Part shown: piece by piece, positions 1 to 64,000 of the stretch
How positions within the stretch are numbered: position 1 is the first letter of the stretch
Layout: every line of letters starts with the position of its first letter
NCBI GenBank assembly: GCA_946407725.1
Contig: CAMJPM010000004.1
Coordinates: forward strand, 6,488-70,487
Length of the DNA stretch: 64,000 nt
Direction: 5' to 3'
DNA from: an uncultured Lachnospiraceae bacterium
Lineage (GTDB): Bacteria > Bacillota > Clostridia > Lachnospirales > Lachnospiraceae
The notes under the pieces: model-generated
The model's input: the letters and a program-made list of their open reading frames with translations, nothing else
What the model was told of the DNA's origin: nothing
The model's database searches: none
Made by a program: the position numbers and the translations under genes

Positions 1-2
1 AC

Positions 3-161
3 CTGGATCTGTCGGAAAAGCATCTGGCTTATTGGCTCTACCATACGGTTCCCGAGGGAGGCGATCCTGCGCATTCGCAGGCGGGGGAAGGGTTTGCTTT
101 GATCAGGGAAGAAAGTGCAGCCGCTGTGTATGACAATGGCGGAACAGATGTTTTTGTATAA
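3..161 (+). pseudogene. Upstream-frame fragment (LDLSEKHLAYWLYHTVPEGGDPAHSQAGEGFALIREESAAAVYDNGGTDVFV, then stop), probably the 5' continuation of the surface-protein gene at 115-1116 split off by a frameshift
   Basis: Frame 3 is open from the window edge to TAA 159-161. It overlaps frame 1, which is open from 103. It is too short for the ORF track. A T5 run at 151-155 is the likely slip site. Confidence 0.35.
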
Positions 162-1116
162 GCTTGGGACAAATGGAGATATGTCAATGGCGGTTGATGA
201 AAACCTGATTGACATAAAGGTTAAGACCTTTGAATATGCCGGTTTTCACAGAATCAACCTGAATGGAGCGTATCACTTTAACAAAGGTGACAGATATGCC
301 ATCGTTGTAACCGAACAGAGTTCCGATGAGGAAGGCCGGAAGTATCTTATCCATGCCGGAGTAGGATTCTCTAAGGATTATGTAAATAATTGGAATGAAC
401 AGATTCCGGAGGATGGACAAAAGAAGAATAATTATGCAGTCGCTGTAGTAAATACGGACGAGAGCTACATGAATCTCGGAAACGGATGGGTTGACTGGGC
501 AACAGTGAGAGAAGGCTATGCAACAGGTGATTTTGAAGGTCTTGTAATAGATAACTTCTCCATCAAGGCTTATGGGATCCCAACCGATCCAAAGGATGAT
601 TCTGCGGTCAATCTTGAAAAAGAAGAGCCTGTGCTTACCCCTTCAGACAACAAGGCGATGGACGTAAGGCCGGAGACGGTGGGTGATTACCATATAACTT
701 ATGCCCACCAGATACCCTTCTCCGGAAAGGGCAAGCTTACAGCGGAGTCCTTCGGAGAGAACTTCATAGTTTCACAGGGAAATGCAGCTTACAAGGTTAA
801 GAAGATCAAAGCCAGCAATAAGAAACACAGGATACAGATACTGAAGCTTGAGAATGCCCCAAAAGACGTGGAAAAGGCTGTAAAGAAGGCCACCAAGGGC
901 GATAATGGCATACCTTACACACAGAACCCTTATTATGTAAAGGATACAGACAAGGTAACACCGAAGTTCAAGAAGAGCGGCGCAGCTTCCTCCGTGAAGG
1001 TAAACATTAACGGTAAGGATTACAAGGCGAAGAAGACGGAGTACGACTATGACAGCACCTTGAAAGTGATCACCTTCAAAGGAGAGAACCTTGCCGGCAG
1101 CTGGACGGTGAAGTAA
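115..1116 (+). CDS. C-terminal part of a secreted/cell-surface protein (beta-rich lectin-like region plus Lys-rich C-terminal module)
   Basis: 333-aa ORF with no enzymatic motifs and a Lys-rich tail (KVKKIKASNKKHRIQILKLENAPKDVEKAVKKATKG). The tail resembles the C-terminus of the PPC protein at 44144-45724. The start at 115 is only the first in-frame alternative start. Confidence 0.5.
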   Translation: MQPLCMTMAEQMFLYKLGTNGDMSMAVDENLIDIKVKTFEYAGFHRINLNGAYHFNKGDRYAIVVTEQSSDEEGRKYLIHAGVGFSKDYVNNWNEQIPEDGQKKNNYAVAVVNTDESYMNLGNGWVDWATVREGYATGDFEGLVIDNFSIKAYGIPTDPKDDSAVNLEKEEPVLTPSDNKAMDVRPETVGDYHITYAHQIPFSGKGKLTAESFGENFIVSQGNAAYKVKKIKASNKKHRIQILKLENAPKDVEKAVKKATKGDNGIPYTQNPYYVKDTDKVTPKFKKSGAASSVKVNINGKDYKAKKTEYDYDSTLKVITFKGENLAGSWTVK

Positions 1117-1230
1117 GTGAGCCATTGGGACGCTTCTAAGGTGTCAAAGAAAATAAACGTTTTACGGGTTATGAAGAGATGCTGATAGGTCGAAAAATTG
1201 GTAAATAGCCATGAAGATTTGTTATTATTG

Positions 1231-1239
1231 TGATATAAT
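1231..1239 (+). promoter_or_regulatory. Extended -10 box TGATATAAT, candidate promoter
   Basis: Perfect TGnTATAAT with no convincing -35, about 170 nt upstream of the antitoxin start. Confidence 0.3.
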
Positions 1240-1270
1240 GATACCTAAAAAGATACCTTTACACGTGATT

Positions 1271-1310
1271 TATAGGTTTCCGAACACAAAAGCTGAGAAT
1301 GCGTTCGGGA
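1271..1310 (-). repeat. Copy A of a ~40-nt hairpin repeat, inverted relative to the copies at 44066 and 47309
   Basis: TATAGGTTTCCGAACACAAAAGC...ATGCGTTCGGGA aligns by hand with the reverse complement of 47309-47349 (about 36 of 45 positions). Stem is TTCCGAAC / GTTCGGGA. Confidence 0.5.
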
Positions 1311-1362
1311 TCCTGTGTTTCGTAGGATACATACTTTAAAAGCAAGGCATGTGCCAAGTACG

Positions 1363-1391
1363 AATATTGAATTTCTGATGAAATTCAATAT
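1363..1391. promoter_or_regulatory. Operator-like palindrome overlapping a possible TTGAAT-16-TATACC promoter of the TA operon
   Basis: AATATTGAATTTC-tgat-GAAATTCAATAT (12 of 13 nt palindromic), 20 nt upstream of the antitoxin ATG. RBS AAAGGTGG at 1397-1404. Confidence 0.4.
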
Positions 1392-1411
1392 ACCATGAAA
1401 GGTGGATATGT

Positions 1412-1657
1412 ATGATAACAGCAGTAAAAGCAAAAGATGTAAAATATAGATTTAAGGAGCTCTGTACCCGGATAATCGGTGGAGAGACCATGTTAGTATC
1501 ACGCCCCAAAAATGAAAATATTGTTCTCATATCTGAAACGGAGTACGCCGAATTAGAAAAGGCCAGGCGAAATACTGAGTATCTAGCAAGCATTGACAAA
1601 CGATATGCTGCATTAGAACGGGGCGAAGGCAAACCGCATGAATTGATCGAGGATTGA
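1412..1657 (+). CDS. yefM: Phd/YefM-family type II antitoxin
   Basis: 81 aa with an N-terminal fold pattern (VKAKDVKYRFKELCTRIIGGETMLVSRPKNENIVLISETEYAELE) typical of Phd/YefM. Its stop lies 2 nt before the YoeB-like ATG. Confidence 0.85.
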   Translation: MITAVKAKDVKYRFKELCTRIIGGETMLVSRPKNENIVLISETEYAELEKARRNTEYLASIDKRYAALERGEGKPHELIED

Positions 1658-1658
1658 T

Positions 1659-1908
1659 ATGGGGCTTATTTGGGATGATGAGGCATGGGACGAGTATCTA
1701 TACTGGGATAGTCAGGATAAGAAAACACGACGCTCTGATTAAGGATATTCAACGAAATGGTGCAATGAAAGGGATTGGAAAACCGGAACCGTTGAAACAC
1801 CGCCCAGGATATTCTAGACATATTGATGACGCAAACCGGCTAATATATGATATTGTCAACGGAAATGTTTGGATTATCCGTTGTAAAGGTCATTACGAGG
1901 ATAATTAA
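1659..1908 (+). pseudogene. yoeB: YoeB/Txe-family toxin, frameshifted
   Basis: ATG 1659 reads MGLIWDDEAWDEYLYWDSQDKKTRRSD then stop (TAA 1740-1742). The rest of YoeB (LIKDIQRNG..GKPEPLKHRPGYSRHIDDANRLIY..CKGHYEDN) is in frame 1, ending at 1908. Confidence 0.8.
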
Positions 1909-2116
1909 AACAACAACCATTGTCAGTTATTAACCTTCCGGGGCTGATGGGTTATGCAAGTCGCCTATTGCGATAGAACCTTGCCTTCTAACGGTCACCG
2001 TTTTGGATAAAAATTTGATTAGATTCAAGGGAAACCTTGATGGAAGCTATCAGGTAAAATAAGCTTGAAAAAGGGTACTCCAGTGATTGGAAGTACCCTT
2101 GTTTAGTGTAAGCTAT

Positions 2117-2178
2117 GGGGACGGGGTTTATGGGCCATTTTTTGGGCCACCAACCCCGTCCCCGGGGTTTGTTTTTTG
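2117..2178 (+). terminator. Rho-independent terminator-like hairpin
   Basis: GGGGACGGGGTT (2117-2128) pairs with AACCCCGTCCCC (2152-2163), followed by GGGGTTTGTTTTTTG. A smaller hairpin AAGGGTACT/AGTACCCTT lies at 2071-2100. Confidence 0.6.
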
Positions 2179-2201
2179 AACCACGAACTCCGTCCCCGGG
2201 G

Positions 2202-2229
2202 TTACAAAATTTGGAATATCTGGTATAAT
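2202..2229 (+). promoter_or_regulatory. Sigma-A-type promoter TTACAA-16-(TGg)TATAAT
   Basis: -35 at 2202-2207 and extended -10 TGGTATAAT at 2221-2229, directly upstream of the hydrolase-murF-ddl block. Confidence 0.5.
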
Positions 2230-2264
2230 GGGAAAAGTGTATGTCAAAATATAGTGGAGCACGT

Positions 2265-3035
2265 ATGAATTCGGAGATCGACGGTTTAAATATCCGCTAC
2301 AAGATAAGCGGTGAGGGAGAAAAGAATGTGGTCATGCTGCAGGGCTGGGGGACGGAACTCTCTGTTTATGACAGTGTGGCGGCTGCCCTGACACCACAGT
2401 ACCGTTTTATACAGTTCGATCTGCCCGGGTTCGGGAAAAGCGACGAACCGGGTGAACCCTGGGATGTGGACAGATATACCGATTTTTTCTGCCGTTTTAT
2501 GGAAAAGCTTGAAATAAAAAAGGCGGATCTCATAGGCCACTCCTATGGCGGAAGGATTATAATAAAGCTTCTGTCAAGGAAGGAAAAGCCCTTTGAGACA
2601 GGAAGGGTGGTGCTTATTGACAGCGCCGGGGTACTGCCGGTGAGGACATTTAAGCAGAAGCTGAAGATAAGGCAGTATAAGATCTTAAAGAAGCTGTTCT
2701 TCTCTAAGGTGTTCAATATACTCTTTCCGGACATAGTTGAGGACTGGAAGATGAGACAGGGCTCGGCAGACTACAGGAATGCATCACCGGTTATGAGGCA
2801 GTGCCTTGTGCTGGCGGTAAATGAAGACCTTACGGAGCTGCTGCCGGAGATAAAAGAGGAGACGCTTCTGATATGGGGAGAAAATGACACTGCCACCCCC
2901 ATAAGAGACGCAAAGATAATGGAAGAAAGGATCCCCAATGCGGGACTTGTGGTTTTCGCAGGTGCCGGGCACTATTCGTTCTTAGAGCAGCCCGTAAAGT
3001 TCCGCAGGGTGATCAGGGCATTTTTCGGGTTATGA
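2265..3035 (+). CDS. Alpha/beta-fold hydrolase
   Basis: GHSYGG nucleophile elbow and a C-terminal GAGHYS His motif. ATG 2265 has GGAG 5 nt upstream, whereas the ORF-track start at 2241 lies only 12 nt after the -10 box. Confidence 0.8.
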   Translation: MNSEIDGLNIRYKISGEGEKNVVMLQGWGTELSVYDSVAAALTPQYRFIQFDLPGFGKSDEPGEPWDVDRYTDFFCRFMEKLEIKKADLIGHSYGGRIIIKLLSRKEKPFETGRVVLIDSAGVLPVRTFKQKLKIRQYKILKKLFFSKVFNILFPDIVEDWKMRQGSADYRNASPVMRQCLVLAVNEDLTELLPEIKEETLLIWGENDTATPIRDAKIMEERIPNAGLVVFAGAGHYSFLEQPVKFRRVIRAFFGL

Positions 3036-4594
3036 TCGTAAGGACCGCGATAATAGCAGTAATGGCAATATATGCGATGTTTCTCGTTATGAGACATTAT
3101 ATGCATATGTTCCAGCTTAACGGATATAAAAATGACGAATATATGCGCTGGCTTAAAAAGAACGCCACGCGGAGCTGGCTGCTTTTCTTCGGGGCGGCAC
3201 TGGGGCTTTTAAGGCTTTTTCTGCCGCTGATCCCGGTTGATGCGCTGATAATGCTTTCCCTCTTTATGGAGATCTGGGATCACAGAGCCAAAAGAAGGCT
3301 TAATACAAAGAAAAAGCTGGTATATACTCCAAGGGTAAAGCGCATGATCACTGTTATCGTTATCCTGAGCACGGCGGTTATCCTGTGCAGTTATCTTAAG
3401 GCCGGGATTTCGCCGTTAAGCGGTATCCTGCTTATCCTGGTGTCGCTGCAGGCTGTACTTAACATTGTGGCGAATATAATAAACCATCCCCTGGAGGAGG
3501 CAATAAACCGTCACTATATCAATGACGCGAGACGGATATTAAAGAGCATGCCGGGGCTTAAGGTCATAGGGGTTACGGGAAGCTACGGGAAAACAAGCGT
3601 AAAGTATTATCTGGAGACATTGTTAAAGGCCAGATATGATGTGCTGGTGACACCGGGGAATTTCAATACACCTCTCGGCATAACCAGGACCATAAGAGAA
3701 CATTTAAGACCTTCAAATGAGGTGTTCATATGCGAGATGGGAGCCAGAAGGGTGGGGGAGATAAAAGAGATCTGCGACCTGTTCCCGCCGGATCAGGGGA
3801 TCATAACCGCCATCGGGCCCCAGCACCTGGAGACCTTTAATTCCATAGAAAATATACAGAAGACCAAATTTGAGCTGGCAGACGCAGTTAAAGGAAAGGG
3901 CAATATTTTCTTAAATACCGATAACGAGCTTATAAGGGAAAGATCGGAGCTTTATCCTTCATATATATCCTACGGCACAAAGGAGGATACCACCGGGTAC
4001 CGGGCAAAGGATATCCTTGTCTCCAATATGGGTACGGAATTTACGGTAATAAGCCCGGAAAACGAAGAGGAGAGATTTAAGACCAGGCTCATCGGGGCCC
4101 ATAATGTGATAAATGTGCTGGGAGCCATAGCCGTTGCGAATATGAACGGCATTCTCCTTAAAGAGCTGAAGATCCCTGTAAGAAGGATAGAGAGCGTTGA
4201 ACACAGGATGCAGATAAGGGATCAGGGAAATGTCACCATAATAGATGATGCCTATAATTCAAATCCGGTGGGATCGAAGGCCGCAGTGGAAACGTTAGCC
4301 ATGTTTGATGGAGTGAGGATACTTATCACTCCGGGAATGGTTGAGCTGGGAGACAGGGAAGAGGAATATAATTATAAATTCGGAACCTATGCCGCAGAAT
4401 GTGCGGATCACATCATCCTGGTGGGAGAAAAGCATACAAAACCCATATATGAGGGTATAATGAGCAAGGGCTTTCCAAAGGAAAAATGCCGGGTATTTGA
4501 AAGGCTGGAGGATGGGTTTTCCTATGCCTGCGGCATAAAGGATGAGGGACATAAATATATACTTCTGGAAAATGACCTGCCGGATAATTACTGA
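3032..4594 (+). CDS. murF: MurF-like Mur ligase (UDP-MurNAc-tripeptide--D-Ala-D-Ala ligase family) with a ~150-aa polytopic membrane N-terminus
   Basis: P-loop GVTGSYGKTS at aa 180-189, plus NFNTPLG, ICEMGARRVGEI and DDAYNSNP. Residues 1-150 are 4-5 hydrophobic segments. ATGA overlap with the upstream gene. Confidence 0.75.
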   Translation: MIVRTAIIAVMAIYAMFLVMRHYMHMFQLNGYKNDEYMRWLKKNATRSWLLFFGAALGLLRLFLPLIPVDALIMLSLFMEIWDHRAKRRLNTKKKLVYTPRVKRMITVIVILSTAVILCSYLKAGISPLSGILLILVSLQAVLNIVANIINHPLEEAINRHYINDARRILKSMPGLKVIGVTGSYGKTSVKYYLETLLKARYDVLVTPGNFNTPLGITRTIREHLRPSNEVFICEMGARRVGEIKEICDLFPPDQGIITAIGPQHLETFNSIENIQKTKFELADAVKGKGNIFLNTDNELIRERSELYPSYISYGTKEDTTGYRAKDILVSNMGTEFTVISPENEEERFKTRLIGAHNVINVLGAIAVANMNGILLKELKIPVRRIESVEHRMQIRDQGNVTIIDDAYNSNPVGSKAAVETLAMFDGVRILITPGMVELGDREEEYNYKFGTYAAECADHIILVGEKHTKPIYEGIMSKGFPKEKCRVFERLEDGFSYACGIKDEGHKYILLENDLPDNY

Positions 4595-4652
4595 CCGCCG
4601 GTGAATTTTTTGACGTATAAATTATTTTGTGTTGAAAGGAAATATAGAAGAA

Positions 4653-5840
4653 ATGAAACTTCGCATAGCACTGGTATTTGGCGGAAAAAGCGTAGAGCAT
4701 GAGGTGTCTGTCATCTCCGGGATACAGGCATATATGAACCTCGATAAGGATAAATATGATATCACTCCGGTGTATATGACAAAGGAAAACGAAATGTATA
4801 CCGGGGAGGATATCGGAAAGATCGAAGCCTACCGTGATCTTCCAGGACTTATCAAAAAATCTGAGAGAGTGATAATGGTTCGGGAGGGATCGGCGGTAAA
4901 GCTCCTGCCCTATCCGAAAAAGCTCTTCGGAAATAATCCTCCCCATGAGATTGACCTTGTTTTTCCCGTGGTCCATGGAACGAATGTGGAGGACGGGGCG
5001 CTGCAGGGATATTTTAAGACCATAGGAGTGCCTTTTGTGGGCTGTGATGTGACTGCTTCCGCGGTAGGTATGGATAAGTACATCATGAAGACCATACTTA
5101 AGGAGGAGGATGTACCGCTGCTGCCGGCTAAAGTCTATACCCTTTCCGATTATGAGGATACGGATGCCCTGGTGGATAAGATCGAAAAGAAATTCGGCTT
5201 TCCGGTGATAATCAAGCCCGTAAATTTAGGCTCAAGCGTGGGCATAAACGTGGCGTCGGACAGAACGCAGCTCTTTAATGCACTGGATGATGCCTTTAAG
5301 TACGCTTCCAGAGTGCTCTGTGAGAGAGCCATAGTGAATTTAAGGGAGATAAACTGTGCGGTGCTGGGGGATGAGAATGAGGCAATAGCCTCCGAGTGCG
5401 AGGAACCCTTGCATACAAAGGATATCTTAAGCTATGAGGATAAATATGTGAGCAATGCCACAAAGGGCGGATCAAAGGGAATGGCCTCCGTTTCAAGAAA
5501 GATACCGGCGGATATCACGCCGGAAATGCGTGAGGAGATCCGTTCCCTGGCTGTAAAAAGCTTTAAGGCGCTTTGCTGCAGCGGTGTTGCAAGGATAGAT
5601 TTTATGATAGATGAAGCCGACGGAAAGCTTTATTTCAATGAGATCAATACCATACCGGGTTCACTCTCCTTTTATCTCTGGGATAAGGTGGGAATATCCT
5701 ATCCGGAGCTTCTTGACCGGATGATAGATATAGCCTTAAAGAGAGTTCGTATCGAAAGAAATCTCACCTTTACCTTTGACACAAATATCCTTAATTCCGC
5801 AAGCCTTGGCGGAACAAAAGGAGGAAAAAATGTGCTTTGA
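4653..5840 (+). CDS. ddl: D-alanine--D-alanine ligase
   Basis: MKLRIALVFGGKSVEHEVSVISG, an ATP-grasp core, EINTIPGSLSFYLW, and an omega-loop EDKY that retains Tyr. The ATG at 4653 is preferred over the upstream alternative start at 4629. Confidence 0.9.
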   Translation: MKLRIALVFGGKSVEHEVSVISGIQAYMNLDKDKYDITPVYMTKENEMYTGEDIGKIEAYRDLPGLIKKSERVIMVREGSAVKLLPYPKKLFGNNPPHEIDLVFPVVHGTNVEDGALQGYFKTIGVPFVGCDVTASAVGMDKYIMKTILKEEDVPLLPAKVYTLSDYEDTDALVDKIEKKFGFPVIIKPVNLGSSVGINVASDRTQLFNALDDAFKYASRVLCERAIVNLREINCAVLGDENEAIASECEEPLHTKDILSYEDKYVSNATKGGSKGMASVSRKIPADITPEMREEIRSLAVKSFKALCCSGVARIDFMIDEADGKLYFNEINTIPGSLSFYLWDKVGISYPELLDRMIDIALKRVRIERNLTFTFDTNILNSASLGGTKGGKNVL

Positions 5841-7527
5841 CCAGGAGTTTGCCGACAATCTGCAGAGACTGATCTCTTCTGCCAGCGGAGAAAAGCTGGA
5901 TATGGCTGTTACAGTAGAGATATGCAGGAGCTTAAAGATCTCAAGGATGTACTTTGAGAGACATCTGGGAGAGGAATACGAATATAAAAACCGGATGAGT
6001 TCCCAGGGAGCCAATGATGAAAAAAAAGATGAGGAAAAAGTAGTTGTCTTTGATGACGGGGACAGAACGGATCTTAAGCTTGATTACCCATATTTCCGGG
6101 AAGGAGAGAAGTTTATCCACGGATATGTGGAATTCAGAAGGGGATTAAGGGAAGAGAACCTCGATATTGAACGCATACGCTTTTTTTCTGAGCTTATGCA
6201 TTTACTCTTAAGCAGACAGAATATGCGGGAGTATGTGGAATATTCCGAAAATTCAGATGCCCTTACCGGGATACCAAATATCGTATTTCTCGCAAAAAAA
6301 TACAGGGAGGTATCGAAAAGGATCCCCCATCATAAGCTGCTGGTCTTAAGGATAAACCTCCAGAATTTTAAGTATGTGAATGATGCCGCCGGAGCCAGGG
6401 CAGGGGATGAGGCCATTATCCAGTATTCCAGAAAGATCATGCGCTTTGTAAATGAGGACGAGGGCGTGTGCCGGCTGGGAGGGGATAATTTTGTCATATT
6501 CATCCGTAAGGAAAATACTGATATAATTATGGAGAAGATGAGCAATATCCTTATCTCAAATCTTAAAGCGGCACCTGGCCGGAATTTCAATATAAGGCCC
6601 TGGATAGGCGTATCGGAGGTAAAGGAGGGGCAGCAGACTTCGTTTACGGAGAGACTGAACGATGCTTCCGCAGCATGTGATCTGGCAAAGGGAAGGTACA
6701 GACGAAGTGTGGTTTATTTTAATGATGATCTGGTGGAGACCATAAGCCGGAACAGATCCATCATTTCCAACTTCCGGCCTGCATTGCAGCGCCACGAATT
6801 CCACTCCTTTTTCCAGCCCAAGATCGACATGCGTACAGGTTTTGTTGTGGGGCTGGAAGCACTTTGCCGCTGGCTTCACGACGGGAGATTTGTTTATCCC
6901 GACCAGTTCATCTCGGTTCTGGATGCGAATTCCCTGATACAGGAGCTGGATATCGTGATATTTGCGGAAACCTGTTCCGCCATCAGGCAGTGGCAGAATA
7001 TGGGACTGTATCCCCCCAGGGTTTCTTCCAACTTTTCAAAAAAGAATCTTTATGTTCCGGGAATAGAGGAGAAGATTCTGGAGGTGGTACATGAATATAA
7101 CCTGCTTCCTGACGACATTGAGATAGAGATCACCGAAAGTGTGAAGGATACGGAATATGAGAGAATGATCGAGTTTGTGAGTATCCTTAAGAAAAACGGG
7201 ATCCATGTATCCATAGATGATTTCGGTACAGGCTATTCATCCCTTTCACTCCTGCATAATATCGATGTGGATACACTGAAGATCGACAGGAGCTTTGTTT
7301 CAAAGCTGCCTGACGACTACAAATCAAGGATCCTCATTGAGAGCATTGTGAATATTGCGAGCAGACTGAATATTTCGGTTATCGCGGAGGGACTGGAAAA
7401 CATCGAGCAGGGAAAAGCCCTTCTTGAGATGGGATGCAACATAGCCCAGGGATATTATTTCAGTAAACCGGTGGATTTCGACGAAGCCTCCAGAATGATA
7501 GAGCATCCGGTCTTTAAGAGCCTGTAG
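5830..7527 (+). CDS. GGDEF(degenerate)-EAL protein, probable c-di-GMP phosphodiesterase
   Basis: The GGDEF site reads GGDNF. EAL motifs are intact (EALCRW, EITE, DDFGTGYSSL, KIDRSF, EGLE, QGYYFSKP). GGAGG precedes ATG 5830, which overlaps the ddl stop. Confidence 0.85.
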   Translation: MCFDQEFADNLQRLISSASGEKLDMAVTVEICRSLKISRMYFERHLGEEYEYKNRMSSQGANDEKKDEEKVVVFDDGDRTDLKLDYPYFREGEKFIHGYVEFRRGLREENLDIERIRFFSELMHLLLSRQNMREYVEYSENSDALTGIPNIVFLAKKYREVSKRIPHHKLLVLRINLQNFKYVNDAAGARAGDEAIIQYSRKIMRFVNEDEGVCRLGGDNFVIFIRKENTDIIMEKMSNILISNLKAAPGRNFNIRPWIGVSEVKEGQQTSFTERLNDASAACDLAKGRYRRSVVYFNDDLVETISRNRSIISNFRPALQRHEFHSFFQPKIDMRTGFVVGLEALCRWLHDGRFVYPDQFISVLDANSLIQELDIVIFAETCSAIRQWQNMGLYPPRVSSNFSKKNLYVPGIEEKILEVVHEYNLLPDDIEIEITESVKDTEYERMIEFVSILKKNGIHVSIDDFGTGYSSLSLLHNIDVDTLKIDRSFVSKLPDDYKSRILIESIVNIASRLNISVIAEGLENIEQGKALLEMGCNIAQGYYFSKPVDFDEASRMIEHPVFKSL

Positions 7528-7617
7528 CCTTACACAAACCGGAGACGCAGAAAAGAGTCAGCGCCGTTATTAAAAGCGGCGGATGTTGAAAATAAGAAGG
7601 AGCGGCATCGACAGATA

Positions 7618-8391
7618 ATGAAGGTTGTTATACTTGCGGGAGGACTTGGAACCAGGATCTCGGAGGAGAGCCACTTAAAGCCCAAGCCCATGATCGAGAT
7701 CGGCGAAAAGCCCATATTATGGCATATCATGAAGGAATACTCACATTTCGGCTTCAATGAATTTGTGATATGCCTTGGATATAAACAGCATATGGTGAAG
7801 GAGTTTTTTGCGGACTATTATCTTTACTCCTCGGATGTCACCTTCGATCTTTCAAAAAACGAGATGGAGGTCCATAACCACTATGCCGAGCCCTGGAAGG
7901 TGACGCTGGTGGATACGGGGTTCAGGACAATGACAGGGGGAAGGATAAAGAGGATCCGGGAATACGTCGGAGATGAAACCTTTATGCTGACATACGGTGA
8001 CGGGGTTTCCAACGTGGATATAAGGAAGCTTCTTGAATTTCACAGGTCCCACGGAAAGACCGGGACCCTTACCGCCATAGCGGTGGATCAGAGATTTGGA
8101 GTCCTGGATATAGGAAAGGGCGGAAAGATACACGAATTCTCTGAAAAGGAAGAGAAGGACAGCAGTGTGGTAAATGGCGGATACATGGTTTTCGAGCCCG
8201 GGATCTTCGACTACATTAATGGCGATGATACCGTGTTTGAAAAGGAATCCTTAAAGCAGCTGGCACATGATGATGAACTCAGGGCCTTTCTTCACAGGGG
8301 CTTCTGGAAGTGCATGGATACCCAGAGGGAGAAGGAAGAGCTGGAAAGGCTTTGGGCCGCTGGCAATGCGCCATGGAAGGTATGGGAATGA
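7618..8391 (+). CDS. rfbF: Glucose-1-phosphate cytidylyltransferase
   Basis: MKVVILAGGLGTRISEESHLKPKPMIEIGEKPILWHIM is the canonical RfbF/DdhA N-terminus. 257 aa. Confidence 0.9.
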   Translation: MKVVILAGGLGTRISEESHLKPKPMIEIGEKPILWHIMKEYSHFGFNEFVICLGYKQHMVKEFFADYYLYSSDVTFDLSKNEMEVHNHYAEPWKVTLVDTGFRTMTGGRIKRIREYVGDETFMLTYGDGVSNVDIRKLLEFHRSHGKTGTLTAIAVDQRFGVLDIGKGGKIHEFSEKEEKDSSVVNGGYMVFEPGIFDYINGDDTVFEKESLKQLAHDDELRAFLHRGFWKCMDTQREKEELERLWAAGNAPWKVWE

Positions 8392-9461
8392 GAGATATTT
8401 CATTTTACAAAGGAAAAAAGGTACTGATAACCGGGCATACCGGTTTTAAGGGAGGATACTTAAGCTCTGTCCTCGTAAGGGCAGGAGCAATAGTCACCGG
8501 TTATTCCCTGGAGCCGCCTACCACGCCTTCCCTTTTTAAGTTGTGTGGTCTTGAAGGGGACATAAATCATATCATCGGGGATGTTAGGGATTATGATAAG
8601 CTGTTAAAGACCTTTAGGGAAAATAAGCCGGAGATCGTTTTTCATCTGGCGGCCCAGCCAATTGTGAGAACTTCCTATAAGGAGCCCAGGCTTACATATG
8701 AGACAAATGTAATGGGTACCGTGAATATCCTTGAATGTATCAGAAATACGGACAGTGTCCGTTCTTTTCTGAATGTGACCACCGATAAGGTCTATCTGAA
8801 TGAGGATAAGGACACTGCTTTTACAGAGGATATGCCCCTTGACGGCTTTGATCCCTATTCCAACAGTAAATCCTGCTCGGAGCTTGTGACCCACAGCTAT
8901 GTCAAATCCTTTTTTAATACGGAGGACGCTCCCGCCATATCCACCGCCAGGGCAGGAAATGTCATAGGCGGCGGGGATTTTGCCTCCGACAGGCTTATAC
9001 CGGACTGTGTAAGGGCTGCCGAGAAAGGGGAAAACGTGGTCATAAGGAACCCGGGTTCCACCCGCCCCTTCCAGCATGTAATGGAGCCGGTGATGGTTTA
9101 CACCGATATTGCCATGCGCCAGTACGGGGATTTAAGCTTCGCAGACTATTACAATGTAGGGCCGGAGCTAAGTGATGTGAAAAGCGCCGGAGAGCTGGCG
9201 GAGATCTTTTGCAGGGAATGGGGAGAAGGTTTAAGCATCGTAAAGGGTGAGGTAAAAGGACCCCATGAAGCCGCATTCTTACGGCTGGACTGCACCAAGC
9301 TTAAGGAGAAGCTTGGCTGGAAGAGTATATGGAATGTGGAGGACGCCGTAAGGAATACGGTGCTCTGGAGCAGGATATATGTGAAGGGCGGAGATGTGAG
9401 AGGAGAGCTCCTGCGGCAGATAGATAATTATGTTACGGAATGGGGAAAGACTGATGTTTGA
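8388..9461 (+). CDS. rfbG: CDP-glucose 4,6-dehydratase
   Basis: KKVLITGHTGFKGGYLS Rossmann motif and SDR YxxxK (YSNSK). ATGA overlap with rfbF at 8388. Confidence 0.9.
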   Translation: MRDISFYKGKKVLITGHTGFKGGYLSSVLVRAGAIVTGYSLEPPTTPSLFKLCGLEGDINHIIGDVRDYDKLLKTFRENKPEIVFHLAAQPIVRTSYKEPRLTYETNVMGTVNILECIRNTDSVRSFLNVTTDKVYLNEDKDTAFTEDMPLDGFDPYSNSKSCSELVTHSYVKSFFNTEDAPAISTARAGNVIGGGDFASDRLIPDCVRAAEKGENVVIRNPGSTRPFQHVMEPVMVYTDIAMRQYGDLSFADYYNVGPELSDVKSAGELAEIFCREWGEGLSIVKGEVKGPHEAAFLRLDCTKLKEKLGWKSIWNVEDAVRNTVLWSRIYVKGGDVRGELLRQIDNYVTEWGKTDV

Positions 9462-10797
9462 TAATATGGGTGAAAAAGAGGCAAGAGAGGAGATACTTGC
9501 GGCAGTAAGGGAATACGCCGGGAAGTATCATAAAAAGGACAAACCCTATACAGAGGGGGACAGGATACCCTATGGGGGAAGATACTATGATTCGGAAGAA
9601 ATGGTAAATCTCGTGGATTCCTCCCTGGAATTCTTTCTTACGGCAGGGCGGTATACTGCAGAGTTTGAGCGGGAATTTGCTAAATATCTGGGAGTAAAGA
9701 GCGTTTCAGTGGTGAATTCCGGGTCCAGCGCAAATCTACTCGCCTTTATGACCCTTACAAGCCCTCTTCTAAAGGAACGGCAGATTAAAAGAGGAGATGA
9801 GGTTATAACTGTTGCAGCGGGCTTTCCCACAACGGTGGCACCCATTATCCAGTACGGTGCGGTACCGGTATTTCTGGATGTGACCATACCGGGATACAAT
9901 ATCGATGTGTCCATGCTGGAGAGCGCTTATTCAGAGAAGACAAAGGCGGTATTTATCGCCCATACCCTGGGAAATCCCTTTGATATTAAGGCTGTAAAGG
10001 ATTTCTGCGACGCCCACTCATTGTGGCTTATTGAAGATAACTGCGACGCCCTGGGCTCTGTATATGAGATGGGGGGAGAGGAAAAGCTCACCGGCACCAT
10101 AGGGGATATGGGGACATCAAGCTTTTATCCGCCCCATCACATGACCATGGGTGAAGGGGGCGCAGTTTACACCAACGATCCCCTGTTAAGCAAGATAATA
10201 CGCTCCATGAGGGACTGGGGAAGGGACTGCAGCTGTCCTCCGGGGGTGGATAATTCCTGCGGCCACCGTTATGACGCCAGATACGGGCTGCTGCCCGAAG
10301 GCTATGACCATAAATATGTCTATTCCCATCTGGGATATAATCTTAAAGCCACTGATATGCAGGCTGCCATCGGCTGTGCCCAGTTAAAGAAGATGCCTTT
10401 CTTCGTAAAGAGAAGGAGGGAGAACTTTGATATCATGAAAGAGGGATTAAAGGATATGCAGGAGGTCTTTATCCTTCCGGAGGAGACACCGGGGTCAAAG
10501 CCCTCCTGGTTCGGGTTTCTTCTGACTGTCAGAGAGGGCTGTGACAGAAACAAAATAGTTAAATATCTGGAAAATGAAAAGATCCAGACCAGGATGCTGT
10601 TTTCGGGAAATATCCTTAAGCATCCCTGTTTTGATGAGATAAGGAATGACGAAAGGGCATACAGGGTTGTATCGGAATTAGAGAATACGGACAGGATAAT
10701 GAGGGATTCATTCTGGGTCGGGCTTTACCCGGGGATGGATGAAAAACGTCTCCACAGGATGATAAAGGTTATCAGGGAAGCGGCAAACAATATATGA
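9454..10797 (+). CDS. rfbH: CDP-6-deoxy-L-threo-D-glycero-4-hexulose 3-dehydrase (E1, RfbH/DdhC-like; DegT/DnrJ/EryC1 fold)
   Basis: FYPPHHMTMGEGG (His in place of the PLP lysine, as I recall for E1) and a CSCPPGVDNSC CxCx7C cluster motif. Overlaps the rfbG stop. Confidence 0.8.
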   Translation: MFDNMGEKEAREEILAAVREYAGKYHKKDKPYTEGDRIPYGGRYYDSEEMVNLVDSSLEFFLTAGRYTAEFEREFAKYLGVKSVSVVNSGSSANLLAFMTLTSPLLKERQIKRGDEVITVAAGFPTTVAPIIQYGAVPVFLDVTIPGYNIDVSMLESAYSEKTKAVFIAHTLGNPFDIKAVKDFCDAHSLWLIEDNCDALGSVYEMGGEEKLTGTIGDMGTSSFYPPHHMTMGEGGAVYTNDPLLSKIIRSMRDWGRDCSCPPGVDNSCGHRYDARYGLLPEGYDHKYVYSHLGYNLKATDMQAAIGCAQLKKMPFFVKRRRENFDIMKEGLKDMQEVFILPEETPGSKPSWFGFLLTVREGCDRNKIVKYLENEKIQTRMLFSGNILKHPCFDEIRNDERAYRVVSELENTDRIMRDSFWVGLYPGMDEKRLHRMIKVIREAANNI

Positions 10798-12401
10798 AAA
10801 ACATCGCACTTTTGGACTGTACTCTCCGGGACGGGGGGTTCATAAATGAATGGCGTTTTGGAAGAGGAGATATAGTAAGTCTCTTTGAGAGATCGGTGTC
10901 GGCAGGCATTGATCTCATTGAGGCCGGGTTCCTGGATGAGAGAGAGGTATTTGATCCGGACCGGACCATCACTCCGGATTCCGAAGGCATGGACAGGCTG
11001 CTTAAGGGACTGTATCACGGCAATTCAAAAATATTTGCCATGATAGACTACGGCTGCTGCGATATATCCCGGATAAAGGATAAAAAAGATTCCGAAATAG
11101 ACGGAATACGGGTGATGATAAAGAAGAAAAACCGCCACGAGGCCATAGAATTCTGCAGGGAGTTAAAGAAGAAGGGGTATCTCGTGGGAGCACAGCCGGT
11201 CTCGGTCACCGGCTATGATGATGAAGAGATGATGGAGCTGGTGGATGAGATAAACGATCTCGATCCATTTGCCATGTATATCGTGGATACCTACGGGCTT
11301 CTGGACAGAAAGCAGCTGTTGCATATCTTTGACCTGATAGACGGCAGATTAAAAAAGGGTATTAAAATCGGATATCACGCCCATAACAATTTCCAACTGG
11401 CCTTTTCCAATTCCGTGGCGCTTATGGAAACAGCTTCGGATAGGGATATCATTATAGACGGCTCCGCCTACGGTATGGGAAAATCCGCAGGAAACTGCCC
11501 CTTAGAGCTCCTTACGGCCTATATGAATGAAAACAAGGGCAGCGCTTATCACACCAGCCAGATACTTGAGATGATAGATACGGGGATAATGAAGATCTAT
11601 GAAAAATCCCCCTGGGGTTATCAGATGCAGTATTTCCTCTGTGCCAGCAATGACTGCCATCCCAAATATCCCCAGTATCTTCTTAAGAAAAAGACCCTTT
11701 CCGTGAAACAGGTGGATGATATCCTCTCTGGGATAGAGGAAAAGGAGAGACTTGCCTTTAATCAGCAATACATAGAAAAGCTCTATGTGGAGTACCAGAA
11801 AAATAACATAAATGATGAAGAGAGCATAAGGAACCTTTCTTCCCTGCTGAAGGAAGCCGGGAGCATACTGGTTCTTGGACCCGGACCTTCCATAAAGAGG
11901 GAAAAGGAAAGGATAAGGGCCTATATTGAAAAGGAAAAGCCCCTTGTTATTTCAATAAATTTCCTGCCCGGGGATTTTGAAACGGATATGCTGTTCATCA
12001 GCAATTCGAAGCGGTATATGCAGCTCTCTTCGGCTCTTGAAAAGAGGAACGGTGAAAAGAAGCTGCCTGTGATCGCCACCAGCAATGTCACCGCGGTGAA
12101 GGACGATTTTGACTACAATGTGGATTATTCCGGGCTTATAGATGAAAGCTTTGAGATCCCGGATAATTCCCTGCCCATGTTTTTAAGGCTCTTATTAAAG
12201 ACCGGAGTTAAGGACGCGGCACTGGCGGGTTTTGACGGTTATATCGCCGAAAGGGGAAGGAATTACTCGGATCCCGGCATGGAATATGAATTTGCGGCTG
12301 ATTACGCCATCAAGCTCAATTCCTATACCGGAAATATCATAAGTGATGTGAGAAAGAAAATGAGTGTCAGTTTTGTAACAGGATCTCAATATGACAGATA
12401 A
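10794..12401 (+). CDS. HMGL-like (pyruvate carboxyltransferase/aldolase TIM barrel) protein with an extra ~190-aa C-terminal domain
   Basis: N-terminal LLDCTLRDGG and a downstream HAHNN metal motif. The C-terminal part carries ILVLGPGPSIK...VISINFLP...LFISNS, reminiscent of DUF115/MAF or GT42-type GNGPSL folds. Confidence 0.55.
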   Translation: MKNIALLDCTLRDGGFINEWRFGRGDIVSLFERSVSAGIDLIEAGFLDEREVFDPDRTITPDSEGMDRLLKGLYHGNSKIFAMIDYGCCDISRIKDKKDSEIDGIRVMIKKKNRHEAIEFCRELKKKGYLVGAQPVSVTGYDDEEMMELVDEINDLDPFAMYIVDTYGLLDRKQLLHIFDLIDGRLKKGIKIGYHAHNNFQLAFSNSVALMETASDRDIIIDGSAYGMGKSAGNCPLELLTAYMNENKGSAYHTSQILEMIDTGIMKIYEKSPWGYQMQYFLCASNDCHPKYPQYLLKKKTLSVKQVDDILSGIEEKERLAFNQQYIEKLYVEYQKNNINDEESIRNLSSLLKEAGSILVLGPGPSIKREKERIRAYIEKEKPLVISINFLPGDFETDMLFISNSKRYMQLSSALEKRNGEKKLPVIATSNVTAVKDDFDYNVDYSGLIDESFEIPDNSLPMFLRLLLKTGVKDAALAGFDGYIAERGRNYSDPGMEYEFAADYAIKLNSYTGNIISDVRKKMSVSFVTGSQYDR

Positions 12402-13068
12402 AAGGATTAAAGCGGTTCTGTGGGATATGGACGGAACCCTGTTCAATACAAAAAGAGGAATAGAAAAGGCTCTGATAGAAGCCTGTGATGAGCTTTCCAT
12501 AGAAAGGATCCCCACGGAAGAGGTGGATTTTTTCATAGGTCCCCCCATACAGATGAGCTTCAGGGACAGATGCGGTATGAGTGAGGATAAGGCAGCTGCA
12601 GCCGGAGATGTGTTCCGAAGGATATACAGGGGAAAGGGCTATGTAGAGGAGTGTGATCCCTATGAAGGCCTTGAGGGAACCTTAAAAAAGCTTAAGGACC
12701 GGGGCTATTATCTGGGAGTATGCACGTTAAAAAAACAGGACATGGCTGAGAGGATCATTAAGAAGTATGATATGTCCGGCCTCTTTGACAGCGTGGTGGG
12801 TACGGATGCTTTCGATTCCATTAAAAAAGAGGATACGGTCACCCTTTCCTGTGAAAAATTCGGCATCAGAGCTGACGAAGCCGTGCTTATCGGGGATACT
12901 GTCTTTGACCCTCTGGGGGCACAGAAAGCCGGATGTCTGTTTATCGGTGTGACATACGGATTCGGCTTCAAAACAAAAGAGGATGTGGATGAATATAACA
13001 ATATCGGGACAGCCTGTTCACCGGAGGAGGTCATGGAGATCATTTACTGCTACAACGGGGAGGACTGA
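12391..13068 (+). CDS. HAD-superfamily phosphatase (phosphoglycolate-phosphatase-like)
   Basis: Motif I LWDMDGTLFNT, motif II CTLK, motif III/IV K...IGDTVFD. Overlaps the upstream stop by 11 nt. Confidence 0.8.
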   Translation: MTDKRIKAVLWDMDGTLFNTKRGIEKALIEACDELSIERIPTEEVDFFIGPPIQMSFRDRCGMSEDKAAAAGDVFRRIYRGKGYVEECDPYEGLEGTLKKLKDRGYYLGVCTLKKQDMAERIIKKYDMSGLFDSVVGTDAFDSIKKEDTVTLSCEKFGIRADEAVLIGDTVFDPLGAQKAGCLFIGVTYGFGFKTKEDVDEYNNIGTACSPEEVMEIIYCYNGED

Positions 13069-13083
13069 TATAAAAGAAACATT

Positions 13084-15897
13084 ATGAGCAGGATATACTC
13101 GGTTTATTTAAGCTTCAAAAAACACAGATATGCGTTTTTCATATCCTACACGGTGTTGTTTTGTGTGTTTTCCCTGCTGGTATTCTGGTATTTTCCGTAT
13201 TTCCATAAAAGCTTTATCTGGCAGCAGGACGGCTTAAAACAGCACTATAACGGGCTTCTCTACTACAGTAAGTATCTGAAAGCCTTATTTCACGGGGTCT
13301 TCGCAGGGGAGGGCTTTAAGCTTCCCATGTGGGATTTTTCCATAGGCTACGGCTCGGATATCATTACAACCCTCCATTACTATGCCATAGGGGATCCCCT
13401 TACCTTATTGTCGGTATTTGTTCCCGTGTCCGTCATGGAGTTCTTTTATGCTTTTCTTTTTTTCCTGCGGTCATATCTTGGGGGACTGGGTTTTTCGCTG
13501 CTCTCGCTTGAAAGGGGCAACAGCAGGTTCTATACCCTGATTGGAGCCTTTATCTACTGTTTTGCGGCCTTTGGGCTTATACTGGGTCTTATGCACGGCA
13601 TTTTTATGGTGCCTGTGTGCTATTTTCCCTGGATGATCTACGGCACAGACCGTATTTTTAAGAAAGGTTCCCCGGCGGTATTCATACTGTCAGTAGCGGC
13701 GGCTGCCGCGGCTAATTTCTATTTCTTCTACATGGAAATTGTGCTTCTTATGCTGTATATCGCCCATAAGTTTTTCTGTGAGGAGCAGGACAGATACTCC
13801 GTCCGGCCGGGACTTAAAACCGTTATCACTGATTTCTTAAAGAGATTTGCGGAATTTCTGATATACGGACTTGATGCATTTTTGCTGTCTGCGGTTATAC
13901 TGCTGCCGGTTCTCAATGTTATGTTTTCATCCAAGAGATTTGCGGCACAGAAGTATGTTCCGGTGCTGTATTCATTAAAGCATTACCTCACCATCGCAGC
14001 GGATCTCATGATCACAAGGCGTGCCGGAAACTGGACACTTATGGGCTTTACGGCGGTGGGTGTTTTTTCCGTGATGCTGATCTTTACTTACTCCGGGAGT
14101 AAAAGGGAGATCAAGAGGATACGATTGAGATTTATCGTGCTTACGGCCTTTGCGATGATACCCGCCTGCGGCTTTGCATTAAACGGCTTTGCCTATGTCA
14201 CGAACCGATGGACCTTTGCCTGGGCTCTTTCGGCAGCGGTCGTGACTGCTACAGTACTTTCGGATAAAAAAAGGATCGATTATGACAGAAAGGAGTATTT
14301 TTACAGGATACTCTTTATCTTCGCATGGGCAACGGCGGCTTTCTTTTTTGTACGAAGCGAGGAGTCACTTTTGTCCCTTGTACTCCTCTTTGCCCTTTCC
14401 ATGGCTGTATTAAACGAGTATACACCAAAAGGGCTGTATAAGGGCATATTTTTTACCGTTCTTACCATGTCTCTTTTCTTAAACGGATGGTATGCCTATT
14501 CAACTGCGGACAGTAAGTTTTTAGACGAGTTTAAGGATTTCCATCAGGCGGACAGGGAGCTTAACGATACCACATACAGTGATATGGCGGATGAGCTTAA
14601 TGACGGTGGTTTTTTCAGGACGGAGATCGCAGGACCCGGTAAAACACAGAATAATTCCATACAGACGGGGTTTAAGGGAACCCAGTTCTATTTTTCCCTC
14701 ACAAGTCCATATATTTCGGACTTTATTAACAGTATGTATATGAACTGGCCCAAAGACTATGACTATGAGGGCGTGGAGCATCGTGCAGGTCTTGAGGCGC
14801 TGGCCAATGTAAAATACTTTATGGCGGGAGAGGATGATTCATGGGTGGTACCCTCAGGATTTAAGGAGATATCCAAAAAGGATACGGATAAGGGAAGGGT
14901 TGTGATTTATGAAAATGAAAATGCCCTGCCGCCTGTATATACTACAGACAGGATAATCAATCCCGATGATTTTGATAAGGCCCTTGTGACCGGAAGACAG
15001 AAGGCGCTTGTTTCCGGAGCGGTGCCGGAGAAAGATGATTTTAACGATCTGCTTTCCATGGGATACAAAGTGGGATCTTTCAAGGATGATTCCGTTGATG
15101 TGTTAAAGAGCATTGAGAAAAAGGGAGACATGGATATCACCGGAAATTCCTTTACAGTGAGAAAAAATGCCGGTGTGGAGATAAGCTTTGAGGGCACGGA
15201 TGAGGCTGAAACATATCTCTTCTTTTCAAACCTTCAATTTCAGGGCTATAACGAAAGACAAAAATATGACGACGGGGCATGGGCGGGGCTCACTCCTTAT
15301 GAACAGGCCAAGGTCAGGGACAGGAATACCACGGATTCCAGACCCAGCGTCACAAGTCTTATGATAATAAATGACGGTCACGAGAATATCGTGGAATTCT
15401 ATAATGAGCGGAATGATTTTTATTGCGGAAGAAAGAACTTCCTTGTAAATCTCGGTGTTACCGGAAAGGGTGAAAAGACCGCCACCATCTCCTTCAGGGA
15501 GCCGGGGATATATACCTTTGATTCCCTTGAGGTCAGATCCCAGAATGTGGAAAGCGTATTTAAGGGGATCTCGGAAATGAGAGAGGTACTGCCGGAGGAT
15601 ATTGAGATCACCGGGGATAAGATCAGCTGTTCCCTTGACACTGATAAGGCCAGGCTTCTTATGCTGTCCGTTCCCTACAGTACGGGATGGAGCGCCTTTG
15701 TGGACGGGGTTAAAACCCGGGTATACAGGGCAGATCTCATGTATATGGCAGTCCCGGTGGCTAATGGAATACACAGCATAGAGCTCAGGTACGAAACACC
15801 ATTATTAAGAACCGGAGCGTATTTAACCCTTATTGGAATAATATTGTTTTTCGTGCTATCATGGTATAGAAAAATACAAAAAAAGGATAAAGGATAA
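13084..15897 (+). CDS. YfhO-family polytopic membrane protein (GT-C-type extracytoplasmic glycosyltransferase)
   Basis: 937 aa, many TM segments then a large C-terminal extracytoplasmic domain and a terminal TM. Conserved WQQDGLKQHY and DFSIGYGSDIITTLHYYAIGDPLTLLSVF. Confidence 0.8.
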   Translation: MSRIYSVYLSFKKHRYAFFISYTVLFCVFSLLVFWYFPYFHKSFIWQQDGLKQHYNGLLYYSKYLKALFHGVFAGEGFKLPMWDFSIGYGSDIITTLHYYAIGDPLTLLSVFVPVSVMEFFYAFLFFLRSYLGGLGFSLLSLERGNSRFYTLIGAFIYCFAAFGLILGLMHGIFMVPVCYFPWMIYGTDRIFKKGSPAVFILSVAAAAAANFYFFYMEIVLLMLYIAHKFFCEEQDRYSVRPGLKTVITDFLKRFAEFLIYGLDAFLLSAVILLPVLNVMFSSKRFAAQKYVPVLYSLKHYLTIAADLMITRRAGNWTLMGFTAVGVFSVMLIFTYSGSKREIKRIRLRFIVLTAFAMIPACGFALNGFAYVTNRWTFAWALSAAVVTATVLSDKKRIDYDRKEYFYRILFIFAWATAAFFFVRSEESLLSLVLLFALSMAVLNEYTPKGLYKGIFFTVLTMSLFLNGWYAYSTADSKFLDEFKDFHQADRELNDTTYSDMADELNDGGFFRTEIAGPGKTQNNSIQTGFKGTQFYFSLTSPYISDFINSMYMNWPKDYDYEGVEHRAGLEALANVKYFMAGEDDSWVVPSGFKEISKKDTDKGRVVIYENENALPPVYTTDRIINPDDFDKALVTGRQKALVSGAVPEKDDFNDLLSMGYKVGSFKDDSVDVLKSIEKKGDMDITGNSFTVRKNAGVEISFEGTDEAETYLFFSNLQFQGYNERQKYDDGAWAGLTPYEQAKVRDRNTTDSRPSVTSLMIINDGHENIVEFYNERNDFYCGRKNFLVNLGVTGKGEKTATISFREPGIYTFDSLEVRSQNVESVFKGISEMREVLPEDIEITGDKISCSLDTDKARLLMLSVPYSTGWSAFVDGVKTRVYRADLMYMAVPVANGIHSIELRYETPLLRTGAYLTLIGIILFFVLSWYRKIQKKDKG

Positions 15898-15908
15898 AGG
15901 TACAGGCT

Positions 15909-17717
15909 ATGAAAATCAGAATTGCGGATTATATTGCTGATTTTTTGGTTAATCATAAGGTGGATACGGTTTTTACCGTTACCGGCGGCGGAGCCATGCA
16001 CTTAAATGATGCATTTGGTCATCATAAGGGGCTGCGCTGTATTTACAACCACCACGAACAGGGATCCGCCATAGCGGCGGAGGGATACACCAGGCTTACG
16101 GGAAAGGTGGCTGCTGTCTGTGTGACCAGCGGGCCCGGAGGGACCAACGCCATAACCGGTGTCTTTGACTGCTTTGTGGATTCCGTTCCCATGTTTGTGA
16201 TCTCCGGTCAGGTGAAGAGGGAAACCACCGTAAGATATACCGGCTGTTCCTTAAGACAGCTGGGAGATCAGGAATGTGATATCGTAAGGGTAGTGGAGCC
16301 CATTACCAAATTGGCGGTGATGATAGAAAAGCCCTATGAGATAAGGTATCAGCTTGAAAAAGCCTGGTATCTCGCAACCCACGGCAGACGGGGGCCGGTG
16401 TGGATAGATGTTCCGCTGGATATACAGGGAGCCATTGTGGAGACCGAACAGCTTACGGGCTTTGTAAGGGAAAACACCGAAAAGCTGGAACAGCCGCGTT
16501 TTGATAAGTCGGATGCGGACAGGATCATAGAAAGAATTGAGGTGTCCAGGCGCCCCGTGATCCTGGCAGGAGAGGGGATAAGACTGGGAGAGGCCTATAA
16601 GGAGTTTATAGAGACCACCAGCGCTTTAAGGATACCGGTGCTGACCTGCTGGAATGCCCAGGATCTTCTCTGGGATAACAATCCCTATTATGTGGGAATA
16701 CCGGGAACGGTAGGCCAGAGAGCTGCTAATTTCATCGTGCAGGCTGCGGACCTTCTGATCGTTCTGGGGTGCAGGATGAATATCCGGAATATCAGCTATA
16801 ATAAGCACCAGTTTGCGGAAAATGCCTATAAGATCCAGGTGGATATAGATGAAAATGAACTAAATAAGCCTACCGTAAAGATAGATATGAAGGTGCATGC
16901 GGATGTTAAGGATATCTGTGCCGAGCTGGCTCATGCCTCTGTGGATGAGGTGGGAAACCATAAGGCCTGGCTTAAGTGGTGCAGGAAATTAAAGGAGCGC
17001 TATCCCATCGCACTTCCGGAGCATTCGGAAAAGCCTAAACCCATGAACCCCTACGCTTTTCTGGACAGGCTTTCCGAAAAACTCACCGGTTCGGATGCGG
17101 TCATCTGCGGAAACGGGGCGGCCTGTGTACAGGTATTTCAGACCCTGAAGCTTAAAAAGGGCTGCCGGATCTTTACAAATTCCGGCTCCGCGGAAATGGG
17201 CTTTGCCCTGCCGGCTGCACTGGGAGCCGCTGCGTCAGGCAGCGGAAAGAGGATAATAGCCATAGACGGGGACGGTTCCTTTATGATGAATTTACAGGAG
17301 CTGCAGACCATAAAGCATAATGACCTTGATATAAAGATCATCATCCTGAATAATAACGGTTACCATTCCATAAGACAGACCCAGAAAAACCTGTTTTCGG
17401 GGAGAGAGCACGTGGGCATAGATAAGGAGAGCGGAGTATCCTTCCCGGATCTTAAAAAGCTTGCCGCAGCCTTTGATATACCTTATATGAAGGTGGATTC
17501 CTTAAAGAACGCGGATAAGGTGATCGGGGAAGCCCTTGGAACAAAGGGGGCGGTGCTTCTGGAGGCTGTTTTGGATGATTCCCAGGACTTTGAACCCAAG
17601 ACCTCATCAAAGGTGCTTAAGGACGGTTCCATAGTTTCTGCGGCTATTGACGATATGTTCCCCTTCCTGCCAAGGGAGGAATATGAAGCCGTGAAAAGCG
17701 AGGCGGCAAAGATCTGA
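15909..17717 (+). CDS. Thiamine-diphosphate-dependent enzyme, acetolactate-synthase/YerE-like
   Basis: Three-domain layout with TSGPGGTNAITGV (Pyr domain) and GDGSFMMNLQEL...NNNGY (ThDP/Mg motif). 602 aa. Confidence 0.85.
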   Translation: MKIRIADYIADFLVNHKVDTVFTVTGGGAMHLNDAFGHHKGLRCIYNHHEQGSAIAAEGYTRLTGKVAAVCVTSGPGGTNAITGVFDCFVDSVPMFVISGQVKRETTVRYTGCSLRQLGDQECDIVRVVEPITKLAVMIEKPYEIRYQLEKAWYLATHGRRGPVWIDVPLDIQGAIVETEQLTGFVRENTEKLEQPRFDKSDADRIIERIEVSRRPVILAGEGIRLGEAYKEFIETTSALRIPVLTCWNAQDLLWDNNPYYVGIPGTVGQRAANFIVQAADLLIVLGCRMNIRNISYNKHQFAENAYKIQVDIDENELNKPTVKIDMKVHADVKDICAELAHASVDEVGNHKAWLKWCRKLKERYPIALPEHSEKPKPMNPYAFLDRLSEKLTGSDAVICGNGAACVQVFQTLKLKKGCRIFTNSGSAEMGFALPAALGAAASGSGKRIIAIDGDGSFMMNLQELQTIKHNDLDIKIIILNNNGYHSIRQTQKNLFSGREHVGIDKESGVSFPDLKKLAAAFDIPYMKVDSLKNADKVIGEALGTKGAVLLEAVLDDSQDFEPKTSSKVLKDGSIVSAAIDDMFPFLPREEYEAVKSEAAKI

Positions 17718-17789
17718 AAAACAGGAAGACTGTATATGAAAAGCTACGATGACTGTTATTATACAGTCACAGACAGGTTAACATAATAT

Positions 17790-18812
17790 ATGAGCGCAGA
17801 AAACGAAGCCAGCAGAAAAAAACTAATAAGCATAATGATCCCCTGCTATAATGAGGTGGAGAACGTGGATCCCATAAGCGACAGGATCGTTGAGATCATG
17901 GAAAATGAGCTCCCTGAGTACGATTATGAACTGATCTTTATAGATAACTTTTCCATAGATGGTACCAGGGACAGACTGATCGAAATATGCGCAAAGAATA
18001 AGAGGATAAAGGCCATATTCAATGTCACCAATTTCGGGCAGTTTAATTCACCCTTTTACGGGATGTGCCAGACAAGCGGAGACTGTACCATATCCATGGC
18101 CTGTGATTTTCAGGATCCTCCGGAGCTTATCCCACAGTTTGTCCATGAATGGGAAAACGGCTATAAGATTGTGAGCGCCATAAAGAAGGGGAGCAAGGAG
18201 AACGCCTTCATTTATTTTTTACGGACTGTTTACTACCGTGTTATAAAGAATATGTCCGATGTGAAGATGATTGAGAATTTTACGGGAACCGGGCTCTATG
18301 ACAGATCCTTTATAAGTCTGCTAAAGCAGCTGGACGATCCCATACCTTTCCTCAGGGGTATTGTGGCCGAATACAATTTCAAAAGGAAGGAAATACCCTT
18401 TGTGCAGCCAAAGCGCAGGGCAGGAAAGACCAGCAACAATTTCTACAGGCTCTATGATGCTGCCATGCTCTCCATTACTTCATATACAAAGGTGGGGCTC
18501 CGGCTTGCCACCTTTTTCGGATTTTTTGCCGGGATCATAAGCTTCTGTATCGCCATCTACTATACGGTCATGAAGCTCACCCACTGGTACAGCTTTTCCG
18601 CCGGATACGCTCCCATGCTGATAGGAGTGTTCCTTATCGGGTCGCTGCAGCTGTTTTTTATAGGTTTTCTGGGTGAATACATATTAAATATAAATACAAG
18701 GATAATGCACCGGCCTCTGGTGGTGGAGGAGCGGCGCATTAATTTTGACACGGGGGCTGAAAGCAGCCGGGATCATCAGGAAATGACGGGAAAGGATACG
18801 GATGGAGCTTAA
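17790..18812 (+). CDS. GT2 polyprenyl-phosphate glycosyltransferase (GtrB/CsbB/ArnC-like) with two C-terminal TM helices
   Basis: ISIMIPCYNEVENV, DNFSIDGT and DFQDPPE motifs. The hydrophobic C-terminal pair at aa 235-300 is characteristic of GtrB-type enzymes. Confidence 0.8.
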   Translation: MSAENEASRKKLISIMIPCYNEVENVDPISDRIVEIMENELPEYDYELIFIDNFSIDGTRDRLIEICAKNKRIKAIFNVTNFGQFNSPFYGMCQTSGDCTISMACDFQDPPELIPQFVHEWENGYKIVSAIKKGSKENAFIYFLRTVYYRVIKNMSDVKMIENFTGTGLYDRSFISLLKQLDDPIPFLRGIVAEYNFKRKEIPFVQPKRRAGKTSNNFYRLYDAAMLSITSYTKVGLRLATFFGFFAGIISFCIAIYYTVMKLTHWYSFSAGYAPMLIGVFLIGSLQLFFIGFLGEYILNINTRIMHRPLVVEERRINFDTGAESSRDHQEMTGKDTDGA

Positions 18813-19818
18813 CGTCCTTTATCAATTCAACGAGAAATACGCTCCTTACGCGGGAGCCAGCATGACTTCAATGCTTGTGAACAACAAGCATATAGACAGG
18901 ATCAGGATTTATATACTGGGGGAGGATCTTTCTCCCTTTTCCATGGACAGATTCAGGGCACTTTCCGCAAAATTCGGAAACTATCTCTGCTTTGTGGACA
19001 CGGATAATCTGATTTCCCTTATGAAGGAAATGCGCATGCCTTCATACCGGGGGTCTTATGCCGCCAATATGCGGCTCTTTCTGTCTTTCGCACTGAATGA
19101 TGATATTGACAGGCTGTTATATCTGGATGCGGATACCATAGTGACCGGAAAGCTGGATCCGCTTATTACCATGGATATGGGAGAGCATCCGGTAGCCATG
19201 TGCATGGATTCCCTGGTCAGAAGGCATAAGATGCGGCTTGGCTTTGATATGGCCGACTATTACTACAATTCCGGGGTCATGCTGTTTTCCATGAAAAAGT
19301 GGAGGGAGAGGAGATGCTCCGAGAGAATAGCAGACCACGTGAAAAATGTGAGAGCCTGGTATGCATCACCGGATCAGGATCTCATCAATGTGGTATTAAA
19401 GGGGGAGATAATGAAGCTGAGCCCCCGCTACAATATTCAGCCGGCTTATCTGGCTTTTTCTTTAAGATCCTATTTCAGGACCTTTGGGGGCAAGGGTTTT
19501 TACGCCCCGGAGGAGATGAGGGCGGGACTTACAAGCCCGGTGATATACCACTTTTTCAGGTTTGTGGGGGAATTTCCCTGGCACAGGGATAATGTGCATC
19601 CCGACAACGATATCTTTGACAAATATATCGCTCTTTCTCCCTGGAATGACTACGTAAAGCAGCCTGCCGACAACGGGTTTATCCTGAAGATCGAGAAGAT
19701 CCTGTATAAGAGGCTTCCCAGGTTCGTCTTTATAAAGCTGTTCCGTATAGCCTATGAGGACTTTATCAAAAAGGCCAACAGGGATTCACTTAAATTTAAG
19801 ACAAATAAGCACATGTGA
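18802..19818 (+). CDS. GT8-family glycosyltransferase
   Basis: LYLDADTIV (DxD), YYNSGVMLF and DQDLINVV motifs. Start overlaps the upstream stop. Confidence 0.8.
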   Translation: MELNVLYQFNEKYAPYAGASMTSMLVNNKHIDRIRIYILGEDLSPFSMDRFRALSAKFGNYLCFVDTDNLISLMKEMRMPSYRGSYAANMRLFLSFALNDDIDRLLYLDADTIVTGKLDPLITMDMGEHPVAMCMDSLVRRHKMRLGFDMADYYYNSGVMLFSMKKWRERRCSERIADHVKNVRAWYASPDQDLINVVLKGEIMKLSPRYNIQPAYLAFSLRSYFRTFGGKGFYAPEEMRAGLTSPVIYHFFRFVGEFPWHRDNVHPDNDIFDKYIALSPWNDYVKQPADNGFILKIEKILYKRLPRFVFIKLFRIAYEDFIKKANRDSLKFKTNKHM

Positions 19819-19820
19819 TC

Positions 19821-19919
19821 CGGTAAGGTACAAAGTTTGAAAGTAATACTTTCAAACTTTCATCGGTGCCGTGCAGACACGTCACCGATGGGCACACTTG
19901 CCTGCGGCAAGGTACAAAA
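19821..19919. repeat. 84-bp spaced direct repeat CGG(T/C)AAGGTACAAA flanking two strong hairpins (insertion-like element)
   Basis: 19821-19834 and 19905-19918 match at 13 of 14 nt. Hairpins lie at 19832-19860 (13-bp stem) and 19861-19890 (CATCGGTG/CACCGATG). Confidence 0.6.
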
Positions 19920-19920
19920 T

Positions 19921-20859
19921 ATGGGAATCAAAGATACACTTCGAAATATCCTTCCGCCTGAAATAAATGAAGAGTGGGAGTTTTTAAGGGGAGCCTGGTA
20001 TGAGAGGCTCGCCTGTAAAAAAGGACTGCCGGAAGCCCTGAAGCAATGGTACAGGAGCCGTAAGGGCAGGGAACTGAACCTTGAAGACCCGAAAACCTTC
20101 AGCGAAAAGATACAGTGGCTGAAGATCTATGATGTCACACCGGAAAAGACCATGCTCTGCGATAAATTTCTGGTACGGCAGTGGATAAAGGAAAAGGTGG
20201 GGGAGGAATACCTGGTTCCGCTCCTTAAGGTATGGGACAGGGCAGAGGACATAGATTTTGATTCTCTGCCGGATTCCTTTGTATTAAAGACAAATCACAG
20301 CTCCGGATGGAATATCGTGGTGCCGGATAAGCATAAGCTCAATGAAAAAAAGGCCAGAAATAAGCTTAAGCGCTGGATGAATACCGACTTCGCCTGCTTT
20401 ATGGGCTACGAGATGCAATACCGGGATGTGAAACGAAAGATCATCGCGGAGGAGTACATTGGGGACGGGGTACATGAGCTCGATGACTATAAGGTCATGT
20501 GCTTTCACGGGAAGCCCCATGTGATCTGGATAGACAGGGGAAGACACACAGACCACAGGAGAAATCTCTATGACAGGGACTGGAATAAGCTTCCGGTCAC
20601 GATGCTGGTACCGAACTTTGACACAGACCCTCCCGCTCCTGTCAATTTAAGGAAGATGTGGGAAATATCGGAAGTGCTGTCCCAGGGGTTTATCTGTGCC
20701 CGGATAGATTTTTTTGAAGTAAATGGAAAGCTGTATTTTGGTGAGATCACCTTCACCTCCGGCAGTGGGCTTTCGGATTTTGATCCCCCGGAAACCAACA
20801 GGGAATGGGGGGATCTTATGAAACTGCACGAAAAAGCGGAGTGCTACAGGATGATATGA
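19921..20859 (+). CDS. TupA-like ATP-grasp amidoligase (teichuronopeptide-type)
   Basis: EKIQWLKIYD, VLKTNHSSGWNIVV, DYKVMCFHGKP and GEITFTSGSG. ATG 19921 with AAGG RBS. The ORF-track start at 19837 lies inside the hairpin element. Confidence 0.75.
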   Translation: MGIKDTLRNILPPEINEEWEFLRGAWYERLACKKGLPEALKQWYRSRKGRELNLEDPKTFSEKIQWLKIYDVTPEKTMLCDKFLVRQWIKEKVGEEYLVPLLKVWDRAEDIDFDSLPDSFVLKTNHSSGWNIVVPDKHKLNEKKARNKLKRWMNTDFACFMGYEMQYRDVKRKIIAEEYIGDGVHELDDYKVMCFHGKPHVIWIDRGRHTDHRRNLYDRDWNKLPVTMLVPNFDTDPPAPVNLRKMWEISEVLSQGFICARIDFFEVNGKLYFGEITFTSGSGLSDFDPPETNREWGDLMKLHEKAECYRMI

Positions 20860-20864
20860 TACAA

Positions 20865-21106
20865 GGGTCAAAAACCCTGATAAAGTATATCTTGTGCGTG
20901 TTGTATGATCAAATTCCGGGGCGCTTTCGCTCTGAACCGGAAACACAACGTTACATAAGGCCGCAAAGGACGCGGCCTAAGTACCGGTGTTTCCTCACAG
21001 CCCGGAACCTGATCATACAACACGCACAAGACAGAACGTTTCTGAGGTTTTTGACCCTGGCTGCGTTGTGGCTTTCAGGTGCGGTGCGGGGGTTCTGAAT
21101 AGTTAC
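20865..21106. repeat. Rod-like palindromic element (~190 nt) plus a conserved 30-nt 3' module
   Basis: 30-nt arms at 20891-20920 and 21001-21030 pair at 28 of 30. Outer pair GGGTCAAAAACC/GGTTTTTGACCC (20865-20876 / 21046-21057). Central hairpin AGGCCGC/GCGGCCT. Module 21077-21106 recurs at 54178-54205. Confidence 0.65.
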
Positions 21107-21155
21107 AACGTTGTACTGGCATTATGATATCAGGGCATAGGGAAAAAGGAGCATT

Positions 21156-22202
21156 ATGGGGATCTCTGTTATTATTCCGGTCTATAATACAAAGCATGAA
21201 TATCTGTCGGAGTGCCTTGATAGCCTTATAAGACAGGATTTTCAGGATCTTGAGGTAATAGTGGTAAACGACGGCTCGAAAAACGGCTGTGACAGGATAA
21301 TAGATGACTATGCCGGAAAATATGACTTCATCAAAGCCATACACCAGGAAAACAAGGGAACCTCAGTGGCCAGAAATGCAGGTCTTGACGCCGCAAAGGG
21401 CAGGTACGTCATGTTCGTGGACGGAGATGACTATGTGTCAGAGGGCTGTTTAAGGGCTGTATATGATGAAATGGAGAAGAGGAAATGCGACATCCTGTTT
21501 TTCGGCTACTCCACCAGCTATACAAACCGCGAGATAAGAAGGGTGCTGTCCCACATAGATCCTGATCTCTGGAAGGCTGATACGCTGGAAATGGCGGTTT
21601 TAAGAGGTGATAAAAGGCTGGGAGCCGTGGAGATCGGGGCTCCCTGGGGAAAGCTTATAAGGCGGAGCGTAATAGAGGAAAACGCTGTAAGATACACCCC
21701 TGGTATTATAAAGGGACAGGATACAGTATTTGTCCTGACGCTTCTGGACTACTGCAAAAGCTTTTCATATCTTCCCTTTCCCGGCTATCACTACAGGATT
21801 TCGGGAAGCTCAGTAAGCCGCAGGTTTAATCCGAAGATCGTTTCCATCATGGAAAAGACCCTTTCGGCCTATATGGATTTTGTGGAGAAACGGGGAAAGG
21901 GCAGTGGGTTTAAGGAGGCTGTAAGAAAGAAGTACATAAAGGTGCTTCTTGGGGAATATCTGGAGCTTCTGTATCTGAATCCGGATAACAGAATGTCCCT
22001 AAATGAACGGATGAAGGAATATAAGGCGCTGCTTAAGAGAGAGCCCTACAGGGATATACTCAGGGAGACGGAAACTAAGGACACCGGATTTTTACTCCGT
22101 ACAGAGATAAACTGCCTTAAGTCCGGGAGAGTGCTGCCTGTATTCCTGATAAAAAAGGCGGAGATGTGCTTAAGATCAGTTGTGATAAAAAGATATGGAT
22201 GA
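21156..22202 (+). CDS. GT2-family glycosyltransferase
   Basis: ISVIIPVYNTKHEYLSECLDSLIRQDFQDLEVIVVNDGS and a VDGDD DxD motif. GGAG RBS. Confidence 0.85.
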   Translation: MGISVIIPVYNTKHEYLSECLDSLIRQDFQDLEVIVVNDGSKNGCDRIIDDYAGKYDFIKAIHQENKGTSVARNAGLDAAKGRYVMFVDGDDYVSEGCLRAVYDEMEKRKCDILFFGYSTSYTNREIRRVLSHIDPDLWKADTLEMAVLRGDKRLGAVEIGAPWGKLIRRSVIEENAVRYTPGIIKGQDTVFVLTLLDYCKSFSYLPFPGYHYRISGSSVSRRFNPKIVSIMEKTLSAYMDFVEKRGKGSGFKEAVRKKYIKVLLGEYLELLYLNPDNRMSLNERMKEYKALLKREPYRDILRETETKDTGFLLRTEINCLKSGRVLPVFLIKKAEMCLRSVVIKRYG

Positions 22203-22217
22203 GATTTTCCGAAACTG

Positions 22218-22226
22218 TGATATAAT
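22218..22226 (+). promoter_or_regulatory. Extended -10 box TGATATAAT only 9 nt upstream of the next start codon
   Basis: Perfect TGnTATAAT. No Shine-Dalgarno between it and ATG 22236. Confidence 0.35.
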
Positions 22227-22235
22227 ATAAAAACT

Positions 22236-23183
22236 ATGCCTGAGAATAAACCCCTTGTGACATGCGTGATCACAAGCTATAAAAGGAATAAGGAAACGGT
22301 GAGGAGAGCCCTTGACAGTGTGCTCTCCCAGACTTATGCGCCCCTTGAGATCCTCATCATCGATGATAACCGGGGTGAAGGAAGTGAGGTTTATTCAGGG
22401 GCTCTTAGGGAGTTATCGGAGGGCAGGGAGAATGTTACTGTCATAAAGACAGAGAACGGACACGGCGCCCAGAGAGCCAGAAACACCGGCATCGAAAACG
22501 CAAAGGGAAAGTATGTGGCATTTCTCGATGATGATGATGAATGGCTGCCGGAAAAGACAGCAGTCCAGGTAGAGCTTCTGGAAAATAACCCGGAAGCGGG
22601 ACTTAGCTACAGCCGGGGTTATCTTATTGATAATACCTTTGATCCCCCAAGGATCGGGCAGTTTATACGGGGAGAAAACCTGACCTTTGATGAACTGCTC
22701 TTAAGTGACAGAATAGGCACCACCACCCAGGCAGTGATCCCGAAAACGGTTTTTGAAAAGGTGGGGATGTTTGATGAAGCCCTGCCTGCAAGACAGGATT
22801 ACGAGATGTGGCTTCGTATCACAAGGGAGTATAAATCCATATGGAGCCCGCAGCTGCTCTACAGATATTATAAGGAAAAGGGCAAGGAGCAGCTTTCCCA
22901 CAACTGGGAAAAATGTGTTAAAGGTTATGAGATAATATACGATAAGTACAGGGAAGATATAGAAAAAAGCCGGGGAGCCAGGTTTAATTTCGTTTTCCAT
23001 ATCGCCCATCATCTGATGGAGGGGGCAAATGTCACCGGAGACAGGCAGTTAAAGAAAAGGGCTGTGAAAAAATATGCCGAAGCCTTCGTTATCTCTCCTT
23101 ATTTATTCCTTGTACAGGGGAGCTATGTCATAAGAAAGGTACGGAGAAAGATCAAGGCTTTCTTTATCAGAATTAAGAATTAA
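22236..23183 (+). CDS. GT2-family glycosyltransferase
   Basis: VTCVITSYKRNKETVRRALDSVLSQTYAPLEILIIDDN and an LDDDDEW DxD motif. Confidence 0.85.
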   Translation: MPENKPLVTCVITSYKRNKETVRRALDSVLSQTYAPLEILIIDDNRGEGSEVYSGALRELSEGRENVTVIKTENGHGAQRARNTGIENAKGKYVAFLDDDDEWLPEKTAVQVELLENNPEAGLSYSRGYLIDNTFDPPRIGQFIRGENLTFDELLLSDRIGTTTQAVIPKTVFEKVGMFDEALPARQDYEMWLRITREYKSIWSPQLLYRYYKEKGKEQLSHNWEKCVKGYEIIYDKYREDIEKSRGARFNFVFHIAHHLMEGANVTGDRQLKKRAVKKYAEAFVISPYLFLVQGSYVIRKVRRKIKAFFIRIKN

Positions 23184-23184
23184 T

Positions 23185-24612
23185 ATGTCCAATAAAAGCA
23201 ATAACAATACAACGGAAAAGAAAGCTCTGAAAGCCGGGGTATGGTATACCGCCAGCTCCTTTTTAAGGAAGGGAATAGGCTTTATCAGCACTCCCATATT
23301 CGCAAGGCTTCTGACAAAATCCGATTACGGTGCAAACAGCAATTTCCATATATGGCTTGCTATCTGCGCAGTGGTCTGCACCCTTCATCTCCAATCCTCC
23401 GTTGCCAGGGCAAAATTTGATTACGAAGATGATTTTGACGGTTATGTATCTTCCATAACCTTTTTCGGCACTATGACAACGGCTTTATTCTATGCCGTGG
23501 TCATTGCTTTTATGGACTTTTTCTCTGGACTTCTGGCCATTGAACCGTTATATATCCATGTGATGTTCATTGAGCTTCTGGTGGCTCCGAGCCTTGATAT
23601 CATCCAGGCAAAGCACCGGATACAGCAAAAATACAAGGCTCAGGTGGCACTGTCTATTTTCATTTCCGTAAGCTCCACATTTTTTGCAGTTCTTGCGGTA
23701 TATCTCTGTGAAGACAAGCTATTCGGAAGAATCATGGGTGCTGAGATCACAAATACAGTGATCTATATAGTGGTCTTTATCTATGTAATGATAAAGGGCA
23801 GGAAGATCATAGACTTCAACGCCTGGAAATATGCGGCGTCCTACAGTGTACCCATAATACCGCACCTGTTATCAAATATCATTCTGGGTTCCTCCGATAA
23901 GGTGATGATAGTTCATATGATCGGAAAGGAAGCAAACGGTATATACTCCCTGGCCTATTCGGGGGGAATGGTGGTTTCCACCCTTATGACCTGCTTCAAT
24001 CAGGCAATGGTGCCCTGGCTTTTTGAAAAGCTTCATGCAAAGGAGCATGATATTATTAAAAAGGTCAACAGGTATTATATCGCAGGTTTTTCCGTAATCG
24101 TAACAGGCTCGGTGCTGCTGGCACCGGAGATAATATGGATACTGGGTGGGGATAAGTATGCAGAAGCCGCCTATCTGGTGCCGCCGGTAATGCTGGGATA
24201 CGGATATAAATTTGCCTATACCTGCTATGTGGATGTGGAACAGTATGAAAAGAAAACCGGAATTGTTTCCATCGGCACCCTTGTGGCCGCAGCCTTTAAT
24301 GTGGTAACAAACTTTATATTCATACCCATGTTCGGTTTTCAGGCTGCGGCATATACAACTCTTGCGGGATTTGTACTGCTGCTTCTGATACATTATTTTA
24401 TCAGCAGAAAATACGGATTTACCGTGGTGTATGACAACCGGTTCATGTTCCTGATTCTGTTTGTCATGACTTTACTGGGGCTTTTGATCCAGCTTATATA
24501 TCCATATATGATAGTTAGATGGGTATTGGCGTTCTGTATAGGCTGTTGCTCATTGTTTGGCATATATAAGGTCTGGGACAGATATCTAAGAAAAAAACAG
24601 AACGGAACATAA
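23185..24612 (+). CDS. Wzx-like oligosaccharide flippase (MOP superfamily)
   Basis: 475 aa with about 12-14 TM segments and an N-terminal GxxWxxxSxxxxKxxGFISTPIFARLL pattern typical of polysaccharide-biosynthesis (PST) flippases. Confidence 0.7.
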   Translation: MSNKSNNNTTEKKALKAGVWYTASSFLRKGIGFISTPIFARLLTKSDYGANSNFHIWLAICAVVCTLHLQSSVARAKFDYEDDFDGYVSSITFFGTMTTALFYAVVIAFMDFFSGLLAIEPLYIHVMFIELLVAPSLDIIQAKHRIQQKYKAQVALSIFISVSSTFFAVLAVYLCEDKLFGRIMGAEITNTVIYIVVFIYVMIKGRKIIDFNAWKYAASYSVPIIPHLLSNIILGSSDKVMIVHMIGKEANGIYSLAYSGGMVVSTLMTCFNQAMVPWLFEKLHAKEHDIIKKVNRYYIAGFSVIVTGSVLLAPEIIWILGGDKYAEAAYLVPPVMLGYGYKFAYTCYVDVEQYEKKTGIVSIGTLVAAAFNVVTNFIFIPMFGFQAAAYTTLAGFVLLLLIHYFISRKYGFTVVYDNRFMFLILFVMTLLGLLIQLIYPYMIVRWVLAFCIGCCSLFGIYKVWDRYLRKKQNGT

Positions 24613-24669
24613 GGAACTGTTGCAAAATCAACAGATCCTAAATCCGGGAAAAAGAAAGAAGAGGCGAAA

Positions 24670-25773
24670 ATGAGGAACGAAAGTAAAAAGGATAAGATAA
24701 AAAGGGAACTGGCTGATTCATATTTTGCTCTTTCCGGAATGAAGGACAGGGCAATGGCATTAAAGGGGATACAGAAGTATCTTAAGGACACTCCTGAATT
24801 GACAGACAGGCAGAAGGAAGAGATAAAATCCTTTTGGAAGGAGCATCTGGGAATAGAGATACCGCTGGATTGGCACAGGCTGTATTACGCCAGGTCAGGT
24901 GTTGAGGATCCGGCCTTTGTTCCCGATACAGTTTTTGAATATGACATAAGGCCTCATTTAAATCATCCGAATTTTTCCATCGTTTACGGTAATAAAGCGT
25001 ATCTGAAGCGCTTTATCCCCAATGCCAGGACAGTCAGATCTGTTTTGATCAATGTAAACGGGCATTATATGAATGAGGATTTTGAGCTTATTGACAGGAA
25101 AACGGCTGGTGATATCCTGAAGGAATACCCTGCTCTTGTGGCAAAACCGGCGCTGTTCACCCATCATGGGGAGGGGGTTTCGCTTATGAAGGCACCCTTT
25201 GACCTTGATGAGATAGAGAAGACATATACACGGAATTACGTAATGCAGATACCCATAGAACAGCACAGAGTACTCTCTTCGTTAAGCCTGACATCCGTAA
25301 ATACCCTGAGGGTAGTCACCGTGCTTCTGGAAGGAAGGGCGCATGTGACCAGTACCTATATCAAGACCGGAGCAGCCGGAGAGTTTGCCAATAATGTGGG
25401 AGATGACCGTTATTTTATCGGTGTGGATGAAAACGGCGTGATCGCTGATTATGCTGCAGACTGTTTCTATAACAAGCATGACAGCATACCCAACAGCGTG
25501 GATTTCAGGGGAATGACCCTGCCGGGATATGATGCCATGTGCAGATGCGCTGAAAAAGCCCATGAGGATATTGCGTTCTTCGGAATGGTGGGGTTTGATA
25601 TGTGTATAGATAAGGATGAACAGCCTGTTGTGGTTGAAGCGAACCTGAAGCAGCCGGGCATTACCCATCAGCTGGCAGCCGGGCCCTATTTCGGGAAATA
25701 TACGGCTGAAGTCCTGGAATACTGTAAGAAAAGAAATATAACAAAGGAAGTGGGCTGGCCACAGATGTGGTGA
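24670..25773 (+). CDS. ATP-grasp protein of the sugar-transfer-associated (ATPgrasp_ST-like) type
   Basis: LVAKPALFTHHGEGVSL, SVNTLRVVTV, ANNVGDD and VGFDMCIDKDEQPVVVEANL follow the ATP-grasp pattern. Confidence 0.6.
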   Translation: MRNESKKDKIKRELADSYFALSGMKDRAMALKGIQKYLKDTPELTDRQKEEIKSFWKEHLGIEIPLDWHRLYYARSGVEDPAFVPDTVFEYDIRPHLNHPNFSIVYGNKAYLKRFIPNARTVRSVLINVNGHYMNEDFELIDRKTAGDILKEYPALVAKPALFTHHGEGVSLMKAPFDLDEIEKTYTRNYVMQIPIEQHRVLSSLSLTSVNTLRVVTVLLEGRAHVTSTYIKTGAAGEFANNVGDDRYFIGVDENGVIADYAADCFYNKHDSIPNSVDFRGMTLPGYDAMCRCAEKAHEDIAFFGMVGFDMCIDKDEQPVVVEANLKQPGITHQLAAGPYFGKYTAEVLEYCKKRNITKEVGWPQMW

Positions 25774-25841
25774 CAGGGAGCATTTACGTGATACAAAAAA
25801 GACTGTGTATAGCAGTGTGAAAGTAAAGAAAGGCAGAATAG

Positions 25842-26645
25842 ATGAAAACCATTAACGTATTATATACGGGAGGCCTGGATTCTTCATATACCATGACTTA
25901 TTTTTCCAGGTTCCCGGTGGAGATACAGCCCTATTACCTAAGGGATCACAGACCCTCGGAGGAATATGAGTTAAGAGCCATAAGATCCATAATCGACGAC
26001 ATCAGGTTAAATCCCGGTACAAAAGCAAATGTGAGGGAGCTTATTACAAAACCCACTTATGCCATTAAACCGGATCCTGTAATACAGAGGGCATACCGCT
26101 ATATGTTTAAGACCCAGGGCTTTGGAAAGCAGTACAGCTTTATTGCCAGGTTTGCAAAACAGGAGCATCTGGACGGATTATTCGTGTCCTTTATTTATAA
26201 TCCAAAAAACAGGCGGAACATGACCTTAAGGGAAAGCGGTGCTGTAATGACCATACAGGATGAGGGTATGGAGTATTATAAACTTGATCCCAAAAAGACC
26301 GAAAAGAATCTATATATCCTTATGGAACATGTGCTGATGCCCCCTTCCTTCATGCATACCAAGGAGCAGGAGATGGAGGAAATGCGGAAGATGGGTTTTT
26401 CGGATTCCGTAAATAAGACCTGGTTCTGCTACTGGCCCGTAAACGGCGAGCCCTGTGGGATCTGTGCCCCCTGCAGGGACTTAATAGAACAGGGGATTAC
26501 ATGGCGGCATACCCCGGAGGGACTGAAGCGCTTTGAAGAGGATAGAAAGGTTCCGGCCTGGAAGCATAAGATAAGGGATCTGAAGCTTACGCTCTCTGAT
26601 AAATGGTATGATTTCAAAATGAGCCGTTTCAGCGGGGAAAAGTAA
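25842..26645 (+). CDS. QueC-like PP-loop ATP pyrophosphatase (adenine nucleotide alpha-hydrolase), paralog 1
   Basis: N-terminal VLYTGGLDSSYT (an SGGxDS variant) and a C-terminal Cys cluster WFCYWPVNGEPCGICAPC, as in QueC. Confidence 0.6.
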   Translation: MKTINVLYTGGLDSSYTMTYFSRFPVEIQPYYLRDHRPSEEYELRAIRSIIDDIRLNPGTKANVRELITKPTYAIKPDPVIQRAYRYMFKTQGFGKQYSFIARFAKQEHLDGLFVSFIYNPKNRRNMTLRESGAVMTIQDEGMEYYKLDPKKTEKNLYILMEHVLMPPSFMHTKEQEMEEMRKMGFSDSVNKTWFCYWPVNGEPCGICAPCRDLIEQGITWRHTPEGLKRFEEDRKVPAWKHKIRDLKLTLSDKWYDFKMSRFSGEK

Positions 26646-26650
26646 AAAGT

Positions 26651-27724
26651 ATGCTTATAAAAAATCCTAAAAAATACATAAGCGGTGCCGGGGTCATCAG
26701 GGAAGCCGGAACCCATATTAAGGAATTTTGTAAAAAGCCTTTGATAATAGGCGGGAAACGCGCCCTTGACGCGGCTCTCGACCCTCTCCTTAAAAGCATG
26801 AAGGAAAACGGGACAGACCCTGTCCGGACAGAGGTTTTTTCCGGATATCCGTCAAAGCGGCAGTTTGAATACTACGAGGGACTTATAAGGGAAAGCATGG
26901 CCGACGGGGTGATAGTCCTCGGAGGGGGAAGGGCTATAGATACGGCTAAGGCTGCAGCTGAGAGAGCCGGCAGAGGAGTCATAGCAATACCCACGGTAGC
27001 CGCAACATGCGCTTCCTGGGCGGCCCTTGTCATAGAATATGATGACAGGGGAGCATATACGGGACGGATAGTGTTAAAGGATTCTCCTCTTCTTGTGATA
27101 GCGGATACGGAAATACTCCTTTCCACACCTGAAAGGTATCTCTTTTCCGGAGTGGTGGATACCTTCGCCAAATACTATGAGACCCGGCATGTATTTCTTA
27201 CCGATCAAAGGGCCATGCATATGGATCTTTCCCTCCATGCATCAGAGATCGCTTTTGACAGACTGGAAGAGAATACCTTCCGTGCCCTATTTGAAGGAAA
27301 GAAGGGGGTTTTCGGACAGGCGGCAAAGGATGTGGTGGATTCCGTAATCTATCTTGCAGGCTTTGCGGGAGCTTTTCAGGAAAAGACAGGAGGCTACTGT
27401 TTTGCCCATCCCTTTTACCATACCTCCACAAGGTATATGGGACAGGACAGAAAGATGCACGGTGAGATAGTATCCTTCGGGATAATGACCCAGCTTTTTC
27501 TGGAGGGAAGGAACCCGGATGAGATAAGGGAAACACTGGAGATATTTAAGAAGTATGATAACGTATTCACGTTAAAAGACTTAGGCCTTGACAGGGATGA
27601 CAGGGATATGCTTTTAGCCCTGTCGGAGGAGATAAAAAGGGAGTTTGACCATGTAAGCTTTGAGGCGGCTTCCATAACAGAAGCAATGCTGGAAGCGGAT
27701 CTTCTGGCAGAGAGTATAAAATAA
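26651..27724 (+). CDS. Glycerol-dehydrogenase-like (group III Fe/Zn alcohol dehydrogenase family) oxidoreductase
   Basis: LGGGRAIDTAKAAA and IPTVAATCASWAALVIEYDDRGAY parallel GldA. Putative metal ligands VVDTFAKYYE, FAHPFYH and HGEIVSFG. Confidence 0.65.
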   Translation: MLIKNPKKYISGAGVIREAGTHIKEFCKKPLIIGGKRALDAALDPLLKSMKENGTDPVRTEVFSGYPSKRQFEYYEGLIRESMADGVIVLGGGRAIDTAKAAAERAGRGVIAIPTVAATCASWAALVIEYDDRGAYTGRIVLKDSPLLVIADTEILLSTPERYLFSGVVDTFAKYYETRHVFLTDQRAMHMDLSLHASEIAFDRLEENTFRALFEGKKGVFGQAAKDVVDSVIYLAGFAGAFQEKTGGYCFAHPFYHTSTRYMGQDRKMHGEIVSFGIMTQLFLEGRNPDEIRETLEIFKKYDNVFTLKDLGLDRDDRDMLLALSEEIKREFDHVSFEAASITEAMLEADLLAESIK

Positions 27725-27775
27725 GCGGGCCTTAAATGGCGTGGCTCTCAGAATAATAGAAAAGAGGATGGGATT

Positions 27776-28762
27776 ATGAAGAAATCATTGAAAACAGGTT
27801 TATGCATTCTGCTTGTATTAATTGCGGTTTTTACCTCTGCGTGTTCAAAGGGTGCGGAAAGCGGAAGCGCCGGTGATGAAGAGATCACTATTAACTATCA
27901 GTCCAGCATAGGTTATGCGCCACTTCTGGTAATGAAGGAAAAGGGTCTTATTGAAAAGGCCTATGGCGGAAACATAAAGGTAAACTGGGTGGAAATGAGC
28001 AACGGAGCTGAGGTTAACGAGGCCATTATCTCGGGAAACCTGGATGTGGGAAGCATGGGAGTTCCGGTGGCCATAACCGGTATCATGGCGGGAAGCCCTT
28101 ACAGGATAGCCTTCGGTCTTGCGGCCCAGCCCTATGCCATACTTTCAAACAAGCCTGAAATAAAGAAGCTCTCAGATATAAAGAGTGACGACCAGATAGC
28201 CATTACGAATATCAACAGCCAGCCCCATATCCTTCTTGCAATGGCGGCGAAGGCAGAGCTGGGGGATGCAAGGGCGCTTGACAACAATCTCACCAAGCTT
28301 GGAAATGCGGACGGTTACGCAGCTATGTTATCCGGTGCGGTTCCCTGTCATATGGTCATCTCTCCCTATAATTTTATGGAGACCACAAATGAGGAGGCGG
28401 ATATACATGAGCTGGAGATAGATCCCAATATCTGGCCTCCGGAGAACACGGCCCTTGTTTCGGTAGTTTCAGAAAGCCTTAAAAATGACAGGCCTAAGGT
28501 GTATGAGGCAATACTCACGGCGTTAAAAGAGGCGGATGATTTTATTAAAACAAACCCCGAAGAGACAGCAAAGATCCTTTCCGAAGGATACGACGCCTCT
28601 GCGGAGGATATTCTGAAATGGATGCAGGATGAAAGGTCATCTTATTCACCGGAGCTTAGGGGAGTAATGAAGATGGCGGACTTTATGGTGGAGGAAGGAT
28701 TCCTGGATAAGGGTCCTATCTCCATAAGCGAGCTTGTATACGATGGTGTAAAGGGCGATTGA
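27776..28762 (+). CDS. ABC-transporter substrate-binding lipoprotein, NMT1/SsuA/TauA-like
   Basis: Signal peptide with a lipobox-like FTSAC. INYQSSIGYAPLLVMKEKGL is typical of NitT/TauT-family binding proteins. Confidence 0.7.
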   Translation: MKKSLKTGLCILLVLIAVFTSACSKGAESGSAGDEEITINYQSSIGYAPLLVMKEKGLIEKAYGGNIKVNWVEMSNGAEVNEAIISGNLDVGSMGVPVAITGIMAGSPYRIAFGLAAQPYAILSNKPEIKKLSDIKSDDQIAITNINSQPHILLAMAAKAELGDARALDNNLTKLGNADGYAAMLSGAVPCHMVISPYNFMETTNEEADIHELEIDPNIWPPENTALVSVVSESLKNDRPKVYEAILTALKEADDFIKTNPEETAKILSEGYDASAEDILKWMQDERSSYSPELRGVMKMADFMVEEGFLDKGPISISELVYDGVKGD

Positions 28763-28763
28763 G

Positions 28764-29531
28764 ATGAATAAAAAGCTGTGCGCACAGATAGCCTTTCTGG
28801 TTTTTATCCTTATTCTGTGGCAGATACTCTACAGTATGCATATATGGCCGGAGCTTTTATTCCCCTCTGTTTCCATGATCGGAGATGCATTTATCAGGGC
28901 GTTTACGGAACGTGAGCTGGGAGTGATGATATTGCATTCCTTAAGGCTTCTGATCGAGGGACTTTTTATCGGGGTGGTCTTTGCTTTTATCCTGTCCAGT
29001 CTTTTTGCGATCAACGAGAACCTTTCCGCCATTTACAACATGCTGGTCTGCATGTTTGACCTGATCCCGGGAATTGCGCTGATACCCGTTGCCATACTCT
29101 GGCTGGGGATAGGAGATGAAGCCATCATCTTCATGGTGGTGCACTCCGTGATCTGGCCCATGTCAAGGAGCATAATAGACGGCTTTAAGGCTGTTCCGAA
29201 GATATATACGGAAGTCGGAAAGAATATGGGGCTGTATGGCGCGAAGCTTATTTTCGGGGTCTATTTACCAGCGTCCTTTGAGCGGCTGTTCTCCGGTATC
29301 AAGGTAGGCTGGGCCCGGGCATGGAGAGGGCTTATCAGTGCCGAAATGGTATTCGGGGGAGGAAGTGCTCTCGGAATCGGTTACTATATTACAGACAGAC
29401 GCACAAATCTGGATATTTCCGGTATTTTTGCCACCATCATAGTGATAATACTTATAGGTATCGTGGTGGAATACGGTATTTTCAGGGTTATTGAGAAGAA
29501 TACGGTGGTCAAATGGGGGATGGTACATTGA
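28764..29531 (+). CDS. ABC-transporter permease (NitT/TauT family)
   Basis: 255 aa with about 6 TM segments and an EAA-like loop (TEVGKNMGLYGAKLIFGVYLPAS). Confidence 0.8.
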   Translation: MNKKLCAQIAFLVFILILWQILYSMHIWPELLFPSVSMIGDAFIRAFTERELGVMILHSLRLLIEGLFIGVVFAFILSSLFAINENLSAIYNMLVCMFDLIPGIALIPVAILWLGIGDEAIIFMVVHSVIWPMSRSIIDGFKAVPKIYTEVGKNMGLYGAKLIFGVYLPASFERLFSGIKVGWARAWRGLISAEMVFGGGSALGIGYYITDRRTNLDISGIFATIIVIILIGIVVEYGIFRVIEKNTVVKWGMVH

Positions 29532-30298
29532 GTACGGAGCCTATTTTACATATAGAAAATCTCCATAAGGAGTACGATAATCCTGTTACCCTGGTGTTAA
29601 ATAATGTGAGCTTTGATCTTTTCAGGGAGGATTTCCTCTGTATCCTCGGACCTTCGGGATGCGGAAAGTCAACACTTATAAGATGTATAGCTGGGTTTGA
29701 AAAATACAGTGGGACCATAGAGGTGGACGGCAAAAGGGTTGAAAGCCCCGGATCGGACAGGACCATGGTATTTCAGGATTTTAACCAGCTTTTTCCCTGG
29801 ATCACGGTCATCAATAACATAGCCTATCCTCTTAAGATAAACGGAATGAAGGATAAAGCCGAACGCCTCAAAAAGGCGGAAACATACCTTAACAAGGTGG
29901 GACTTTCGGAGTACAGGGATTACTATCCACACCAGCTTTCCGGGGGCATGAAGCAGAGGGTGGCCATAGCGAGAGCCATGGCGCTGGGATCCAGGATCAT
30001 CCTTATGGACGAACCCTTTGCCGCACTGGATGCCATGAGCCGTAACCAGATGCAGGACGAGCTTTTGCGCATAAAAGAAGGCGAGGGAATGACGGTGCTT
30101 TTCATTACCCATAACATCCAGGAAGCTATCACACTGGGGAACCGTATCATGGTGATGGGAAATTCAGGCAACATAATCGAACATATGGAAAATCCCATAG
30201 AGAAACCGGTGACTCCGGCTTCTCCGGGATATAGTGAGCTATGGAAGCATTTAAACCGGCTTTTACGAAATGAATGTCAGCTGGAGAAAGGCCAATGA
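29513..30298 (+). CDS. ABC-transporter ATP-binding protein (NitT/TauT family)
   Basis: Walker A GPSGCGKST, signature LSGGMKQRVAIARA, Walker B ILMDEPFAALD. Confidence 0.9.
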   Translation: MGDGTLSTEPILHIENLHKEYDNPVTLVLNNVSFDLFREDFLCILGPSGCGKSTLIRCIAGFEKYSGTIEVDGKRVESPGSDRTMVFQDFNQLFPWITVINNIAYPLKINGMKDKAERLKKAETYLNKVGLSEYRDYYPHQLSGGMKQRVAIARAMALGSRIILMDEPFAALDAMSRNQMQDELLRIKEGEGMTVLFITHNIQEAITLGNRIMVMGNSGNIIEHMENPIEKPVTPASPGYSELWKHLNRLLRNECQLEKGQ

Positions 30299-30299
30299 A

Positions 30300-31613
30300 A
30301 TGAGTGTTTACGAAGATATTGTCAATAAGAGATCAAAACTTGCCCTTGTGGGTCTGGGATATGTGGGAATGCCCATAGCGGTGGCTTTTTCCTCCCATGT
30401 TGACACCATAGGCTTTGATATCAATGAAGAAAAGATACGTAAATACAGGGATGGCTTTGACCCCACCAATGAAGTGGGAAGCGAGGTCATTAAAAAATGT
30501 ACCGTAGATTTTACTTCCGATGAGAAAAAGCTGAAGGAAGCATCCTTTATCATAGTAGCGGTGCCCACCCCGGTCAATCACGATCATACACCGGATCTTT
30601 CACCTGTGGAGGGGGCGAGCCATGTGGTGGGGAGGAACCTTCAGAAGGGCAGCATAGTGGTCTATGAATCCACAGTCTATCCTGGTGTTACCGAGGATAT
30701 CTGCGTTCCCATACTGGAAGAGGAGTCGGGTTTAAAGTGCGGTGTTGATTTTAAAATCGGTTATTCACCGGAGAGGATAAACCCCGGCGACAAGGTGCAC
30801 AGACTGGAGACCATAACAAAGATCGTATCCGGAATGGATGAGGAGTGCTTAAACGATATAGCGGCCATGTACAGTCTGGTGGTAAAAGCCGGCGTTTACA
30901 GGGCTGAGAGCATAAAGGTTGCTGAGGCTGCGAAGGTTATAGAAAACAGCCAGAGGGATATCAATATCGCCTTTATGAACGAGCTCTCCATGATATTTAA
31001 TAAAATGGGCATAGATACCCTTTCCGTATTAAAGGCCGCGGGAACAAAATGGAATTTCTTAAGCTTCAGGCCCGGTCTGGTGGGGGGCCACTGTATAGGC
31101 ATAGATCCCTATTATCTTACATACAAAGCTGAAGAGCTGGGCTACCATAGCCGGATAATCCTGTCCGGCCGCCGTATCAACGATGATATGGGTAAGTACG
31201 TGGCGGAGTGTCTGGTTAAAAATCTTATAAAAGCAGATAAGCCGGTGAAGGGCGCAAAGGTGGCTATACTTGGGTTCACCTTTAAGGAGAACTGTCCGGA
31301 CACCAGAAATACAAAGGTCATAGATATAGTGAACGAACTCCGGGAATACGGCATAGAGCCCCTGATAAGCGATCCGGAGGCGGACAGTGCGGAGGCAAAG
31401 GCGCTCTACGGCATTGATTTCACATCCTTGCCGGAGATAAAGGACTGTGACGCCGTTATACTTGCGGTTTGCCACAGCGCCTTTGAAAAACTTAAAGAAA
31501 AGGATTACCGCAGACTCTTCAAAAAAGAGGGTTCTATGGTTCTTTCCGATGTAAAGGGCATGTTGGACAGGAAAGAATTCGAGGAAAAAGGATATATTTA
31601 CTGGAGACTGTAA
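30300..31613 (+). CDS. UDP-N-acetylhexosamine 6-dehydrogenase (TviB/WbpO/Cap5O-like nucleotide-sugar dehydrogenase)
   Basis: LALVGLGYVGMPIAVAF, catalytic GGHCIGIDPYYL, and C-terminal FKENCPDTRN. ATG 30300 lies just after the ABC ATPase stop. Confidence 0.85.
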   Translation: MSVYEDIVNKRSKLALVGLGYVGMPIAVAFSSHVDTIGFDINEEKIRKYRDGFDPTNEVGSEVIKKCTVDFTSDEKKLKEASFIIVAVPTPVNHDHTPDLSPVEGASHVVGRNLQKGSIVVYESTVYPGVTEDICVPILEEESGLKCGVDFKIGYSPERINPGDKVHRLETITKIVSGMDEECLNDIAAMYSLVVKAGVYRAESIKVAEAAKVIENSQRDINIAFMNELSMIFNKMGIDTLSVLKAAGTKWNFLSFRPGLVGGHCIGIDPYYLTYKAEELGYHSRIILSGRRINDDMGKYVAECLVKNLIKADKPVKGAKVAILGFTFKENCPDTRNTKVIDIVNELREYGIEPLISDPEADSAEAKALYGIDFTSLPEIKDCDAVILAVCHSAFEKLKEKDYRRLFKKEGSMVLSDVKGMLDRKEFEEKGYIYWRL

Positions 31614-31614
31614 A

Positions 31615-32391
31615 ATGGACAAATATAATATCATGTGGACCGGAGGACTGGATTCCACATATACCATGGTTGTTTATTCAAGACATGAGGCATTGCTGCA
31701 GCCTTATTATTTCATAAACGGGAGAAAGTCAGAAAAGTATGAGCTCTCTGCCATGAAGGAGATCACGGAGCTTTTAAAGGCTGATCCTAAGACAAGGGCA
31801 GAGATACTGCCGCTCATTCTTATTGAATCCGGAGACGTCCCCGATGACCCTGAGGTTAAAGAGGCATACAGGGAGCTTAAGAAAAAGTCGGGGATCGGAA
31901 GCCAGTATGACTGGATAGCGAGATATGCAAGGGGTAAGGGGTTAAAAGGACTTATTTATTCCCCTGCCAGAGCCCTGTCTGATTCTACTAAGTTCAGAAC
32001 CTGTGTGGAGTCAAATGGCAGAGCGATAAAGCAGGTGAATGGCATCGGACGTACATTCTATACCATAGATATGGAAAACAGTTCTGAGGCGCTGAAGCTG
32101 ATATTCGGAGACTTTATCATCTCAGAAACCTATGATCTTACGAAGGTTGATGAGGAAAGGAACTTAAGGGATATGGGCTGTACCGCAATTCTGGAAAAGA
32201 CCTGGTTCTGCCACACTCCCGTGCTTGGGCGTCCCTGCGGCTACTGTCATCCCTGCGAGCAAACCGTTGAATCGGGACAGACATGGCGCTTTACAGCAGC
32301 CCAGCTTAAGCGCTATGAGCAGCATAAGGCCGGGGTTTCACCGCTCAGGATCCGTATAGGAAGTTATATGGATGCGCTGCTTGGAAAATGA
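31615..32391 (+). CDS. QueC-like PP-loop ATP pyrophosphatase, paralog 2
   Basis: IMWTGGLDSTYT and WFCHTPVLGRPCGYCHPC, the same architecture as 25842-26645. Starts 2 nt after the dehydrogenase stop. Confidence 0.6.
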   Translation: MDKYNIMWTGGLDSTYTMVVYSRHEALLQPYYFINGRKSEKYELSAMKEITELLKADPKTRAEILPLILIESGDVPDDPEVKEAYRELKKKSGIGSQYDWIARYARGKGLKGLIYSPARALSDSTKFRTCVESNGRAIKQVNGIGRTFYTIDMENSSEALKLIFGDFIISETYDLTKVDEERNLRDMGCTAILEKTWFCHTPVLGRPCGYCHPCEQTVESGQTWRFTAAQLKRYEQHKAGVSPLRIRIGSYMDALLGK

Positions 32392-32399
32392 CATACGGT

Positions 32400-33359
32400 T
32401 CAGAGCCGGATCATTTTTCCCAGCATTTCGTCGGTACCCTCCGGGATCCAGGTACACTGTCCGCTGGAGGGAGTGAAGGTCATTTCACCGAATTTAATAT
32501 CACCGTTGTCCAGATGGTAGAGATCCACCCTTACATAGGGGAAACCCTTACAAAGTATTTCAGCCAGTTCCTTAAGCTTATCATAGTTTAGGGGCTTTTC
32601 CGGCAGAGTCTCGCAGAGCGGATAGGCATTGGTCCTGTATGGAAGGAGCTTCCAATCCATATCGAAGAACGCCAGTCTTGCGCTGCCTGAACGCCCTCCT
32701 ATGTATTCACAGCAGACAGGAACTCCGTTAAAACAGTGAAATTTATAATCTATCAGATCTTTTCCGTTATTTATAAGGAATTCCTCGGCGATTATCCTCC
32801 GCCGGATCCCATGATACTGCATCTGAAAACCGAATCTGTATGAAAAGTCATAGGCCATCCAGCGGCGGAAAGCCTCCCCGGCCTTTTTTTTATTGAGAGA
32901 TGCCTTGTCTGTCACAATGAGGTTTGTCCTGCAGGCGTGGTTTGTCTTTAACACAAAGCTGTCGGGAAGAGCGTCAAAATCTATATCATTGAAGCTGTCC
33001 CAGACCCCTAAAAGGGGGATAAGGTATTCTTCTCCGATCTTTTCCTTTATCCAGTCCCGTACCAGATATTTATCGGAGAGACGGGTCATTTCATCAGTTA
33101 CACCGTAGAGCTTTATCCAGTTTATCTTGTCGCACCAGGTCCGGGGAGGGGAAAGATTGAGTTTTCTCCCGTTGCAGACCCGGAACCACCGTTTCAGCGC
33201 CAGAGGGCGAAGAGGCTTCGGAGTGAGCTTTTCCCCGTAATAGGACAAAAATGTTTTCAGTTTTCTCACAGTGCTTTTCCCGGGCATTTTTATACCTGCC
33301 TTAAACTGTTTTGCCGGAGAACACCGGTCCGCTACATTATAGTATGATTTACGTTTCAA
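32400..33359 (-). CDS. TupA-like ATP-grasp amidoligase, paralog 2 (the only well-supported minus-strand gene in the window)
   Basis: DKINWIKLYG, LIPLLGVWDSFNDIDFDALPDSFVLKTNHACRTNLIV, DYKFHCFNG and GEMTFTPSSG align with 19921-20859. The start could instead be the internal ATG at 33287. Confidence 0.75.
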   Translation of the reverse strand: MKRKSYYNVADRCSPAKQFKAGIKMPGKSTVRKLKTFLSYYGEKLTPKPLRPLALKRWFRVCNGRKLNLSPPRTWCDKINWIKLYGVTDEMTRLSDKYLVRDWIKEKIGEEYLIPLLGVWDSFNDIDFDALPDSFVLKTNHACRTNLIVTDKASLNKKKAGEAFRRWMAYDFSYRFGFQMQYHGIRRRIIAEEFLINNGKDLIDYKFHCFNGVPVCCEYIGGRSGSARLAFFDMDWKLLPYRTNAYPLCETLPEKPLNYDKLKELAEILCKGFPYVRVDLYHLDNGDIKFGEMTFTPSSGQCTWIPEGTDEMLGKMIRL

Positions 33360-33410
33360 AACAATCCTGAAGGAGTTTGGATCGGGTTTCTGTATATTTA
33401 TTCCGGGATA

Positions 33411-33419
33411 TGTTATAAT
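33411..33419 (+). promoter_or_regulatory. Extended -10 box TGTTATAAT in the divergent intergenic region
   Basis: TGnTATAAT 45 nt upstream of ATG 33464. Confidence 0.35.
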
Positions 33420-33463
33420 ACATTAACCTGTTAATGAAAAGTTACCGAAAGGAGCCGTGTCTG

Positions 33464-34336
33464 ATGGCATCATATTTCAAGAGAGTTTTTAAGCCCAGTA
33501 TCAGGGAGTATCTGTATGTGATACCGGGAAAAAAGTCTTTTTTCGGCTGTTTAAGACTGTTGTGGGGACTTGTAAAACCCTATGGGGTAACGTACCCTGA
33601 TGTGGTGGTGGTGCTCACCACACATTGTTCGCTTAAATGCGCAAAATGCAACAACCTGATGCCCTGCTATAAGGAGCCTTATCATATTCCGGCTGCGGAA
33701 GTGCTGCGTGATATTGATATCCTTCTGTCCCATACCGATAATTGCATTAAACTGGAGCTTCTGGGAGGAGAGCCCTTTGTCTATCCGGAGATAAATGAAG
33801 TTATTGACGGAGTAAAGAAATATAAGAATGTGATGTGTGTGGCTTTTACCACAAACGCTACAGTGATCCCCTCTGATGAGACCCTGAAAAAGATTGCCTC
33901 CCTCAAAAACAAAAAGGTCGTAATAAGCGATTACGGCGTAAAGACCCAGAAGGTGGAGGAATTCATGAAAACCTGCAGGAAATACGGCATTCCCTGCGCC
34001 CGCTCAGTTTCAAAATACTGGGCAGATCCGGGAGGAACGGAGTGCAGGAATAAATCGAAGGAGCAGCTTTCCATAGAGTATAATAAATGCTACAGCGCCA
34101 GATATTGCAGGACTATGCTGAACGGAAAGGTGTACGCCTGCGCAAGGTCTGCATCCCTTACCGATCTCGGGCTTATGGACGGCAGCCATGACAGCTTTGA
34201 TGTAAGAAAAAAGAGAAGTGACAGGGAGTTCAGAAAAGGCTTCCGGAAATTCCTGACACTTGATTATGCGGATGCATGTAATTACTGTGATCATTATCTT
34301 GCAAAGCATATTCCCGCGGGAGAACAGCTTCCATGA
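33464..34336 (+). CDS. Radical SAM protein with a Cys-rich C-terminal region
   Basis: CSLKCAKC (CX3CX2C), GGEPFVYPE, and further Cys motifs CYSARYC, YACARS and CNYCDH. AAGGAG lies 9 nt before ATG 33464; the ORF-track start is 33434. Confidence 0.7.
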   Translation: MASYFKRVFKPSIREYLYVIPGKKSFFGCLRLLWGLVKPYGVTYPDVVVVLTTHCSLKCAKCNNLMPCYKEPYHIPAAEVLRDIDILLSHTDNCIKLELLGGEPFVYPEINEVIDGVKKYKNVMCVAFTTNATVIPSDETLKKIASLKNKKVVISDYGVKTQKVEEFMKTCRKYGIPCARSVSKYWADPGGTECRNKSKEQLSIEYNKCYSARYCRTMLNGKVYACARSASLTDLGLMDGSHDSFDVRKKRSDREFRKGFRKFLTLDYADACNYCDHYLAKHIPAGEQLP

Positions 34337-35856
34337 CTGACAGGGTCAGAAAATATATAACAGAAAAACAGTGGGTTATTTATGCCACTCTGGCGGCATT
34401 TCAGCTCATGTTCATGTTCTGGCAGTGCGGAAAACAGTCCATGTGGTTAGATGAGATGTCATTTCTCGGAACCATTACAAAGGACAAATCGGTATCGGAT
34501 ATCCTGAATCAGTATCTCATGAAGGATATTACAAATCTTCCGTTATTTCCACTTATGGCAGCCCTGTGGTACCGGATACTTCCGGCAAATGACAGACTGA
34601 TGCTTCTTCTGCCGGAGCTTCTTACCGCCCTTTCCCTTGTGGTAACGGCCATGCTTGCGGAGAGCTCCTTTGGTAAAAAAGAGGGGATCATATCAGCCAT
34701 CCTCATGCTTATTTCGCTCCGGGCAGTGTTAAACTGCGGTTTCGAATTGAGGTCTTATGCCTGCATGCTCTTTTTCAGCTCCCTGATGCTGCTCTTTTAT
34801 TATCGCAGGGGCACCGAAAGGAATGAGGGTTCCGGAGAAAACCGGAAAAATGAGATCCTGTTTTTCATGTCCATGCTTCTTCTCCTTTTCACCCATTATT
34901 CGGGAACTATCCTCACAGGCATTCTGGGATTTTTTGATCTTATTAAGGTGATAAAGGGAAAACATGGGGTCAAAAGGCTTTTTCCTTATTTTTTATCCGT
35001 ATTTCTTTTTTTACCATGGTTTATTCTCATGCTGATAAAGAGGGAAAAGAGCATAACATCCTTCTGGAAAAGCCCCCCTGCCATTCCGGATATAGCACGG
35101 ACATACAAATACCTGCTGTCAGGTAACGAAGCGGTTTTTATAGTATACCTGCTGACTGCGATCCTTACTGTATGTATCCTGATAAGGTGCGTCTTATTTA
35201 AGAGAGAGGCAGAAAGACGGGATATCATCTCTTTTGAAATGCTTCTTTCAGCTTTCCTGATGATAGGGGCTGTATTTGTCTACAGTGCGGTCATCAATCC
35301 GGGGGGAGGCTTTTTTGTGAAGAGATATTTTATAGTGCTTCTTCCGGAGGTAATAGCTGTATCCTCTTACGGGATGGTGAGGACAGGAGACTTTTTCACA
35401 TCGGTAAAAACCCCTGAGGAGAAAAACCTGTTCTTTGCCGTAGCAGCTTTGTTTATCCTTATCTATTTCGGCTTTATCAATCTCTCCGAGATCCGGGAAA
35501 CCTCCGGAACGAGCTGGGAAACCTTCAGGGAAGCGGCCTCTTATGTGAGAGAACAGGGGATACTGGAGGATGAAGGAAATGCGGCTCTCGTGTGCTCCGT
35601 AAATGAAAGGGCCACCGCAGGATTTGCGGAATATTATGTAAGGCATGGGGGAAAATATAAAGAGATCCCCGCTATCAGTCTCCAGGGAAATGATCCGGTG
35701 ACGGAGATGAAAAAATATGACAGGCTTTATCTTGTTTATGTTCACAGGGATCTTAGTGATCTGGATCCCCTTATCACGGAGACCCTGGAAAAGGAATACC
35801 GCCTTAAGGAGGAAAACGAGCCGGTAAGAGCAGCTGTATATGAAAGAAAAAAGTAA
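34333..35856 (+). CDS. Polytopic GT-C-like membrane glycosyltransferase (GT39/ArnT/PMT_2-like)
   Basis: About 11 TM segments, first-loop acidic motif MWLDEMSF, and a C-terminal soluble domain. ATGA overlap with the radical SAM gene. Confidence 0.55.
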   Translation: MTDRVRKYITEKQWVIYATLAAFQLMFMFWQCGKQSMWLDEMSFLGTITKDKSVSDILNQYLMKDITNLPLFPLMAALWYRILPANDRLMLLLPELLTALSLVVTAMLAESSFGKKEGIISAILMLISLRAVLNCGFELRSYACMLFFSSLMLLFYYRRGTERNEGSGENRKNEILFFMSMLLLLFTHYSGTILTGILGFFDLIKVIKGKHGVKRLFPYFLSVFLFLPWFILMLIKREKSITSFWKSPPAIPDIARTYKYLLSGNEAVFIVYLLTAILTVCILIRCVLFKREAERRDIISFEMLLSAFLMIGAVFVYSAVINPGGGFFVKRYFIVLLPEVIAVSSYGMVRTGDFFTSVKTPEEKNLFFAVAALFILIYFGFINLSEIRETSGTSWETFREAASYVREQGILEDEGNAALVCSVNERATAGFAEYYVRHGGKYKEIPAISLQGNDPVTEMKKYDRLYLVYVHRDLSDLDPLITETLEKEYRLKEENEPVRAAVYERKK

Positions 35857-37114
35857 GGAATTTATAAAGTTTATACCGGCGGTGCTTTTAGGTCTCTTAG
35901 TGATCATTGCGGCTTTATGTGCATTGCTGTGGTTTTATTTCCGGGGCTTCGGAAGCCGGGGAACCTTTCCGGTGTTAAAGTCCTTTGATATAAACGGCGA
36001 TCCCTTAAAGGCCGGACACGGCATATATGTGAGATACGGCGAGGGATATTATCTGCCGTTACACGAAACGGCAGCGCTTCTTTCCACAGAGGAGGAGTCC
36101 CATTTTAGGGTGTCATTTATAAGTGTCAGGCTTAAAGGCCGGGAGTATAGATATAATTTTCACGGGAGAGAGCTTTTTCTTGATGGAGAGAGGATTGAAG
36201 ATTGCGGAACAGCCTTTATGCTAAAGGAAGGCACGGTCTTTGTTTCCACGCCCTTTCTGGAAAAGGCGCTGTCCTGCAGGATATTTGAAGGCGGAGAGAA
36301 GGATAACAGGATCTTTATCTCCGACAGGATTTTTCCGGATACTGACTTTGACTATGACTGGGCGGAAAAGTCTCCCTACATTGCCCATGCTCTCGGAGGG
36401 ATAAAGGGCAGGGTCTACACCAATTCCCTGGAAGCCTTTGAGGAAAACTATAAAAGGGGCTTTAAGAATTTTGAAGCGGATCTGGAATACTCTTACGACG
36501 GGGAACTGGTTTTGATACACAGCTTTGAAAGAGCCACATTAAAGGAGCTTTTTAATCTGAATGTTCCTGCGGACAACCTGGAAACGCCCCTTACTACCGC
36601 GGAATTCAAGGCTTTGAAGATATACGGGAAATACACGCCCCTGACCTTTAAGGAGCTTCTCAGGCTTATGAAGGAACATCCGGATATGTACCTTATTCTT
36701 GACGGAAAATATAGTGACGGGGAAAATGTAAAAAGGGAATATGCTGATATAGTAAGGCTTGCCCGAGAAACGGATCCGGAACTGTTAAACCGTATGGTAC
36801 CACAGATCTATAATGAGAATATGTATGACTGGGTCATGGAGGCATACGGTTTTAAGTCCCTTATCTTTTCCTGGTATATGTACGGTTCGGCGGATCTTGA
36901 GCCGGAGCCCCTGTTTGATTTCTGCGGGGAGCGGGGAATAAAGGTATGTGCCATGAAGGATCCGCTGGAAAACGCCCTTCTGGATAAAGAAGCCTTCAGG
37001 AGAGGCTTATATGTATTTGTCTATACCATTAATGAAGAAAGAGACAGGGACAGGTTATTTAAGAACGGAGTAAAGGGGATATATACGGATCTCCTCTTTG
37101 AAGACGGCAGGTAA
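35840..37114 (+). CDS. Membrane-anchored divergent GDPD/PI-PLC-like domain protein, paralog 1
   Basis: N-terminal TM, then IAHALGGIKGRVYTNSLEAFEENYKRGFKNFEADLEYSYDGELVLIHSF (GDPD-like but HALG instead of HRG). VPQIYNENMYDW and GIYTDLL are shared with 51223-52128 and the C-terminus of 59720-62287. Confidence 0.6.
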   Translation: MKEKSKEFIKFIPAVLLGLLVIIAALCALLWFYFRGFGSRGTFPVLKSFDINGDPLKAGHGIYVRYGEGYYLPLHETAALLSTEEESHFRVSFISVRLKGREYRYNFHGRELFLDGERIEDCGTAFMLKEGTVFVSTPFLEKALSCRIFEGGEKDNRIFISDRIFPDTDFDYDWAEKSPYIAHALGGIKGRVYTNSLEAFEENYKRGFKNFEADLEYSYDGELVLIHSFERATLKELFNLNVPADNLETPLTTAEFKALKIYGKYTPLTFKELLRLMKEHPDMYLILDGKYSDGENVKREYADIVRLARETDPELLNRMVPQIYNENMYDWVMEAYGFKSLIFSWYMYGSADLEPEPLFDFCGERGIKVCAMKDPLENALLDKEAFRRGLYVFVYTINEERDRDRLFKNGVKGIYTDLLFEDGR

Positions 37115-37115
37115 A

Positions 37116-38945
37116 ATGAAGAAAATAAAGGATTTTCAGGACTTATTGCATAATAAACATATAGACCGGATATTATTTCTTGTTTTTCCGGTGCTTATTT
37201 TCTATTTTACACAGACAGCCATAGGAAGTGAGGGCATAAAGGATATAGAACCACAGCTTCTTTTACTTAATATACTGATCTTTGAAGCCTTCGCTTTTTT
37301 CTTCCTTGGTTTGACTGCCAGAATGAAGGCCGCCATAATTGCCGAAGAGATTATTTTCGGGGTCTTTGCGGTGGCAAACAGCTATGTGCGTATGTTCCGG
37401 GGAAGCTATATAATGCCCTGGGATTTTGTGGCCCTCCGGACCGCCGTGAATGTGGCCGGAAATTACGATTATGCCATGGATATAAATGCCAGGAACGCTC
37501 TTATAGGGCTTGTTGCGGTATTTATCGCAGCAGTGCTTCTTTTTACCGATGAAAAGCCGGAGCTTAAGCTCCCAAAACGTCTCGCATGTGTTTTACTTTC
37601 CGCAGTGTTTATCCTTGCCCTTGGAGCAGTGGTGTCAAATGAGGATACGGCAGAAGAACTCCGTCTCCATGACAGCAGGTTTTCTGTTACAAAAGCCTAT
37701 ACCAGTAACGGTATGATGCTGGGATTTATCTACAAATTGCAGAAGATATTTGTGGAAAAACCCGAGGGCTATTCAAAGGAAAAGGAGATGCTGATACTGG
37801 ATGACATTAATGTGGCGGAGGAACCGGATACGGAGGAACTGCCGGATATCATAGTCGTAATGAATGAAGCCTTTTCCGATCTGAAGGTTGACTGTGATTT
37901 TAACACGAATAAAGACTATATGCCCTTTGTACATTCCCTCAAAGGAGCGGAGAATACCATAACGGGATACGCCCATGTGTCGGTTCTGGGAGGACAGACC
38001 CCAAACAGCGAATTTGAGCTTTTGACGGGTAATACCATGGCGTTTTTGCCGGAAAACAGCATTCCCTTCCAGACCTTTGTGCGTAAGAGGATGGATGCCA
38101 TTCCCTGGCATCTGCAGGACTTCGGATATTTTAATCTGGCAATGCACCCCTATCACTCCAGCGGCTGGGACCGCACCATTGCCTGGCCTCTTCTCGGGTT
38201 CCAGGAATGCAGGTTCTTAACGGATTTTAACAAATACGATCCGGAGCTTAAAAAGGTAAGGAATTATATTTCTGATGAAGCCATGTATGACGTTCTTCTT
38301 GATAAGATGTCAAAAAGGGATGATCCGGAGCAGCCCATATTTGCTTTCAATGTGACAATGCAAAATCACTCTGGATACGGAAAAGACTATGATAACCTTC
38401 CTCATGAGATAAGCGTTGAAGGAGCGGAGAGCGCTGCCGGGGAAAATTCCGGCTCCCTTATAAATTACCTTAATCTTATTTATGAAAGCGACAAGGCCTT
38501 TGAAAAGCTTATTACCCGTCTTAAGGATGCGGATAGACCCACCATAGTGCTTTTTTACGGAGACCACCAGCCGGATCCCGAGGATGCGGAACCCATTTTT
38601 TCCATGAACGGAATTGACGTAAATAATCTTCCCCCCGAGTATGTGGTTAAGGATCATATGGTTCCTTTTGTGATCTGGGCGAATTATGACATTAAGGATG
38701 AAAGTAATGTGGATATCTCCCTTAATTATCTGGGAAACCGTCTGTTAAAGGAAGCGGGGATACCTCTTACCAGATACAGGACATACATAGAGACGTTCTC
38801 AGAGGAATATCCGGTGATATCATCCATTGGGGGAAAGCGTAAGGACGGCTCGGTGATAGGACTGAAGGAGCTCCGGGAAGAATTAAACGCTCTTTCTTCC
38901 ATGCAGTATTATGAGATGTTTGAGGATACGGATAATTATGAGTAA
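37116..38945 (+). CDS. LtaS-like sulfatase-domain transferase (5 TM + extracellular alkaline-phosphatase-fold domain), paralog 1
   Basis: PDIIVVMNEAFSD, GGQTPNSEFELLTG (candidate Thr nucleophile), FNVTMQNHSGY, FYGDHQP and VPFVIWANYDI. Confidence 0.8.
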   Translation: MKKIKDFQDLLHNKHIDRILFLVFPVLIFYFTQTAIGSEGIKDIEPQLLLLNILIFEAFAFFFLGLTARMKAAIIAEEIIFGVFAVANSYVRMFRGSYIMPWDFVALRTAVNVAGNYDYAMDINARNALIGLVAVFIAAVLLFTDEKPELKLPKRLACVLLSAVFILALGAVVSNEDTAEELRLHDSRFSVTKAYTSNGMMLGFIYKLQKIFVEKPEGYSKEKEMLILDDINVAEEPDTEELPDIIVVMNEAFSDLKVDCDFNTNKDYMPFVHSLKGAENTITGYAHVSVLGGQTPNSEFELLTGNTMAFLPENSIPFQTFVRKRMDAIPWHLQDFGYFNLAMHPYHSSGWDRTIAWPLLGFQECRFLTDFNKYDPELKKVRNYISDEAMYDVLLDKMSKRDDPEQPIFAFNVTMQNHSGYGKDYDNLPHEISVEGAESAAGENSGSLINYLNLIYESDKAFEKLITRLKDADRPTIVLFYGDHQPDPEDAEPIFSMNGIDVNNLPPEYVVKDHMVPFVIWANYDIKDESNVDISLNYLGNRLLKEAGIPLTRYRTYIETFSEEYPVISSIGGKRKDGSVIGLKELREELNALSSMQYYEMFEDTDNYE

Positions 38946-40398
38946 GCAGCCCTTTCATGAATGGGAGATCAGGCACGATCTTCTGAATAAAAGAGTAATA
39001 GACGGATTTCCTTACTGGAATTATATGAGAAAAGACATGTTTATGTCTTTTAATGACGAATATTCTGATGTGGAACCGGTGTTCTACAGGAATATGAAGG
39101 AGAGTGGAAAAGAGGGGCTTTTATCAAAAATTAAAAGGACATTTAAGCTCTTCCTGCCGGATAATCTGGATAAATTAAAAGAGAGCGGCATCATGTTTCT
39201 GTGCCACCCGAGACGCCAGAATATAGACGGGAAAATGGTAAGTATATATACGGATTTTATAGCGGATCATTTTCCGGATTCCGTCACCTATCAGAGGATG
39301 GGGCTCGGAAGGTATGAGACCGGCAGTATTTACAGCAGGAATATTGTTTTCGGGGACAAGATATGCATCAAAAGCTATATTTACAGATATGTGCAAAAGC
39401 TTATTAATCCGGGTAAATACAGGAGGATCCGTGACACCGTAAAAAAAGAGATGGCTGAGCCCTTTAGGGATCTGTCGGAAAACTGCGGCCTCCATCCGGA
39501 TATCAACGATTTTGCGGAACGGGCCGCAATATTGTATTTCCTTCATAAATTCAGAAAGCCAAGATACAGGGCAGTGCTTGAAAAAATAAAGCCCCGGGTG
39601 ATCGCTGAGGTGGTTGGGGGAAGCTTCGATTCCAAGATCTTTAACGAACTCGCATATGAGATGGGTATAGAAACGGTGGAGCTGCAGCATGGAACCGGAA
39701 CTATCACGGTCTGGTATCCCGATAACGTCACCATGCGGCAGTTTGCTAAATGGTACTTTACCTTCGGGGATTTCTGGACAAGGGGGATGAAAGCCCCGAT
39801 ACCGGAGGATCATGTGCTTTCCATGGGCTTCCCCTACCATGATATGCTGATGAAAGAATATCCGGCGGAAAAGAGGGAAAGAGATAAAAATTCCATAATC
39901 TTTTTATCCAGCAGAAAGTATGGGGAGGGATTATCGGAAGTCGCAGGAGAGTTAAAGCGCCTCTGTCCCGGGCTTAATATTATATATAAGCTCCATCCCA
40001 GGGAATATGCGGATTATAAGGAAAGGTATCCGGCATTGAAGAATTCGGGACTTACGGTAATAGACAATAACAAAGCTTCTCTTTACGGGCTTTTTTCCGG
40101 ATGCAGCATGCAGGTGGGGGTAGAGTCCACCGCGATCTATGAGGGCATGAGCTTCGGGCTTTCAACCTATATCTGGGACATACCTAAGGCTAAATTGATG
40201 AAGGATATTACAGACAGGGGCTACGGGAAGCTGTTTAAGGATGCATCCGCCCTTGCCGCCCTTATTGAAGAAAGGAGCGGCACCGGTGGAGGCTATGACA
40301 TAAATGATCTCTTCAAGGAAAACTCCCTTGATAATATGGTTAAAGGCATCAGAAAGATTGCAGGGCAGGTTTCTAAGGATAATGGAACAGAAGGATAA
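38938..40398 (+). CDS. Uncharacterized GT-B-like transferase with HG...HP motifs (TagB/TagF- or polysialyltransferase-like)
   Basis: VELQHGTGTI and IIYKLHPREY, followed by GVESTAIYEGMSFG. ATGAGTAA overlap with the upstream gene. Confidence 0.4.
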   Translation: MSKQPFHEWEIRHDLLNKRVIDGFPYWNYMRKDMFMSFNDEYSDVEPVFYRNMKESGKEGLLSKIKRTFKLFLPDNLDKLKESGIMFLCHPRRQNIDGKMVSIYTDFIADHFPDSVTYQRMGLGRYETGSIYSRNIVFGDKICIKSYIYRYVQKLINPGKYRRIRDTVKKEMAEPFRDLSENCGLHPDINDFAERAAILYFLHKFRKPRYRAVLEKIKPRVIAEVVGGSFDSKIFNELAYEMGIETVELQHGTGTITVWYPDNVTMRQFAKWYFTFGDFWTRGMKAPIPEDHVLSMGFPYHDMLMKEYPAEKRERDKNSIIFLSSRKYGEGLSEVAGELKRLCPGLNIIYKLHPREYADYKERYPALKNSGLTVIDNNKASLYGLFSGCSMQVGVESTAIYEGMSFGLSTYIWDIPKAKLMKDITDRGYGKLFKDASALAALIEERSGTGGGYDINDLFKENSLDNMVKGIRKIAGQVSKDNGTEG

Positions 40399-43270
40399 TA
40401 ATATTGTATCGGTTCAGGAGCCGCAGGGTTCCGGGCAGATGCATAATCTATTTTTGAATATGGAAAACAGGATAACGCGCCTTAATCCGTTTGCTGTATA
40501 CAGCATCCTTTTTTTGCTGCTTGCGCCTGTTGTGTTTTCGGAGTTTATTTTTAAGGATCTTTCCTTTGTGAACAGGGGGGACGGTTTTACCCAGCATGTA
40601 AGGGCGCTTCTCTATTATGGGAGATATTTAAGAGCCTTTATCTGGAATCTTATAAATAACCATAAGCTCATAGCGCCCCAGTGGGACTTCCGCATTGGAC
40701 ACGGTGCGGATATTCTTTCGGCTTTGCATTATTATGCTGTAGGGGATCCCCTTAACCTTCTTTCAGCAGTATTTCCGGACAAATACATAGGGTATTGCTA
40801 TACACTTATAAGTCTTCTGCGGGTCTATTTTGCGGGACTGTTCTTTTTATTTTTCAGCAATGAGATTTTTGAAGGGAAGAGCAAGAGGGCGGTAATGCTT
40901 GGAACCCTTTCCTTTGTTTTCGGATTTTTTGCGGTGAACGCCTCAGGGGCAAATGTTTTCGATGTGGACTACATCATGTATTTTCCGCTGCTTCTTTTAG
41001 GGCTTGAGCGGATAATAAGGGGAAAGAGGGGAACGGTTCTCACTATAGCAGTGTTTCTGGCCGGTATAGCAAATTTTGTCCTCTTCAGTGCCATCGGTAT
41101 TCTTATGGCCATGTATACTGTTCTGAGGCTCATTATGGAGTACAGAAAGGATCTCCCTAAAGGGGGAAGGGTTCTTTTGAAAACCGCCGGTTCTGTACTG
41201 CTTGGAGTGGGACTGGCGGGAGCGGTGCTTATCCCGGCAGGTTATTCTCTTTTTAATAACCCGAGGAGCGGAATGGTATACAAGGTACTGCCTTTTCTCC
41301 CGATGGATTATGTACTGGAGGTGCCTCCAAATCTTCTGTCGGGACGGGACGGTTCCTATGGCTTTATGGGCTTTATGCTGCCACTTCTGGTAATGTCCTT
41401 CGGAATGAAGGACAGGATCGTGGTTTTCCTCAGAAGGATGCTCATATTCCTGTGGATAATGTTTTTTATCCCGGAATTCAGTAACATCGTGAACTTCTTT
41501 TCCGGATATGAGAGGAGATGGACATTCCTTTTTTCAATTCTTTATTCCTGTATTCTGATCTGTGTATGGGACAGCTGTGGGGAAATAACGAAAAAACAGC
41601 TTATTATTGCGGCCATTGTTCAGTTTATCGACCTTATTCTCTGTATCCTGCCTGGGAGCATTGATTATGTGATAATAACCGGACATGTTGCAACGGCGTT
41701 CTTTATGCTGCTTTTATATGTGACGGTTCTTAAGCCGGGGCGGAAATCTGAGCCCTGTAATGGCGGGATACTTTTAAGTGCCGGGGTGATACTTGTAATA
41801 ATAGCCTCAAACATTTCCATGCTGCATCTGGAAATAGAGGACGGGAGATACAGGAAGGCCGGGAGCCTTTTTGAAAGGCTATGTGCCAATGAGTCCTCCC
41901 TTATGTTAAATGAACTTAAGGGAAATACCGGCGGTTTTAATAAGTACAGCGGGAACATTGCGTCAAACGGCAGCACCACCGCGGGTCTTTCATCTACCTC
42001 CTATTACTGGTCAAACTTCAGTCCGGAAAGCCTGTATTTAAGGAATGATATGGAGGTCATGGAATTTCTGGTGGTGGATCAGTCGGGATATGACCACAGG
42101 TCTGTCATAAGCGAAGTCACCGGTTGTAATTATTATATCACGGATGAGGATCCGGCCCGTATTCCCTATGGCTACGATTACGTGACGGAGGCCGATATTA
42201 ATGAGGATTTAAGGAAATATGAGGGGGATGTGAAGGAGAAGATAAAAACCCTCTACAGGAATAATGATCCGCTGCCCTTCGGATATACCTACGATAATTA
42301 CCTCCCCTATTCCGAATTTAAGAGTGCCGGGGTATTTAACCGGGAGCAGAGCATGCTGACAAATGTGATCCTGAATGATGAAGAGCTCCCCGGGAGCTTT
42401 GAAAAGGGAGAGATAAAGGACAATGTGACGGAAATACCCTTTAAGCTTTCCGCTTCAGACGATATAATCATTGACGGAAACAGATTTATTGTTTATGAAC
42501 CTTATGCGAAGCTGAATATCGAATTTGAACCATCCACGGATATGGAAGCAGGTATGGAATTAAGGAATATAAGGTTTAAGCCCTTAAGGAACATAGACAG
42601 ATATTTCGGCGACAAGCAGGAGTATGACCCGCAGGGAAGGTTTTTGAAATCCGATCTGAAAAAAATGTCCCCCGGGCTTATATTTAAAATGCTGTGGGAT
42701 GATTTCAGTTCCCTTGGTACCTTTACCCAGGCGAGATTTGATTTTTATTACGGGAATGAGGAAAAGAGATTTGTCCAGAAAACCGAATATGAAAAACAGT
42801 TTAACCATAGATATGATGTGGTGCTGAATCTGGGCTTCACCGGAACGGATTCCGTAAAATTAAGCTTTTTGAAGCCGGGTGTATATGAATTTGACCTGGG
42901 GGTATATAATACTTCCTTTGAAGAATACACCCGGGATGTGGATAGATTAAAGGAATACGTGCTGGAAGGCGTTAATTTCGGGATTGATGAAGTAAGTGGA
43001 AATATTGATCTTCCGGAAAAGAAGCTATTGTTCCTCTGTCTTCCTTACGCAGAAGGGTGGAAGGCCTATGTGGACGGAGAAGAGACCCGGATCATGAAAG
43101 CGCATGTCATGTATTCCGCTATAGCGCTTGATGAGGGGCATCATGACATCGTCCTTAAATATCATACTCCCATGAGCCGCGCGGGATGGATAGTGACAAT
43201 ATTTTCATCAGTTCTGTTTTTGGTTTATTATGTCTGGCAGGACTTTGTACAAAGGAAATTAAATGGATAA
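40382..43270 (+). CDS. YfhO-family GT-C-type membrane protein, paralog 2
   Basis: GDGFTQHVRALLYYGRYL and WDFRIGHGADILSALHYYAVGDPLNLLSAVF parallel 13084-15897. Terminal TM. The start is uncertain (40382 or downstream ATGs). Confidence 0.8.
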   Translation: MEQKDNNIVSVQEPQGSGQMHNLFLNMENRITRLNPFAVYSILFLLLAPVVFSEFIFKDLSFVNRGDGFTQHVRALLYYGRYLRAFIWNLINNHKLIAPQWDFRIGHGADILSALHYYAVGDPLNLLSAVFPDKYIGYCYTLISLLRVYFAGLFFLFFSNEIFEGKSKRAVMLGTLSFVFGFFAVNASGANVFDVDYIMYFPLLLLGLERIIRGKRGTVLTIAVFLAGIANFVLFSAIGILMAMYTVLRLIMEYRKDLPKGGRVLLKTAGSVLLGVGLAGAVLIPAGYSLFNNPRSGMVYKVLPFLPMDYVLEVPPNLLSGRDGSYGFMGFMLPLLVMSFGMKDRIVVFLRRMLIFLWIMFFIPEFSNIVNFFSGYERRWTFLFSILYSCILICVWDSCGEITKKQLIIAAIVQFIDLILCILPGSIDYVIITGHVATAFFMLLLYVTVLKPGRKSEPCNGGILLSAGVILVIIASNISMLHLEIEDGRYRKAGSLFERLCANESSLMLNELKGNTGGFNKYSGNIASNGSTTAGLSSTSYYWSNFSPESLYLRNDMEVMEFLVVDQSGYDHRSVISEVTGCNYYITDEDPARIPYGYDYVTEADINEDLRKYEGDVKEKIKTLYRNNDPLPFGYTYDNYLPYSEFKSAGVFNREQSMLTNVILNDEELPGSFEKGEIKDNVTEIPFKLSASDDIIIDGNRFIVYEPYAKLNIEFEPSTDMEAGMELRNIRFKPLRNIDRYFGDKQEYDPQGRFLKSDLKKMSPGLIFKMLWDDFSSLGTFTQARFDFYYGNEEKRFVQKTEYEKQFNHRYDVVLNLGFTGTDSVKLSFLKPGVYEFDLGVYNTSFEEYTRDVDRLKEYVLEGVNFGIDEVSGNIDLPEKKLLFLCLPYAEGWKAYVDGEETRIMKAHVMYSAIALDEGHHDIVLKYHTPMSRAGWIVTIFSSVLFLVYYVWQDFVQRKLNG

Positions 43271-43341
43271 AAGCTTATTCCTTACGGGGTAAGGTAGCGT
43301 TGAAGATAAACATTACCAGCTCCCGGCAAGAAATCACAACA

Positions 43342-43380
43342 GTATCTATTCAGAACCCCTTCGGGATTCTGAATAGATAC
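43342..43380. repeat. 17-bp hairpin made of two abutting copies of the GTA(A/T)CTATTCAGAACCCC motif
   Basis: GTATCTATTCAGAACCCC-ttc-GGGATTCTGAATAGATAC, 72 nt after the YfhO-2 stop. No U-tract on either strand. Confidence 0.7.
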
Positions 43381-43383
43381 GTG

Positions 43384-43474
43384 CATTTGGCCAATTAAAT
43401 TTTGCTTCGCAAAATGGGCCAAATGCCGAAAAGTCAAGGTTTATCATACGCAATTTGCAGTAAATGCAAATTGC
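43384..43474. other. Two further strong hairpins
   Basis: CATTTGGCC...GGCCAAATG enclosing ATTTTGC/GCAAAAT (43384-43425). GCAATTTGCA-gtaaa-TGCAAATTGC (43450-43474). Confidence 0.55.
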
Positions 43475-43608
43475 TGTACTGAACAGTTACATCACAACAA
43501 ATATATGGAGAAAATTTGACAAAAAAATATCGCCATTTGGCGGTTTATCAAAGATCACGTCCTATTTAGCTGTCAAAGTACCATTAAAGAGGATGGCAAA
43601 AGAGAAAT

Positions 43609-43637
43609 TTGACCGTATCATAGAACTGTGATACGAT
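43609..43637 (+). promoter_or_regulatory. Candidate sigma-A promoter TTGACC-17-(TGa)TACGAT
   Basis: -35 at 43609-43614, TG at 43629-43630, -10 at 43632-43637. A + strand terminator follows about 270 nt downstream. Confidence 0.3.
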
Positions 43638-43910
43638 AAACGTCAAGCTATGTATGGTTTGGCTGAAGCTTTTAAGCTAATGTGCTGAAAGACGATCCTG
43701 AAAAATCAGGAGGCGCTTTTGATAATTAAATACGGGTGGTCACCCGATGGAGTTCGCACCTCCACCGGGCTTGATATAGGCAGGTACAATCTGCCACACC
43801 AAACGGTTTTCTCCGCAACGCACCACGGGCTTATTGTAACCCATTCTTTTGGGGTTTACAAGAACCCGGGGTTGCGTTGCGGTAGATTATTCATTTTTAT
43901 CTGTTGCCTT

Positions 43911-43954
43911 GGCGGATGCAGGTGTGGAGACATGCACTGTGTCCGCCTTTTTAT
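43911..43954 (+). terminator. Intrinsic terminator-like hairpin with U-tract
   Basis: GGCGGATGCAG (43911-43921) pairs with CTGTGTCCGCC (43937-43947, two G-U pairs), followed by TTTTTAT. Confidence 0.5.
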
Positions 43955-44065
43955 GTACAAAAGGAAGGAGAATAAGAGCAGGTGGGTTGGGCTTTCGCTC
44001 ACGGGCAAAAAGCCTGCTAACGTCACGCTTATAAGTGGTACAAGCGAGTAAAGATGTCTGCGGCA

Positions 44066-44101
44066 CATTTACCGCTTGAAGTCAGTGGTTTTAACCTATA
44101 G
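44066..44101 (+). repeat. Copy B (partial) of the hairpin repeat
   Basis: CATTTACCGCTT (44066-44077) and AACCTATAG (44093-44101) match 47318-47329 and 47341-47349 with similar spacing (15 vs 11 nt). Confidence 0.45.
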
Positions 44102-44143
44102 CTTGGAAAATAACCATAAAAAAGCACGGAAGGGAGAAAAAAG

Positions 44144-45724
44144 ATGTTTTGTAAGAGAATCGCAGCAGTGATCTTGGGGACAATCCTTGTGGTATCCCCG
44201 TGTTATGTATCGGCAGGGGAAATCAACACAGAAGAGTTTAAGGCCGATTACACCATAGGTACAGCCGCATCTGGTTCATTTGATGCTGGGGGCGGCTCCG
44301 ACGTGTACCACTTTACATTGGAAGAGTCAGGCAGGGTGTCTATCTACATGAATGAGTTGTCTGGAGGCTGGACCCAGTATAACTTGTATTCTGAAAACGG
44401 TTCTCGGATTTTCTATAACAACGGCTTTGAGGCATCGCAGACTATGGAATACGACCTAAAGGCAGGAAATTATTACTTTTCAATCAGTACTGACCACGCA
44501 AAGACCTATGCTTTCACGACTTCGTTCACTTCGGCGGAGGAGACTATCCCCGAGAGTATGACGAAAAACAATAACACGTACAAGACTGCCGATGACATAG
44601 AAATTGGCGAGACATATTACGAGCAGAAGGCAGGCTGGGACGACCCCGATGACTACTACAGGTTTGTTCTTGATAAGCCTGGGAAAACTATGCTCAAGTT
44701 CAAGTCAGGAATTCCCCAGGGTAACTGCATAGACATATATAGCATTAATGACCTGGGGCAGCTTTCGACATCTATATTCAACAAATCTGGGAATACCGCA
44801 AGCGATGGGTACTTTACTGTAAACGAGGATCTGTATTTACAGGCTGGTACATACTACTTCAAGTATACCCATTCTGGCTATGACAATGGGGGAATCACAA
44901 GTACGGGAAGATACACTTTCTCCATAGAACATACCCCGTCCGAAGAGACTTTTGCTGAGTCAATAGCCAAGAACAACGACACATCTGACACCGCCGATGC
45001 AATAGAGTTCGGCACTGAATACAAGGGATTTATGGCTAAGAACGAGAAGGCTGACTTCTTCAAAATTACTGTAACTGATACCGGCACGCTTGCGGTGAAT
45101 GTGTCAAGTATCTCTTGGGTTACCGTAAGGCTTCTTAACGATTCACAGAATGAGATAGCTTTGAAAAGGGCATATAAGAACCCACAGAACGTTGTTGAAT
45201 TGTCAATGGACGGCATGACACCGGGGACGTACTATCTTGAAGTTATCCCGGAAGAAACGGCGAACTTGGGCGAATATGACTTTAAGGTAACATTCGTCTC
45301 CGAGACGAAGAAAACAGAACCGTCTGAGATACCTGACAACAACGGAAGCAAGCCTTCGGATTCAGAAAACCAGAACCAGGCACAGAAGGATAATGAACAG
45401 GCGAAAAAAGCAGCCAACATTCAGACAAAGGTGCTTCAAGAGAACGGGTATGGGGCAACCGTGAGCCTTAACTCATCGATACCTTATGTAAAGAAGAAAA
45501 GCGAAGTCATTGGAAAAATCACGGTCACTTTGTCAGTGACAAATTCTACAGGAGAAAAGGCGGGGATAGAGGTTAAATCCATAAAGGCAACGAAACCTAA
45601 GAACGGAGTAACGAAAATCACAATAAAACTGAGGGGTTCAACAAAGGACGAAAGAAAAGCAGCAAAGGTTTTTAATAAAAGTCTGAAGAAGATTCCTGTT
45701 ACAGTAGAAAGCAACCAGTCGTAA
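44144..45724 (+). CDS. Secreted protein with three PPC (pre-peptidase C-terminal)-like domains, a polar linker and a Lys-rich C-terminal module
   Basis: Signal peptide MFCKRIAAVILGTILVVSPCYVSAGE. Three repeats of ...(S/T)xEET(I/F)xES(M/I)xKNN(N/D)T...A(D/E)xI(E)xG...YYF/YYL...Y(A/T)F. GGAAGGGAG RBS. Confidence 0.7.
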   Translation: MFCKRIAAVILGTILVVSPCYVSAGEINTEEFKADYTIGTAASGSFDAGGGSDVYHFTLEESGRVSIYMNELSGGWTQYNLYSENGSRIFYNNGFEASQTMEYDLKAGNYYFSISTDHAKTYAFTTSFTSAEETIPESMTKNNNTYKTADDIEIGETYYEQKAGWDDPDDYYRFVLDKPGKTMLKFKSGIPQGNCIDIYSINDLGQLSTSIFNKSGNTASDGYFTVNEDLYLQAGTYYFKYTHSGYDNGGITSTGRYTFSIEHTPSEETFAESIAKNNDTSDTADAIEFGTEYKGFMAKNEKADFFKITVTDTGTLAVNVSSISWVTVRLLNDSQNEIALKRAYKNPQNVVELSMDGMTPGTYYLEVIPEETANLGEYDFKVTFVSETKKTEPSEIPDNNGSKPSDSENQNQAQKDNEQAKKAANIQTKVLQENGYGATVSLNSSIPYVKKKSEVIGKITVTLSVTNSTGEKAGIEVKSIKATKPKNGVTKITIKLRGSTKDERKAAKVFNKSLKKIPVTVESNQS

Positions 45725-45842
45725 TATAAGACATAAAGAAGGGGTCTGCCTCAATCGGTAGACACTTAACTATGTCAGATAGTGACAGGTTTTCCGGAAG
45801 ATACCGGCTTTCAGGCTGATCAACGGAACGCGCCAAAAAACC

Positions 45843-45878
45843 AAGCCCCCACAGGGCAGATGTCCTGTGGGGGCTTTT
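45843..45878 (+). terminator. Rho-independent terminator
   Basis: AAGCCCCCACAGG-gcagatgt-CCTGTGGGGGCTT followed by TTC, 120 nt after the PPC gene stop. Confidence 0.7.
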
Positions 45879-46174
45879 CAAGAAAAGAAATGGGGTCAAA
45901 CTGTCAAATTACCAGGATTTCATAATGGACTGTATTCTGGTTTCGAAGCCCTTGATTTTTCAAGGGAATATGCGATAATTCAAGTATAAATATTTGGTTG
46001 ATCTTTTTATCATATTGAAGGATGGATGAAAAGATAGTGAGAGAACAAAAAGAATATTGCAGATTGGGTGTAAGTCACTGGAAGTCTCAAGGACGGCAGA
46101 CTATGCCGCTTTCCCTGATTATATAGATGCAACTGTTAAAGAGTTCCGTCTTGAGACGGGGAAAAGAGGTAAAA

Positions 46175-47206
46175 ATGAAAGACGCAGTACTGGTGTTTCC
46201 TGAAGAAACAATTCTGGCGTTAATCAGGAACACTGCCGAGGAAGACAGACCAGGGCTGGAGAAAATCCTCCTGAACCACTTGTCGGAGCAGGAGAGGGAG
46301 GAATACAGGCAGATTATATCCGGAAAACGGCTACCGTCGTTTATGTCTGATGTGATGGCGAAAAGACTGTTTGATGCCGACAGCCACAGTGACCGGTTTG
46401 AGTACCTTTTAAGGAAAGTCTCCGGAGATTCGTCCATAAAGGTGGGTAATGCGTACCGGAATGAAGGGTACATTCAGTCGCTCGGGGCAAAGAAGGTCAT
46501 CTTCGATATGCCTGCCTGGCTCATTGATGGAAGGCTTGGGGATCTGGAATTCCAGGTTTCGGCACAGAGCTTTGTCTTTCAGAGAGGTGAACTGTATGGT
46601 TCCAATCTCCTTATGCTCCAGTACAGCGTGGGGGAGAACCAGAAAAAGACTGAGTTTGGGTATGAGGACATAAAAGGCGTGGTGTTTGTCATGCTGATGA
46701 GGCAAAGTTCCGAGATATTCCGGAGATTTGTGTCTGATCGTTATATACACAGGTTCATCAGCCAGACAGCGGATTCAGGCTTAACCTATGATCCCTTGGT
46801 GACATCGGTATATGTCCAGCTTGACAAGTGCCTTGAACAGTTCCGAAAAGGAAAAGACGGGGAGGACAACCATAAGTTACAGCTTATGCTGTCATTGCTT
46901 GCGGATTCTAATGACCCGATGGTTCTGAAGGAAGCCGGAAAAGATCCTATGCTATCCGAAATGGTAGAAGAAGCAAGGGAGTCGGCGCAGAAAAAGGAGG
47001 TGCAGGCCATGTTACTTGCAGAGAAATATGCGGCAGCGGATATCAATGCTATGAAAAGCTTTGAAAGGAAAGAAGGCGGCAACACGATGCTTTATGCACT
47101 TGTTTCCAAAGGGAAATTATCTGTTAAAGATGCTGCGGAAGAAGCAAACGTTACAGAGGAAATATTCCGTAACAATATGATAACCTGTGGTTATGAGCTT
47201 CCTTAA
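46175..47206 (+). CDS. Rpn/YhgA-like PD-(D/E)XK nuclease family protein (putative transposase/recombination-promoting nuclease)
   Basis: MAKRLFDADSHSDRFEYLLRKV, KKVIFDMPAWLIDGRLGDLEFQ (D...ExQ core), then RGELYGSNLLMLQY. GAGG RBS before ATG 46175. Confidence 0.6.
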   Translation: MKDAVLVFPEETILALIRNTAEEDRPGLEKILLNHLSEQEREEYRQIISGKRLPSFMSDVMAKRLFDADSHSDRFEYLLRKVSGDSSIKVGNAYRNEGYIQSLGAKKVIFDMPAWLIDGRLGDLEFQVSAQSFVFQRGELYGSNLLMLQYSVGENQKKTEFGYEDIKGVVFVMLMRQSSEIFRRFVSDRYIHRFISQTADSGLTYDPLVTSVYVQLDKCLEQFRKGKDGEDNHKLQLMLSLLADSNDPMVLKEAGKDPMLSEMVEEARESAQKKEVQAMLLAEKYAAADINAMKSFERKEGGNTMLYALVSKGKLSVKDAAEEANVTEEIFRNNMITCGYELP

Positions 47207-47308
47207 GGACCTATGTTATTTTGCAACAGTTTCTAAGGCAATCAAAAATTGCATAGTTAGAAAGCAGAAAGGCCTCCCATAGTCGGAGACTTTTCTTATT
47301 GTATGGAT

Positions 47309-47349
47309 TTCCGAACGCATTTACCGCTTTTGCGTTCGGAAACCTATAG
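47309..47349 (+). repeat. Copy C of the hairpin repeat
   Basis: TTTCCGAACGC-atttaccgctttt-GCGTTCGGAAA (11-bp stem) followed by CCTATAG, 100 nt after the Rpn gene stop. Confidence 0.55.
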
Positions 47350-47479
47350 TATTCTTTCCCGGCACTACACGTTCTGGAATAATAAGGCTTTTGAAAGAAA
47401 GATCCTTAATTAACGATAAGGATGATAGGAAGCCAAACAAAATGACATTGGAAACGTCCCCCCCATTTCTTGCAGGATA

Positions 47480-47488
47480 TGATATAAT
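47480..47488 (+). promoter_or_regulatory. Extended -10 box TGATATAAT upstream of neuC-1
   Basis: Perfect TGnTATAAT 42 nt before ATG 47530. Confidence 0.35.
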
Positions 47489-47529
47489 CAATGACGTTGA
47501 TTAAGAATTGGGTTTAAAGGACAAAGAAT

Positions 47530-48684
47530 ATGAGAAAAATCTGTGTGTTTATAGGAGGAAGGGCAAATTACAGTTCAATTAAGACCGCGATGCGTGCCAT
47601 AAAGAACCATCCTGACCTTACATTGCAGGTCATACTGGCAGGCCAGGCCCTTTCTGATAATTATGGTGATCTGGAGAGCATATTGATTTCAGACGGCTTT
47701 TCCGCCGATGAAAAAGTGCATATGCTTGTGGCCGGGGATAAGCCGATTTCCATGGTTAAGACCGCGGGACTTGGAATGCTGGGAATAGCGGATGCCCTGG
47801 AGCATCTGGATCCGGATTTCCTTGTGGTGGTCGGGGACAGATATGAGGTCATGGCTGCGACAATAGCGGCGGCCTATATGAATATCAGGGTCGCCCATAC
47901 CATGGGAGGCGAGGTGACGGGAACCATAGACGAGAGTATCCGCCATGCCATTACCAAATTTGCCCATGTACATTTCCCTGCCAATAAAGAAGCGGGCGAA
48001 AGGATCATAAAGCTTGGGGAGAGGCCTGAGGATGTCCATGTGGTGGGCTGCCCCAGAGTGGATCATGTACGTGAGCTGCTGGACAGGGATGCTTCCATGC
48101 CCCTTGATATGTATGATGCCTTCGGGGGAGTGGGACCAAAATATGATCTTTCGGAGCCTTTCCTGCTTATTTCACAGCATCCTGTGACGACTGAGTATTC
48201 CGAGGCAAAGGAACAGATCACCAGTACCATAAAAGCCTGTGTGAAGACGGGGCTTAATATTATGATACTCTGGCCCAATGCCGATGCCGGGACAGAGGGA
48301 CTGTCCACGGGTATCCGACGCTACAGGGAGCTGTATCCCGGAGCGAAGATCCATGCCTTCAAGAATCTGCCTACGGATATCTATACCAGGCTTATGAAAA
48401 ACACCGCCTGTCTCGTGGGGAATTCCTCAAGCGGTATAAGAGAGGGTGCATTTATCGGTACTCCCTGCGTAAATGTAGGGACAAGGCAGAACGGGCGTGA
48501 AAGGGGTAAAAACGTGATCGATTCCCCGGTTGAGGAAGAAATGATCTATGAGGCGGTAAAGAAACAGATCTCTCATGGGCCATATGAGACAGAACCGATT
48601 TACGGTGACGGTCATGCTGGTGAGAGGATAGCGGATATCCTCTCCAAAGTGGAGGTTCCCGTTCAGAAGAGGATCGTATACTGA
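47530..48684 (+). CDS. neuC: UDP-N-acetylglucosamine 2-epimerase (hydrolysing), NeuC-type, copy 1
   Basis: RKICVFIGGRANYSS, VVVGDRYE, HTMGGEVTGTIDESIRHAITKFAHVHF and GNSSSGIREG. Confidence 0.85.
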   Translation: MRKICVFIGGRANYSSIKTAMRAIKNHPDLTLQVILAGQALSDNYGDLESILISDGFSADEKVHMLVAGDKPISMVKTAGLGMLGIADALEHLDPDFLVVVGDRYEVMAATIAAAYMNIRVAHTMGGEVTGTIDESIRHAITKFAHVHFPANKEAGERIIKLGERPEDVHVVGCPRVDHVRELLDRDASMPLDMYDAFGGVGPKYDLSEPFLLISQHPVTTEYSEAKEQITSTIKACVKTGLNIMILWPNADAGTEGLSTGIRRYRELYPGAKIHAFKNLPTDIYTRLMKNTACLVGNSSSGIREGAFIGTPCVNVGTRQNGRERGKNVIDSPVEEEMIYEAVKKQISHGPYETEPIYGDGHAGERIADILSKVEVPVQKRIVY

Positions 48685-49391
48685 TGAATATACTGGCTTT
48701 TATTCCGGCAAGAGGCGGATCAAAGGGAATTCACAGAAAGAATATGGCGGATCTTAACGGTCAGCCGCTTTTGAAATATACCTTTGATGCGGCAAAGGAA
48801 AGCCGGCTTATCAACAGGATAATACTTTCTACAGATGATAAGGAATTTGCTGATTATGGCAGGGAGAATGGCATTGAGGTTGCCATGAGGCCGGACAGCC
48901 TGGCCAGTGACACTGCTCTCATGAAGGATGCCATTGCCTATCATTTAGGGGAGCTTTCTAAGGAGGGGTATGATCCGGATATTTTTATACTGCTGCAGCC
49001 CACATCTCCCTTGAGGACCGCTGCGCATATTGATGAGGCCTTATCCCTTCTTATTGAGGATGAAAAGGCGGATGCGCTGGTAAGTGTAAAGGACATTCCC
49101 CATGAATACCTTCCCATGAAGATCATGGAGCTGGATGAAAGCGGCGCCCTGCAATTCTATTATGAGAACGGGGAAAGCTACGTGAACAGGCAGTCCCTTC
49201 CCCATTTTTATGCGAGGAACGGAGCTGCGATCTATGCGGTTTATTCCCGGGTGTTTTTGGAAAAAGGCAGCTTTTACGGAACAAGATGTATCCCCTATCT
49301 TATGAAGGAAGAGGATTCTGTGGACATTGATACGGAATTCGATCTGTTCGTTGCAAGTTGTCTGTTAAACTACAAAAACAGGCTTAACTGA
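48684..49391 (+). CDS. neuA: Acylneuraminate (nonulosonate) cytidylyltransferase
   Basis: ILAFIPARGGSKGIHRKN, LQPTSPLRT and YVNRQSLP. TGATG junction with neuC-1. Confidence 0.85.
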   Translation: MNILAFIPARGGSKGIHRKNMADLNGQPLLKYTFDAAKESRLINRIILSTDDKEFADYGRENGIEVAMRPDSLASDTALMKDAIAYHLGELSKEGYDPDIFILLQPTSPLRTAAHIDEALSLLIEDEKADALVSVKDIPHEYLPMKIMELDESGALQFYYENGESYVNRQSLPHFYARNGAAIYAVYSRVFLEKGSFYGTRCIPYLMKEEDSVDIDTEFDLFVASCLLNYKNRLN

Positions 49392-49397
49392 GACAGG

Positions 49398-51245
49398 ATG
49401 GAAGACAGTATGAATGAAAGGATTAAAGGCAAGGTGGAAACTGTTGTCAATAATAAAAAGAATATCAGCCTGATGATATTTATTTTGTGTCCGGTGCTGA
49501 CCTTTTATCTCACCCAGAACCTTATCGGCAGAGTATTCGGGATGATCAGCGCATCCCTGCAGATCGTCAACTGGATACTTTTCCTTTTGGGGGCTTTCTT
49601 TCTGCTTTTGGTTTTCGGAAAGGGGAAATATGCTCTTCTTTTAGAAATGTTTATTTCCTGGCTTTTCGGTACGGCAAATGCCTATGTATACGAATTCAGG
49701 GGTACATATATCACGCCTCCGGATCTGACAGCGTTAAAGACCGCCGCAAATGTTGCCGGGAACTTTAATTACGCGCCTACGGCAAGAGTCGTTATCGTCA
49801 CCCTTCTTTTTATTTTAATGGCTGTCCTTGTATACCGTTTCTGTGATTTAGAGGTAAAGGTATTTCTGGACAGTCCCGTGAAAAGGGTTCTTGGCGTCAT
49901 TCTTTCTGCCGTGCTTCTTTTTTCGTATGTAAAGCTTATCCAGAATGATACGGTATCTAAAGCGGTGGGTATGCATGATTCCCTTATGAATGTCAATAAT
50001 GTGGCTGAGAAAAACGGTATTTTCGCCGGTTTTGCGTTTAAGATGAAGTACCTTCGTGAAAGTAAACCAAAGGGCTACAGCGCCGAAGCCGAGAAGGAAA
50101 TACTGGATGGCATTACGGTAGAGGGAGAGGTGCCTGAAGACCTGCCGGATATCGTTGTCATAATGGATGAGGCTTTTTCTGATCCGAAGCTGAATGTGGA
50201 TTTTGAAACAAATATGGATTATATTCCTTTTATCCGCTCCCTCGGGAAACCCGGGGACAATACTGTTACGGGAATCTTAAATGTATCGGTGAACGGGGGG
50301 AAGACACCCAATACGGAATTTGAGTTCCTGACAGGAAATACCATCGGCTTCCTGACCTTTGAAGCAATACCCTTCCAGACCTATCTTAAAAACCCGAAGG
50401 ATGGCCTGGGGTGGTATATGCAGTCTCTGGGATATGATACGATCGCGATGCATCCCTTTGATGCCGATGGCTGGGACAGGATAACAGCCTGGCCTAATCT
50501 GGGCTTTTCCACAGTGAGGTTCAAGGATTACTTTAAGGAATATGATCCTGAGCTTGTCAGGGACTATATTTCTGATAAATCTCATTTTGAAAGGATAATA
50601 GGTGAGCTTGATAACAGAAAGGATGCGGATAAGCCGCTTTTTATCTTTAATGTTACCATGCAGAACCATTCGGGATACGGAGGGGATCCTGATAATTTTG
50701 AGCGCTCCGTTACCCTTGAAGGGGTAGGCGACCATGAAAGGAAGGAAGTTAAAAGGCTTGAAAACTATCTTTCCCTAATGCATTATACGGATGACGCATT
50801 TAAGTATCTTCTGGAAAGCCTTAGTAAATCTGACAGGAAGACACTGGTGGTACTGTTTGGAGACCATCAGCCTTCTGCTTCCGTATTAAGTGAGATTTAT
50901 GCCCTTAACGGAATGGATGCGGAAAATCTTTCCTGGGAAGAGGATATGAAGAGGTTCCGTGTGCCCTTTGTGATCTGGGCGAATTACGATATAGAGGAAA
51001 AAACTGATGTGGAGACATCCGCGAACTATCTGGGAAATCTTATGCTGAAGACCGCCGGGATACCTCTTACGCGTTACAGGACCTTTATTGACGATTTCAG
51101 CAGGGAGTACCCCGTCATCACATATGAAAGATATGTGGACAGCGAAGGGAATGCGTATCCGATGGACAGATCAGCGCAGGAGCTGCAGGAATATAACAAA
51201 ATGGAATATTACGAGATATTTGATGACAATGACTCCTATTATTAA
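49398..51245 (+). CDS. LtaS-like sulfatase-domain transferase, paralog 2
   Basis: PDIVVIMDEAFSD, GGKTPNTEFEFLTG, FNVTMQNHSGY, LFGDHQP and VPFVIWANYDI. Confidence 0.8.
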   Translation: MEDSMNERIKGKVETVVNNKKNISLMIFILCPVLTFYLTQNLIGRVFGMISASLQIVNWILFLLGAFFLLLVFGKGKYALLLEMFISWLFGTANAYVYEFRGTYITPPDLTALKTAANVAGNFNYAPTARVVIVTLLFILMAVLVYRFCDLEVKVFLDSPVKRVLGVILSAVLLFSYVKLIQNDTVSKAVGMHDSLMNVNNVAEKNGIFAGFAFKMKYLRESKPKGYSAEAEKEILDGITVEGEVPEDLPDIVVIMDEAFSDPKLNVDFETNMDYIPFIRSLGKPGDNTVTGILNVSVNGGKTPNTEFEFLTGNTIGFLTFEAIPFQTYLKNPKDGLGWYMQSLGYDTIAMHPFDADGWDRITAWPNLGFSTVRFKDYFKEYDPELVRDYISDKSHFERIIGELDNRKDADKPLFIFNVTMQNHSGYGGDPDNFERSVTLEGVGDHERKEVKRLENYLSLMHYTDDAFKYLLESLSKSDRKTLVVLFGDHQPSASVLSEIYALNGMDAENLSWEEDMKRFRVPFVIWANYDIEEKTDVETSANYLGNLMLKTAGIPLTRYRTFIDDFSREYPVITYERYVDSEGNAYPMDRSAQELQEYNKMEYYEIFDDNDSYY

Positions 51246-52128
51246 AGATAAATGTAAAGGCTTTGATATTTTTGTCCGGATATCCGCCGTGCTTTTCTGG
51301 ATACTGGTTCTTTCAGGAATAATATGGCTCGCAGTGCATGCTTTCAGTGGCAAGGGCGTTTTCCGAAGAGGGAGCAGGGATTATTCCTGGACAGAGAATT
51401 CGATCTACATATGCCACGCTCTGGGCGGGATAGACGACAGGGCATATACCAACAGCCGGGAAGCCCTGGAAAGGTCATATGAAAAGGGATACAGGAATAT
51501 TGAGACAGACTTTGAATATTCATCTGACGGTGAACTGGTACTCATCCATAACTTTAAGAAGAAAACATTGAAGGAGCTTTTTAGCATTGAGACGGAGGAA
51601 GAGGAAATGCCCCTGTCCCTTTCTGAATTCCGTTCCCTTAAGGTATATGGTGAATACACCACCATGACCCTTGAGGAATTATTTTCTTTTATGGCGGATC
51701 ATAAGGATATGTATCTGATCCTTGACGGGAAGTATGATGATGAGGCAATGGTTAAGAAGGAATACAGTGACCTCATAAAGCTTGCCGGGGGAAAAGATCC
51801 GGAAATACTTAACAGAATGGTGCCGCAGATTTATAATGAGTCAATGTATGACTGGATACAGGAGCTTTATGACTGGAAATCCGTTATTTTCACTTGGTAT
51901 AAGCTGGATGATGACACCATGGATCCCGAAGAGATCTTTAAATTCTGCGCGGAAAGGGATATCAGGGTATGCACCATGGAGGATGAAAAGGAAAATCCCC
52001 TTATTGACAAAACCGCAGGAAAATACGGGGTGATGGTATATGTCCATACAATAAATTCAGAGGGCAGGAGGGACCGTCTCCTGTCTTCGGGAGTCCATGG
52101 CATATATACGGATTTTCTTTATGACTGA
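51223..52128 (+). CDS. Membrane-anchored divergent GDPD/PI-PLC-like domain protein, paralog 2
   Basis: TM, then ICHALGGIDDRAYTNSREALERSYEKGYRNIETDFEYSSDGELVLIHNF, VPQIYNESMYDW and GIYTDFL. The ORF-track N-terminus (51088) overlaps the upstream gene; ATG 51223 or 51229 is preferred. Confidence 0.6.
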   Translation: MTMTPIIKDKCKGFDIFVRISAVLFWILVLSGIIWLAVHAFSGKGVFRRGSRDYSWTENSIYICHALGGIDDRAYTNSREALERSYEKGYRNIETDFEYSSDGELVLIHNFKKKTLKELFSIETEEEEMPLSLSEFRSLKVYGEYTTMTLEELFSFMADHKDMYLILDGKYDDEAMVKKEYSDLIKLAGGKDPEILNRMVPQIYNESMYDWIQELYDWKSVIFTWYKLDDDTMDPEEIFKFCAERDIRVCTMEDEKENPLIDKTAGKYGVMVYVHTINSEGRRDRLLSSGVHGIYTDFLYD

Positions 52129-52178
52129 AGCGAACTATACATGGCATGGCTCTCGGAATGATTGCCGGAGATAAGGTT

Positions 52179-53969
52179 ATGGAAAATGATATGGAAAACA
52201 AAACTGAGATCAAAAAACTGTTATATTTCATACTGATACCCGTATTGATCTTTTACGGGGCGCAGTTCAGCCTGGGGGAGAGCTTCTCGGAGATGCCGGC
52301 CGGGCTTCATATAGTGAATATCCTTTTTCTGGAATTTTTTTCCTTTCTCTTTCTCTCTGTGATCGGGAATAGTGTAGCGGTATTATGTATAGAATGTGTG
52401 TCCCTGACGGTATTTTCCATAGCCGATGCTTATGTGAGGCAGTTCAGGGGGGATTTCATAATGCCCTGGGACCTTCTTTCCTTCAAAACCGCTTTTTCTG
52501 TTGCAGGCAATTATGACTATGTGATCTCTGACGGAATGCGGCGCAGCATTATTTCCGCCGTGATGATACTCATATTGATATTTGTACAGAAACCGGATGC
52601 AAAAATTGTTATAAAAAGTATAAAATCCAGGGCGGCCGTTGGTCTGTTATCCCTTTTGCTTATTTTTTCCCTTGCTGCGTTCATACAGCATCCTGTGGGG
52701 ATCGCATTTCTTGACGTGGAGGATTCGGAATTCGGAATCAAGCTTAATCCGATAGAAAACGGTATTGTCGGCGGGTTTATTTTTGAAACCAAATATCTGC
52801 TTGTGAAAAAGCCTGAAGGGTATTCCGCTTCGGAGGCAAAGAGGATCCTGGATGAGCAGGCTGTTGATTACGGGGCGGTTCCGGAGGAATTGCCGGATAT
52901 CCTTGTATTTATGGATGAGACCTTTTCGGATCCGGCTGTGCTCGCCCCTTTTGAAACAAATATTGATTATATGCCTTTTATGCATTCTCTTTTGGAGGGC
53001 AAGGAGGATACGATCTCGGGACATGCCCATGTGTCCGTTAAGGGCGGCGGCACGGCAAATTCTGAATTTGAATTCCTGACTTCCCATTCAATGGCCTTTC
53101 TTCCAAAGGGCAGCTCGCCGTATCAGCAGTACGTTAAAAAACCTATTGATTCTGTGGTAAGACACCTTGAAAGACTTGGCTACAGGAGCCTTGGCGCCCA
53201 TCCCTTCCATTCCGCCAACTGGAGCAGAAACACAGCCTATCCTAATCTGGGATTCATGGAGTATCATTTTAATTCGTATTTTGAGCCCCTGGATCTGAAA
53301 AAAGTGCGGAATTATGTTTCGGATGAGGGATTTATGCAGCAGACCGCTGATGATGTTCTGAATATGGAGGCACCGGTCTTTTCCTTTAATGTTACAATGC
53401 AGAATCACTCCGGATACGGAAAGGATTTTGATAACCTGCCTCTTTCCGTATATGTGAAGGGCACGGATCCCGCCTCTTCAGATTCAGCAGAGAAGATAAG
53501 CCGGTATCTCTCACTTATAAAGACAAGTGATGAGGCCTTAGAAAAGCTTATTGAAAGGTATAAGAAGACTGACAGGAAGACGATGATCGTATTTTTCGGG
53601 GATCATCAGACTGATGACGAGATAATGCAGGATATTTATGAATTAAATGGAATGGATTATAATTCCCTTACTGAGGAACAGTTGTGGAATACCTATATCG
53701 TTCCTTTTGCCATCTGGGCGAATTTTGATATAGAAGAGAAGACCGGTGTGGAGACCAGCCTTAATTATCTTATGAATATTGCCCTGAAGGCCGCCGGAAT
53801 ACCACTTGATGCCTACAGGATGAAAACCGACGGGTATTCCTTAAAGTATCCGGTGATAACAGCCCATCATATCATTGACAGTGAGGGGAATGATCTTCTG
53901 CCTAAGGATGTGGGGGATGATCTCCATGAGTATAACTGCCTGGAATACTATAAGATGTTTGATGAATAG
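52179..53969 (+). CDS. LtaS-like sulfatase-domain transferase, paralog 3
   Basis: PDILVFMDETFSD, GGGTANSEFEFLTS, FNVTMQNHSGY, FFGDHQT and VPFAIWANFDI. Start 52179 or 52191. Confidence 0.8.
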   Translation: MENDMENKTEIKKLLYFILIPVLIFYGAQFSLGESFSEMPAGLHIVNILFLEFFSFLFLSVIGNSVAVLCIECVSLTVFSIADAYVRQFRGDFIMPWDLLSFKTAFSVAGNYDYVISDGMRRSIISAVMILILIFVQKPDAKIVIKSIKSRAAVGLLSLLLIFSLAAFIQHPVGIAFLDVEDSEFGIKLNPIENGIVGGFIFETKYLLVKKPEGYSASEAKRILDEQAVDYGAVPEELPDILVFMDETFSDPAVLAPFETNIDYMPFMHSLLEGKEDTISGHAHVSVKGGGTANSEFEFLTSHSMAFLPKGSSPYQQYVKKPIDSVVRHLERLGYRSLGAHPFHSANWSRNTAYPNLGFMEYHFNSYFEPLDLKKVRNYVSDEGFMQQTADDVLNMEAPVFSFNVTMQNHSGYGKDFDNLPLSVYVKGTDPASSDSAEKISRYLSLIKTSDEALEKLIERYKKTDRKTMIVFFGDHQTDDEIMQDIYELNGMDYNSLTEEQLWNTYIVPFAIWANFDIEEKTGVETSLNYLMNIALKAAGIPLDAYRMKTDGYSLKYPVITAHHIIDSEGNDLLPKDVGDDLHEYNCLEYYKMFDE

Positions 53970-54205
53970 TAACTATTCAGAACCCCCTGTGATATGACCA
54001 TATTTTTCAGCGAAAACTTGTTTTCGTCTGGAAATATGGTTATATCACAGGGCGGTAACGATTGGTTACCGCCCCCTCGCCGGGGACTTATCCCACATCA
54101 AAGATGTGGGATAAGTCCCCACACCGAGCAAATAATTATTTCTTTGATTGTTTTTAATCAAAAATCATTTTTTGCGAAGGTGCGGTGTGGGGGCTGAATA
54201 ATTAC
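53969..54205. repeat. ~237-bp structured element bounded by terminal inverted repeats GTAACTATTCAGAACCCCC / GGGGGCTGAATAATTAC
   Basis: Internal hairpins at 53985-54052 (21-bp stem), 54051-54073 (9 bp) and 54082-54120 (17 bp perfect). Long-range pair CCCCACACCG/CGGTGTGGGG (54117-54126 / 54184-54193). The left TIR is identical to the reverse complement of 21088-21106. Confidence 0.7.
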
Positions 54206-54253
54206 GAAGAGAAACAGACTTTGGAAAGTTTGGAGAAATGAGGTGAGGTGATC

Positions 54254-55264
54254 ATGGATTTTAATAAGAGAAAGATCATAGCAGAACTGGGAATGACCCA
54301 TGACGGATCCTCAGGCCAGGCAAAGGCCATGATAAAGGCGGCGGCGGAATGCGGAGTGGATGCGGTGAAGATGCAGACCCATATCTCTGAGGCGGAGACC
54401 ATAAGGAATGCTCCCGAACCCCCGTATTTTAAAGGGGAAAACCGCTATGACTATTTTAAGCGCACTGCCTTTGATATGGAGACCTGGAAGGAATTAAAAA
54501 TATGTGCAAGGGAAAATAAGGTGGAATTCATTTCCTCACCATTCTCCATAGAGGCCATAGATTTCCTGATGGAGCTGGGAATTGACTGCTTTAAGGTGCC
54601 AAGCGGTGAGATCACAAATATCCCATATCTAATGCATCTTGCTTCCCTTCAGGTACCTGTCATTGTTTCATCCGGCATGAGTTCCCTGGAGGAACTGGAT
54701 CAGTGTATGGATATCTTCTTAAATAGGGGCTGCAACATATCACTTATGCAGTGTACCTCGGAGTATCCCTGCGATCCTAAGCATGTGGGATTAAATATCA
54801 TTGATCTTTTTAAGGAGAGATATCCGGGAGTACCTCTGGGTTTTTCCGACCACAGCAGCGGTGAGTGGGCTGCCATAGCGGCATTCCAGAAGGGGGCGCA
54901 TCTCATTGAAAAGCATTTCACCTTAAGTAAGAAGATGTACGGCCCTGACGCAAAGATGTCCATGGAGCCGGATGAAATGAGCATGCTATGCTCATCCGTA
55001 AAGAATCTGGAAATCGCCCTTAATAACCCGGTTGATAAGAGTGATGCGTCGGATTTTGGCGATATGAAGGTGATTTTTCAGAAGAGCATCGTTGCAGTAA
55101 AGGATATTCCGGCAGGTACACCCATAAGTGAAGATATGATAGGATACAAGAAGCCGGGAACCGGAATTCCCACTAAATACTATAAGGACATAATCGGGAA
55201 AAAGGTAAAGCGGGATTTGCATTTTGATGATATAATCAGTTTCGATGATGTGGAAGGAATGTAA
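54254..55264 (+). CDS. neuB: N-acetylneuraminate (nonulosonate) synthase
   Basis: IIAELGMTHDGSSGQAKAMIKAAAECGVDAVKMQTH, FSDHS, and a C-terminal SAF-like domain (VAVKDIPAGTPISEDMIGYKKPGTGIP). ATG 54254 follows AGGTGAGG. Confidence 0.85.
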   Translation: MDFNKRKIIAELGMTHDGSSGQAKAMIKAAAECGVDAVKMQTHISEAETIRNAPEPPYFKGENRYDYFKRTAFDMETWKELKICARENKVEFISSPFSIEAIDFLMELGIDCFKVPSGEITNIPYLMHLASLQVPVIVSSGMSSLEELDQCMDIFLNRGCNISLMQCTSEYPCDPKHVGLNIIDLFKERYPGVPLGFSDHSSGEWAAIAAFQKGAHLIEKHFTLSKKMYGPDAKMSMEPDEMSMLCSSVKNLEIALNNPVDKSDASDFGDMKVIFQKSIVAVKDIPAGTPISEDMIGYKKPGTGIPTKYYKDIIGKKVKRDLHFDDIISFDDVEGM

Positions 55265-55341
55265 CTCTTCAGAACAGCCCGAAGAAATAGCTGTGTGAGG
55301 GCGGACAAAAATCTGTGCATTTTGGATAAAGGACAAAATAT

Positions 55342-56496
55342 ATGAGAAAAATCTGTGTGTTTCTTGGCGGAAGAGCCAATTACAGTTCAATAAAATCTGC
55401 CATGAGAGCCATTAAAAACCATCCTGACCTTGAGCTTCAGGTCATACTGGCGGGGCAGGCCCTCTCCGATAATTACGGAGATCTGGAAAGTATAATTATT
55501 TCAGACGGCTTTTCTGCCGACGAAAAAGTGCATATGCTGGTGGCCGGGGATAAGCCCATATCCATGGTGAAAACTGCGGGACTGGGAATGCTGGGTATCG
55601 CTGATGCCCTTGAGCATCTCAATCCTGATTTTCTCGTGGTTGTCGGGGACAGATATGAGGTCATGGCTGCCACCATTGCGGCGGCCTACATGAATATCAG
55701 GGTCGCCCATACCATGGGAGGAGAGGTTACAGGCACCATTGATGAGAGTATCCGCCATGCCATAACCAAGTTTGCCCATGTGCATTTTCCCGCAAATAAA
55801 GAAGCGGGAGAGCGGATATTAAAGCTGGGAGAGAGGCCGGAGGACGTGTTTGTGGTGGGCTGTCCCAGAGTGGATCACGTAAAGGAGCTCCTGGACAGGG
55901 ATTCCTCAATGCCCCTTGATATGTATGAAGCCTTCGGTGGAGTTGGACCGAAATTTGATCTTAATGAGCCATTCCTGCTCATATCACAGCATCCGGTTAC
56001 AACGGAATATACCGAGGCAAAGGAACAGGTGACAAGAACAATAAACGCATGTGTGAAGACCGGCCTTAATATCATGATACTCTGGCCCAATGCCGATGCG
56101 GGAACCGAAGGGCTTTCAACCGGTATAAGGCGCTACAGGGAGCTGTTCCCGGAAGCGAAGATCCATGCATTTAAGAATCTGCCCACAGATATTTATACCA
56201 GGCTCATGAAAAACACAGCCTGCCTTGTGGGCAATTCCTCCAGCGGCATAAGGGAGGGGGCATATATCGGAACCCCATGTGTAAATATAGGAACAAGACA
56301 GAACGGGCGTGAAAGAGGGGGGAACGTGATCGACGCTGCAGTCAATGAGGATGAGATCTATGCGGCTGTAAAGAAGCAGATAGAACACGGACCCTATTCT
56401 TCAGAGCCTATATACGGCGACGGACATGCGGGGGAAAAGATTGCGGATATCCTCTCAAAGGTTGAGGTGCCTGTACAGAAAAGGATCGTTTATTGA
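55342..56496 (+). CDS. neuC: UDP-N-acetylglucosamine 2-epimerase (hydrolysing), NeuC-type, copy 2
   Basis: 384 aa, colinear with copy 1. I counted about 31 amino-acid differences by hand, alongside many synonymous DNA differences. Confidence 0.85.
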   Translation: MRKICVFLGGRANYSSIKSAMRAIKNHPDLELQVILAGQALSDNYGDLESIIISDGFSADEKVHMLVAGDKPISMVKTAGLGMLGIADALEHLNPDFLVVVGDRYEVMAATIAAAYMNIRVAHTMGGEVTGTIDESIRHAITKFAHVHFPANKEAGERILKLGERPEDVFVVGCPRVDHVKELLDRDSSMPLDMYEAFGGVGPKFDLNEPFLLISQHPVTTEYTEAKEQVTRTINACVKTGLNIMILWPNADAGTEGLSTGIRRYRELFPEAKIHAFKNLPTDIYTRLMKNTACLVGNSSSGIREGAYIGTPCVNIGTRQNGRERGGNVIDAAVNEDEIYAAVKKQIEHGPYSSEPIYGDGHAGEKIADILSKVEVPVQKRIVY

Positions 56497-57470
56497 TGGA
56501 TTACAAGGATATAGTATTTGAAAAGGATGCGCTGTTTCTGGTGACCGGAGGTGCGGGCTTCATCGGCTCAAATCTCTGCGAAGCCCTGCTGGACATGGGC
56601 TACTCTGTGAGATGTCTTGACGACCTTTCCCAGGGAAAGCAGGAAAATGTGGAGCTTTTTAAGGACCGTCCGGGTTACAGCTTCATTAAGGGAGATGTAA
56701 AGGACCTCAATACCTGCATGAAGGCCTGTGAGGGGGTTTCCTATGTGATGCATGAGGCCGCCTGGGGCTCTGTCCCCAGAAGCATTGAAATGCCCCTTTT
56801 TTATGAGGAGAACAATATCCGCGGAACCGTGAACATGATGGAGGCCGCAAGGCAGAATAAGGTAAAGAAATTTGTCTATGCATCCAGCTCCTCGGTATAC
56901 GGGGACCATCCGGTGCTTCCCAAGAAAGAGGGACAGGAGGGAAATCTTCTCTCTCCCTATGCCCTTACAAAAAGGGCGGATGAGGAGTACGGAAAGCTCT
57001 ACCACAAGCTTTACGGTCTTGAGACATACGGCCTCAGATATTTTAATGTCTTCGGCAGGAGACAGGATCCAAACGGAGCCTATGCGGCGGTTATACCGAA
57101 GTTTATAAAGCAGCTCATCAATAATGAGAGGCCTGTGATAAACGGAGACGGTAAACAGAGCCGGGATTTCACCTATATTGAAAATGTTATAGAGGCCAAT
57201 ATCAAGGCATGCAGCGGCAGCAGCGAAGCGGCGGGAGAAGTTTATAACGTGGCATACGGAGGAAGAGAGTATCTTATTGATATCTATAACCTTCTTCTGG
57301 AAGCCCTGGGAAAGGATATTGAACCTGTTTTCGGGCCTGACAGACCCGGAGATATCAAGCACTCCAATGCGGATATCAGCAAGGCCAGGGAATATCTCGG
57401 CTATGATCCCCAGTATGATTTTAAGAGGGGCATTAAGGAAGCCATTGACTGGTACAGGGAAAACCTGTAG
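56496..57470 (+). CDS. NAD-dependent nucleotide-sugar 4-epimerase (WbpP/TviC/CapI-like SDR)
   Basis: LVTGGAGFIGSNL, SSSSVYGD, YALTKRADEEY (YxxxK) and RYFNVFGRRQDPNGAYAAVIPKF. TGATG junction with neuC-2. Confidence 0.85.
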   Translation: MDYKDIVFEKDALFLVTGGAGFIGSNLCEALLDMGYSVRCLDDLSQGKQENVELFKDRPGYSFIKGDVKDLNTCMKACEGVSYVMHEAAWGSVPRSIEMPLFYEENNIRGTVNMMEAARQNKVKKFVYASSSSVYGDHPVLPKKEGQEGNLLSPYALTKRADEEYGKLYHKLYGLETYGLRYFNVFGRRQDPNGAYAAVIPKFIKQLINNERPVINGDGKQSRDFTYIENVIEANIKACSGSSEAAGEVYNVAYGGREYLIDIYNLLLEALGKDIEPVFGPDRPGDIKHSNADISKAREYLGYDPQYDFKRGIKEAIDWYRENL

Positions 57471-57502
57471 TTCTGGGCAGATACAGTTTTTAAGCACAAA
57501 AT

Positions 57503-59716
57503 ATGAGACATATTAACAGAAAAAAGATCCTCTGTATTTCCGTTATGATGCCAGTAATCTTTTTACTGGCATGTCTTTTTTTGTGCTTATATAAGGAGAA
57601 GGGAAGAAGCGGAAAAGAGATATACATAAATGAGGTATGCTCCTCAAATATTGGCGCTTACATAAATGAGGATGGAGAAAGTCCCGATTACATTGAGATA
57701 TTTAACGGAGGGGAGAGAGAGACCGACCTTAAGGGATGGAAGCTGTCCACAGGAAAGAATAAGGGGGAGGTCTTTTTGTTTCCGGAGATTATTGTTCCGG
57801 CCCGGGGCTTTGTGGTCATAGATAAGGATGATGAAGGAAATAAAATATCCCTTTCCTCAAAGGGGGCAAGGCTCATCCTTTCGGATCCCGGGGATAATAT
57901 CATTGACAGCATGGAGGTTCCCACCCTTAAATATAATACGGTTTACGGACGGGTGAATGACGGCGGGAAACAGCTTAAAAGACTTACACCAAGTCCCCTC
58001 TTTTCAAATTCAGGCGCAAAGGAGGTTAGTTTCCCCTCCCTTAAAAGTCCTGAATTTTCGGCGGAGAGCGGGTTTTATGACGAGCCCTTCATGCTTTCAC
58101 TCACGTCTCCCGAAGGAGGTGAAATAAGATACACTCTGGATGGAAGCGAGCCCGGTGAAGGATCTTTCATTTATACTTCCCCGATACAGCTTACGGACCC
58201 GTCGGATAACAACGATAAATGGTCCGTCAGCAGGAATGCGTCGGTATATCTCTATGATTATTATGAAAGGTTCGGCTTTCATATCCCTACCGAAAAAACC
58301 GACAAGTGCAACGTGGTAAGGGCAAAGGTTTACGGCAGAAACGGTGAAGTGAGCGACACCGTAACAAAGTCTTATTTTGTTGGATTTAATAAAAAGCCCG
58401 GGTATGACGGTATAAAGATCCTTTCCCTGGTCTCCGACCCCGACGGGTTTTTCGGGAGTGAAAAAGGCATATATGTACTGGGGGATATCGGACTTGAAGA
58501 TCTTCATGAGCGTTACAATGAAAGTGAGGAGGCGTCGGAGCTTATAAAAAAAGATCCCTCCCTGCCTCTTGACGGTTCGGTCAAGATAGGGGATATAGGC
58601 TATAACAGAGGCTCTGACGGAAATTATATGCAGCACGGGCCTAAGTGGGAGAGGGAGGCTGATATTACTCTTTTTTACCCTGAGGATCCGGGAAAACCTG
58701 AGCAGCAGAAAGCGGGCATCAGGATAAAGGGCAACGCATCAAGGCAATATCCCGGAAAGAGCTTTAATATATATGCGAGAAATGCTTACAGTGGAAAGGA
58801 CAGCTTTGATATCTCTTTTTTTGACGGGGCGGAAAACAGGAAAAAGATATGCCTCTCATCCGGAGGAAACGATTTTTATACGCTGTCAAAGGATCTTTTC
58901 ATCTCCGGAAGGATAAGGGACTGCGGCCTTGAGGTCGCTTCCGCAGGATTTTTTGATCCGGTCTTTCTCTTCTTAAACGGTGAATTCTGGGGTACTTATA
59001 TAATCAGCGAGAGGCTTGATGAGGATTACTTTGCCTCCGAATACGGCGTGGACAGGGATAATGTAATATTTATAAAAGAGGGGAACGTGGCAGCGGGCAG
59101 GAAAGATGATATTCATTACTACTATGTCTTTCTGTCCCTGTATGAGGATAAGGACTTTTCAGATCCCGGGGAATACGGAAAATTCTGTGAAGAGGTGGAT
59201 ATTACAAGCCTGATGGAGTATTATTCCCTGAGGGTATATTCCGACTACGGCATTGACTGGCCCCACATGAATTACGGCATCTGGCGCTGCCGTGACAGGG
59301 AAGAGGGGCCTTACGGGGACTGTAAGTGGAGGTTTGTAAATTTTGACAACAATAATACCCTTAAATATGAAAAGATCGATACCGACATGATGGATGTACT
59401 TTTTAACGGAACAAAGTACTTCGGGCCGGACGGGCTTTTTATTTCCCTGATGAAAAACGATGAGTTCAGAAAAGATTTTTACCGGGTGTTTAAGAGGGTG
59501 TCAGAAAATGTCTTCCTTTCCGGCGAAGCAGGGGAAACCTATGAAAATATCAGACATATCCTGAAGGCGCCGGTGTCCCGGAACTATAAACGGTATTTTA
59601 AGTCTGACAGCGGATTTGATGATGATTTTTTTGAAAAGGAAACTCAGAGTATACTTGACTTTATCCGGGAGAGAAACGGCTTTATCGAAGACAGGGTCAG
59701 GGAATACTGCAGGTAG
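57503..59716 (+). CDS. Membrane-anchored lamin-tail-domain (LTD) + CotH kinase-family protein
   Basis: N-terminal TM. LTD pattern INEVCSSN...DYIEIFNGGERETDLKGWKLS. CotH-like GIRIKGNASRQYPGKSFNIY, LFLNGEFWGTYIISERLDEDYF and NFDNNN. Confidence 0.7.
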   Translation: MRHINRKKILCISVMMPVIFLLACLFLCLYKEKGRSGKEIYINEVCSSNIGAYINEDGESPDYIEIFNGGERETDLKGWKLSTGKNKGEVFLFPEIIVPARGFVVIDKDDEGNKISLSSKGARLILSDPGDNIIDSMEVPTLKYNTVYGRVNDGGKQLKRLTPSPLFSNSGAKEVSFPSLKSPEFSAESGFYDEPFMLSLTSPEGGEIRYTLDGSEPGEGSFIYTSPIQLTDPSDNNDKWSVSRNASVYLYDYYERFGFHIPTEKTDKCNVVRAKVYGRNGEVSDTVTKSYFVGFNKKPGYDGIKILSLVSDPDGFFGSEKGIYVLGDIGLEDLHERYNESEEASELIKKDPSLPLDGSVKIGDIGYNRGSDGNYMQHGPKWEREADITLFYPEDPGKPEQQKAGIRIKGNASRQYPGKSFNIYARNAYSGKDSFDISFFDGAENRKKICLSSGGNDFYTLSKDLFISGRIRDCGLEVASAGFFDPVFLFLNGEFWGTYIISERLDEDYFASEYGVDRDNVIFIKEGNVAAGRKDDIHYYYVFLSLYEDKDFSDPGEYGKFCEEVDITSLMEYYSLRVYSDYGIDWPHMNYGIWRCRDREEGPYGDCKWRFVNFDNNNTLKYEKIDTDMMDVLFNGTKYFGPDGLFISLMKNDEFRKDFYRVFKRVSENVFLSGEAGETYENIRHILKAPVSRNYKRYFKSDSGFDDDFFEKETQSILDFIRERNGFIEDRVREYCR

Positions 59717-59719
59717 GTC

Positions 59720-62287
59720 ATGGCTATAAAGAATTTTTTTGAAAATAAATATGTAAAGACGGCACTTTTTTTCCTGTTGCCCGTTCTGGAGTTTTTTGTC
59801 TGCCAGTATGCGATGACGGATGACTTTGACAAGCTCTCTCCCCTTCTTGTGGTGGTTAATGTGATCTTCGGGGAGCTTTTAACCCTGCTTCTCTGCTTTA
59901 TCACGGGAAGCGCAAAGGTGTCGTCAAGAATTTCGGTGGTGTTCTTCTGGCTTATCGGGGTTGTTAATGCCTACGTCTACAGATTCAGGGGGACTTATAT
60001 ACGGCCCTGGGATCTCTTTTCCCTCAGAACAGCCTTAAATGTGGCGGATAATTTCGATTATTCTCCCGGCAGGAATATAATCATTTCCACCTGCGCCGCA
60101 GTGATACTCTTTCTTCTTGCGGGATTTCTTAAGAGTGAGGAGGGTCATGAAAAGAAAAAGGTTCCTGTGTGCGTTATTGGAGCCCTTTCGTCATTACTGC
60201 TGATATTTGTTTTATCCTTTGCGCTCCGGCAGGACAGGGTCATAGATGGACTTGGAATCTATACCACCCAGTTTGATTCCAAGGGGATGATAAGGAATAA
60301 CGGGGTGCCGGTGACCTTTATGTATCAGATGAAGTACCTGAAGGTTGAAAAGCCTGAGGGATACAGCGATAAGGAGGCAAAGGAGGTCTTAAGCTCCTAT
60401 TCCCCGGAGAAGAGTAAAACCGATGAATACCCCGATATTCTGGTGTTTATGGATGAGGCTTTTTCGGATCCCGCTGTAGACGGGGATTTTTCCACCAATA
60501 TCGATTACATGCCCTTCATCCACTCCCTGGAAAAGGGTGCGGAAAACACCGTTACGGGATATGTAAATGTATCTGTAAACGGCGGAAATACTCCGAATTC
60601 GGAATTTGAGTTTCTGACAGGAAACACCATGGGATTTCTCCCTGAGGGCAGCATAGCTTTTCAGCAATATGTTTTAAGAAACATGGAATCACTGCCGGCA
60701 TATCTGAAGAGATTTGGTTACAGCACCCTTGCTTCCCATCCCTACAGGGCAAGCGGCTGGGACCGCCCGAGAGTATGGAAGCTGCTCGGCTTTGATGAAT
60801 TACTCTTTGATGACTATTTTGATCAGAAGAACCCGGAAAGGGTGAGAAGATACGTTTCGGATGAATCCTGCTTTGATATAGTGGGGGACAGGGTTCTTGA
60901 ACTTGGAGATGACGATCCGGTATTTTCCTTTAATGTGACAATGCAGAACCATTCAGGCTACAAAGGGGATCAAAGTGATATGGACCAGAGTGTTTCCGTG
61001 GAATGTGACGGTGAAAAAAGCGCCGGGGAGAAACAGATGGATACATATCTGTCCCTTATGAAATACACGGACAGTGCATTTGAGAAGCTTATAGACAGAT
61101 ACAGGGATTCCGAAAGAAAAACCATCATAGTCTTTTTCGGGGACCACCAGCCCGATCCCGCTGTGTTTGACCTTATGTGGAATCAGAACGGGGTGGACAG
61201 GGAAAGTATTTCAGGAGAAAAATATGCGCATCTTTTCAGGGTTCCCTTTGTGATATGGGCAAATTTTGATATAGATGAAGCGTCAGGGGTTGAGACCAGC
61301 CTTAATTATCTCGGAAATATGGTATTAAAGCAGGCCGGCATCAGACTTTCGGAATACAGGTGTTTCCTTGATGAATATTCCGGAAAATATCCGGTGATAT
61401 CCGCCATACGGTATGTGGATTCAGACGGGAACAGTGTCATGAAGGAGGACTGGGGGGACAGCCTGCAGGAATACAGGAAGCTCCAGTACTATAAGATGTT
61501 TGATGACGATACCTACGAAAAGAAAAAATATGATTTTTCCTATGACTGGATAAAACAGGGAAACATCGCCCATGCATTGGGTGCTGCACCGGATGGTACA
61601 CTGATGACCAATTCAAAGGAGGCTTTTATCCATAATTACAATAAGGGTTTCCGGATCTTTGAGGCTGATCTCATGTATACTGCTGATGATGTCCTGATGT
61701 GCGGCCACCGGTGGGACGATGTCCTGGGAGAAGAGCTTTATGAGGAAAGGGGAGCCCAGTCATCCACGGCTGAAATGACATGGGAGGAATTAAAAGAGTA
61801 CGGGATACAGGGAAGGTTTACACCTTTGAATGTAAAAGATCTTTTAGAACTCATGAAGGAATATCCCGATTCGTATATTGTGCTGGATATGAAAAGGACA
61901 GAGCCGGAAAGCATCGAAGAGATCTACAGTGATCTATATGAAAATGCCCTTTCGGCGGACCCTGAGGTTTTAGACCGCATTATCCCCCAGCTCTATAATG
62001 ACTCAACTCTTGATATGCTGATGGAGATCTATCCCTTTAAATCCTGCCTCTATTCCTGCTATAAGACAAAGGCGGAGAAATTCCCGGAGTATGTGGCGGG
62101 ATACGCAAAAGAAAAGGGTATAAAGGTGATCACGGTGGATCACAACAAGGAAAGTGAGGAGTGGAACAGCTATCTAAAGAAAAACGGGATGTGGATCTAC
62201 TATAACACCGTAAATGATGGAGCAGAGGAAGATGAGCTTAAAAAACGTGGGGTTCACGGGATATATACGGACCTGCTGGCGGAGTGA
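59720..62287 (+). CDS. Fusion protein: LtaS-like sulfatase-domain transferase (paralog 4) + GDPD/PI-PLC-like domain (paralog 3)
   Basis: PDILVFMDEAFSD, GGNTPNSEFEFLTG, FNVTMQNHSGY and FFGDHQP. After YYKMFDDDTYE (near nt 61500-61535) it continues directly into DFSYDW..IAHALGAAPDG..FEADLMY..IPQLYNDSTLDM..GIYTDLL. Confidence 0.8.
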   Translation: MAIKNFFENKYVKTALFFLLPVLEFFVCQYAMTDDFDKLSPLLVVVNVIFGELLTLLLCFITGSAKVSSRISVVFFWLIGVVNAYVYRFRGTYIRPWDLFSLRTALNVADNFDYSPGRNIIISTCAAVILFLLAGFLKSEEGHEKKKVPVCVIGALSSLLLIFVLSFALRQDRVIDGLGIYTTQFDSKGMIRNNGVPVTFMYQMKYLKVEKPEGYSDKEAKEVLSSYSPEKSKTDEYPDILVFMDEAFSDPAVDGDFSTNIDYMPFIHSLEKGAENTVTGYVNVSVNGGNTPNSEFEFLTGNTMGFLPEGSIAFQQYVLRNMESLPAYLKRFGYSTLASHPYRASGWDRPRVWKLLGFDELLFDDYFDQKNPERVRRYVSDESCFDIVGDRVLELGDDDPVFSFNVTMQNHSGYKGDQSDMDQSVSVECDGEKSAGEKQMDTYLSLMKYTDSAFEKLIDRYRDSERKTIIVFFGDHQPDPAVFDLMWNQNGVDRESISGEKYAHLFRVPFVIWANFDIDEASGVETSLNYLGNMVLKQAGIRLSEYRCFLDEYSGKYPVISAIRYVDSDGNSVMKEDWGDSLQEYRKLQYYKMFDDDTYEKKKYDFSYDWIKQGNIAHALGAAPDGTLMTNSKEAFIHNYNKGFRIFEADLMYTADDVLMCGHRWDDVLGEELYEERGAQSSTAEMTWEELKEYGIQGRFTPLNVKDLLELMKEYPDSYIVLDMKRTEPESIEEIYSDLYENALSADPEVLDRIIPQLYNDSTLDMLMEIYPFKSCLYSCYKTKAEKFPEYVAGYAKEKGIKVITVDHNKESEEWNSYLKKNGMWIYYNTVNDGAEEDELKKRGVHGIYTDLLAE

Positions 62288-62466
62288 AAGTTTAGTAAAA
62301 GTTATGAAAGATGAATAAAAGTTTTGTTTGAGTGTGGTTTAGTATTGTGATACAATAACAACGGCGGTCAAAAAAGGCACCGCCTGTAATAAGCTGTGCG
62401 GGGAGTAAGACAGGGATCTGACCGTCAGCAGCTAAACAATAAGATTACGGATATGGAGGAAAACAA

Positions 62467-64000
62467 ATGGCAAACAAATGGGTCTACACCTTCAAAGAGG
62501 GTAACATGTCCATGAGAAATCTGCTGGGAGGCAAGGGCGCAAACCTTGCGGAAATGACCGAGATAGGTCTTCCGGTACCCCAGGGCTTCACCATTACTAC
62601 AGAGGCCTGCACCCAGTATTATGAGGACGGCAGAAAGATCAACGACGAGATCATGAGCCAGGCTATGGAAGGCGTTGCCTGGATGGAAAAGGAAAACGGA
62701 AAGAAGTTCGGCGATCTCGATAATCCCCTTCTGGTTTCAGTGCGTTCCGGTGCCCGGGCATCCATGCCGGGTATGATGGATACAATTCTCAATCTTGGTC
62801 TTAATGATGACGTTGTTGCGGCCATGATAAAGGGAAATCCCGATCCTGCGTTTGAGCGTTTTGTATATGATTCATACCGCCGTTTCATCCAGATGTTCTC
62901 TGATGTGGTTATGGAAGTGGGCAAGAAGTATTTCGAGCAGCTCATCGACAAGATGAAAGAGACAAAGGGCGTTAAATTTGACGTAGACCTTACAGCTGCA
63001 GACCTTAAGGAGCTTGCCGAGCAGTTCAAGGCCGAATACAAGAACCAGCTGGGAAAAGACTTTCCTTCAGACCCTGTAGAGCAGCTGAAGCTTGCCATAG
63101 AAGCAGTGTTCCGCTCATGGGATAACCCGAGGGCAAATGTTTACCGCCGTGACAATGATATCCCTTACAGCTGGGGAACAGCAGTAAACGTAATGCCTAT
63201 GGTATTCGGAAACTTAAATAACGATTCCGGAACAGGCGTGGCCTTTACCCGTGATCCCGCCACAGGAGAAAAGAAGCTCATGGGTGAGTTCTTAAAGAAC
63301 GCCCAGGGTGAAGACGTGGTTGCAGGCGTGCGTACACCCATGCCCATAGCACAGATGGAGCAGGAATTCCCTGAAGCATATAAGCAGTTCATAGAGGTCT
63401 GCGACACTCTTGAAAATCACTATCATGACATGCAGGACATGGAGTTCACAGTAGAGAACAAGAAGCTCTATATGCTCCAGTGCCGTAACGGTAAGAGGAC
63501 AGCCCAGGCTGCCCTGAAGATCGCCTGTGATCTGGTGGATGAGGGACATAAGACAGAGGAAGAGGCTGTTGCCATGATCGATCCCAGAAATCTGGACACC
63601 CTCTTACATCCCCAGTTTGATGCTGCTGCCCTTAAGGCTGCAACACCTATAGGAAAGGGTCTTGGCGCTTCTCCCGGAGCTGCCTGCGGAAAGATCGTAT
63701 TTACAGCTGATGATGCGGTTGCATGGGCAGATAAGGGCGAAAAGGTTATCCTTGTACGTCTGGAGACCAGCCCCGAGGATATCACGGGAATGAAGTCAGC
63801 AGAAGGAATTCTCACTGTCCGTGGCGGAATGACCAGCCATGCCGCAGTTGTGGCCCGCGGAATGGGAGAGTGCTGTGTATCCGGATGCGGCGATATTGCA
63901 ATGGATGAAGAGAACAAGAAGTTTACCCTGGCCGGAAAGGAATTCCACGAGGGAGACTTTATCTCAATAGACGGTACCACAGGTAATATCTATGACGGAG
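62467..64000 (+). CDS. ppdK: Pyruvate, phosphate dikinase (5' part; continues beyond the window)
   Basis: Not in the ORF track because there is no stop in the window. My translation from ATG 62467 (GGAGG at 62454) gives MANKWVYTFKEGNMSMRNLLGGKGANLAEMTEIGLPVPQGFTITTEAC...VRSGARASMPGMMDTILNLGLND...RGGMTSHAAVVARGMG (catalytic His loop). Confidence 0.9.
   Translation, partial: MANKWVYTFKEGNMSMRNLLGGKGANLAEMTEIGLPVPQGFTITTEACTQYYEDGRKINDEIMSQAMEGVAWMEKENGKKFGDLDNPLLVSVRSGARASMPGMMDTILNLGLNDDVVAAMIKGNPDPAFERFVYDSYRRFIQMFSDVVMEVGKKYFEQLIDKMKETKGVKFDVDLTAADLKELAEQFKAEYKNQLGKDFPSDPVEQLKLAIEAVFRSWDNPRANVYRRDNDIPYSWGTAVNVMPMVFGNLNNDSGTGVAFTRDPATGEKKLMGEFLKNAQGEDVVAGVRTPMPIAQMEQEFPEAYKQFIEVCDTLENHYHDMQDMEFTVENKKLYMLQCRNGKRTAQAALKIACDLVDEGHKTEEEAVAMIDPRNLDTLLHPQFDAAALKAATPIGKGLGASPGAACGKIVFTADDAVAWADKGEKVILVRLETSPEDITGMKSAEGILTVRGGMTSHAAVVARGMGECCVSGCGDIAMDEENKKFTLAGKEFHEGDFISIDGTTGNIYDG

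Follow-up and report, generated by a model that had tools for sequence, protein, structure and literature searches.

Why should three ATP-grasp ligases and two PP-loop proteins be gathered around a single sugar 6-dehydrogenase? The window, by which we mean the whole stretch of 64,000 nucleotides analyzed, comes from a rumen Lachnospiraceae-like bacterium. An earlier note had read the arrangement as a set of parallel ATP-dependent decorations of a sugar carboxylate. The thirteen genes it listed all lie where it placed them and belong to the families it named (13/13; Pfam, NCBIfam), and the ATPgrasp_ST, ATPgrasp_TupA, Radical_SAM and UDPG_MGDP_dh assignments came out of the HMM check as expected. 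The setting in glycan biosynthesis also holds: the block is flanked by genes for GT2 glycosyltransferases, a Wzx flippase, a membrane protein resembling GT-C and LtaS/GDPD/YfhO, as well as by genes for nonulosonic acid. The decoration scheme itself is supported in part: its dehydrogenase and TupA-like ligases stand, while its role for the PP-loop proteins and its dedicated importer are unsupported or need revision. We consider it moderately probable that the locus is a large Wzx-dependent cell-envelope glycopolymer cluster with this block as its tailoring core, making an amidated N-acetylhexosaminuronic acid (HexNAcA) with the PP-loop enzymes as accessory amidases.

The best understood part is the pairing of dehydrogenase and TupA-like ligase. 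The dehydrogenase (30270..31613, plus strand) has all three UDPG_MGDP_dh domains (Pfam) and is of the TviB/WbpO type that the earlier note proposed for it, a UDP-HexNAc 6-dehydrogenase. Its closest NCBIfam model is TviB (1e-142; 476 bits, under the equivalog cutoff of 592), and it scores 390 bits against the NDP-sugar dehydrogenase subfamily (NCBIfam), far over the cutoff of 190. TupA-like ligase 1, a predicted uronate:amine amide ligase (19837..20859, plus strand; Pfam ATPgrasp_TupA 1.2e-54, full-length domain), and ligase 2 (32400..33359, minus strand; Pfam ATPgrasp_TupA 9e-48) are 47% identical to each other. Against Campylobacter jejuni Cj1438C, which itself matches ATPgrasp_TupA at 1.3e-37, they show 26% (E 2e-29) and 33% identity (E 4e-30), respectively. 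Cj1438C is a characterized ATP-dependent ligase that amidates glucuronate bound in a polymer, and the serinol/ethanolamine glucuronamide pathway of C. jejuni HS:2 consists of a dehydrogenase and a TupA-like ligase (PMC11800397). Homology of both TupA-like proteins to this uronate:amine amide ligase bears out their reading as carboxylate ligases and makes dehydrogenase plus TupA-like ligase a described pathway type. The statement that no pathway of this kind had been described thus fails for this part, which the HS:2 pathway matches exactly (PMC11800397). In 16 (35%) of 46 metagenome loci anchored on TupA, all 10 kb or longer, a UDP-sugar dehydrogenase lies within 8 kb.

Judged from sequence, the dehydrogenase would supply UDP-N-acetylhexosaminuronic acid, and the two TupA-like ligases, like Cj1438C, would turn the uronic acid's C6 carboxylate into an acyl phosphate, probably after transfer of the sugar onto the growing lipid-linked chain, and couple it to an amine to give an amide. 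No obvious pathway to that amine is encoded in the window, where a HisC-like aminotransferase, a racemase and a Cj1435-like phosphatase are all missing. A third ligation, with chemistry of the same type, may be carried out by the ATPgrasp_ST ("sugar-transfer associated") ligase (24670..25773, plus strand; PF14397 1.9e-27, 96.6 bits, gathering score 31.4), members of whose family directly adjoin PP-loop genes in the loci that we label L022, L033, L038, L074 and L085. One hexosaminuronic acid may be the target of all five ATP-using enzymes.

Could the five enzymes simply have been brought together by cassette shuffling, without cooperating on one sugar? The window would then be a mosaic of teichoic-acid-like, heteropolysaccharide and nonulosonic acid glycan modules. 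It does contain three LtaS-like, two GDPD and two YfhO paralogs, a duplicated NeuC (copies 92% identical) and a transposase-like gene, and gene order is heavily rearranged among relatives. Despite this rearrangement, the same 10-11 genes are found as a group in no fewer than five further Lachnospiraceae genomes or MAGs: the dehydrogenase, both PP-loop proteins (PP1 and PP2), TupA-like ligase 2, the radical SAM enzyme and an SsuA-type importer, along with two GT2s, Wzx, a 507-aa membrane protein and a 495-aa protein. Such retention argues that the clustering is not due to chance. Genes from 21156 to 43270 overlap or are separated by very short gaps, which also speaks against a mosaic. The GT2 genes (21156-22202 and 22236-23183) and the Wzx-type flippase gene (23185-24612), all on the plus strand and assigned by Pfam, have orthologs accompanying the PP-loop/radical SAM set in L001, L002, L008, L010, L013 and L017. 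In the same six loci the soluble 495-aa protein (38911..40398, plus strand), which has no match in Pfam or NCBIfam, has orthologs scoring 546-705 bits. A membrane protein with seven hydrophobic segments and weak GT-C/PMT_2 similarity (34333..35856, plus strand; PMT_2 0.0039) has orthologs that come after the radical SAM gene in L001, L010, L012 and L013. Two further observations, a separable importer cassette and a radical SAM gene in L093 with neither a PP-loop nor an ATP-grasp gene, fit a mosaic, whereas the fusion of a PP-loop protein to a TupA-like ligase described below does not; on balance, we regard independent modules as rather unlikely.

What, then, are the PP-loop proteins? The earlier note called PP1 (25842..26645, plus strand) and PP2 (31615..32391, plus strand) QueC-like. 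Their TGGLDS PP-loop, invariant lysine, Cx8CxxCxxC motif and fold sustain the likeness, but neither matches QueC over its full length. PP1 reaches 2.3e-4 and 21.2 bits against Pfam QueC, slightly under the gathering score of 22 and confined to model positions 155-200; PP2 reaches 3.3e-5, in its C-terminal part only. The best PDB folds for the PP2 AlphaFold model (pLDDT 94.5) are Cap9 and QueC (3bl5/2pg3), and the family profile matches QueC at E 4e-5. Invariant across the family are a T-G-x-D-S motif, Lys177 and the Cx8CxxCxxC motif, whose spacing is that of the zinc site of QueC and not of a 3-Cys Fe-S pattern. The substrate motifs of QueC (the Q and H of YxQxHxxE, VPxRN and YPDC) cannot be aligned, the correspondence being limited to the PP-loop and the C-terminal region, where the zinc motif lies. 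We conclude that these proteins form an uncharacterized QueC-fold PP-loop/Zn family of about 800–2200 clusters. Its members turn up in just 467 stretches across 185,579 species genomes, yet the window has two paralogs 5 kb apart (35% identity), which is again hard to ascribe to chance.

In a survey of neighbors, genes of this family always lie in polysaccharide loci. Among 258 neighboring proteins, encoded at positions ±1 and ±2, more are ATP-grasps than belong to any other family. A TupA or ST ATP-grasp occurs within 10 kb in 34 of 81 PP-loop loci (42%), within 200 bp in eight loci, and in one lineage PP-loop and TupA domains are fused in a single ORF (two independent sequences, 85% identical). 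In the other 58% of PP-loop loci no ATP-grasp lies within 10 kb, so the family can function without one close by. Among 45 distant full-length loci, 19 have an ATP-grasp within 10 kb, compared with only four that have a sugar dehydrogenase. This makes the PP-loop proteins look accessory to the ATP-grasps rather than parallel uronate activators tied to the 6-dehydrogenase, as the earlier note had them. The association is asymmetric, none of the 46 TupA-anchored loci having a PP-loop gene, as expected if the PP-loop step is an accessory one.

The same counts bear on the proposal that the PP-loop enzymes make a primary uronamide (e.g., GalNAcAN) directly on UDP-HexNAcA or polymer-bound HexNAcA, independently of ATP-grasps that decorate other residues. 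The first half-reaction of QueC, from carboxylate and NH3 to amide, would suit this role. PP2 starts 1 nt past the dehydrogenase end (2 nt had been claimed), PP1 orthologs abut a dehydrogenase in L001, L002, L008, L010 and L017, following it in L001, L002 and L010, and L024, L048 and L062 have trios of TupA, dehydrogenase and PP-loop genes or comparable ones. However, the dehydrogenase-abutting gene is PP2 in the window and a PP1 ortholog in the Lachnospiraceae relatives, so adjacency assigns no roles, and the scarcity of dehydrogenases relative to ATP-grasps in distant loci points away from a direct uronamide synthase, which we think rather improbable.

WbpG and PseA are thought to make an acetamidino group by adenylation of an acetamido carbonyl followed by attack of ammonia. 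The PP-loop proteins might likewise be N-acetyl-sugar amidotransferases, acting on the HexNAc uronic acid or on a nonulosonic acid from the NeuB/NeuC genes downstream of the block. The wider PF06508 family includes WbpG-type enzymes (PMC13329287). The second half-reaction of QueC is an amide oxygen activation, and N-acetyl sugars are universal, unlike a local dehydrogenase, which most PP-loop loci lack. The window, L001, L002 and L093 all have NeuB, NeuC and a CMP-transferase, but NeuB is found in none of the 45 distant full-length loci. Moreover, the PP-loop proteins are about 255 aa long against 300-400 aa for WbpG, the NCBIfam matches of PP1 and PP2 are weak C-terminal QueC hits only, and the coupling and fusion to TupA-type carboxylate ligases would be left unexplained. 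Amidotransferase activity is therefore, in our judgment, quite unlikely.

Under the favored reading, PP1 and PP2 would exchange a carbonyl oxygen for nitrogen after adenylating it, drawing on free ammonia because a glutaminase partner is absent. The most likely target would be a free carboxylate on a ligase-installed amino acid, or on the amine donor before ligation; alternatively, the uronate itself could be converted to a primary uronamide. Characterized QueC-clade enzymes all act on purines or deazapurines, which counts against this reading.

Might the PP-loop proteins and the radical SAM enzyme instead be a QueC/QueE-like 7-deazapurine pair, or the former a sulfur transferase, with no part in glycan synthesis? 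The nearest folds of the PP-loop proteins are QueC, Cap9, YcfA and QatC, PP2 orthologs (60-65% identical) lie upstream of the radical SAM gene and adjoin it in five relatives (L001, L002, L008, L010 and L013), and the radical SAM protein has a weak QueE match at 1e-4 (NCBIfam). Its gene (33464..34336, plus strand; Radical_SAM 6.9e-8, Pfam) was listed from 33434, but 33464 is its probable start, which yields the 290 aa that all orthologs have. CX3CX2C, GGE and four further cysteines are invariant. The best structural match of its AlphaFold model (pLDDT 94.2), by a wide margin, is SpeY (7wzv/7wzx; Foldseek E 1e-14, TM 0.72, rmsd 2.7 Å; phmmer against 7wzv, 2.8e-10), and QueE is absent from the top 50 folds. 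No QueD or FolE occurs among the annotated window genes scanned (7618-56496) or in the related loci examined. Together with the restricted QueC match, the zinc-type cysteine spacing and the constant polysaccharide context, this makes a deazapurine or sulfur-transfer role very improbable.

Nor is the radical SAM protein a carboxylate-related enzyme, given the Foldseek match to a sugar dehydrogenase/epimerase. It is a SpeY-like twitch enzyme that probably oxidizes or epimerizes a sugar carbon; hydrogen abstraction would occur at a secondary-alcohol carbon. Orthologs lie beside a UDP-sugar dehydrogenase gene in L093, a TupA-like gene in L094 and an ST-type ATP-grasp gene in L086, and distant homologs carry, as a fusion, the C-terminal domain known from NDP-hexose C-methyltransferases.

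The GldA-like iron-type polyol dehydrogenase (26651..27724, plus strand; Fe-ADH 8e-23, Pfam) is closest in NCBIfam to a glycerol dehydrogenase subfamily (212 bits, under the cutoff of 336) and matches PDB 1jpu at 1.4e-38. It precedes an SsuA/NMT1-type ABC importer (27776..30298; Pfam) of a binding lipoprotein (27776-28762), permease (28764-29531) and ATPase (29513-30298), all on the plus strand. For the NMT1/SsuA-type binding protein, the nearest NCBIfam model is SsuA_fam (104 bits, under the cutoff of 163.5), and PDB SsuA 2x26 is matched at 3.7e-7. This importer, which the earlier note took to be dedicated to the block, forms a separable cassette together with the GldA-like dehydrogenase. The cassette also occurs in a second polysaccharide locus, L087, where it is contiguous with orthologs of an acetolactate-synthase-like TPP enzyme (15909-17717) and a GT2 with a membrane region at its C terminus (17790-18812), both on the plus strand here (Pfam), in one run (TPP 44%, GldA-like 57%, GT2 55%, binding protein 67%, permease 72%, ATPase 76% identity). 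The TPP enzyme and GT2 (15909..18812) thus probably form one module with it. No ATP-grasp or PP-loop gene appears in the 8 kb visible downstream in L087, so the cassette may serve a different decoration; it would import and oxidize a small hydroxy compound for the same locus. In close relatives, the place immediately before PP2 and the radical SAM gene is taken instead by a different SsuA-type importer and a CuyB-like racemase (198-199 bits, marginal against the cysteate racemase CuyB cutoff of 190). These assignments, marginal or under cutoff, hint at an imported amino sulfonate, e.g., cysteate, as amine donor in the sister genomes.

On our best reading, the product would be a glycopolymer with amidated hexosaminuronic acid, to which the PP-loop enzymes contribute as accessory, carbonyl-adenylating amidases. 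Amine attachment to sugar acids is the element already known; the newer one is the presence of two copies of a QueC-like family in the recurrent company of amine-attaching enzymes, to which it is sometimes fused.

Every gene that the earlier note had listed for this block was found in its place, with the family assigned to it. Between positions 21156 and 43270 the plus-strand genes are packed with gaps of -95 to +74 nt, and TupA2 (32400-33359), one of two TupA-like ATP-grasps, is the sole minus-strand gene. The whole wider window is a single very large envelope-glycan region. A nucleotide-sugar branch (7618-13068) with a nucleotidyltransferase and 4,6-dehydratase-like (SDR), DegT, HMGL-like and HAD genes is followed by YfhO, an acetolactate-synthase-like TPP enzyme and GT2 and GT8 glycosyltransferases (13084-19818). 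Genes for a GT-C-like membrane protein, a GDPD, an LtaS-like protein, a 495-aa protein and a second YfhO lie 3' of the block and extend to 43270, beyond which are nonulosonic acid genes and more LtaS and GDPD copies. Family assignment covers the genes from 7618 to 56496, and the seven edge ORFs (115-5840 and 56493-62287) are known by their N-termini only. Window proteins are 60-85% identical to those of Lachnospiraceae AD3010, MA2020 and C1.1 and of rumen MAGs, so that the DNA can be assigned to the rumen Lachnospiraceae. A search against Rfam detected no RNA elements in the window.

Several features of the surrounding region merit mention. Within the nucleotide-sugar branch, a DegT-type aminotransferase/dehydrase, an HMGL-like aldolase and a HAD phosphatase lie near the TPP enzyme (15909-17717), a set that we take to resemble branched-chain deoxysugar pathways of the yersiniose/YerE type. 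The backbone YfhO–TPP–GT2–GT8 is seen again in L093, a related locus from elsewhere. Three LtaS-like sulfatase-domain proteins (43-44% mutual identity), two GDPD proteins (56% identical) and two highly divergent YfhO proteins (25%) are encoded at 13084-15897, 35840-38945, 40304-43270 and 49398-53969, and this single region probably makes several teichoic-acid-like polymers or decorations. Two NeuC-like UDP-GlcNAc 2-epimerase genes (47530-48684 and 55342-56496) encode proteins that are 92% identical, indicating a recent duplication within the nonulosonic acid region; a PD-(D/E)XK transposase-like gene (46127-47206) is located just upstream of the copy at 47530. Directly upstream of the glycan region, a GGDEF-EAL protein (5776-7527) could possibly link c-di-GMP to envelope polysaccharide production. 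Among the outer ORFs, the N-terminus of 4629-5840 resembles a D-Ala-D-Ala-ligase-type ATP-grasp and that of 56493-57470 an SDR epimerase, while N-termini in 57503-62287 suggest two large membrane or secreted proteins.

Is the core of the block without precedent? The earlier note knew of no described pathway with this combination. For the 6-dehydrogenase and the TupA-like ligases this must be revised, as the pairing is known from Campylobacter jejuni HS:2; for the other elements, no description was found in the searchable literature. With 185.9 bits for TupA1 (19837-20859, plus strand) and 163.3 for TupA2, both ligases exceed the PF14305 cutoff of 25, and their matches span model positions 1-241 and 2-240, respectively, of 241 (Pfam). 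The C-terminal ligase domain of C. jejuni Cj1438 (Cj1438C), for which the expressed sequence in the supplement of PMC11800397 was used as query, is itself an ATPgrasp_TupA domain (Pfam, 1.3e-37) and aligns to TupA2 with 33% identity (E 4e-30) and to TupA1 with 26% identity (E 2e-29). This domain catalyzes ATP-dependent amide formation at the C6 carboxylate of glucuronate, its acceptor being glucuronate already in the growing capsule chain rather than UDP-GlcA, and its amines are serinol phosphate or ethanolamine phosphate (PMC11800397). The complete HS:2 glucuronamide pathway consists of the Cj1441 dehydrogenase, the Cj1438 C-terminal ligase and Cj1435-1437 for amine supply (PMC11800397). Of 80 metagenome loci anchored on a TupA domain, the 46 of at least 10 kb were counted, and 16 of these (35%) carry a UDP-sugar dehydrogenase within 8 kb of the TupA domain. 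Given the homology to Cj1438C and this linkage, the 6-dehydrogenase and TupA-like ligase represent a described pathway type, and the core of the block is a member of a known C. jejuni-type system.

The two systems share a UDP-sugar 6-dehydrogenase paired with an ATPgrasp_TupA-type ligase for C6-carboxylate amides, and differ in much else. The dehydrogenase is of the HexNAc (TviB) type in the window and of the UDP-glucose type in C. jejuni; the ligases stand alone in the window, whereas that of C. jejuni is fused to a GT2. Moreover, the window lacks the serinol-phosphate or ethanolamine-phosphate supply genes, and no Cj1435-like phosphatase, Cj1437/HisC-like aminotransferase, CuyB-like racemase, PGA_cap or DltA was found in it. 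What it has beyond the HS:2 set is a pair of TupA paralogues, a further ATP-grasp of the ST type, PP1 and PP2 as PP-loop proteins, and a radical SAM enzyme. The 6-dehydrogenase (30270-31613) passes the NDP-sugar dehydrogenase subfamily model (390 against 190) and scores 475.6 bits on the TviB/WbpO equivalog NF011729, below the cutoff of 592 (NCBIfam). As TviB is by far the best model, although below cutoff, we assign the enzyme to the HexNAc type and leave the exact sugar unfixed. The ST protein (24670-25773) matches PF14397 at 96.6 bits against a gathering score of 31.4, over model positions 10-266 of 278 (Pfam); we know of no characterized member of this ATPgrasp_ST family. Bacillus halodurans TupA, which gave PF14305 its name, is linked to teichuronopeptide, a wall polymer of uronic acid and peptide; to our knowledge, its reaction has no biochemical definition. 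Poly-γ-glutamate synthesis genes are absent from the window.

What do the two PP-loop proteins add to this core? PP1 (25842-26645) and PP2 (31615-32391) are 35% identical and had been labeled QueC-like. The label is apt for the PP-loop itself, TGGLDS near the N-terminus of both, and for the Cx8CxxCxxC motif near the C-terminus; it is not borne out by a full-length QueC match, since the Pfam match covers only the last ~45 model positions, at scores (21.2 bits for PP1, 23.9 for PP2) close to the gathering threshold of 22. Across 33 sequences, T9, G11, D13, S14, P30/Y32, S39/E43, G95/Q97/Y98 and K177 are invariant, as are the zinc-motif cysteines C199, C208, C211 and C214 (spacing 9, 3, 3). PDB searches with PP2, TupA2 and ATPgrasp_ST as single sequences yielded nothing useful, and QueC was reached only by the family profile (E 4e-5), with the PP-loop (against SGGQDS), the lysine and the zinc motif aligned. 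An AlphaFold model of PP2 (pLDDT 94.5) has Cap9, QueC (3bl5, 2pg3), YcfA and QatC as its best PDB neighbors (TM 0.44-0.64). The family thus shares PP-loop, conserved lysine, Cx8CxxCxxC and overall fold with QueC, Cap9 and QatC; unlike them, it occurs without a queD/queE/folE or defense-system context, and it differs from QueC in sequence (13-16% identity) and in having ~40 extra residues.

A 2026 survey of the QueC family gives the catalytic signature as YxQxHxxE, VPxRN and YPDC, likewise defines the zinc motif C(x)8CxxCxxC, and describes no polysaccharide-linked cluster (PMC13329287). This signature is not recognizable in the PP-loop family, in which the central region is unaligned, Pfam and profile matches to QueC are limited to the N-terminal loop and model positions ~155-200, and only Y, S and E correspond to YxQxHxxE (QPYY..R.S...E). 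We therefore would not classify the family as QueC, with which it shares an adenylating scaffold. Neither queD, queE nor folE was found among the annotated window genes (7618-56496), in related loci with listed genes or among the immediate neighbors in 78 genome loci, which are polysaccharide genes. A QueC/QueE deazapurine pathway was rejected on the missing motifs, the lack of queD/folE among annotated genes and the SpeY-like fold of the neighboring radical SAM protein. By analogy, a QueC-type scaffold would be expected to adenylate a carbonyl oxygen, which is then attacked by nitrogen. Since the PP-loop family is accompanied by no glutaminase domain or gene, its nitrogen probably comes from free ammonia, as it does in QueC.

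PP-loop amidotransferases of other types are known from envelope synthesis: WbpS produces GalNAcAN, LtsA/AsnB1 amidates mDAP, and WbpG/PseA convert acetamido groups to amidines. As in the role proposed here, these enzymes turn envelope carboxylates into amides or acetamido groups into amidines. The asparagine-synthetase, WbpG and PseA types are larger and have their own or a recruited glutaminase, in contrast to a family of ~255 residues that is QueC-shaped, predicted to bind zinc and presumably dependent on free ammonia.

The family spans many phyla. A word-indexed search returned 58 relatives, while an exhaustive profile search of 1.84 billion proteins detected 2195 clusters (50% identity) at E <= 1e-3, 779 of them at E <= 1e-30, and 467 stretches with a family member were found in 185,579 genomes (one genome per species). 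Hosts include Firmicutes, Bacteroidota, Proteobacteria, Actinobacteria, Spirochaetes, Planctomycetes and others. All PP-loop loci that were inspected with their genes called proved to be polysaccharide loci. Tallies of the 258 proteins encoded one or two positions to either side of the PP-loop gene, from ~70 loci, contain ATPgrasp_TupA 11 times and ATPgrasp_ST at least five times; together, ATP-grasps are the commonest neighbor class, above Wzx (8), GT1 (7) and UDP-sugar dehydrogenase (7), and no other single partner family dominates these tallies. With family HMMs, a TupA or ST ATP-grasp was detected within 10 kb in 34 of 81 non-redundant PP-loop loci. The association extends to the 45 full-length loci outside the close Lachnospiraceae group, 19 of which (42%) have an ATP-grasp within 10 kb, in eight cases within 200 bp. 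Furthermore, one lineage encodes both proteins as a single 534-aa ORF (L095, 4533-6137; PP-loop residues 5-233, TupA 292-530, 1.5e-79), and two independent sequences, with 85% identity to each other, carry this fusion. The association is asymmetric: when the 46 TupA-anchored loci with a length of 10 kb or more were examined, a PP-loop gene was present in none.

Neighborhood, fusion and asymmetry fit a PP-loop enzyme that performs an optional step attached to ATP-grasp ligation. This step may take either of two forms: the carboxylate remaining on a sugar-joined amino acid may be amidated by the PP-loop enzyme, or the PP-loop enzyme may prepare an amidated donor before ligation. Direct formation of a uronamide by the PP-loop enzymes is a live alternative. 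Within the Lachnospiraceae group a PP-loop gene abuts the dehydrogenase gene, this being PP2 in the window and the PP1 orthologue in the related loci L001 (Lachnospiraceae AD3010), L002 and L010; among the 45 distant full-length loci, only four (9%) have a UDP-sugar dehydrogenase. Because the abutting paralogue differs between the window and these three relatives, adjacency cannot assign roles to PP1 and PP2. As targets for the two proteins, we rank the product or donor of an ATP-grasp first, the uronate second and an N-acetyl group third.

Copy number varies within the family. There are three tandem PP-loop copies in the Mariniphaga MAG locus L016 (6942-11909) and four in L043 (6094-9278), and no ATP-grasp gene was detected near either array. 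Another protein, P0273, consists of two PP-loop domains fused head-to-tail.

The radical SAM protein (33464-34336) most likely starts at 33464, giving 290 aa and matching every orthologue (all ~290 aa, 44-84% identity). CX3CX2C (C55, C59, C62) and GGE (G101-G102-E103) are invariant in 35 sequences, as are four further cysteines (C209, C226, C272, C275), which are predicted to form an auxiliary [4Fe-4S] domain without a full SPASM domain. An AlphaFold model (pLDDT 94.2) is closest to SpeY of spectinomycin synthesis (7wzv; E 1e-14, TM 0.72, rmsd 2.7 Å over 263 columns), followed by SuiB, MoaA and BtrN at E >= 4e-7 (BtrN 5e-6). Together with HygY and BtrN, SpeY belongs to the twitch radical SAM enzymes. 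Like SpeY, the window protein combines CX3CX2C with a four-cysteine auxiliary cluster domain; it differs in sequence (~20% identity) and in location, a wall-glycan locus rather than an aminoglycoside cluster. An identification of 7wzv as BlsE, whose radical chemistry is directed at a glucuronic acid nucleoside, was discarded, as 7wzv is SpeY and BlsE is 7vob, which ranks only 32nd.

Orthologues of this gene adjoin PP2 in five relatives and ATPgrasp_ST in Lachnospiraceae C1.1. In L094 the orthologue is divergent from a TupA-like gene, and in L093 it lies beside PGA_cap and a UDP-sugar dehydrogenase at a locus without a PP-loop or ATP-grasp gene. Distant relatives of ~440 aa carry C-terminal NDP-hexose C-methyltransferase domains (PF08484, PF22674), pointing to nucleotide-sugar substrates. 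From the modeled fold, we infer that the enzyme would oxidize or epimerize the uronic acid, either as a residue or as its nucleotide precursor, at a secondary-alcohol carbon and would have no part in carboxylate activation. The C1.1 glycan locus (L086) that contains the radical SAM and ATPgrasp_ST genes also holds FkbH-like, glyoxalase-like and carrier protein genes beside MBOAT genes (3924-6414 and 1025-3888). Such a set suggests that the polymer is esterified with a glyceryl- or lactyl-type unit in a carrier-protein-dependent manner.

The GldA-like dehydrogenase (26651-27724) and ABC importer (27776-30298) form a cassette of their own. The former scores below both glycerol dehydrogenase models (212 against 336 bits for the subfamily, 148 against 700 for the equivalog; NCBIfam) and is a member of a separate rumen subfamily (45-63% identity) whose genes always adjoin those for an NMT1/SsuA-type importer. 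The binding protein has SsuA_fam as its best model, though below cutoff (103.6 against 163.5 bits; NCBIfam), and SsuA 2x26 as its best PDB match (3.7e-7). Another polysaccharide locus, L087, has six contiguous genes with window orthologues: TPP enzyme (44% identity), GldA-like (57%), binding protein (67%), permease (72%), ATPase (76%) and GT2 (55%), the last being orthologous to the window GT2 encoded next after the TPP enzyme. The window splits this run, with ~8 kb between the halves holding GT8, TupA1, GT2a, GT2b, Wzx, ST and PP1. In L088-L092, which are not glycan loci, the partners of the GldA-like gene are a HisC-like aminotransferase and a GNAT, and the binding proteins show no BLAST similarity to that of the window. 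These two contexts show the cassette to be separable from the amide-ligase theme. L088-L092 come from Butyrivibrio, Treponema and other rumen contigs, and a GNAT acetyltransferase is often included; nearby lie genes of Cys/Met metabolism, Oxidored_nitro genes resembling nitrogenase, or a gene for an Ldh_2 protein with L-sulfolactate dehydrogenase as its best match, below cutoff. The L088-L092 cassette may serve organosulfur or amino-alcohol salvage. A sulfite-generating module was rejected for the L087 orthologue: as a sulfoacetaldehyde acetyltransferase (Xsc), the L087 TPP enzyme scores 214 bits against a cutoff of 620, and 363 as acetolactate synthase, and the window enzyme has the same acetolactate-synthase top matches.

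What might such an importer deliver? L001 (6630-10777) and L002 (6603-10783) carry a different SsuA/TauA-type importer, its binding protein 22% identical to that of the window, followed by a racemase gene overlapping the start of PP2; partial permease and ATPase matches suggest the same importer in L010 and L013. The racemases narrowly pass the model for the cysteate racemase CuyB (198 and 199 bits against 190; NCBIfam), with an equal score on a generic aspartate racemase model. CuyB has been characterized (PMC11193023), and the type 1 capsule of Staphylococcus aureus bears taurine in amide linkage on GalNAcA (PMC12043029). In that capsule, a Gram-positive N-acetylhexosaminuronic acid polymer, a sulfonate amine is held in amide linkage, which sets a chemical precedent for the cargo that an SsuA-type importer within such a locus could deliver; for the window itself, a sulfonate substrate is a hint only. 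The literature searched identified no taurine-adding enzyme for it. We also inspected a Staphylococcaceae locus (L047) for a cap1-like taurine locus; its contig begins at the PP-loop gene, and the visible neighbors are unrelated. Importer, racemase and the S. aureus precedent together hint that an imported amino sulfonate is ligated in relatives of the L001/L002 type, where scavenged cysteate may be used in the wall polymer.

The following scheme is proposed. The 6-dehydrogenase, on strong homology, would convert UDP-HexNAc to UDP-HexNAcA. The TupA-like ligases, by homology to Cj1438C, would form the uronate amide via an acyl phosphate, probably on a lipid-linked chain, and the ST protein, by its family, would perform a third ligation. 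PP1 and PP2 would adenylate a carbonyl and substitute nitrogen, as their fold and context suggest, and the twitch radical SAM enzyme would contribute an oxidation or epimerization. Wzx, the GT-C-like membrane protein and the 495-aa protein are placed by gene context as candidates for export and polymerization.

Four elements are new, in that the searchable literature yielded no description of them: the QueC-fold partner family, its TupA fusion, the occurrence of a SpeY-like radical SAM enzyme among wall-glycan genes, and the embedded SsuA-type importer. The fullest reading, which we consider quite unlikely, is that QueC-fold PP-loop/Zn proteins of ~255 residues are new glycan amide (or amidine) synthetases acting downstream of, and occasionally fused to, TupA/ST ligases, and that here, with the SpeY-like enzyme and SsuA-type importer, they yield HexNAcA bearing amide-linked imported sulfonate-type amines (cysteate- or taurine-like). 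If true, the result would be a sulfonated wall polymer built from scavenged gut sulfonates. Why does this matter? Surface glycans of bacteria commonly contain amide-substituted uronic acids, which carry amino acids, serinol, taurine or primary amides and influence charge, antigenicity and phage recognition. The enzymes that install the amides are mostly unassigned beyond C. jejuni. The QueC-fold PP-loop proteins are candidates for a second such enzyme family across many phyla, and a radical SAM enzyme with a predicted SpeY-like fold now appears to have a place in primary cell-wall glycan synthesis. The embedded importer points to uptake of a small molecule by rumen Firmicutes for the specific purpose of envelope decoration.

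Follow-up and report, generated by a model that had tools for sequence, protein, structure and literature searches.

Does the final gene of this glycopolymer locus truly unite two surface enzymes that are encoded by separate, neighboring genes elsewhere in the same locus, and what could the united enzymes do to the cell envelope? An earlier note had read the gene as a fusion of an LtaS-like transferase with a GDPD-like domain, had argued that the two domains act as one machine, and had rated them the best candidate in the window for a new envelope-modification system. The DNA analyzed here (the window; 64,000 nt) belongs to a gut or rumen Lachnospiraceae bacterium, and the locus itself comprises roughly 55 kb.

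One intact gene joins an LtaS-like transferase to a GDPD domain

The gene at positions 59720 to 62287 (plus strand, as are all features below) is one intact frame of 855 aa, with no interruption. According to the ORF, the Pfam matches and an AF2 model, it is predicted to encode a five-TM LtaS/GacH-like phosphoglycerol transferase with a C-terminal GDPD-fold phosphodiesterase. Five hydrophobic helices (aa 14-168; 59759 to 60223), detected in a hydropathy scan and present as helices in the AF2 model, make up an LtaS-type membrane domain. They are followed by the extracytoplasmic sulfatase-fold transferase domain (60437 to 61519; Pfam, alignment and Foldseek), whose LtaS-homologous tail extends up to E600, by the fusion junction K601-K603 (61520 to 61528), and by a GDPD-fold TIM-barrel domain (aa 604-855; 61529 to 62284; Pfam, alignment, AF2 and Foldseek). 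With an intact frame and both Pfam domains above cutoff, the fusion described in the earlier note was confirmed. The product is one membrane protein, with both predicted catalytic domains on the cell exterior.

The junction was placed by comparison with the standalone paralogues in the window and by AF2 pLDDT. Immediately before their stop codons, the standalone LtaS-like proteins read ...YYEMFEDTDNYE (609 aa from ATG 37116; 37116 to 38945), ...YYEIFDDNDSYY (615 aa; 49398 to 51245) and ...YYKMFDE (607 aa; 52146 to 53969). One standalone GDPD-like protein (424 aa; 35840 to 37114) consists of a single N-terminal TM anchor, a spacer of ~130 aa and the GDPD domain (TM anchor...DFDYDWAEKSPYIAHALGG), and the other (301 aa; 51223 to 52128) of a TM anchor and the GDPD domain (TM anchor...RDYSWTENSIYICHALGG). 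Across the join, the fusion reads ...YYKMFDDDTYE-KKK-YDFSYDWIKQGNIAHALG: upstream of K601-K603 lies the counterpart of the standalone LtaS C terminus, and downstream lies the YDFSYDW motif, which comes after the TM anchor in the standalone GDPD-like proteins. The C termini had been quoted exactly in the earlier note. The AF2 model of the full-length protein had a pLDDT of 93 and a pTM of 0.81, with values of 86-88 in the linker region (aa 591-610); in this model, the short linker is placed confidently and appears to hold the domains together.

The unfused genes are also tightly arranged. The GDPD-like gene ending at 37114 lies upstream of the LtaS-like gene starting at 37116, with a 1-nt gap. 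The LtaS-like gene ending at 51245 opens a Sulfatase-GDPD-Sulfatase triple, in which ATG 51223 of the GDPD-like gene is located 23 nt inside the preceding gene, and the GDPD-like stop at 52128 is followed by an LtaS-like ATG at 52146 or 52179. The spacings given earlier (35840/37116, 49398/51223 and 51223/52179) were found as described. Each GDPD-like gene of the window (3/3) touches an LtaS-like gene, an adjacency that exceeds chance, and the start/stop overlaps of the paired genes suggest co-translation. The locus also contains a gene for a YfhO-family GT-C membrane protein (988 aa; 40304 to 43270) and, 3 nt upstream of the fusion, one for a CotH-family protein with an N-terminal TM segment and LTD, Fn3_assoc and CHB_HEX_C_1 domains (57503 to 59716; CotH stop at 59716, fusion ATG at 59720). 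The fusion is the final gene of the locus; ppdK starts after it, from about 62474.

The transferase domain resembles GacH

The N-terminal part has the LtaS/GacH-type architecture, in which a multi-pass membrane domain precedes a sulfatase-fold domain. Pfam Sulfatase (PF00884) matched at aa 240-541 (E value of 1.8e-32; 113 bits versus a cutoff of 25). The predicted catalytic and ligand residues are E246, T291 (the nucleophile; nt 60590-60592), W347, R349, H411, D475 and H476. Among them, E246, T291, D475 and H476 align to GacH E488, T530, D711 and H712, the Mn2+ ligands and Thr nucleophile, which are equivalent to E255, T300, D475 and H476 of S. aureus LtaS (10.1101/337519). GacH binds glycerol-phosphate (GroP) by H580, R589 and H650 (10.1101/337519); residues of the fusion also align to R589 and H650, and its HPYRASGWDR and TMQNH segments align to HPASANNFNR and TMQNH of GacH, in line with GroP binding. 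The E246/T291/D475/H476 set is conserved in 37-40 of the ~40 alignment rows having a residue there and was kept in 7/8 aligned fusions, the exception being P0249 with Ala for D475. R349 and H411 are conserved in the alignment, but one fusion (P0344) varies at the W347/R349 ligand positions.

GacH was the best match of the transferase domain both by sequence (4e-15) and by structure: Foldseek returned GacH 5u9z with a TM score of 0.80 (E value of 1.6e-18; rmsd of 3.5 Å), while LtaS entries reached 0.61-0.66. As modelled, the fold is thus closest to GacH, nearer than to LtaS. The likeness to the streptococcal enzymes GacH/SccH, which place sn-Gro-1-P on rhamnopolysaccharide side chains, comprises the Glu/Thr/Asp-His set and the GroP ligands (10.1101/337519) as well as the gene placement, in a locus for wall polysaccharide and next to tailoring enzymes of the GT-C type. 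However, strict GacH members have eleven TM helices and share no less than 33% identity with GacH (10.1101/337519), whereas the fusion has five, as in LtaS, and is about 19% identical (Foldseek alignment). Furthermore, it carries a C-terminal GDPD domain, while the streptococcal loci have no described GDPD partner.

With LtaS/LtaP/YfnI, the fusion shares the five-TM plus extracellular sulfatase-fold architecture, the catalytic residues, the presumed phosphatidylglycerol donor with diacylglycerol (DAG) as by-product, and a YfhO neighbor; in B. subtilis, YfhO glycosylates LTA. It differs from them by the weaker structural match, by a score of only 68.6 bits against the LtaS equivalog NF053595 (cutoff 970), and by the presence of four LtaS-like paralogues within one polysaccharide locus. 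In NCBIfam, no curated family covered the transferase domain, the GDPD domain, CotH, or the 495-aa and 507-aa neighbors.

The GDPD domain belongs to a distinctive clade

The C-terminal domain matched Pfam GDPD (PF03009) at aa 630-851 (E value of 2.7e-10; 41.2 bits versus a gathering threshold of 23.6) and was modelled with a pLDDT of 93. Foldseek aligned it to many GDPD structures (E values of 5e-13 to 1e-8; TM scores of 0.6-0.75). The structure and profile matches included GlpQ, S. aureus lysoPG-PLD (8ghh/8ghi), lysoplasmalogen-PLD and the GP-PDE domain of phage K gp155; the identity to GlpQ in the Foldseek alignments was only 13-15%. No significant match came from a PDB search by sequence alone with the isolated GDPD domain, and the score against the NCBIfam GDPD equivalog was far under its cutoff.

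The conserved residues of the domain are H618, A619, E648, D650, H663, D723, K725, R753, Q757 and Y759. The 43 clade members all share H618, E648, D650 and D723; H663 is present in 41/43 and K725 in 42/43. The GDPD catalytic His pair and the acidic metal ligands are therefore present, the third metal ligand being Asp, not Glu. In the T. tengcongensis GDPD, the corresponding residues are H17, E44, D46, H59, E119 and K121, and the offsets between them agree with the profile matches. Residue 619 is Ala in 42/43 sequences and Gly in one, and the clade thus has H-A-x-G in place of the canonical H-R-G, along with D-x-K in place of E-x-K. At the sequence level, these motifs make it a separate and distinctive GDPD clade. 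Since the catalytic columns were kept in 8/8 aligned fusions, and judging from the residues of the transferase, both domains of the fusion look active.

The GlpQ teichoicases of B. subtilis and S. aureus and the GP-PDE domains of phage K (gp155) and phi812 share the TIM barrel and the His/Glu/Asp/His/Lys core with the fusion. However, they are only 13-20% identical to it and carry H-R-G/E-x-K. In addition, GlpQ is secreted and the phage GP-PDE is virion-borne, whereas the GDPD domain studied here is membrane-anchored or fused. GlpQ-type teichoicases are Ca2+-dependent exo-hydrolases. Both they and the phage domains target polymers of glycerol-phosphate in the Gram-positive wall; GlpQ is specific for sn-Gro-3-P ends and leaves PG-derived Gro-1-P polymers uncut (PMC7086022).

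The pairing is recurrent and facultative

A full-length fused orthologue (P0002; 61% identity) was found in a syntenic contig from an independent run (SRR33674992), with a linker that differs from, and is longer than, that in the window. The gene order there is GDPD-Sulfatase-YfhO-NeuB-NeuC-NeuA-epimerase-CotH-fusion. P0002 was the only close full-length relative. The fused LtaS domain is also the positional orthologue of two unfused proteins (P0005 and P0013), whose genes likewise adjoin CotH and ppdK, and a CotH gene adjoins the orthologous LtaS gene in L001, L086, L087 and L088 as well. The Sulfatase-GDPD-Sulfatase triple recurs in L086 and L087, and in L090 the orthologues of the 35840/37116 pair (P0124 and a Sulfatase gene) overlap by 8 nt.

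More distant fusions comprised six Sulfatase->GDPD clusters with <50% identity (P0212, P0249, P0268, P0344, P0260 and P0272) and two proteins in the reverse order, GDPD->Sulfatase: the cluster representative P0238 and L083:1584-4346. By crude hydropathy, P0238 has five hydrophobic segments between its two domains, both of which are expected outside. The seven further clusters and the L083 protein were drawn from NCBI, JGI, ENA and Logan assemblies. In a quick NJ tree of the GDPD domains, which has long branches and was read for non-monophyly and not for counting fusion events, the fusions occupied scattered positions and were not monophyletic. Inter-domain contacts were informed by eight fusion sequences only.

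To place the clade in its genomic context, an alignment trimmed to 12 domains was used in a genome scan, which yielded 80 species-representative loci with neighbors within +/-6 kb. A sulfatase-domain gene was present in 13/80 loci and was directly adjacent or fused in all 13 of them, none being further away. These loci span Lachnospiraceae, Peptostreptococcaceae, Acetoanaerobium, Erysipelotrichaceae and Tumebacillus, and sulfatase-domain genes were the sole partner of the clade recurring across several Firmicutes families. Co-occurrence thus extends beyond this genome, as the earlier note had demanded, and in both domain orders. Because the fusion is genuine and conserved, the adjacency recurrent and the catalytic residues kept, a functional link is a sound Rosetta-stone inference, and since their genes adjoin or are joined in numerous other Firmicutes, the two enzymes probably act on one and the same polymer.

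The partnership is facultative. An obligate one was rejected on three grounds: 67/80 loci had no sulfatase neighbor, a search with the GDPD domain alone returned 84 standalone relatives and no fusion, and P0132-type loci have amidase and DEAD-helicase genes nearby and no LtaS. The claim that the two domains form one machine therefore holds only in part: the recurrent coupling supports a functional link, but not an obligate unit. Frequent neighbors of the GDPD-like genes elsewhere are amidase, LCP and sugar-transferase genes, a general cell-wall context. Conversely, LtaS-like relatives at 42-45% identity occur in Sulfatase->YfhO pairs lacking a GDPD gene; elsewhere, this LtaS-like subfamily has YfhO as its most frequent direct partner, and no YfhO match was found within 6 kb of the GDPD clade across the 80 loci. 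Other fusion partners of the GDPD module are YfhO (L088), ILEI, TIG and Cu-amine-oxidase-N (Cu_amine_oxidN1) modules.

A possible writer and eraser of glycerol-phosphate

The charge of the cell surface, its binding of cations, the targeting of autolysins, the adsorption of phages and recognition by innate immunity are all governed by GroP on LTA and wall polysaccharides. Phosphatidylglycerol-derived GroP is added by LtaS, which polymerizes it, and by GacH, which makes single additions; we know of no enzyme described as removing or trimming it. A full-text literature search also retrieved no described LtaS-GDPD link, LTA-specific GDPD or remover of PG-derived GroP. Such a remover has a concrete candidate in this distinctive GDPD clade, given its repeated independent coupling to LtaS-like enzymes.

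We propose, with a probability of about 0.5 and by analogy with WhyD, that the fusion is a writer and eraser of phosphatidylglycerol-derived GroP on a wall glycopolymer. The transferase domain would take sn-glycerol-1-phosphate from phosphatidylglycerol via a covalent Thr intermediate, with release of DAG, and would then attach it to a hydroxyl group of the wall glycopolymer that the locus produces. The GDPD domain would hydrolyze GroP phosphodiesters of the same polymer at the membrane surface and could so limit, trim or remodel what the transferase adds. The fusion, the overlapping neighbor genes and the YfhO fusion may be alternative routes for keeping the phosphodiesterase beside extracytoplasmic tailoring enzymes. 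The DAG-kinase gene directly downstream of the fusion in L089 points indirectly to phosphatidylglycerol as donor. Among the window ORFs scanned there were no TagD/TagF-type CDP-glycerol genes, which suggests that the transferase would be the only GroP source in the locus. That one domain trims what the other installs, as the earlier note had it, may apply; however, coupling a transferase to an enzyme that hydrolyzes its product would seem futile in the absence of regulation.

Since GlpQ does not cut PG-derived sn-Gro-1-P ends, the specificity proposed for the GDPD domain would be new. More tentatively, the whole H-A-x-G/D-x-K clade might be the missing phosphodiesterase for PG-derived sn-glycerol-1-phosphate, in LTA-type chains and GacH-type decorations. 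If so, a dedicated extracytoplasmic module for writing, erasing and glycosylating would set GroP charge and length on Firmicutes surface polymers. The pairing also hints at a tailoring module of three parts (LtaS-like, YfhO and GDPD-like) in abundant gut and rumen Lachnospiraceae, the surface polymers of which are, to our knowledge, almost uncharacterized.

Alternative explanations

The GDPD domain could instead be a general wall or teichoic acid phosphodiesterase whose own TM anchor was replaced by the C terminus of a membrane neighbor, with no mechanistic coupling. We regard this as rather unlikely, yet it fits several observations: most clade members stand alone with their own TM anchor and lack an LtaS neighbor, their usual surroundings are those of general cell-wall genes, and the attachment of the module to non-LtaS partners suggests that fusion may mainly provide a membrane or wall tether. 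It fits less well with sulfatase genes as the only partner recurring across families and an immediate neighbor in 13/13 cases, with fusions in both orders at scattered tree positions, with the signs of co-translation, or with a linker that is short and confidently modelled.

Improbable in our view is that the substrate of the GDPD domain is a membrane lipid, for instance lysophosphatidylglycerol, phosphatidylglycerol or a glycerophospho-glycolipid, and that the domain, like a lysoPLD, manages the donor pool or clears by-products. The lysoPG phospholipase D of S. aureus and lysoplasmalogen-PLD are among its structural and profile matches, the DAG kinase adjoining a fusion links lipid recycling to such loci, and the D-x-K motif and missing H-R arginine presumably recall the PLD-like branch of the superfamily. 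However, lipid-acting matches were no better than GlpQ or phage teichoicase domains, the GDPD domain lies beyond the sulfatase domain along the chain and is elsewhere attached to wall-binding modules, and LtaS chemistry yields DAG, not a phosphodiester.

It is very improbable that the GDPD domain, instead of hydrolyzing, moves the phosphoryl group of newly added GroP, for example with loss of glycerol, so that a cyclic sugar phosphate or a phosphodiester bridge between chains results and the two domains perform successive steps of one modification. Such consecutive steps would be a classic Rosetta-stone case, and the invariant replacement of H-R by H-A is a sign of an altered active site; moreover, GDPD-superfamily enzymes can use cyclic phosphate intermediates, and phosphoglycerol transferase II of E. 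coli redistributes GroP between glucans. Nevertheless, all residues required for ordinary hydrolysis are kept, and we know of no transesterified or cyclic product described for Lachnospiraceae polymers.

An assembly, frameshift or gene-calling artefact, which the A-rich run (GAAAAGAAAAAATAT) at the junction and the single close full-length relative might suggest, was rejected as almost certainly wrong, because the independently sequenced orthologue P0002 is fused through another linker, further fusion clusters exist in four assembly sources, and both other frames at the junction hold stops while the fused frame runs into a well-conserved domain.

Relation to known envelope-tailoring enzymes

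The proposed writer and eraser has a precedent in WhyD of S. pneumoniae, a protein of seven TM helices whose extracellular GlpQ domain liberates wall teichoic acid (PMC9208761). The architectures are alike in having a polytopic membrane part and then an extracellular GDPD/GlpQ-type domain (PMC9208761), but WhyD's membrane part does not belong to the LtaS family of enzymes. OpgB (MdoB) of E. coli, likewise a membrane enzyme of the sulfatase family, transfers GroP from phosphatidylglycerol onto a glycan, and a second activity of OpgB redistributes GroP. In OpgB, both activities reside in one sulfatase-fold domain, whereas the fusion has a separate GDPD domain.

The earlier note had been aware of no described LtaS-GDPD module, yet the architecture is already present in public databases, where IMG automatically names the fusions [quoted passage not shown] Given this annotation, the facultative pairing and the WhyD precedent, the fusion is better regarded as a variant of envelope-tailoring enzymes already known than as a new system of envelope modification. 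The "MdoB-like" in the IMG name recalls OpgB.

An LtaS-GDPD fusion with an independent fused orthologue

The ORF at 59720-62287 (+) is a single unbroken frame of 855 aa. Pfam places a Sulfatase domain at aa 240 to 541 (E 1.8e-32) and a GDPD domain at aa 630 to 851 (E 2.7e-10, exceeding the gathering score). The standalone transferases of the window end in ...YYEMFEDTDNYE, ...YYEIFDDNDSYY, and ...YYKMFDE, while the standalone GDPD-like proteins have a single N-terminal hydrophobic anchor followed by DFDYDW..IAHALGG or RDYSW..ICHALGG. Across the join at K601 to K603 (nt 61520-61528), where the DNA has an A-run, the fusion reads ...YYKMFDDDTYE-KKK-YDFSYDWIKQGNIAHALG. The linker is short, with 23 residues from the last LtaS motif to the catalytic His of the GDPD domain, and has a pLDDT of 86 to 88 (AF2). 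The peptide strings quoted in the earlier note for all three protein types match the window translation exactly.

Pfam detected the Sulfatase domain in three standalone LtaS-like genes (37116-38945, 49398-51245, and 52146-53969) and the GDPD domain in two standalone genes (35840-37114 and 51223-52128). The close spacing reported for them was borne out: the gap at 37114/37116 is 1 nt, and the genes at 51223/51245 overlap by 23 nt. The third LtaS-like gene begins 17 to 50 nt past the preceding gene, and the CotH gene lies just 3 nt upstream of the fusion.

Among the 120 best whole-protein relatives, the sole end-to-end match was P0002 (862 aa; 61% identity); the others were ~600-aa LtaS-like proteins, mainly from Lachnospiraceae. 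P0002 stems from a separate sequencing run and lies on a 66.6-kb contig syntenic with the window, in the order 501-aa protein, GDPD (424 aa), Sulfatase (614 aa), YfhO, NeuB, NeuC, NeuA, epimerase, CotH, fusion. Its linker is in frame, yet differs in length and sequence from that of the window fusion. An assembly or frameshift artefact was rejected, since an independent run yielded a fused protein in a syntenic contig; together with the unbroken ORF, this orthologue confirms that the fusion is genuine. Of the LtaS-like proteins lacking a fusion, the two closest (P0005 and P0013; 55 to 56% identical) are placed beside CotH and ppdK in two relatives, and because this is the same position, the fused transferase is their positional orthologue. 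Its GDPD domain was gained in an ancestor shared by the window organism and that of P0002.

Both domains of the fusion retain catalytic residues

The best PDB sequence match of the transferase domain was GacH (4e-15), followed by LtaS of Listeria, S. aureus, and B. subtilis. The full-length AF2 model (pLDDT 93, pTM 0.81) superimposed on GacH with a TM score of 0.80 (rmsd 3.5 Å) and on LtaS/LtaP with 0.61 to 0.66. By alignment, the Mn ligands and nucleophile of GacH (E488/T530/D711/H712) correspond to E246, T291, D475, and H476 of the fusion, and the glycerol-phosphate ligands to R349 and H411 (residue roles in GacH: 10.1101/337519). The fusion has five TM segments, as in LtaS, whereas GacH has eleven. 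It scores far below the NCBIfam LtaS cutoff and belongs neither to GacH in the strict sense nor to the LtaS equivalog. We thus assign it to an uncharacterized subfamily of LtaS-family enzymes.

The GDPD domain (model pLDDT 93) resembles GDPD TIM barrels with TM scores of ~0.6 to 0.75, including B. subtilis GlpQ, S. aureus lysoPG-PLD, and the phage K gp155 GP-PDE; phage GP-PDE domains gave the top profile-search scores. H618, E648, D650, D723, and Y759 are invariant over 43 clade members, and H663, K725, R753, and Q757 are nearly so. The domain shares the GDPD fold but lacks the arginine of the H-R-G motif: the residue following the first His is Ala in 42 of the 43 members instead of the canonical Arg, and the third metal ligand is Asp instead of Glu. 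We conclude that the fusion is a genuine membrane protein and that its two extracytoplasmic catalytic domains both look intact.

Transferase and GDPD domains are repeatedly coupled

With the GDPD part alone as the query, the matches comprised 84 standalone GDPD proteins (~180 to 460 aa) and no fusion. An exhaustive phmmer search of 1.84 billion cluster representatives was performed with aa 440 to 855, a query spanning the junction so that fusions rank high. Fusions made up 8 of ~135 GDPD-bearing clusters among the best 150 matches. Pfam confirmed these fusions, with the Sulfatase→GDPD order in P0212, P0249, P0268, P0344, P0260, and P0272, and the GDPD→Sulfatase order in P0238 and a 920-aa ORF (1584-4346) of locus L083. 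When scored with an HMM built from the clade of the window, each fused GDPD domain reached 140 to 310 bits. Fused forms do not cluster together in an NJ tree of 151 domains and show two domain orders and differing membrane parts; several independent fusion events must therefore have taken place.

The checked GDPD catalytic residues are kept in all eight aligned fusions and all checked transferase residues in seven of eight, the exceptions being Asp→Ala in P0249 and variation at ligand positions in P0344. Thus, both domains appear to be under selection as enzymes.

In the reverse-order proteins, the N-terminal GDPD domain is followed by TM helices and then the sulfatase-fold domain, so that five TM segments (crude hydropathy) separate two domains both expected outside; P0238 additionally has an Ig-like domain. 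Other proteins (P0211, P0227, P0243, and L024:4912-6957) join the GDPD-like module to ILEI (PF15711) and TIG domains, at lengths of 680 to 880 aa, or to Cu_amine_oxidN1, at ~400 aa. These partners are probably wall- or glycan-binding tethers.

For gene adjacency, one genome per GTDB species was scanned with a trimmed clade alignment, giving 80 loci with 6-kb flanks, mainly from Paenibacillus, Anaerotignum, Peptostreptococcus, and Lachnospiraceae, among others. A sulfatase-domain gene was detected by tblastn and a sulfatase-domain HMM in 13 loci, in every case as a direct neighbor or fused (same-strand and downstream in five, same-strand and upstream in three, divergent in four, fused in one). 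No such gene lay farther out in the 6-kb flanks of any of the 80 loci, which provides an internal control for chance. The 13 loci come from Lachnospiraceae, Acetatifactor, Eubacterium, Peptostreptococcaceae, Acetoanaerobium, Erysipelotrichaceae, and Tumebacillus. Genetic coupling between the two domain families is thus recurrent. The earlier proposal of one two-domain machine therefore stands in that the coupling recurs elsewhere, fused in both orders or adjacent, but not as a general rule, since 67 of the 80 loci have no sulfatase neighbor within the flanks. The commonest neighbors there are Amidase_3, LCP-like, sugar transferase, and GT2 genes, a general cell-wall context.

YfhO is a third partner

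In a Lachnospiraceae MAG (GCA_017453865.1; L088:849-5210), a 1453-aa YfhO (GT-C) protein carries a C-terminally fused GDPD module and a second, partial GDPD-like stretch at aa ~1027 to 1181; directly behind it come two genes for LtaS-like proteins and one for CotH. The Sulfatase-GDPD-Sulfatase triple of the window (49398-53969) is also present, unfused, in the related loci L086/L087, of which L086 belongs to a cultured relative (GCA_000622025.1). Remoter members of the LtaS-like subfamily (42 to 45% identity) form a two-gene Sulfatase→YfhO unit with no GDPD, and the P0085 cluster of this type contains 235 member sequences on >100 contigs. Such conserved units (L091, L092/L093, L094; P0038, P0085, P0035) are found in gut Lachnospiraceae, where they are not part of any large polysaccharide locus. 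The picture is of a common core of LtaS-like protein and YfhO, to which the GDPD-like enzyme is accessory: it can stand alone beside the core, be fused to LtaS in either order, or be fused to YfhO.

In a Wzt/GT2 polysaccharide locus (L089), an LtaS_N-Sulfatase-GDPD fusion is flanked by YfhO and, immediately downstream, a diacylglycerol kinase gene (DAGK_cat; L089:9397-10290). Diacylglycerol kinase recycles diacylglycerol, and its presence fits a phosphatidylglycerol donor that leaves diacylglycerol as a by-product.

Proposed function

The window is a glycopolymer locus of ~55 kb with nucleotide-sugar genes, GT2 and GT8 glycosyltransferases, a Wzx-type flippase, TupA-like ATP-grasp enzymes, a PMT_2-like GT-C, two YfhO genes (13084-15897 and 40304-43270), and sialic-acid synthesis genes (two NeuC, one NeuA, one NeuB). 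It encodes four LtaS-like domains, three GDPD-like domains, and one CotH-family protein. The window ORFs scanned included no CDP-glycerol genes of the TagD/TagF type; the LtaS-like enzymes are therefore the sole predicted locus-encoded source of glycerol-phosphate diesters.

By analogy with GacH/LtaS, the transferase would move sn-Gro-1-P from phosphatidylglycerol to a hydroxyl of the glycopolymer, and the GDPD domain may hydrolyze glycerol-phosphate diesters on the same polymer, trimming or erasing them. The nearest precedent is WhyD, a GDPD that is held in the membrane and tailors a polymer of the cell surface (PMC9208761). GlpQ of the canonical type acts on sn-Gro-3-P ends only and does not degrade LTA (PMC7086022), so the GDPD partner of a phosphatidylglycerol-dependent transferase would need an opposite or different specificity. 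Speculatively, the invariant H-A-x-G/D-x-K changes could reflect this. A Gro-1-P-specific eraser coupled to its own writer is the higher-value reading, which we hold tentatively (probability roughly 0.3). Rivals to the trimming or erasing role are that the fusion merely exchanges one membrane tether for another, that the GDPD domain is lipid directed with a lysoPLD-like role, or that it transesterifies or cyclizes its substrate.

A full-text literature search found no paper linking LtaS-family with GDPD enzymes and no description of an LTA-specific GDPD. LtaS-GDPD fusions are already labeled by automated annotation: two fusion clusters bear the IMG name [quoted passage not shown]

Other features of the locus

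Downstream of the fusion, the N-terminal part of ppdK (62474-64000, running past the window end) marks the end of the glycopolymer locus, likewise in L086 and L088. Two minus-strand ORFs antisense to ppdK (62619-63098 and 63468-63980) are probably spurious. The CotH-family protein (57503-59716; 737 aa) has an N-terminal TM segment followed by LTD, CHB_HEX_C_1, Fn3_assoc, and CotH domains, and in four related loci its gene is likewise kept beside the last LtaS-like gene, in either orientation.

Compared with the syntenic P0002 contig (L090/L001), the window has an additional block (44144-53969) between YfhO and NeuB. It comprises a PPC-domain protein, a PDDEXK_2 transposase-like gene (46127-47206), NeuA, the Sulfatase-GDPD-Sulfatase triple, and a second NeuC (92% aa and 83% nt identity to 55342-56496), and looks like an inserted cassette resembling the L086 arrangement.

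Between an LtaS-like gene and YfhO, a 495-aa protein (38911-40398) has no hydrophobic segment and no match in Pfam or NCBIfam. Upstream of the GDPD gene, a 507-aa protein (34333-35856) matches PMT_2 (GT-C-like) weakly and contains seven hydrophobic segments; its 501-aa orthologue is conserved in L090. Five further genes (19837-20859, 24670-25773, 25842-26645, 31615-32391, and 32400-33359 on the minus strand) comprise two TupA-like ATP-grasp, one sugar-transfer-associated ATP-grasp, and two weak QueC-like (PP-loop) types, suggesting that the polymer is decorated with amino acids or amides (teichuronopeptide-like).
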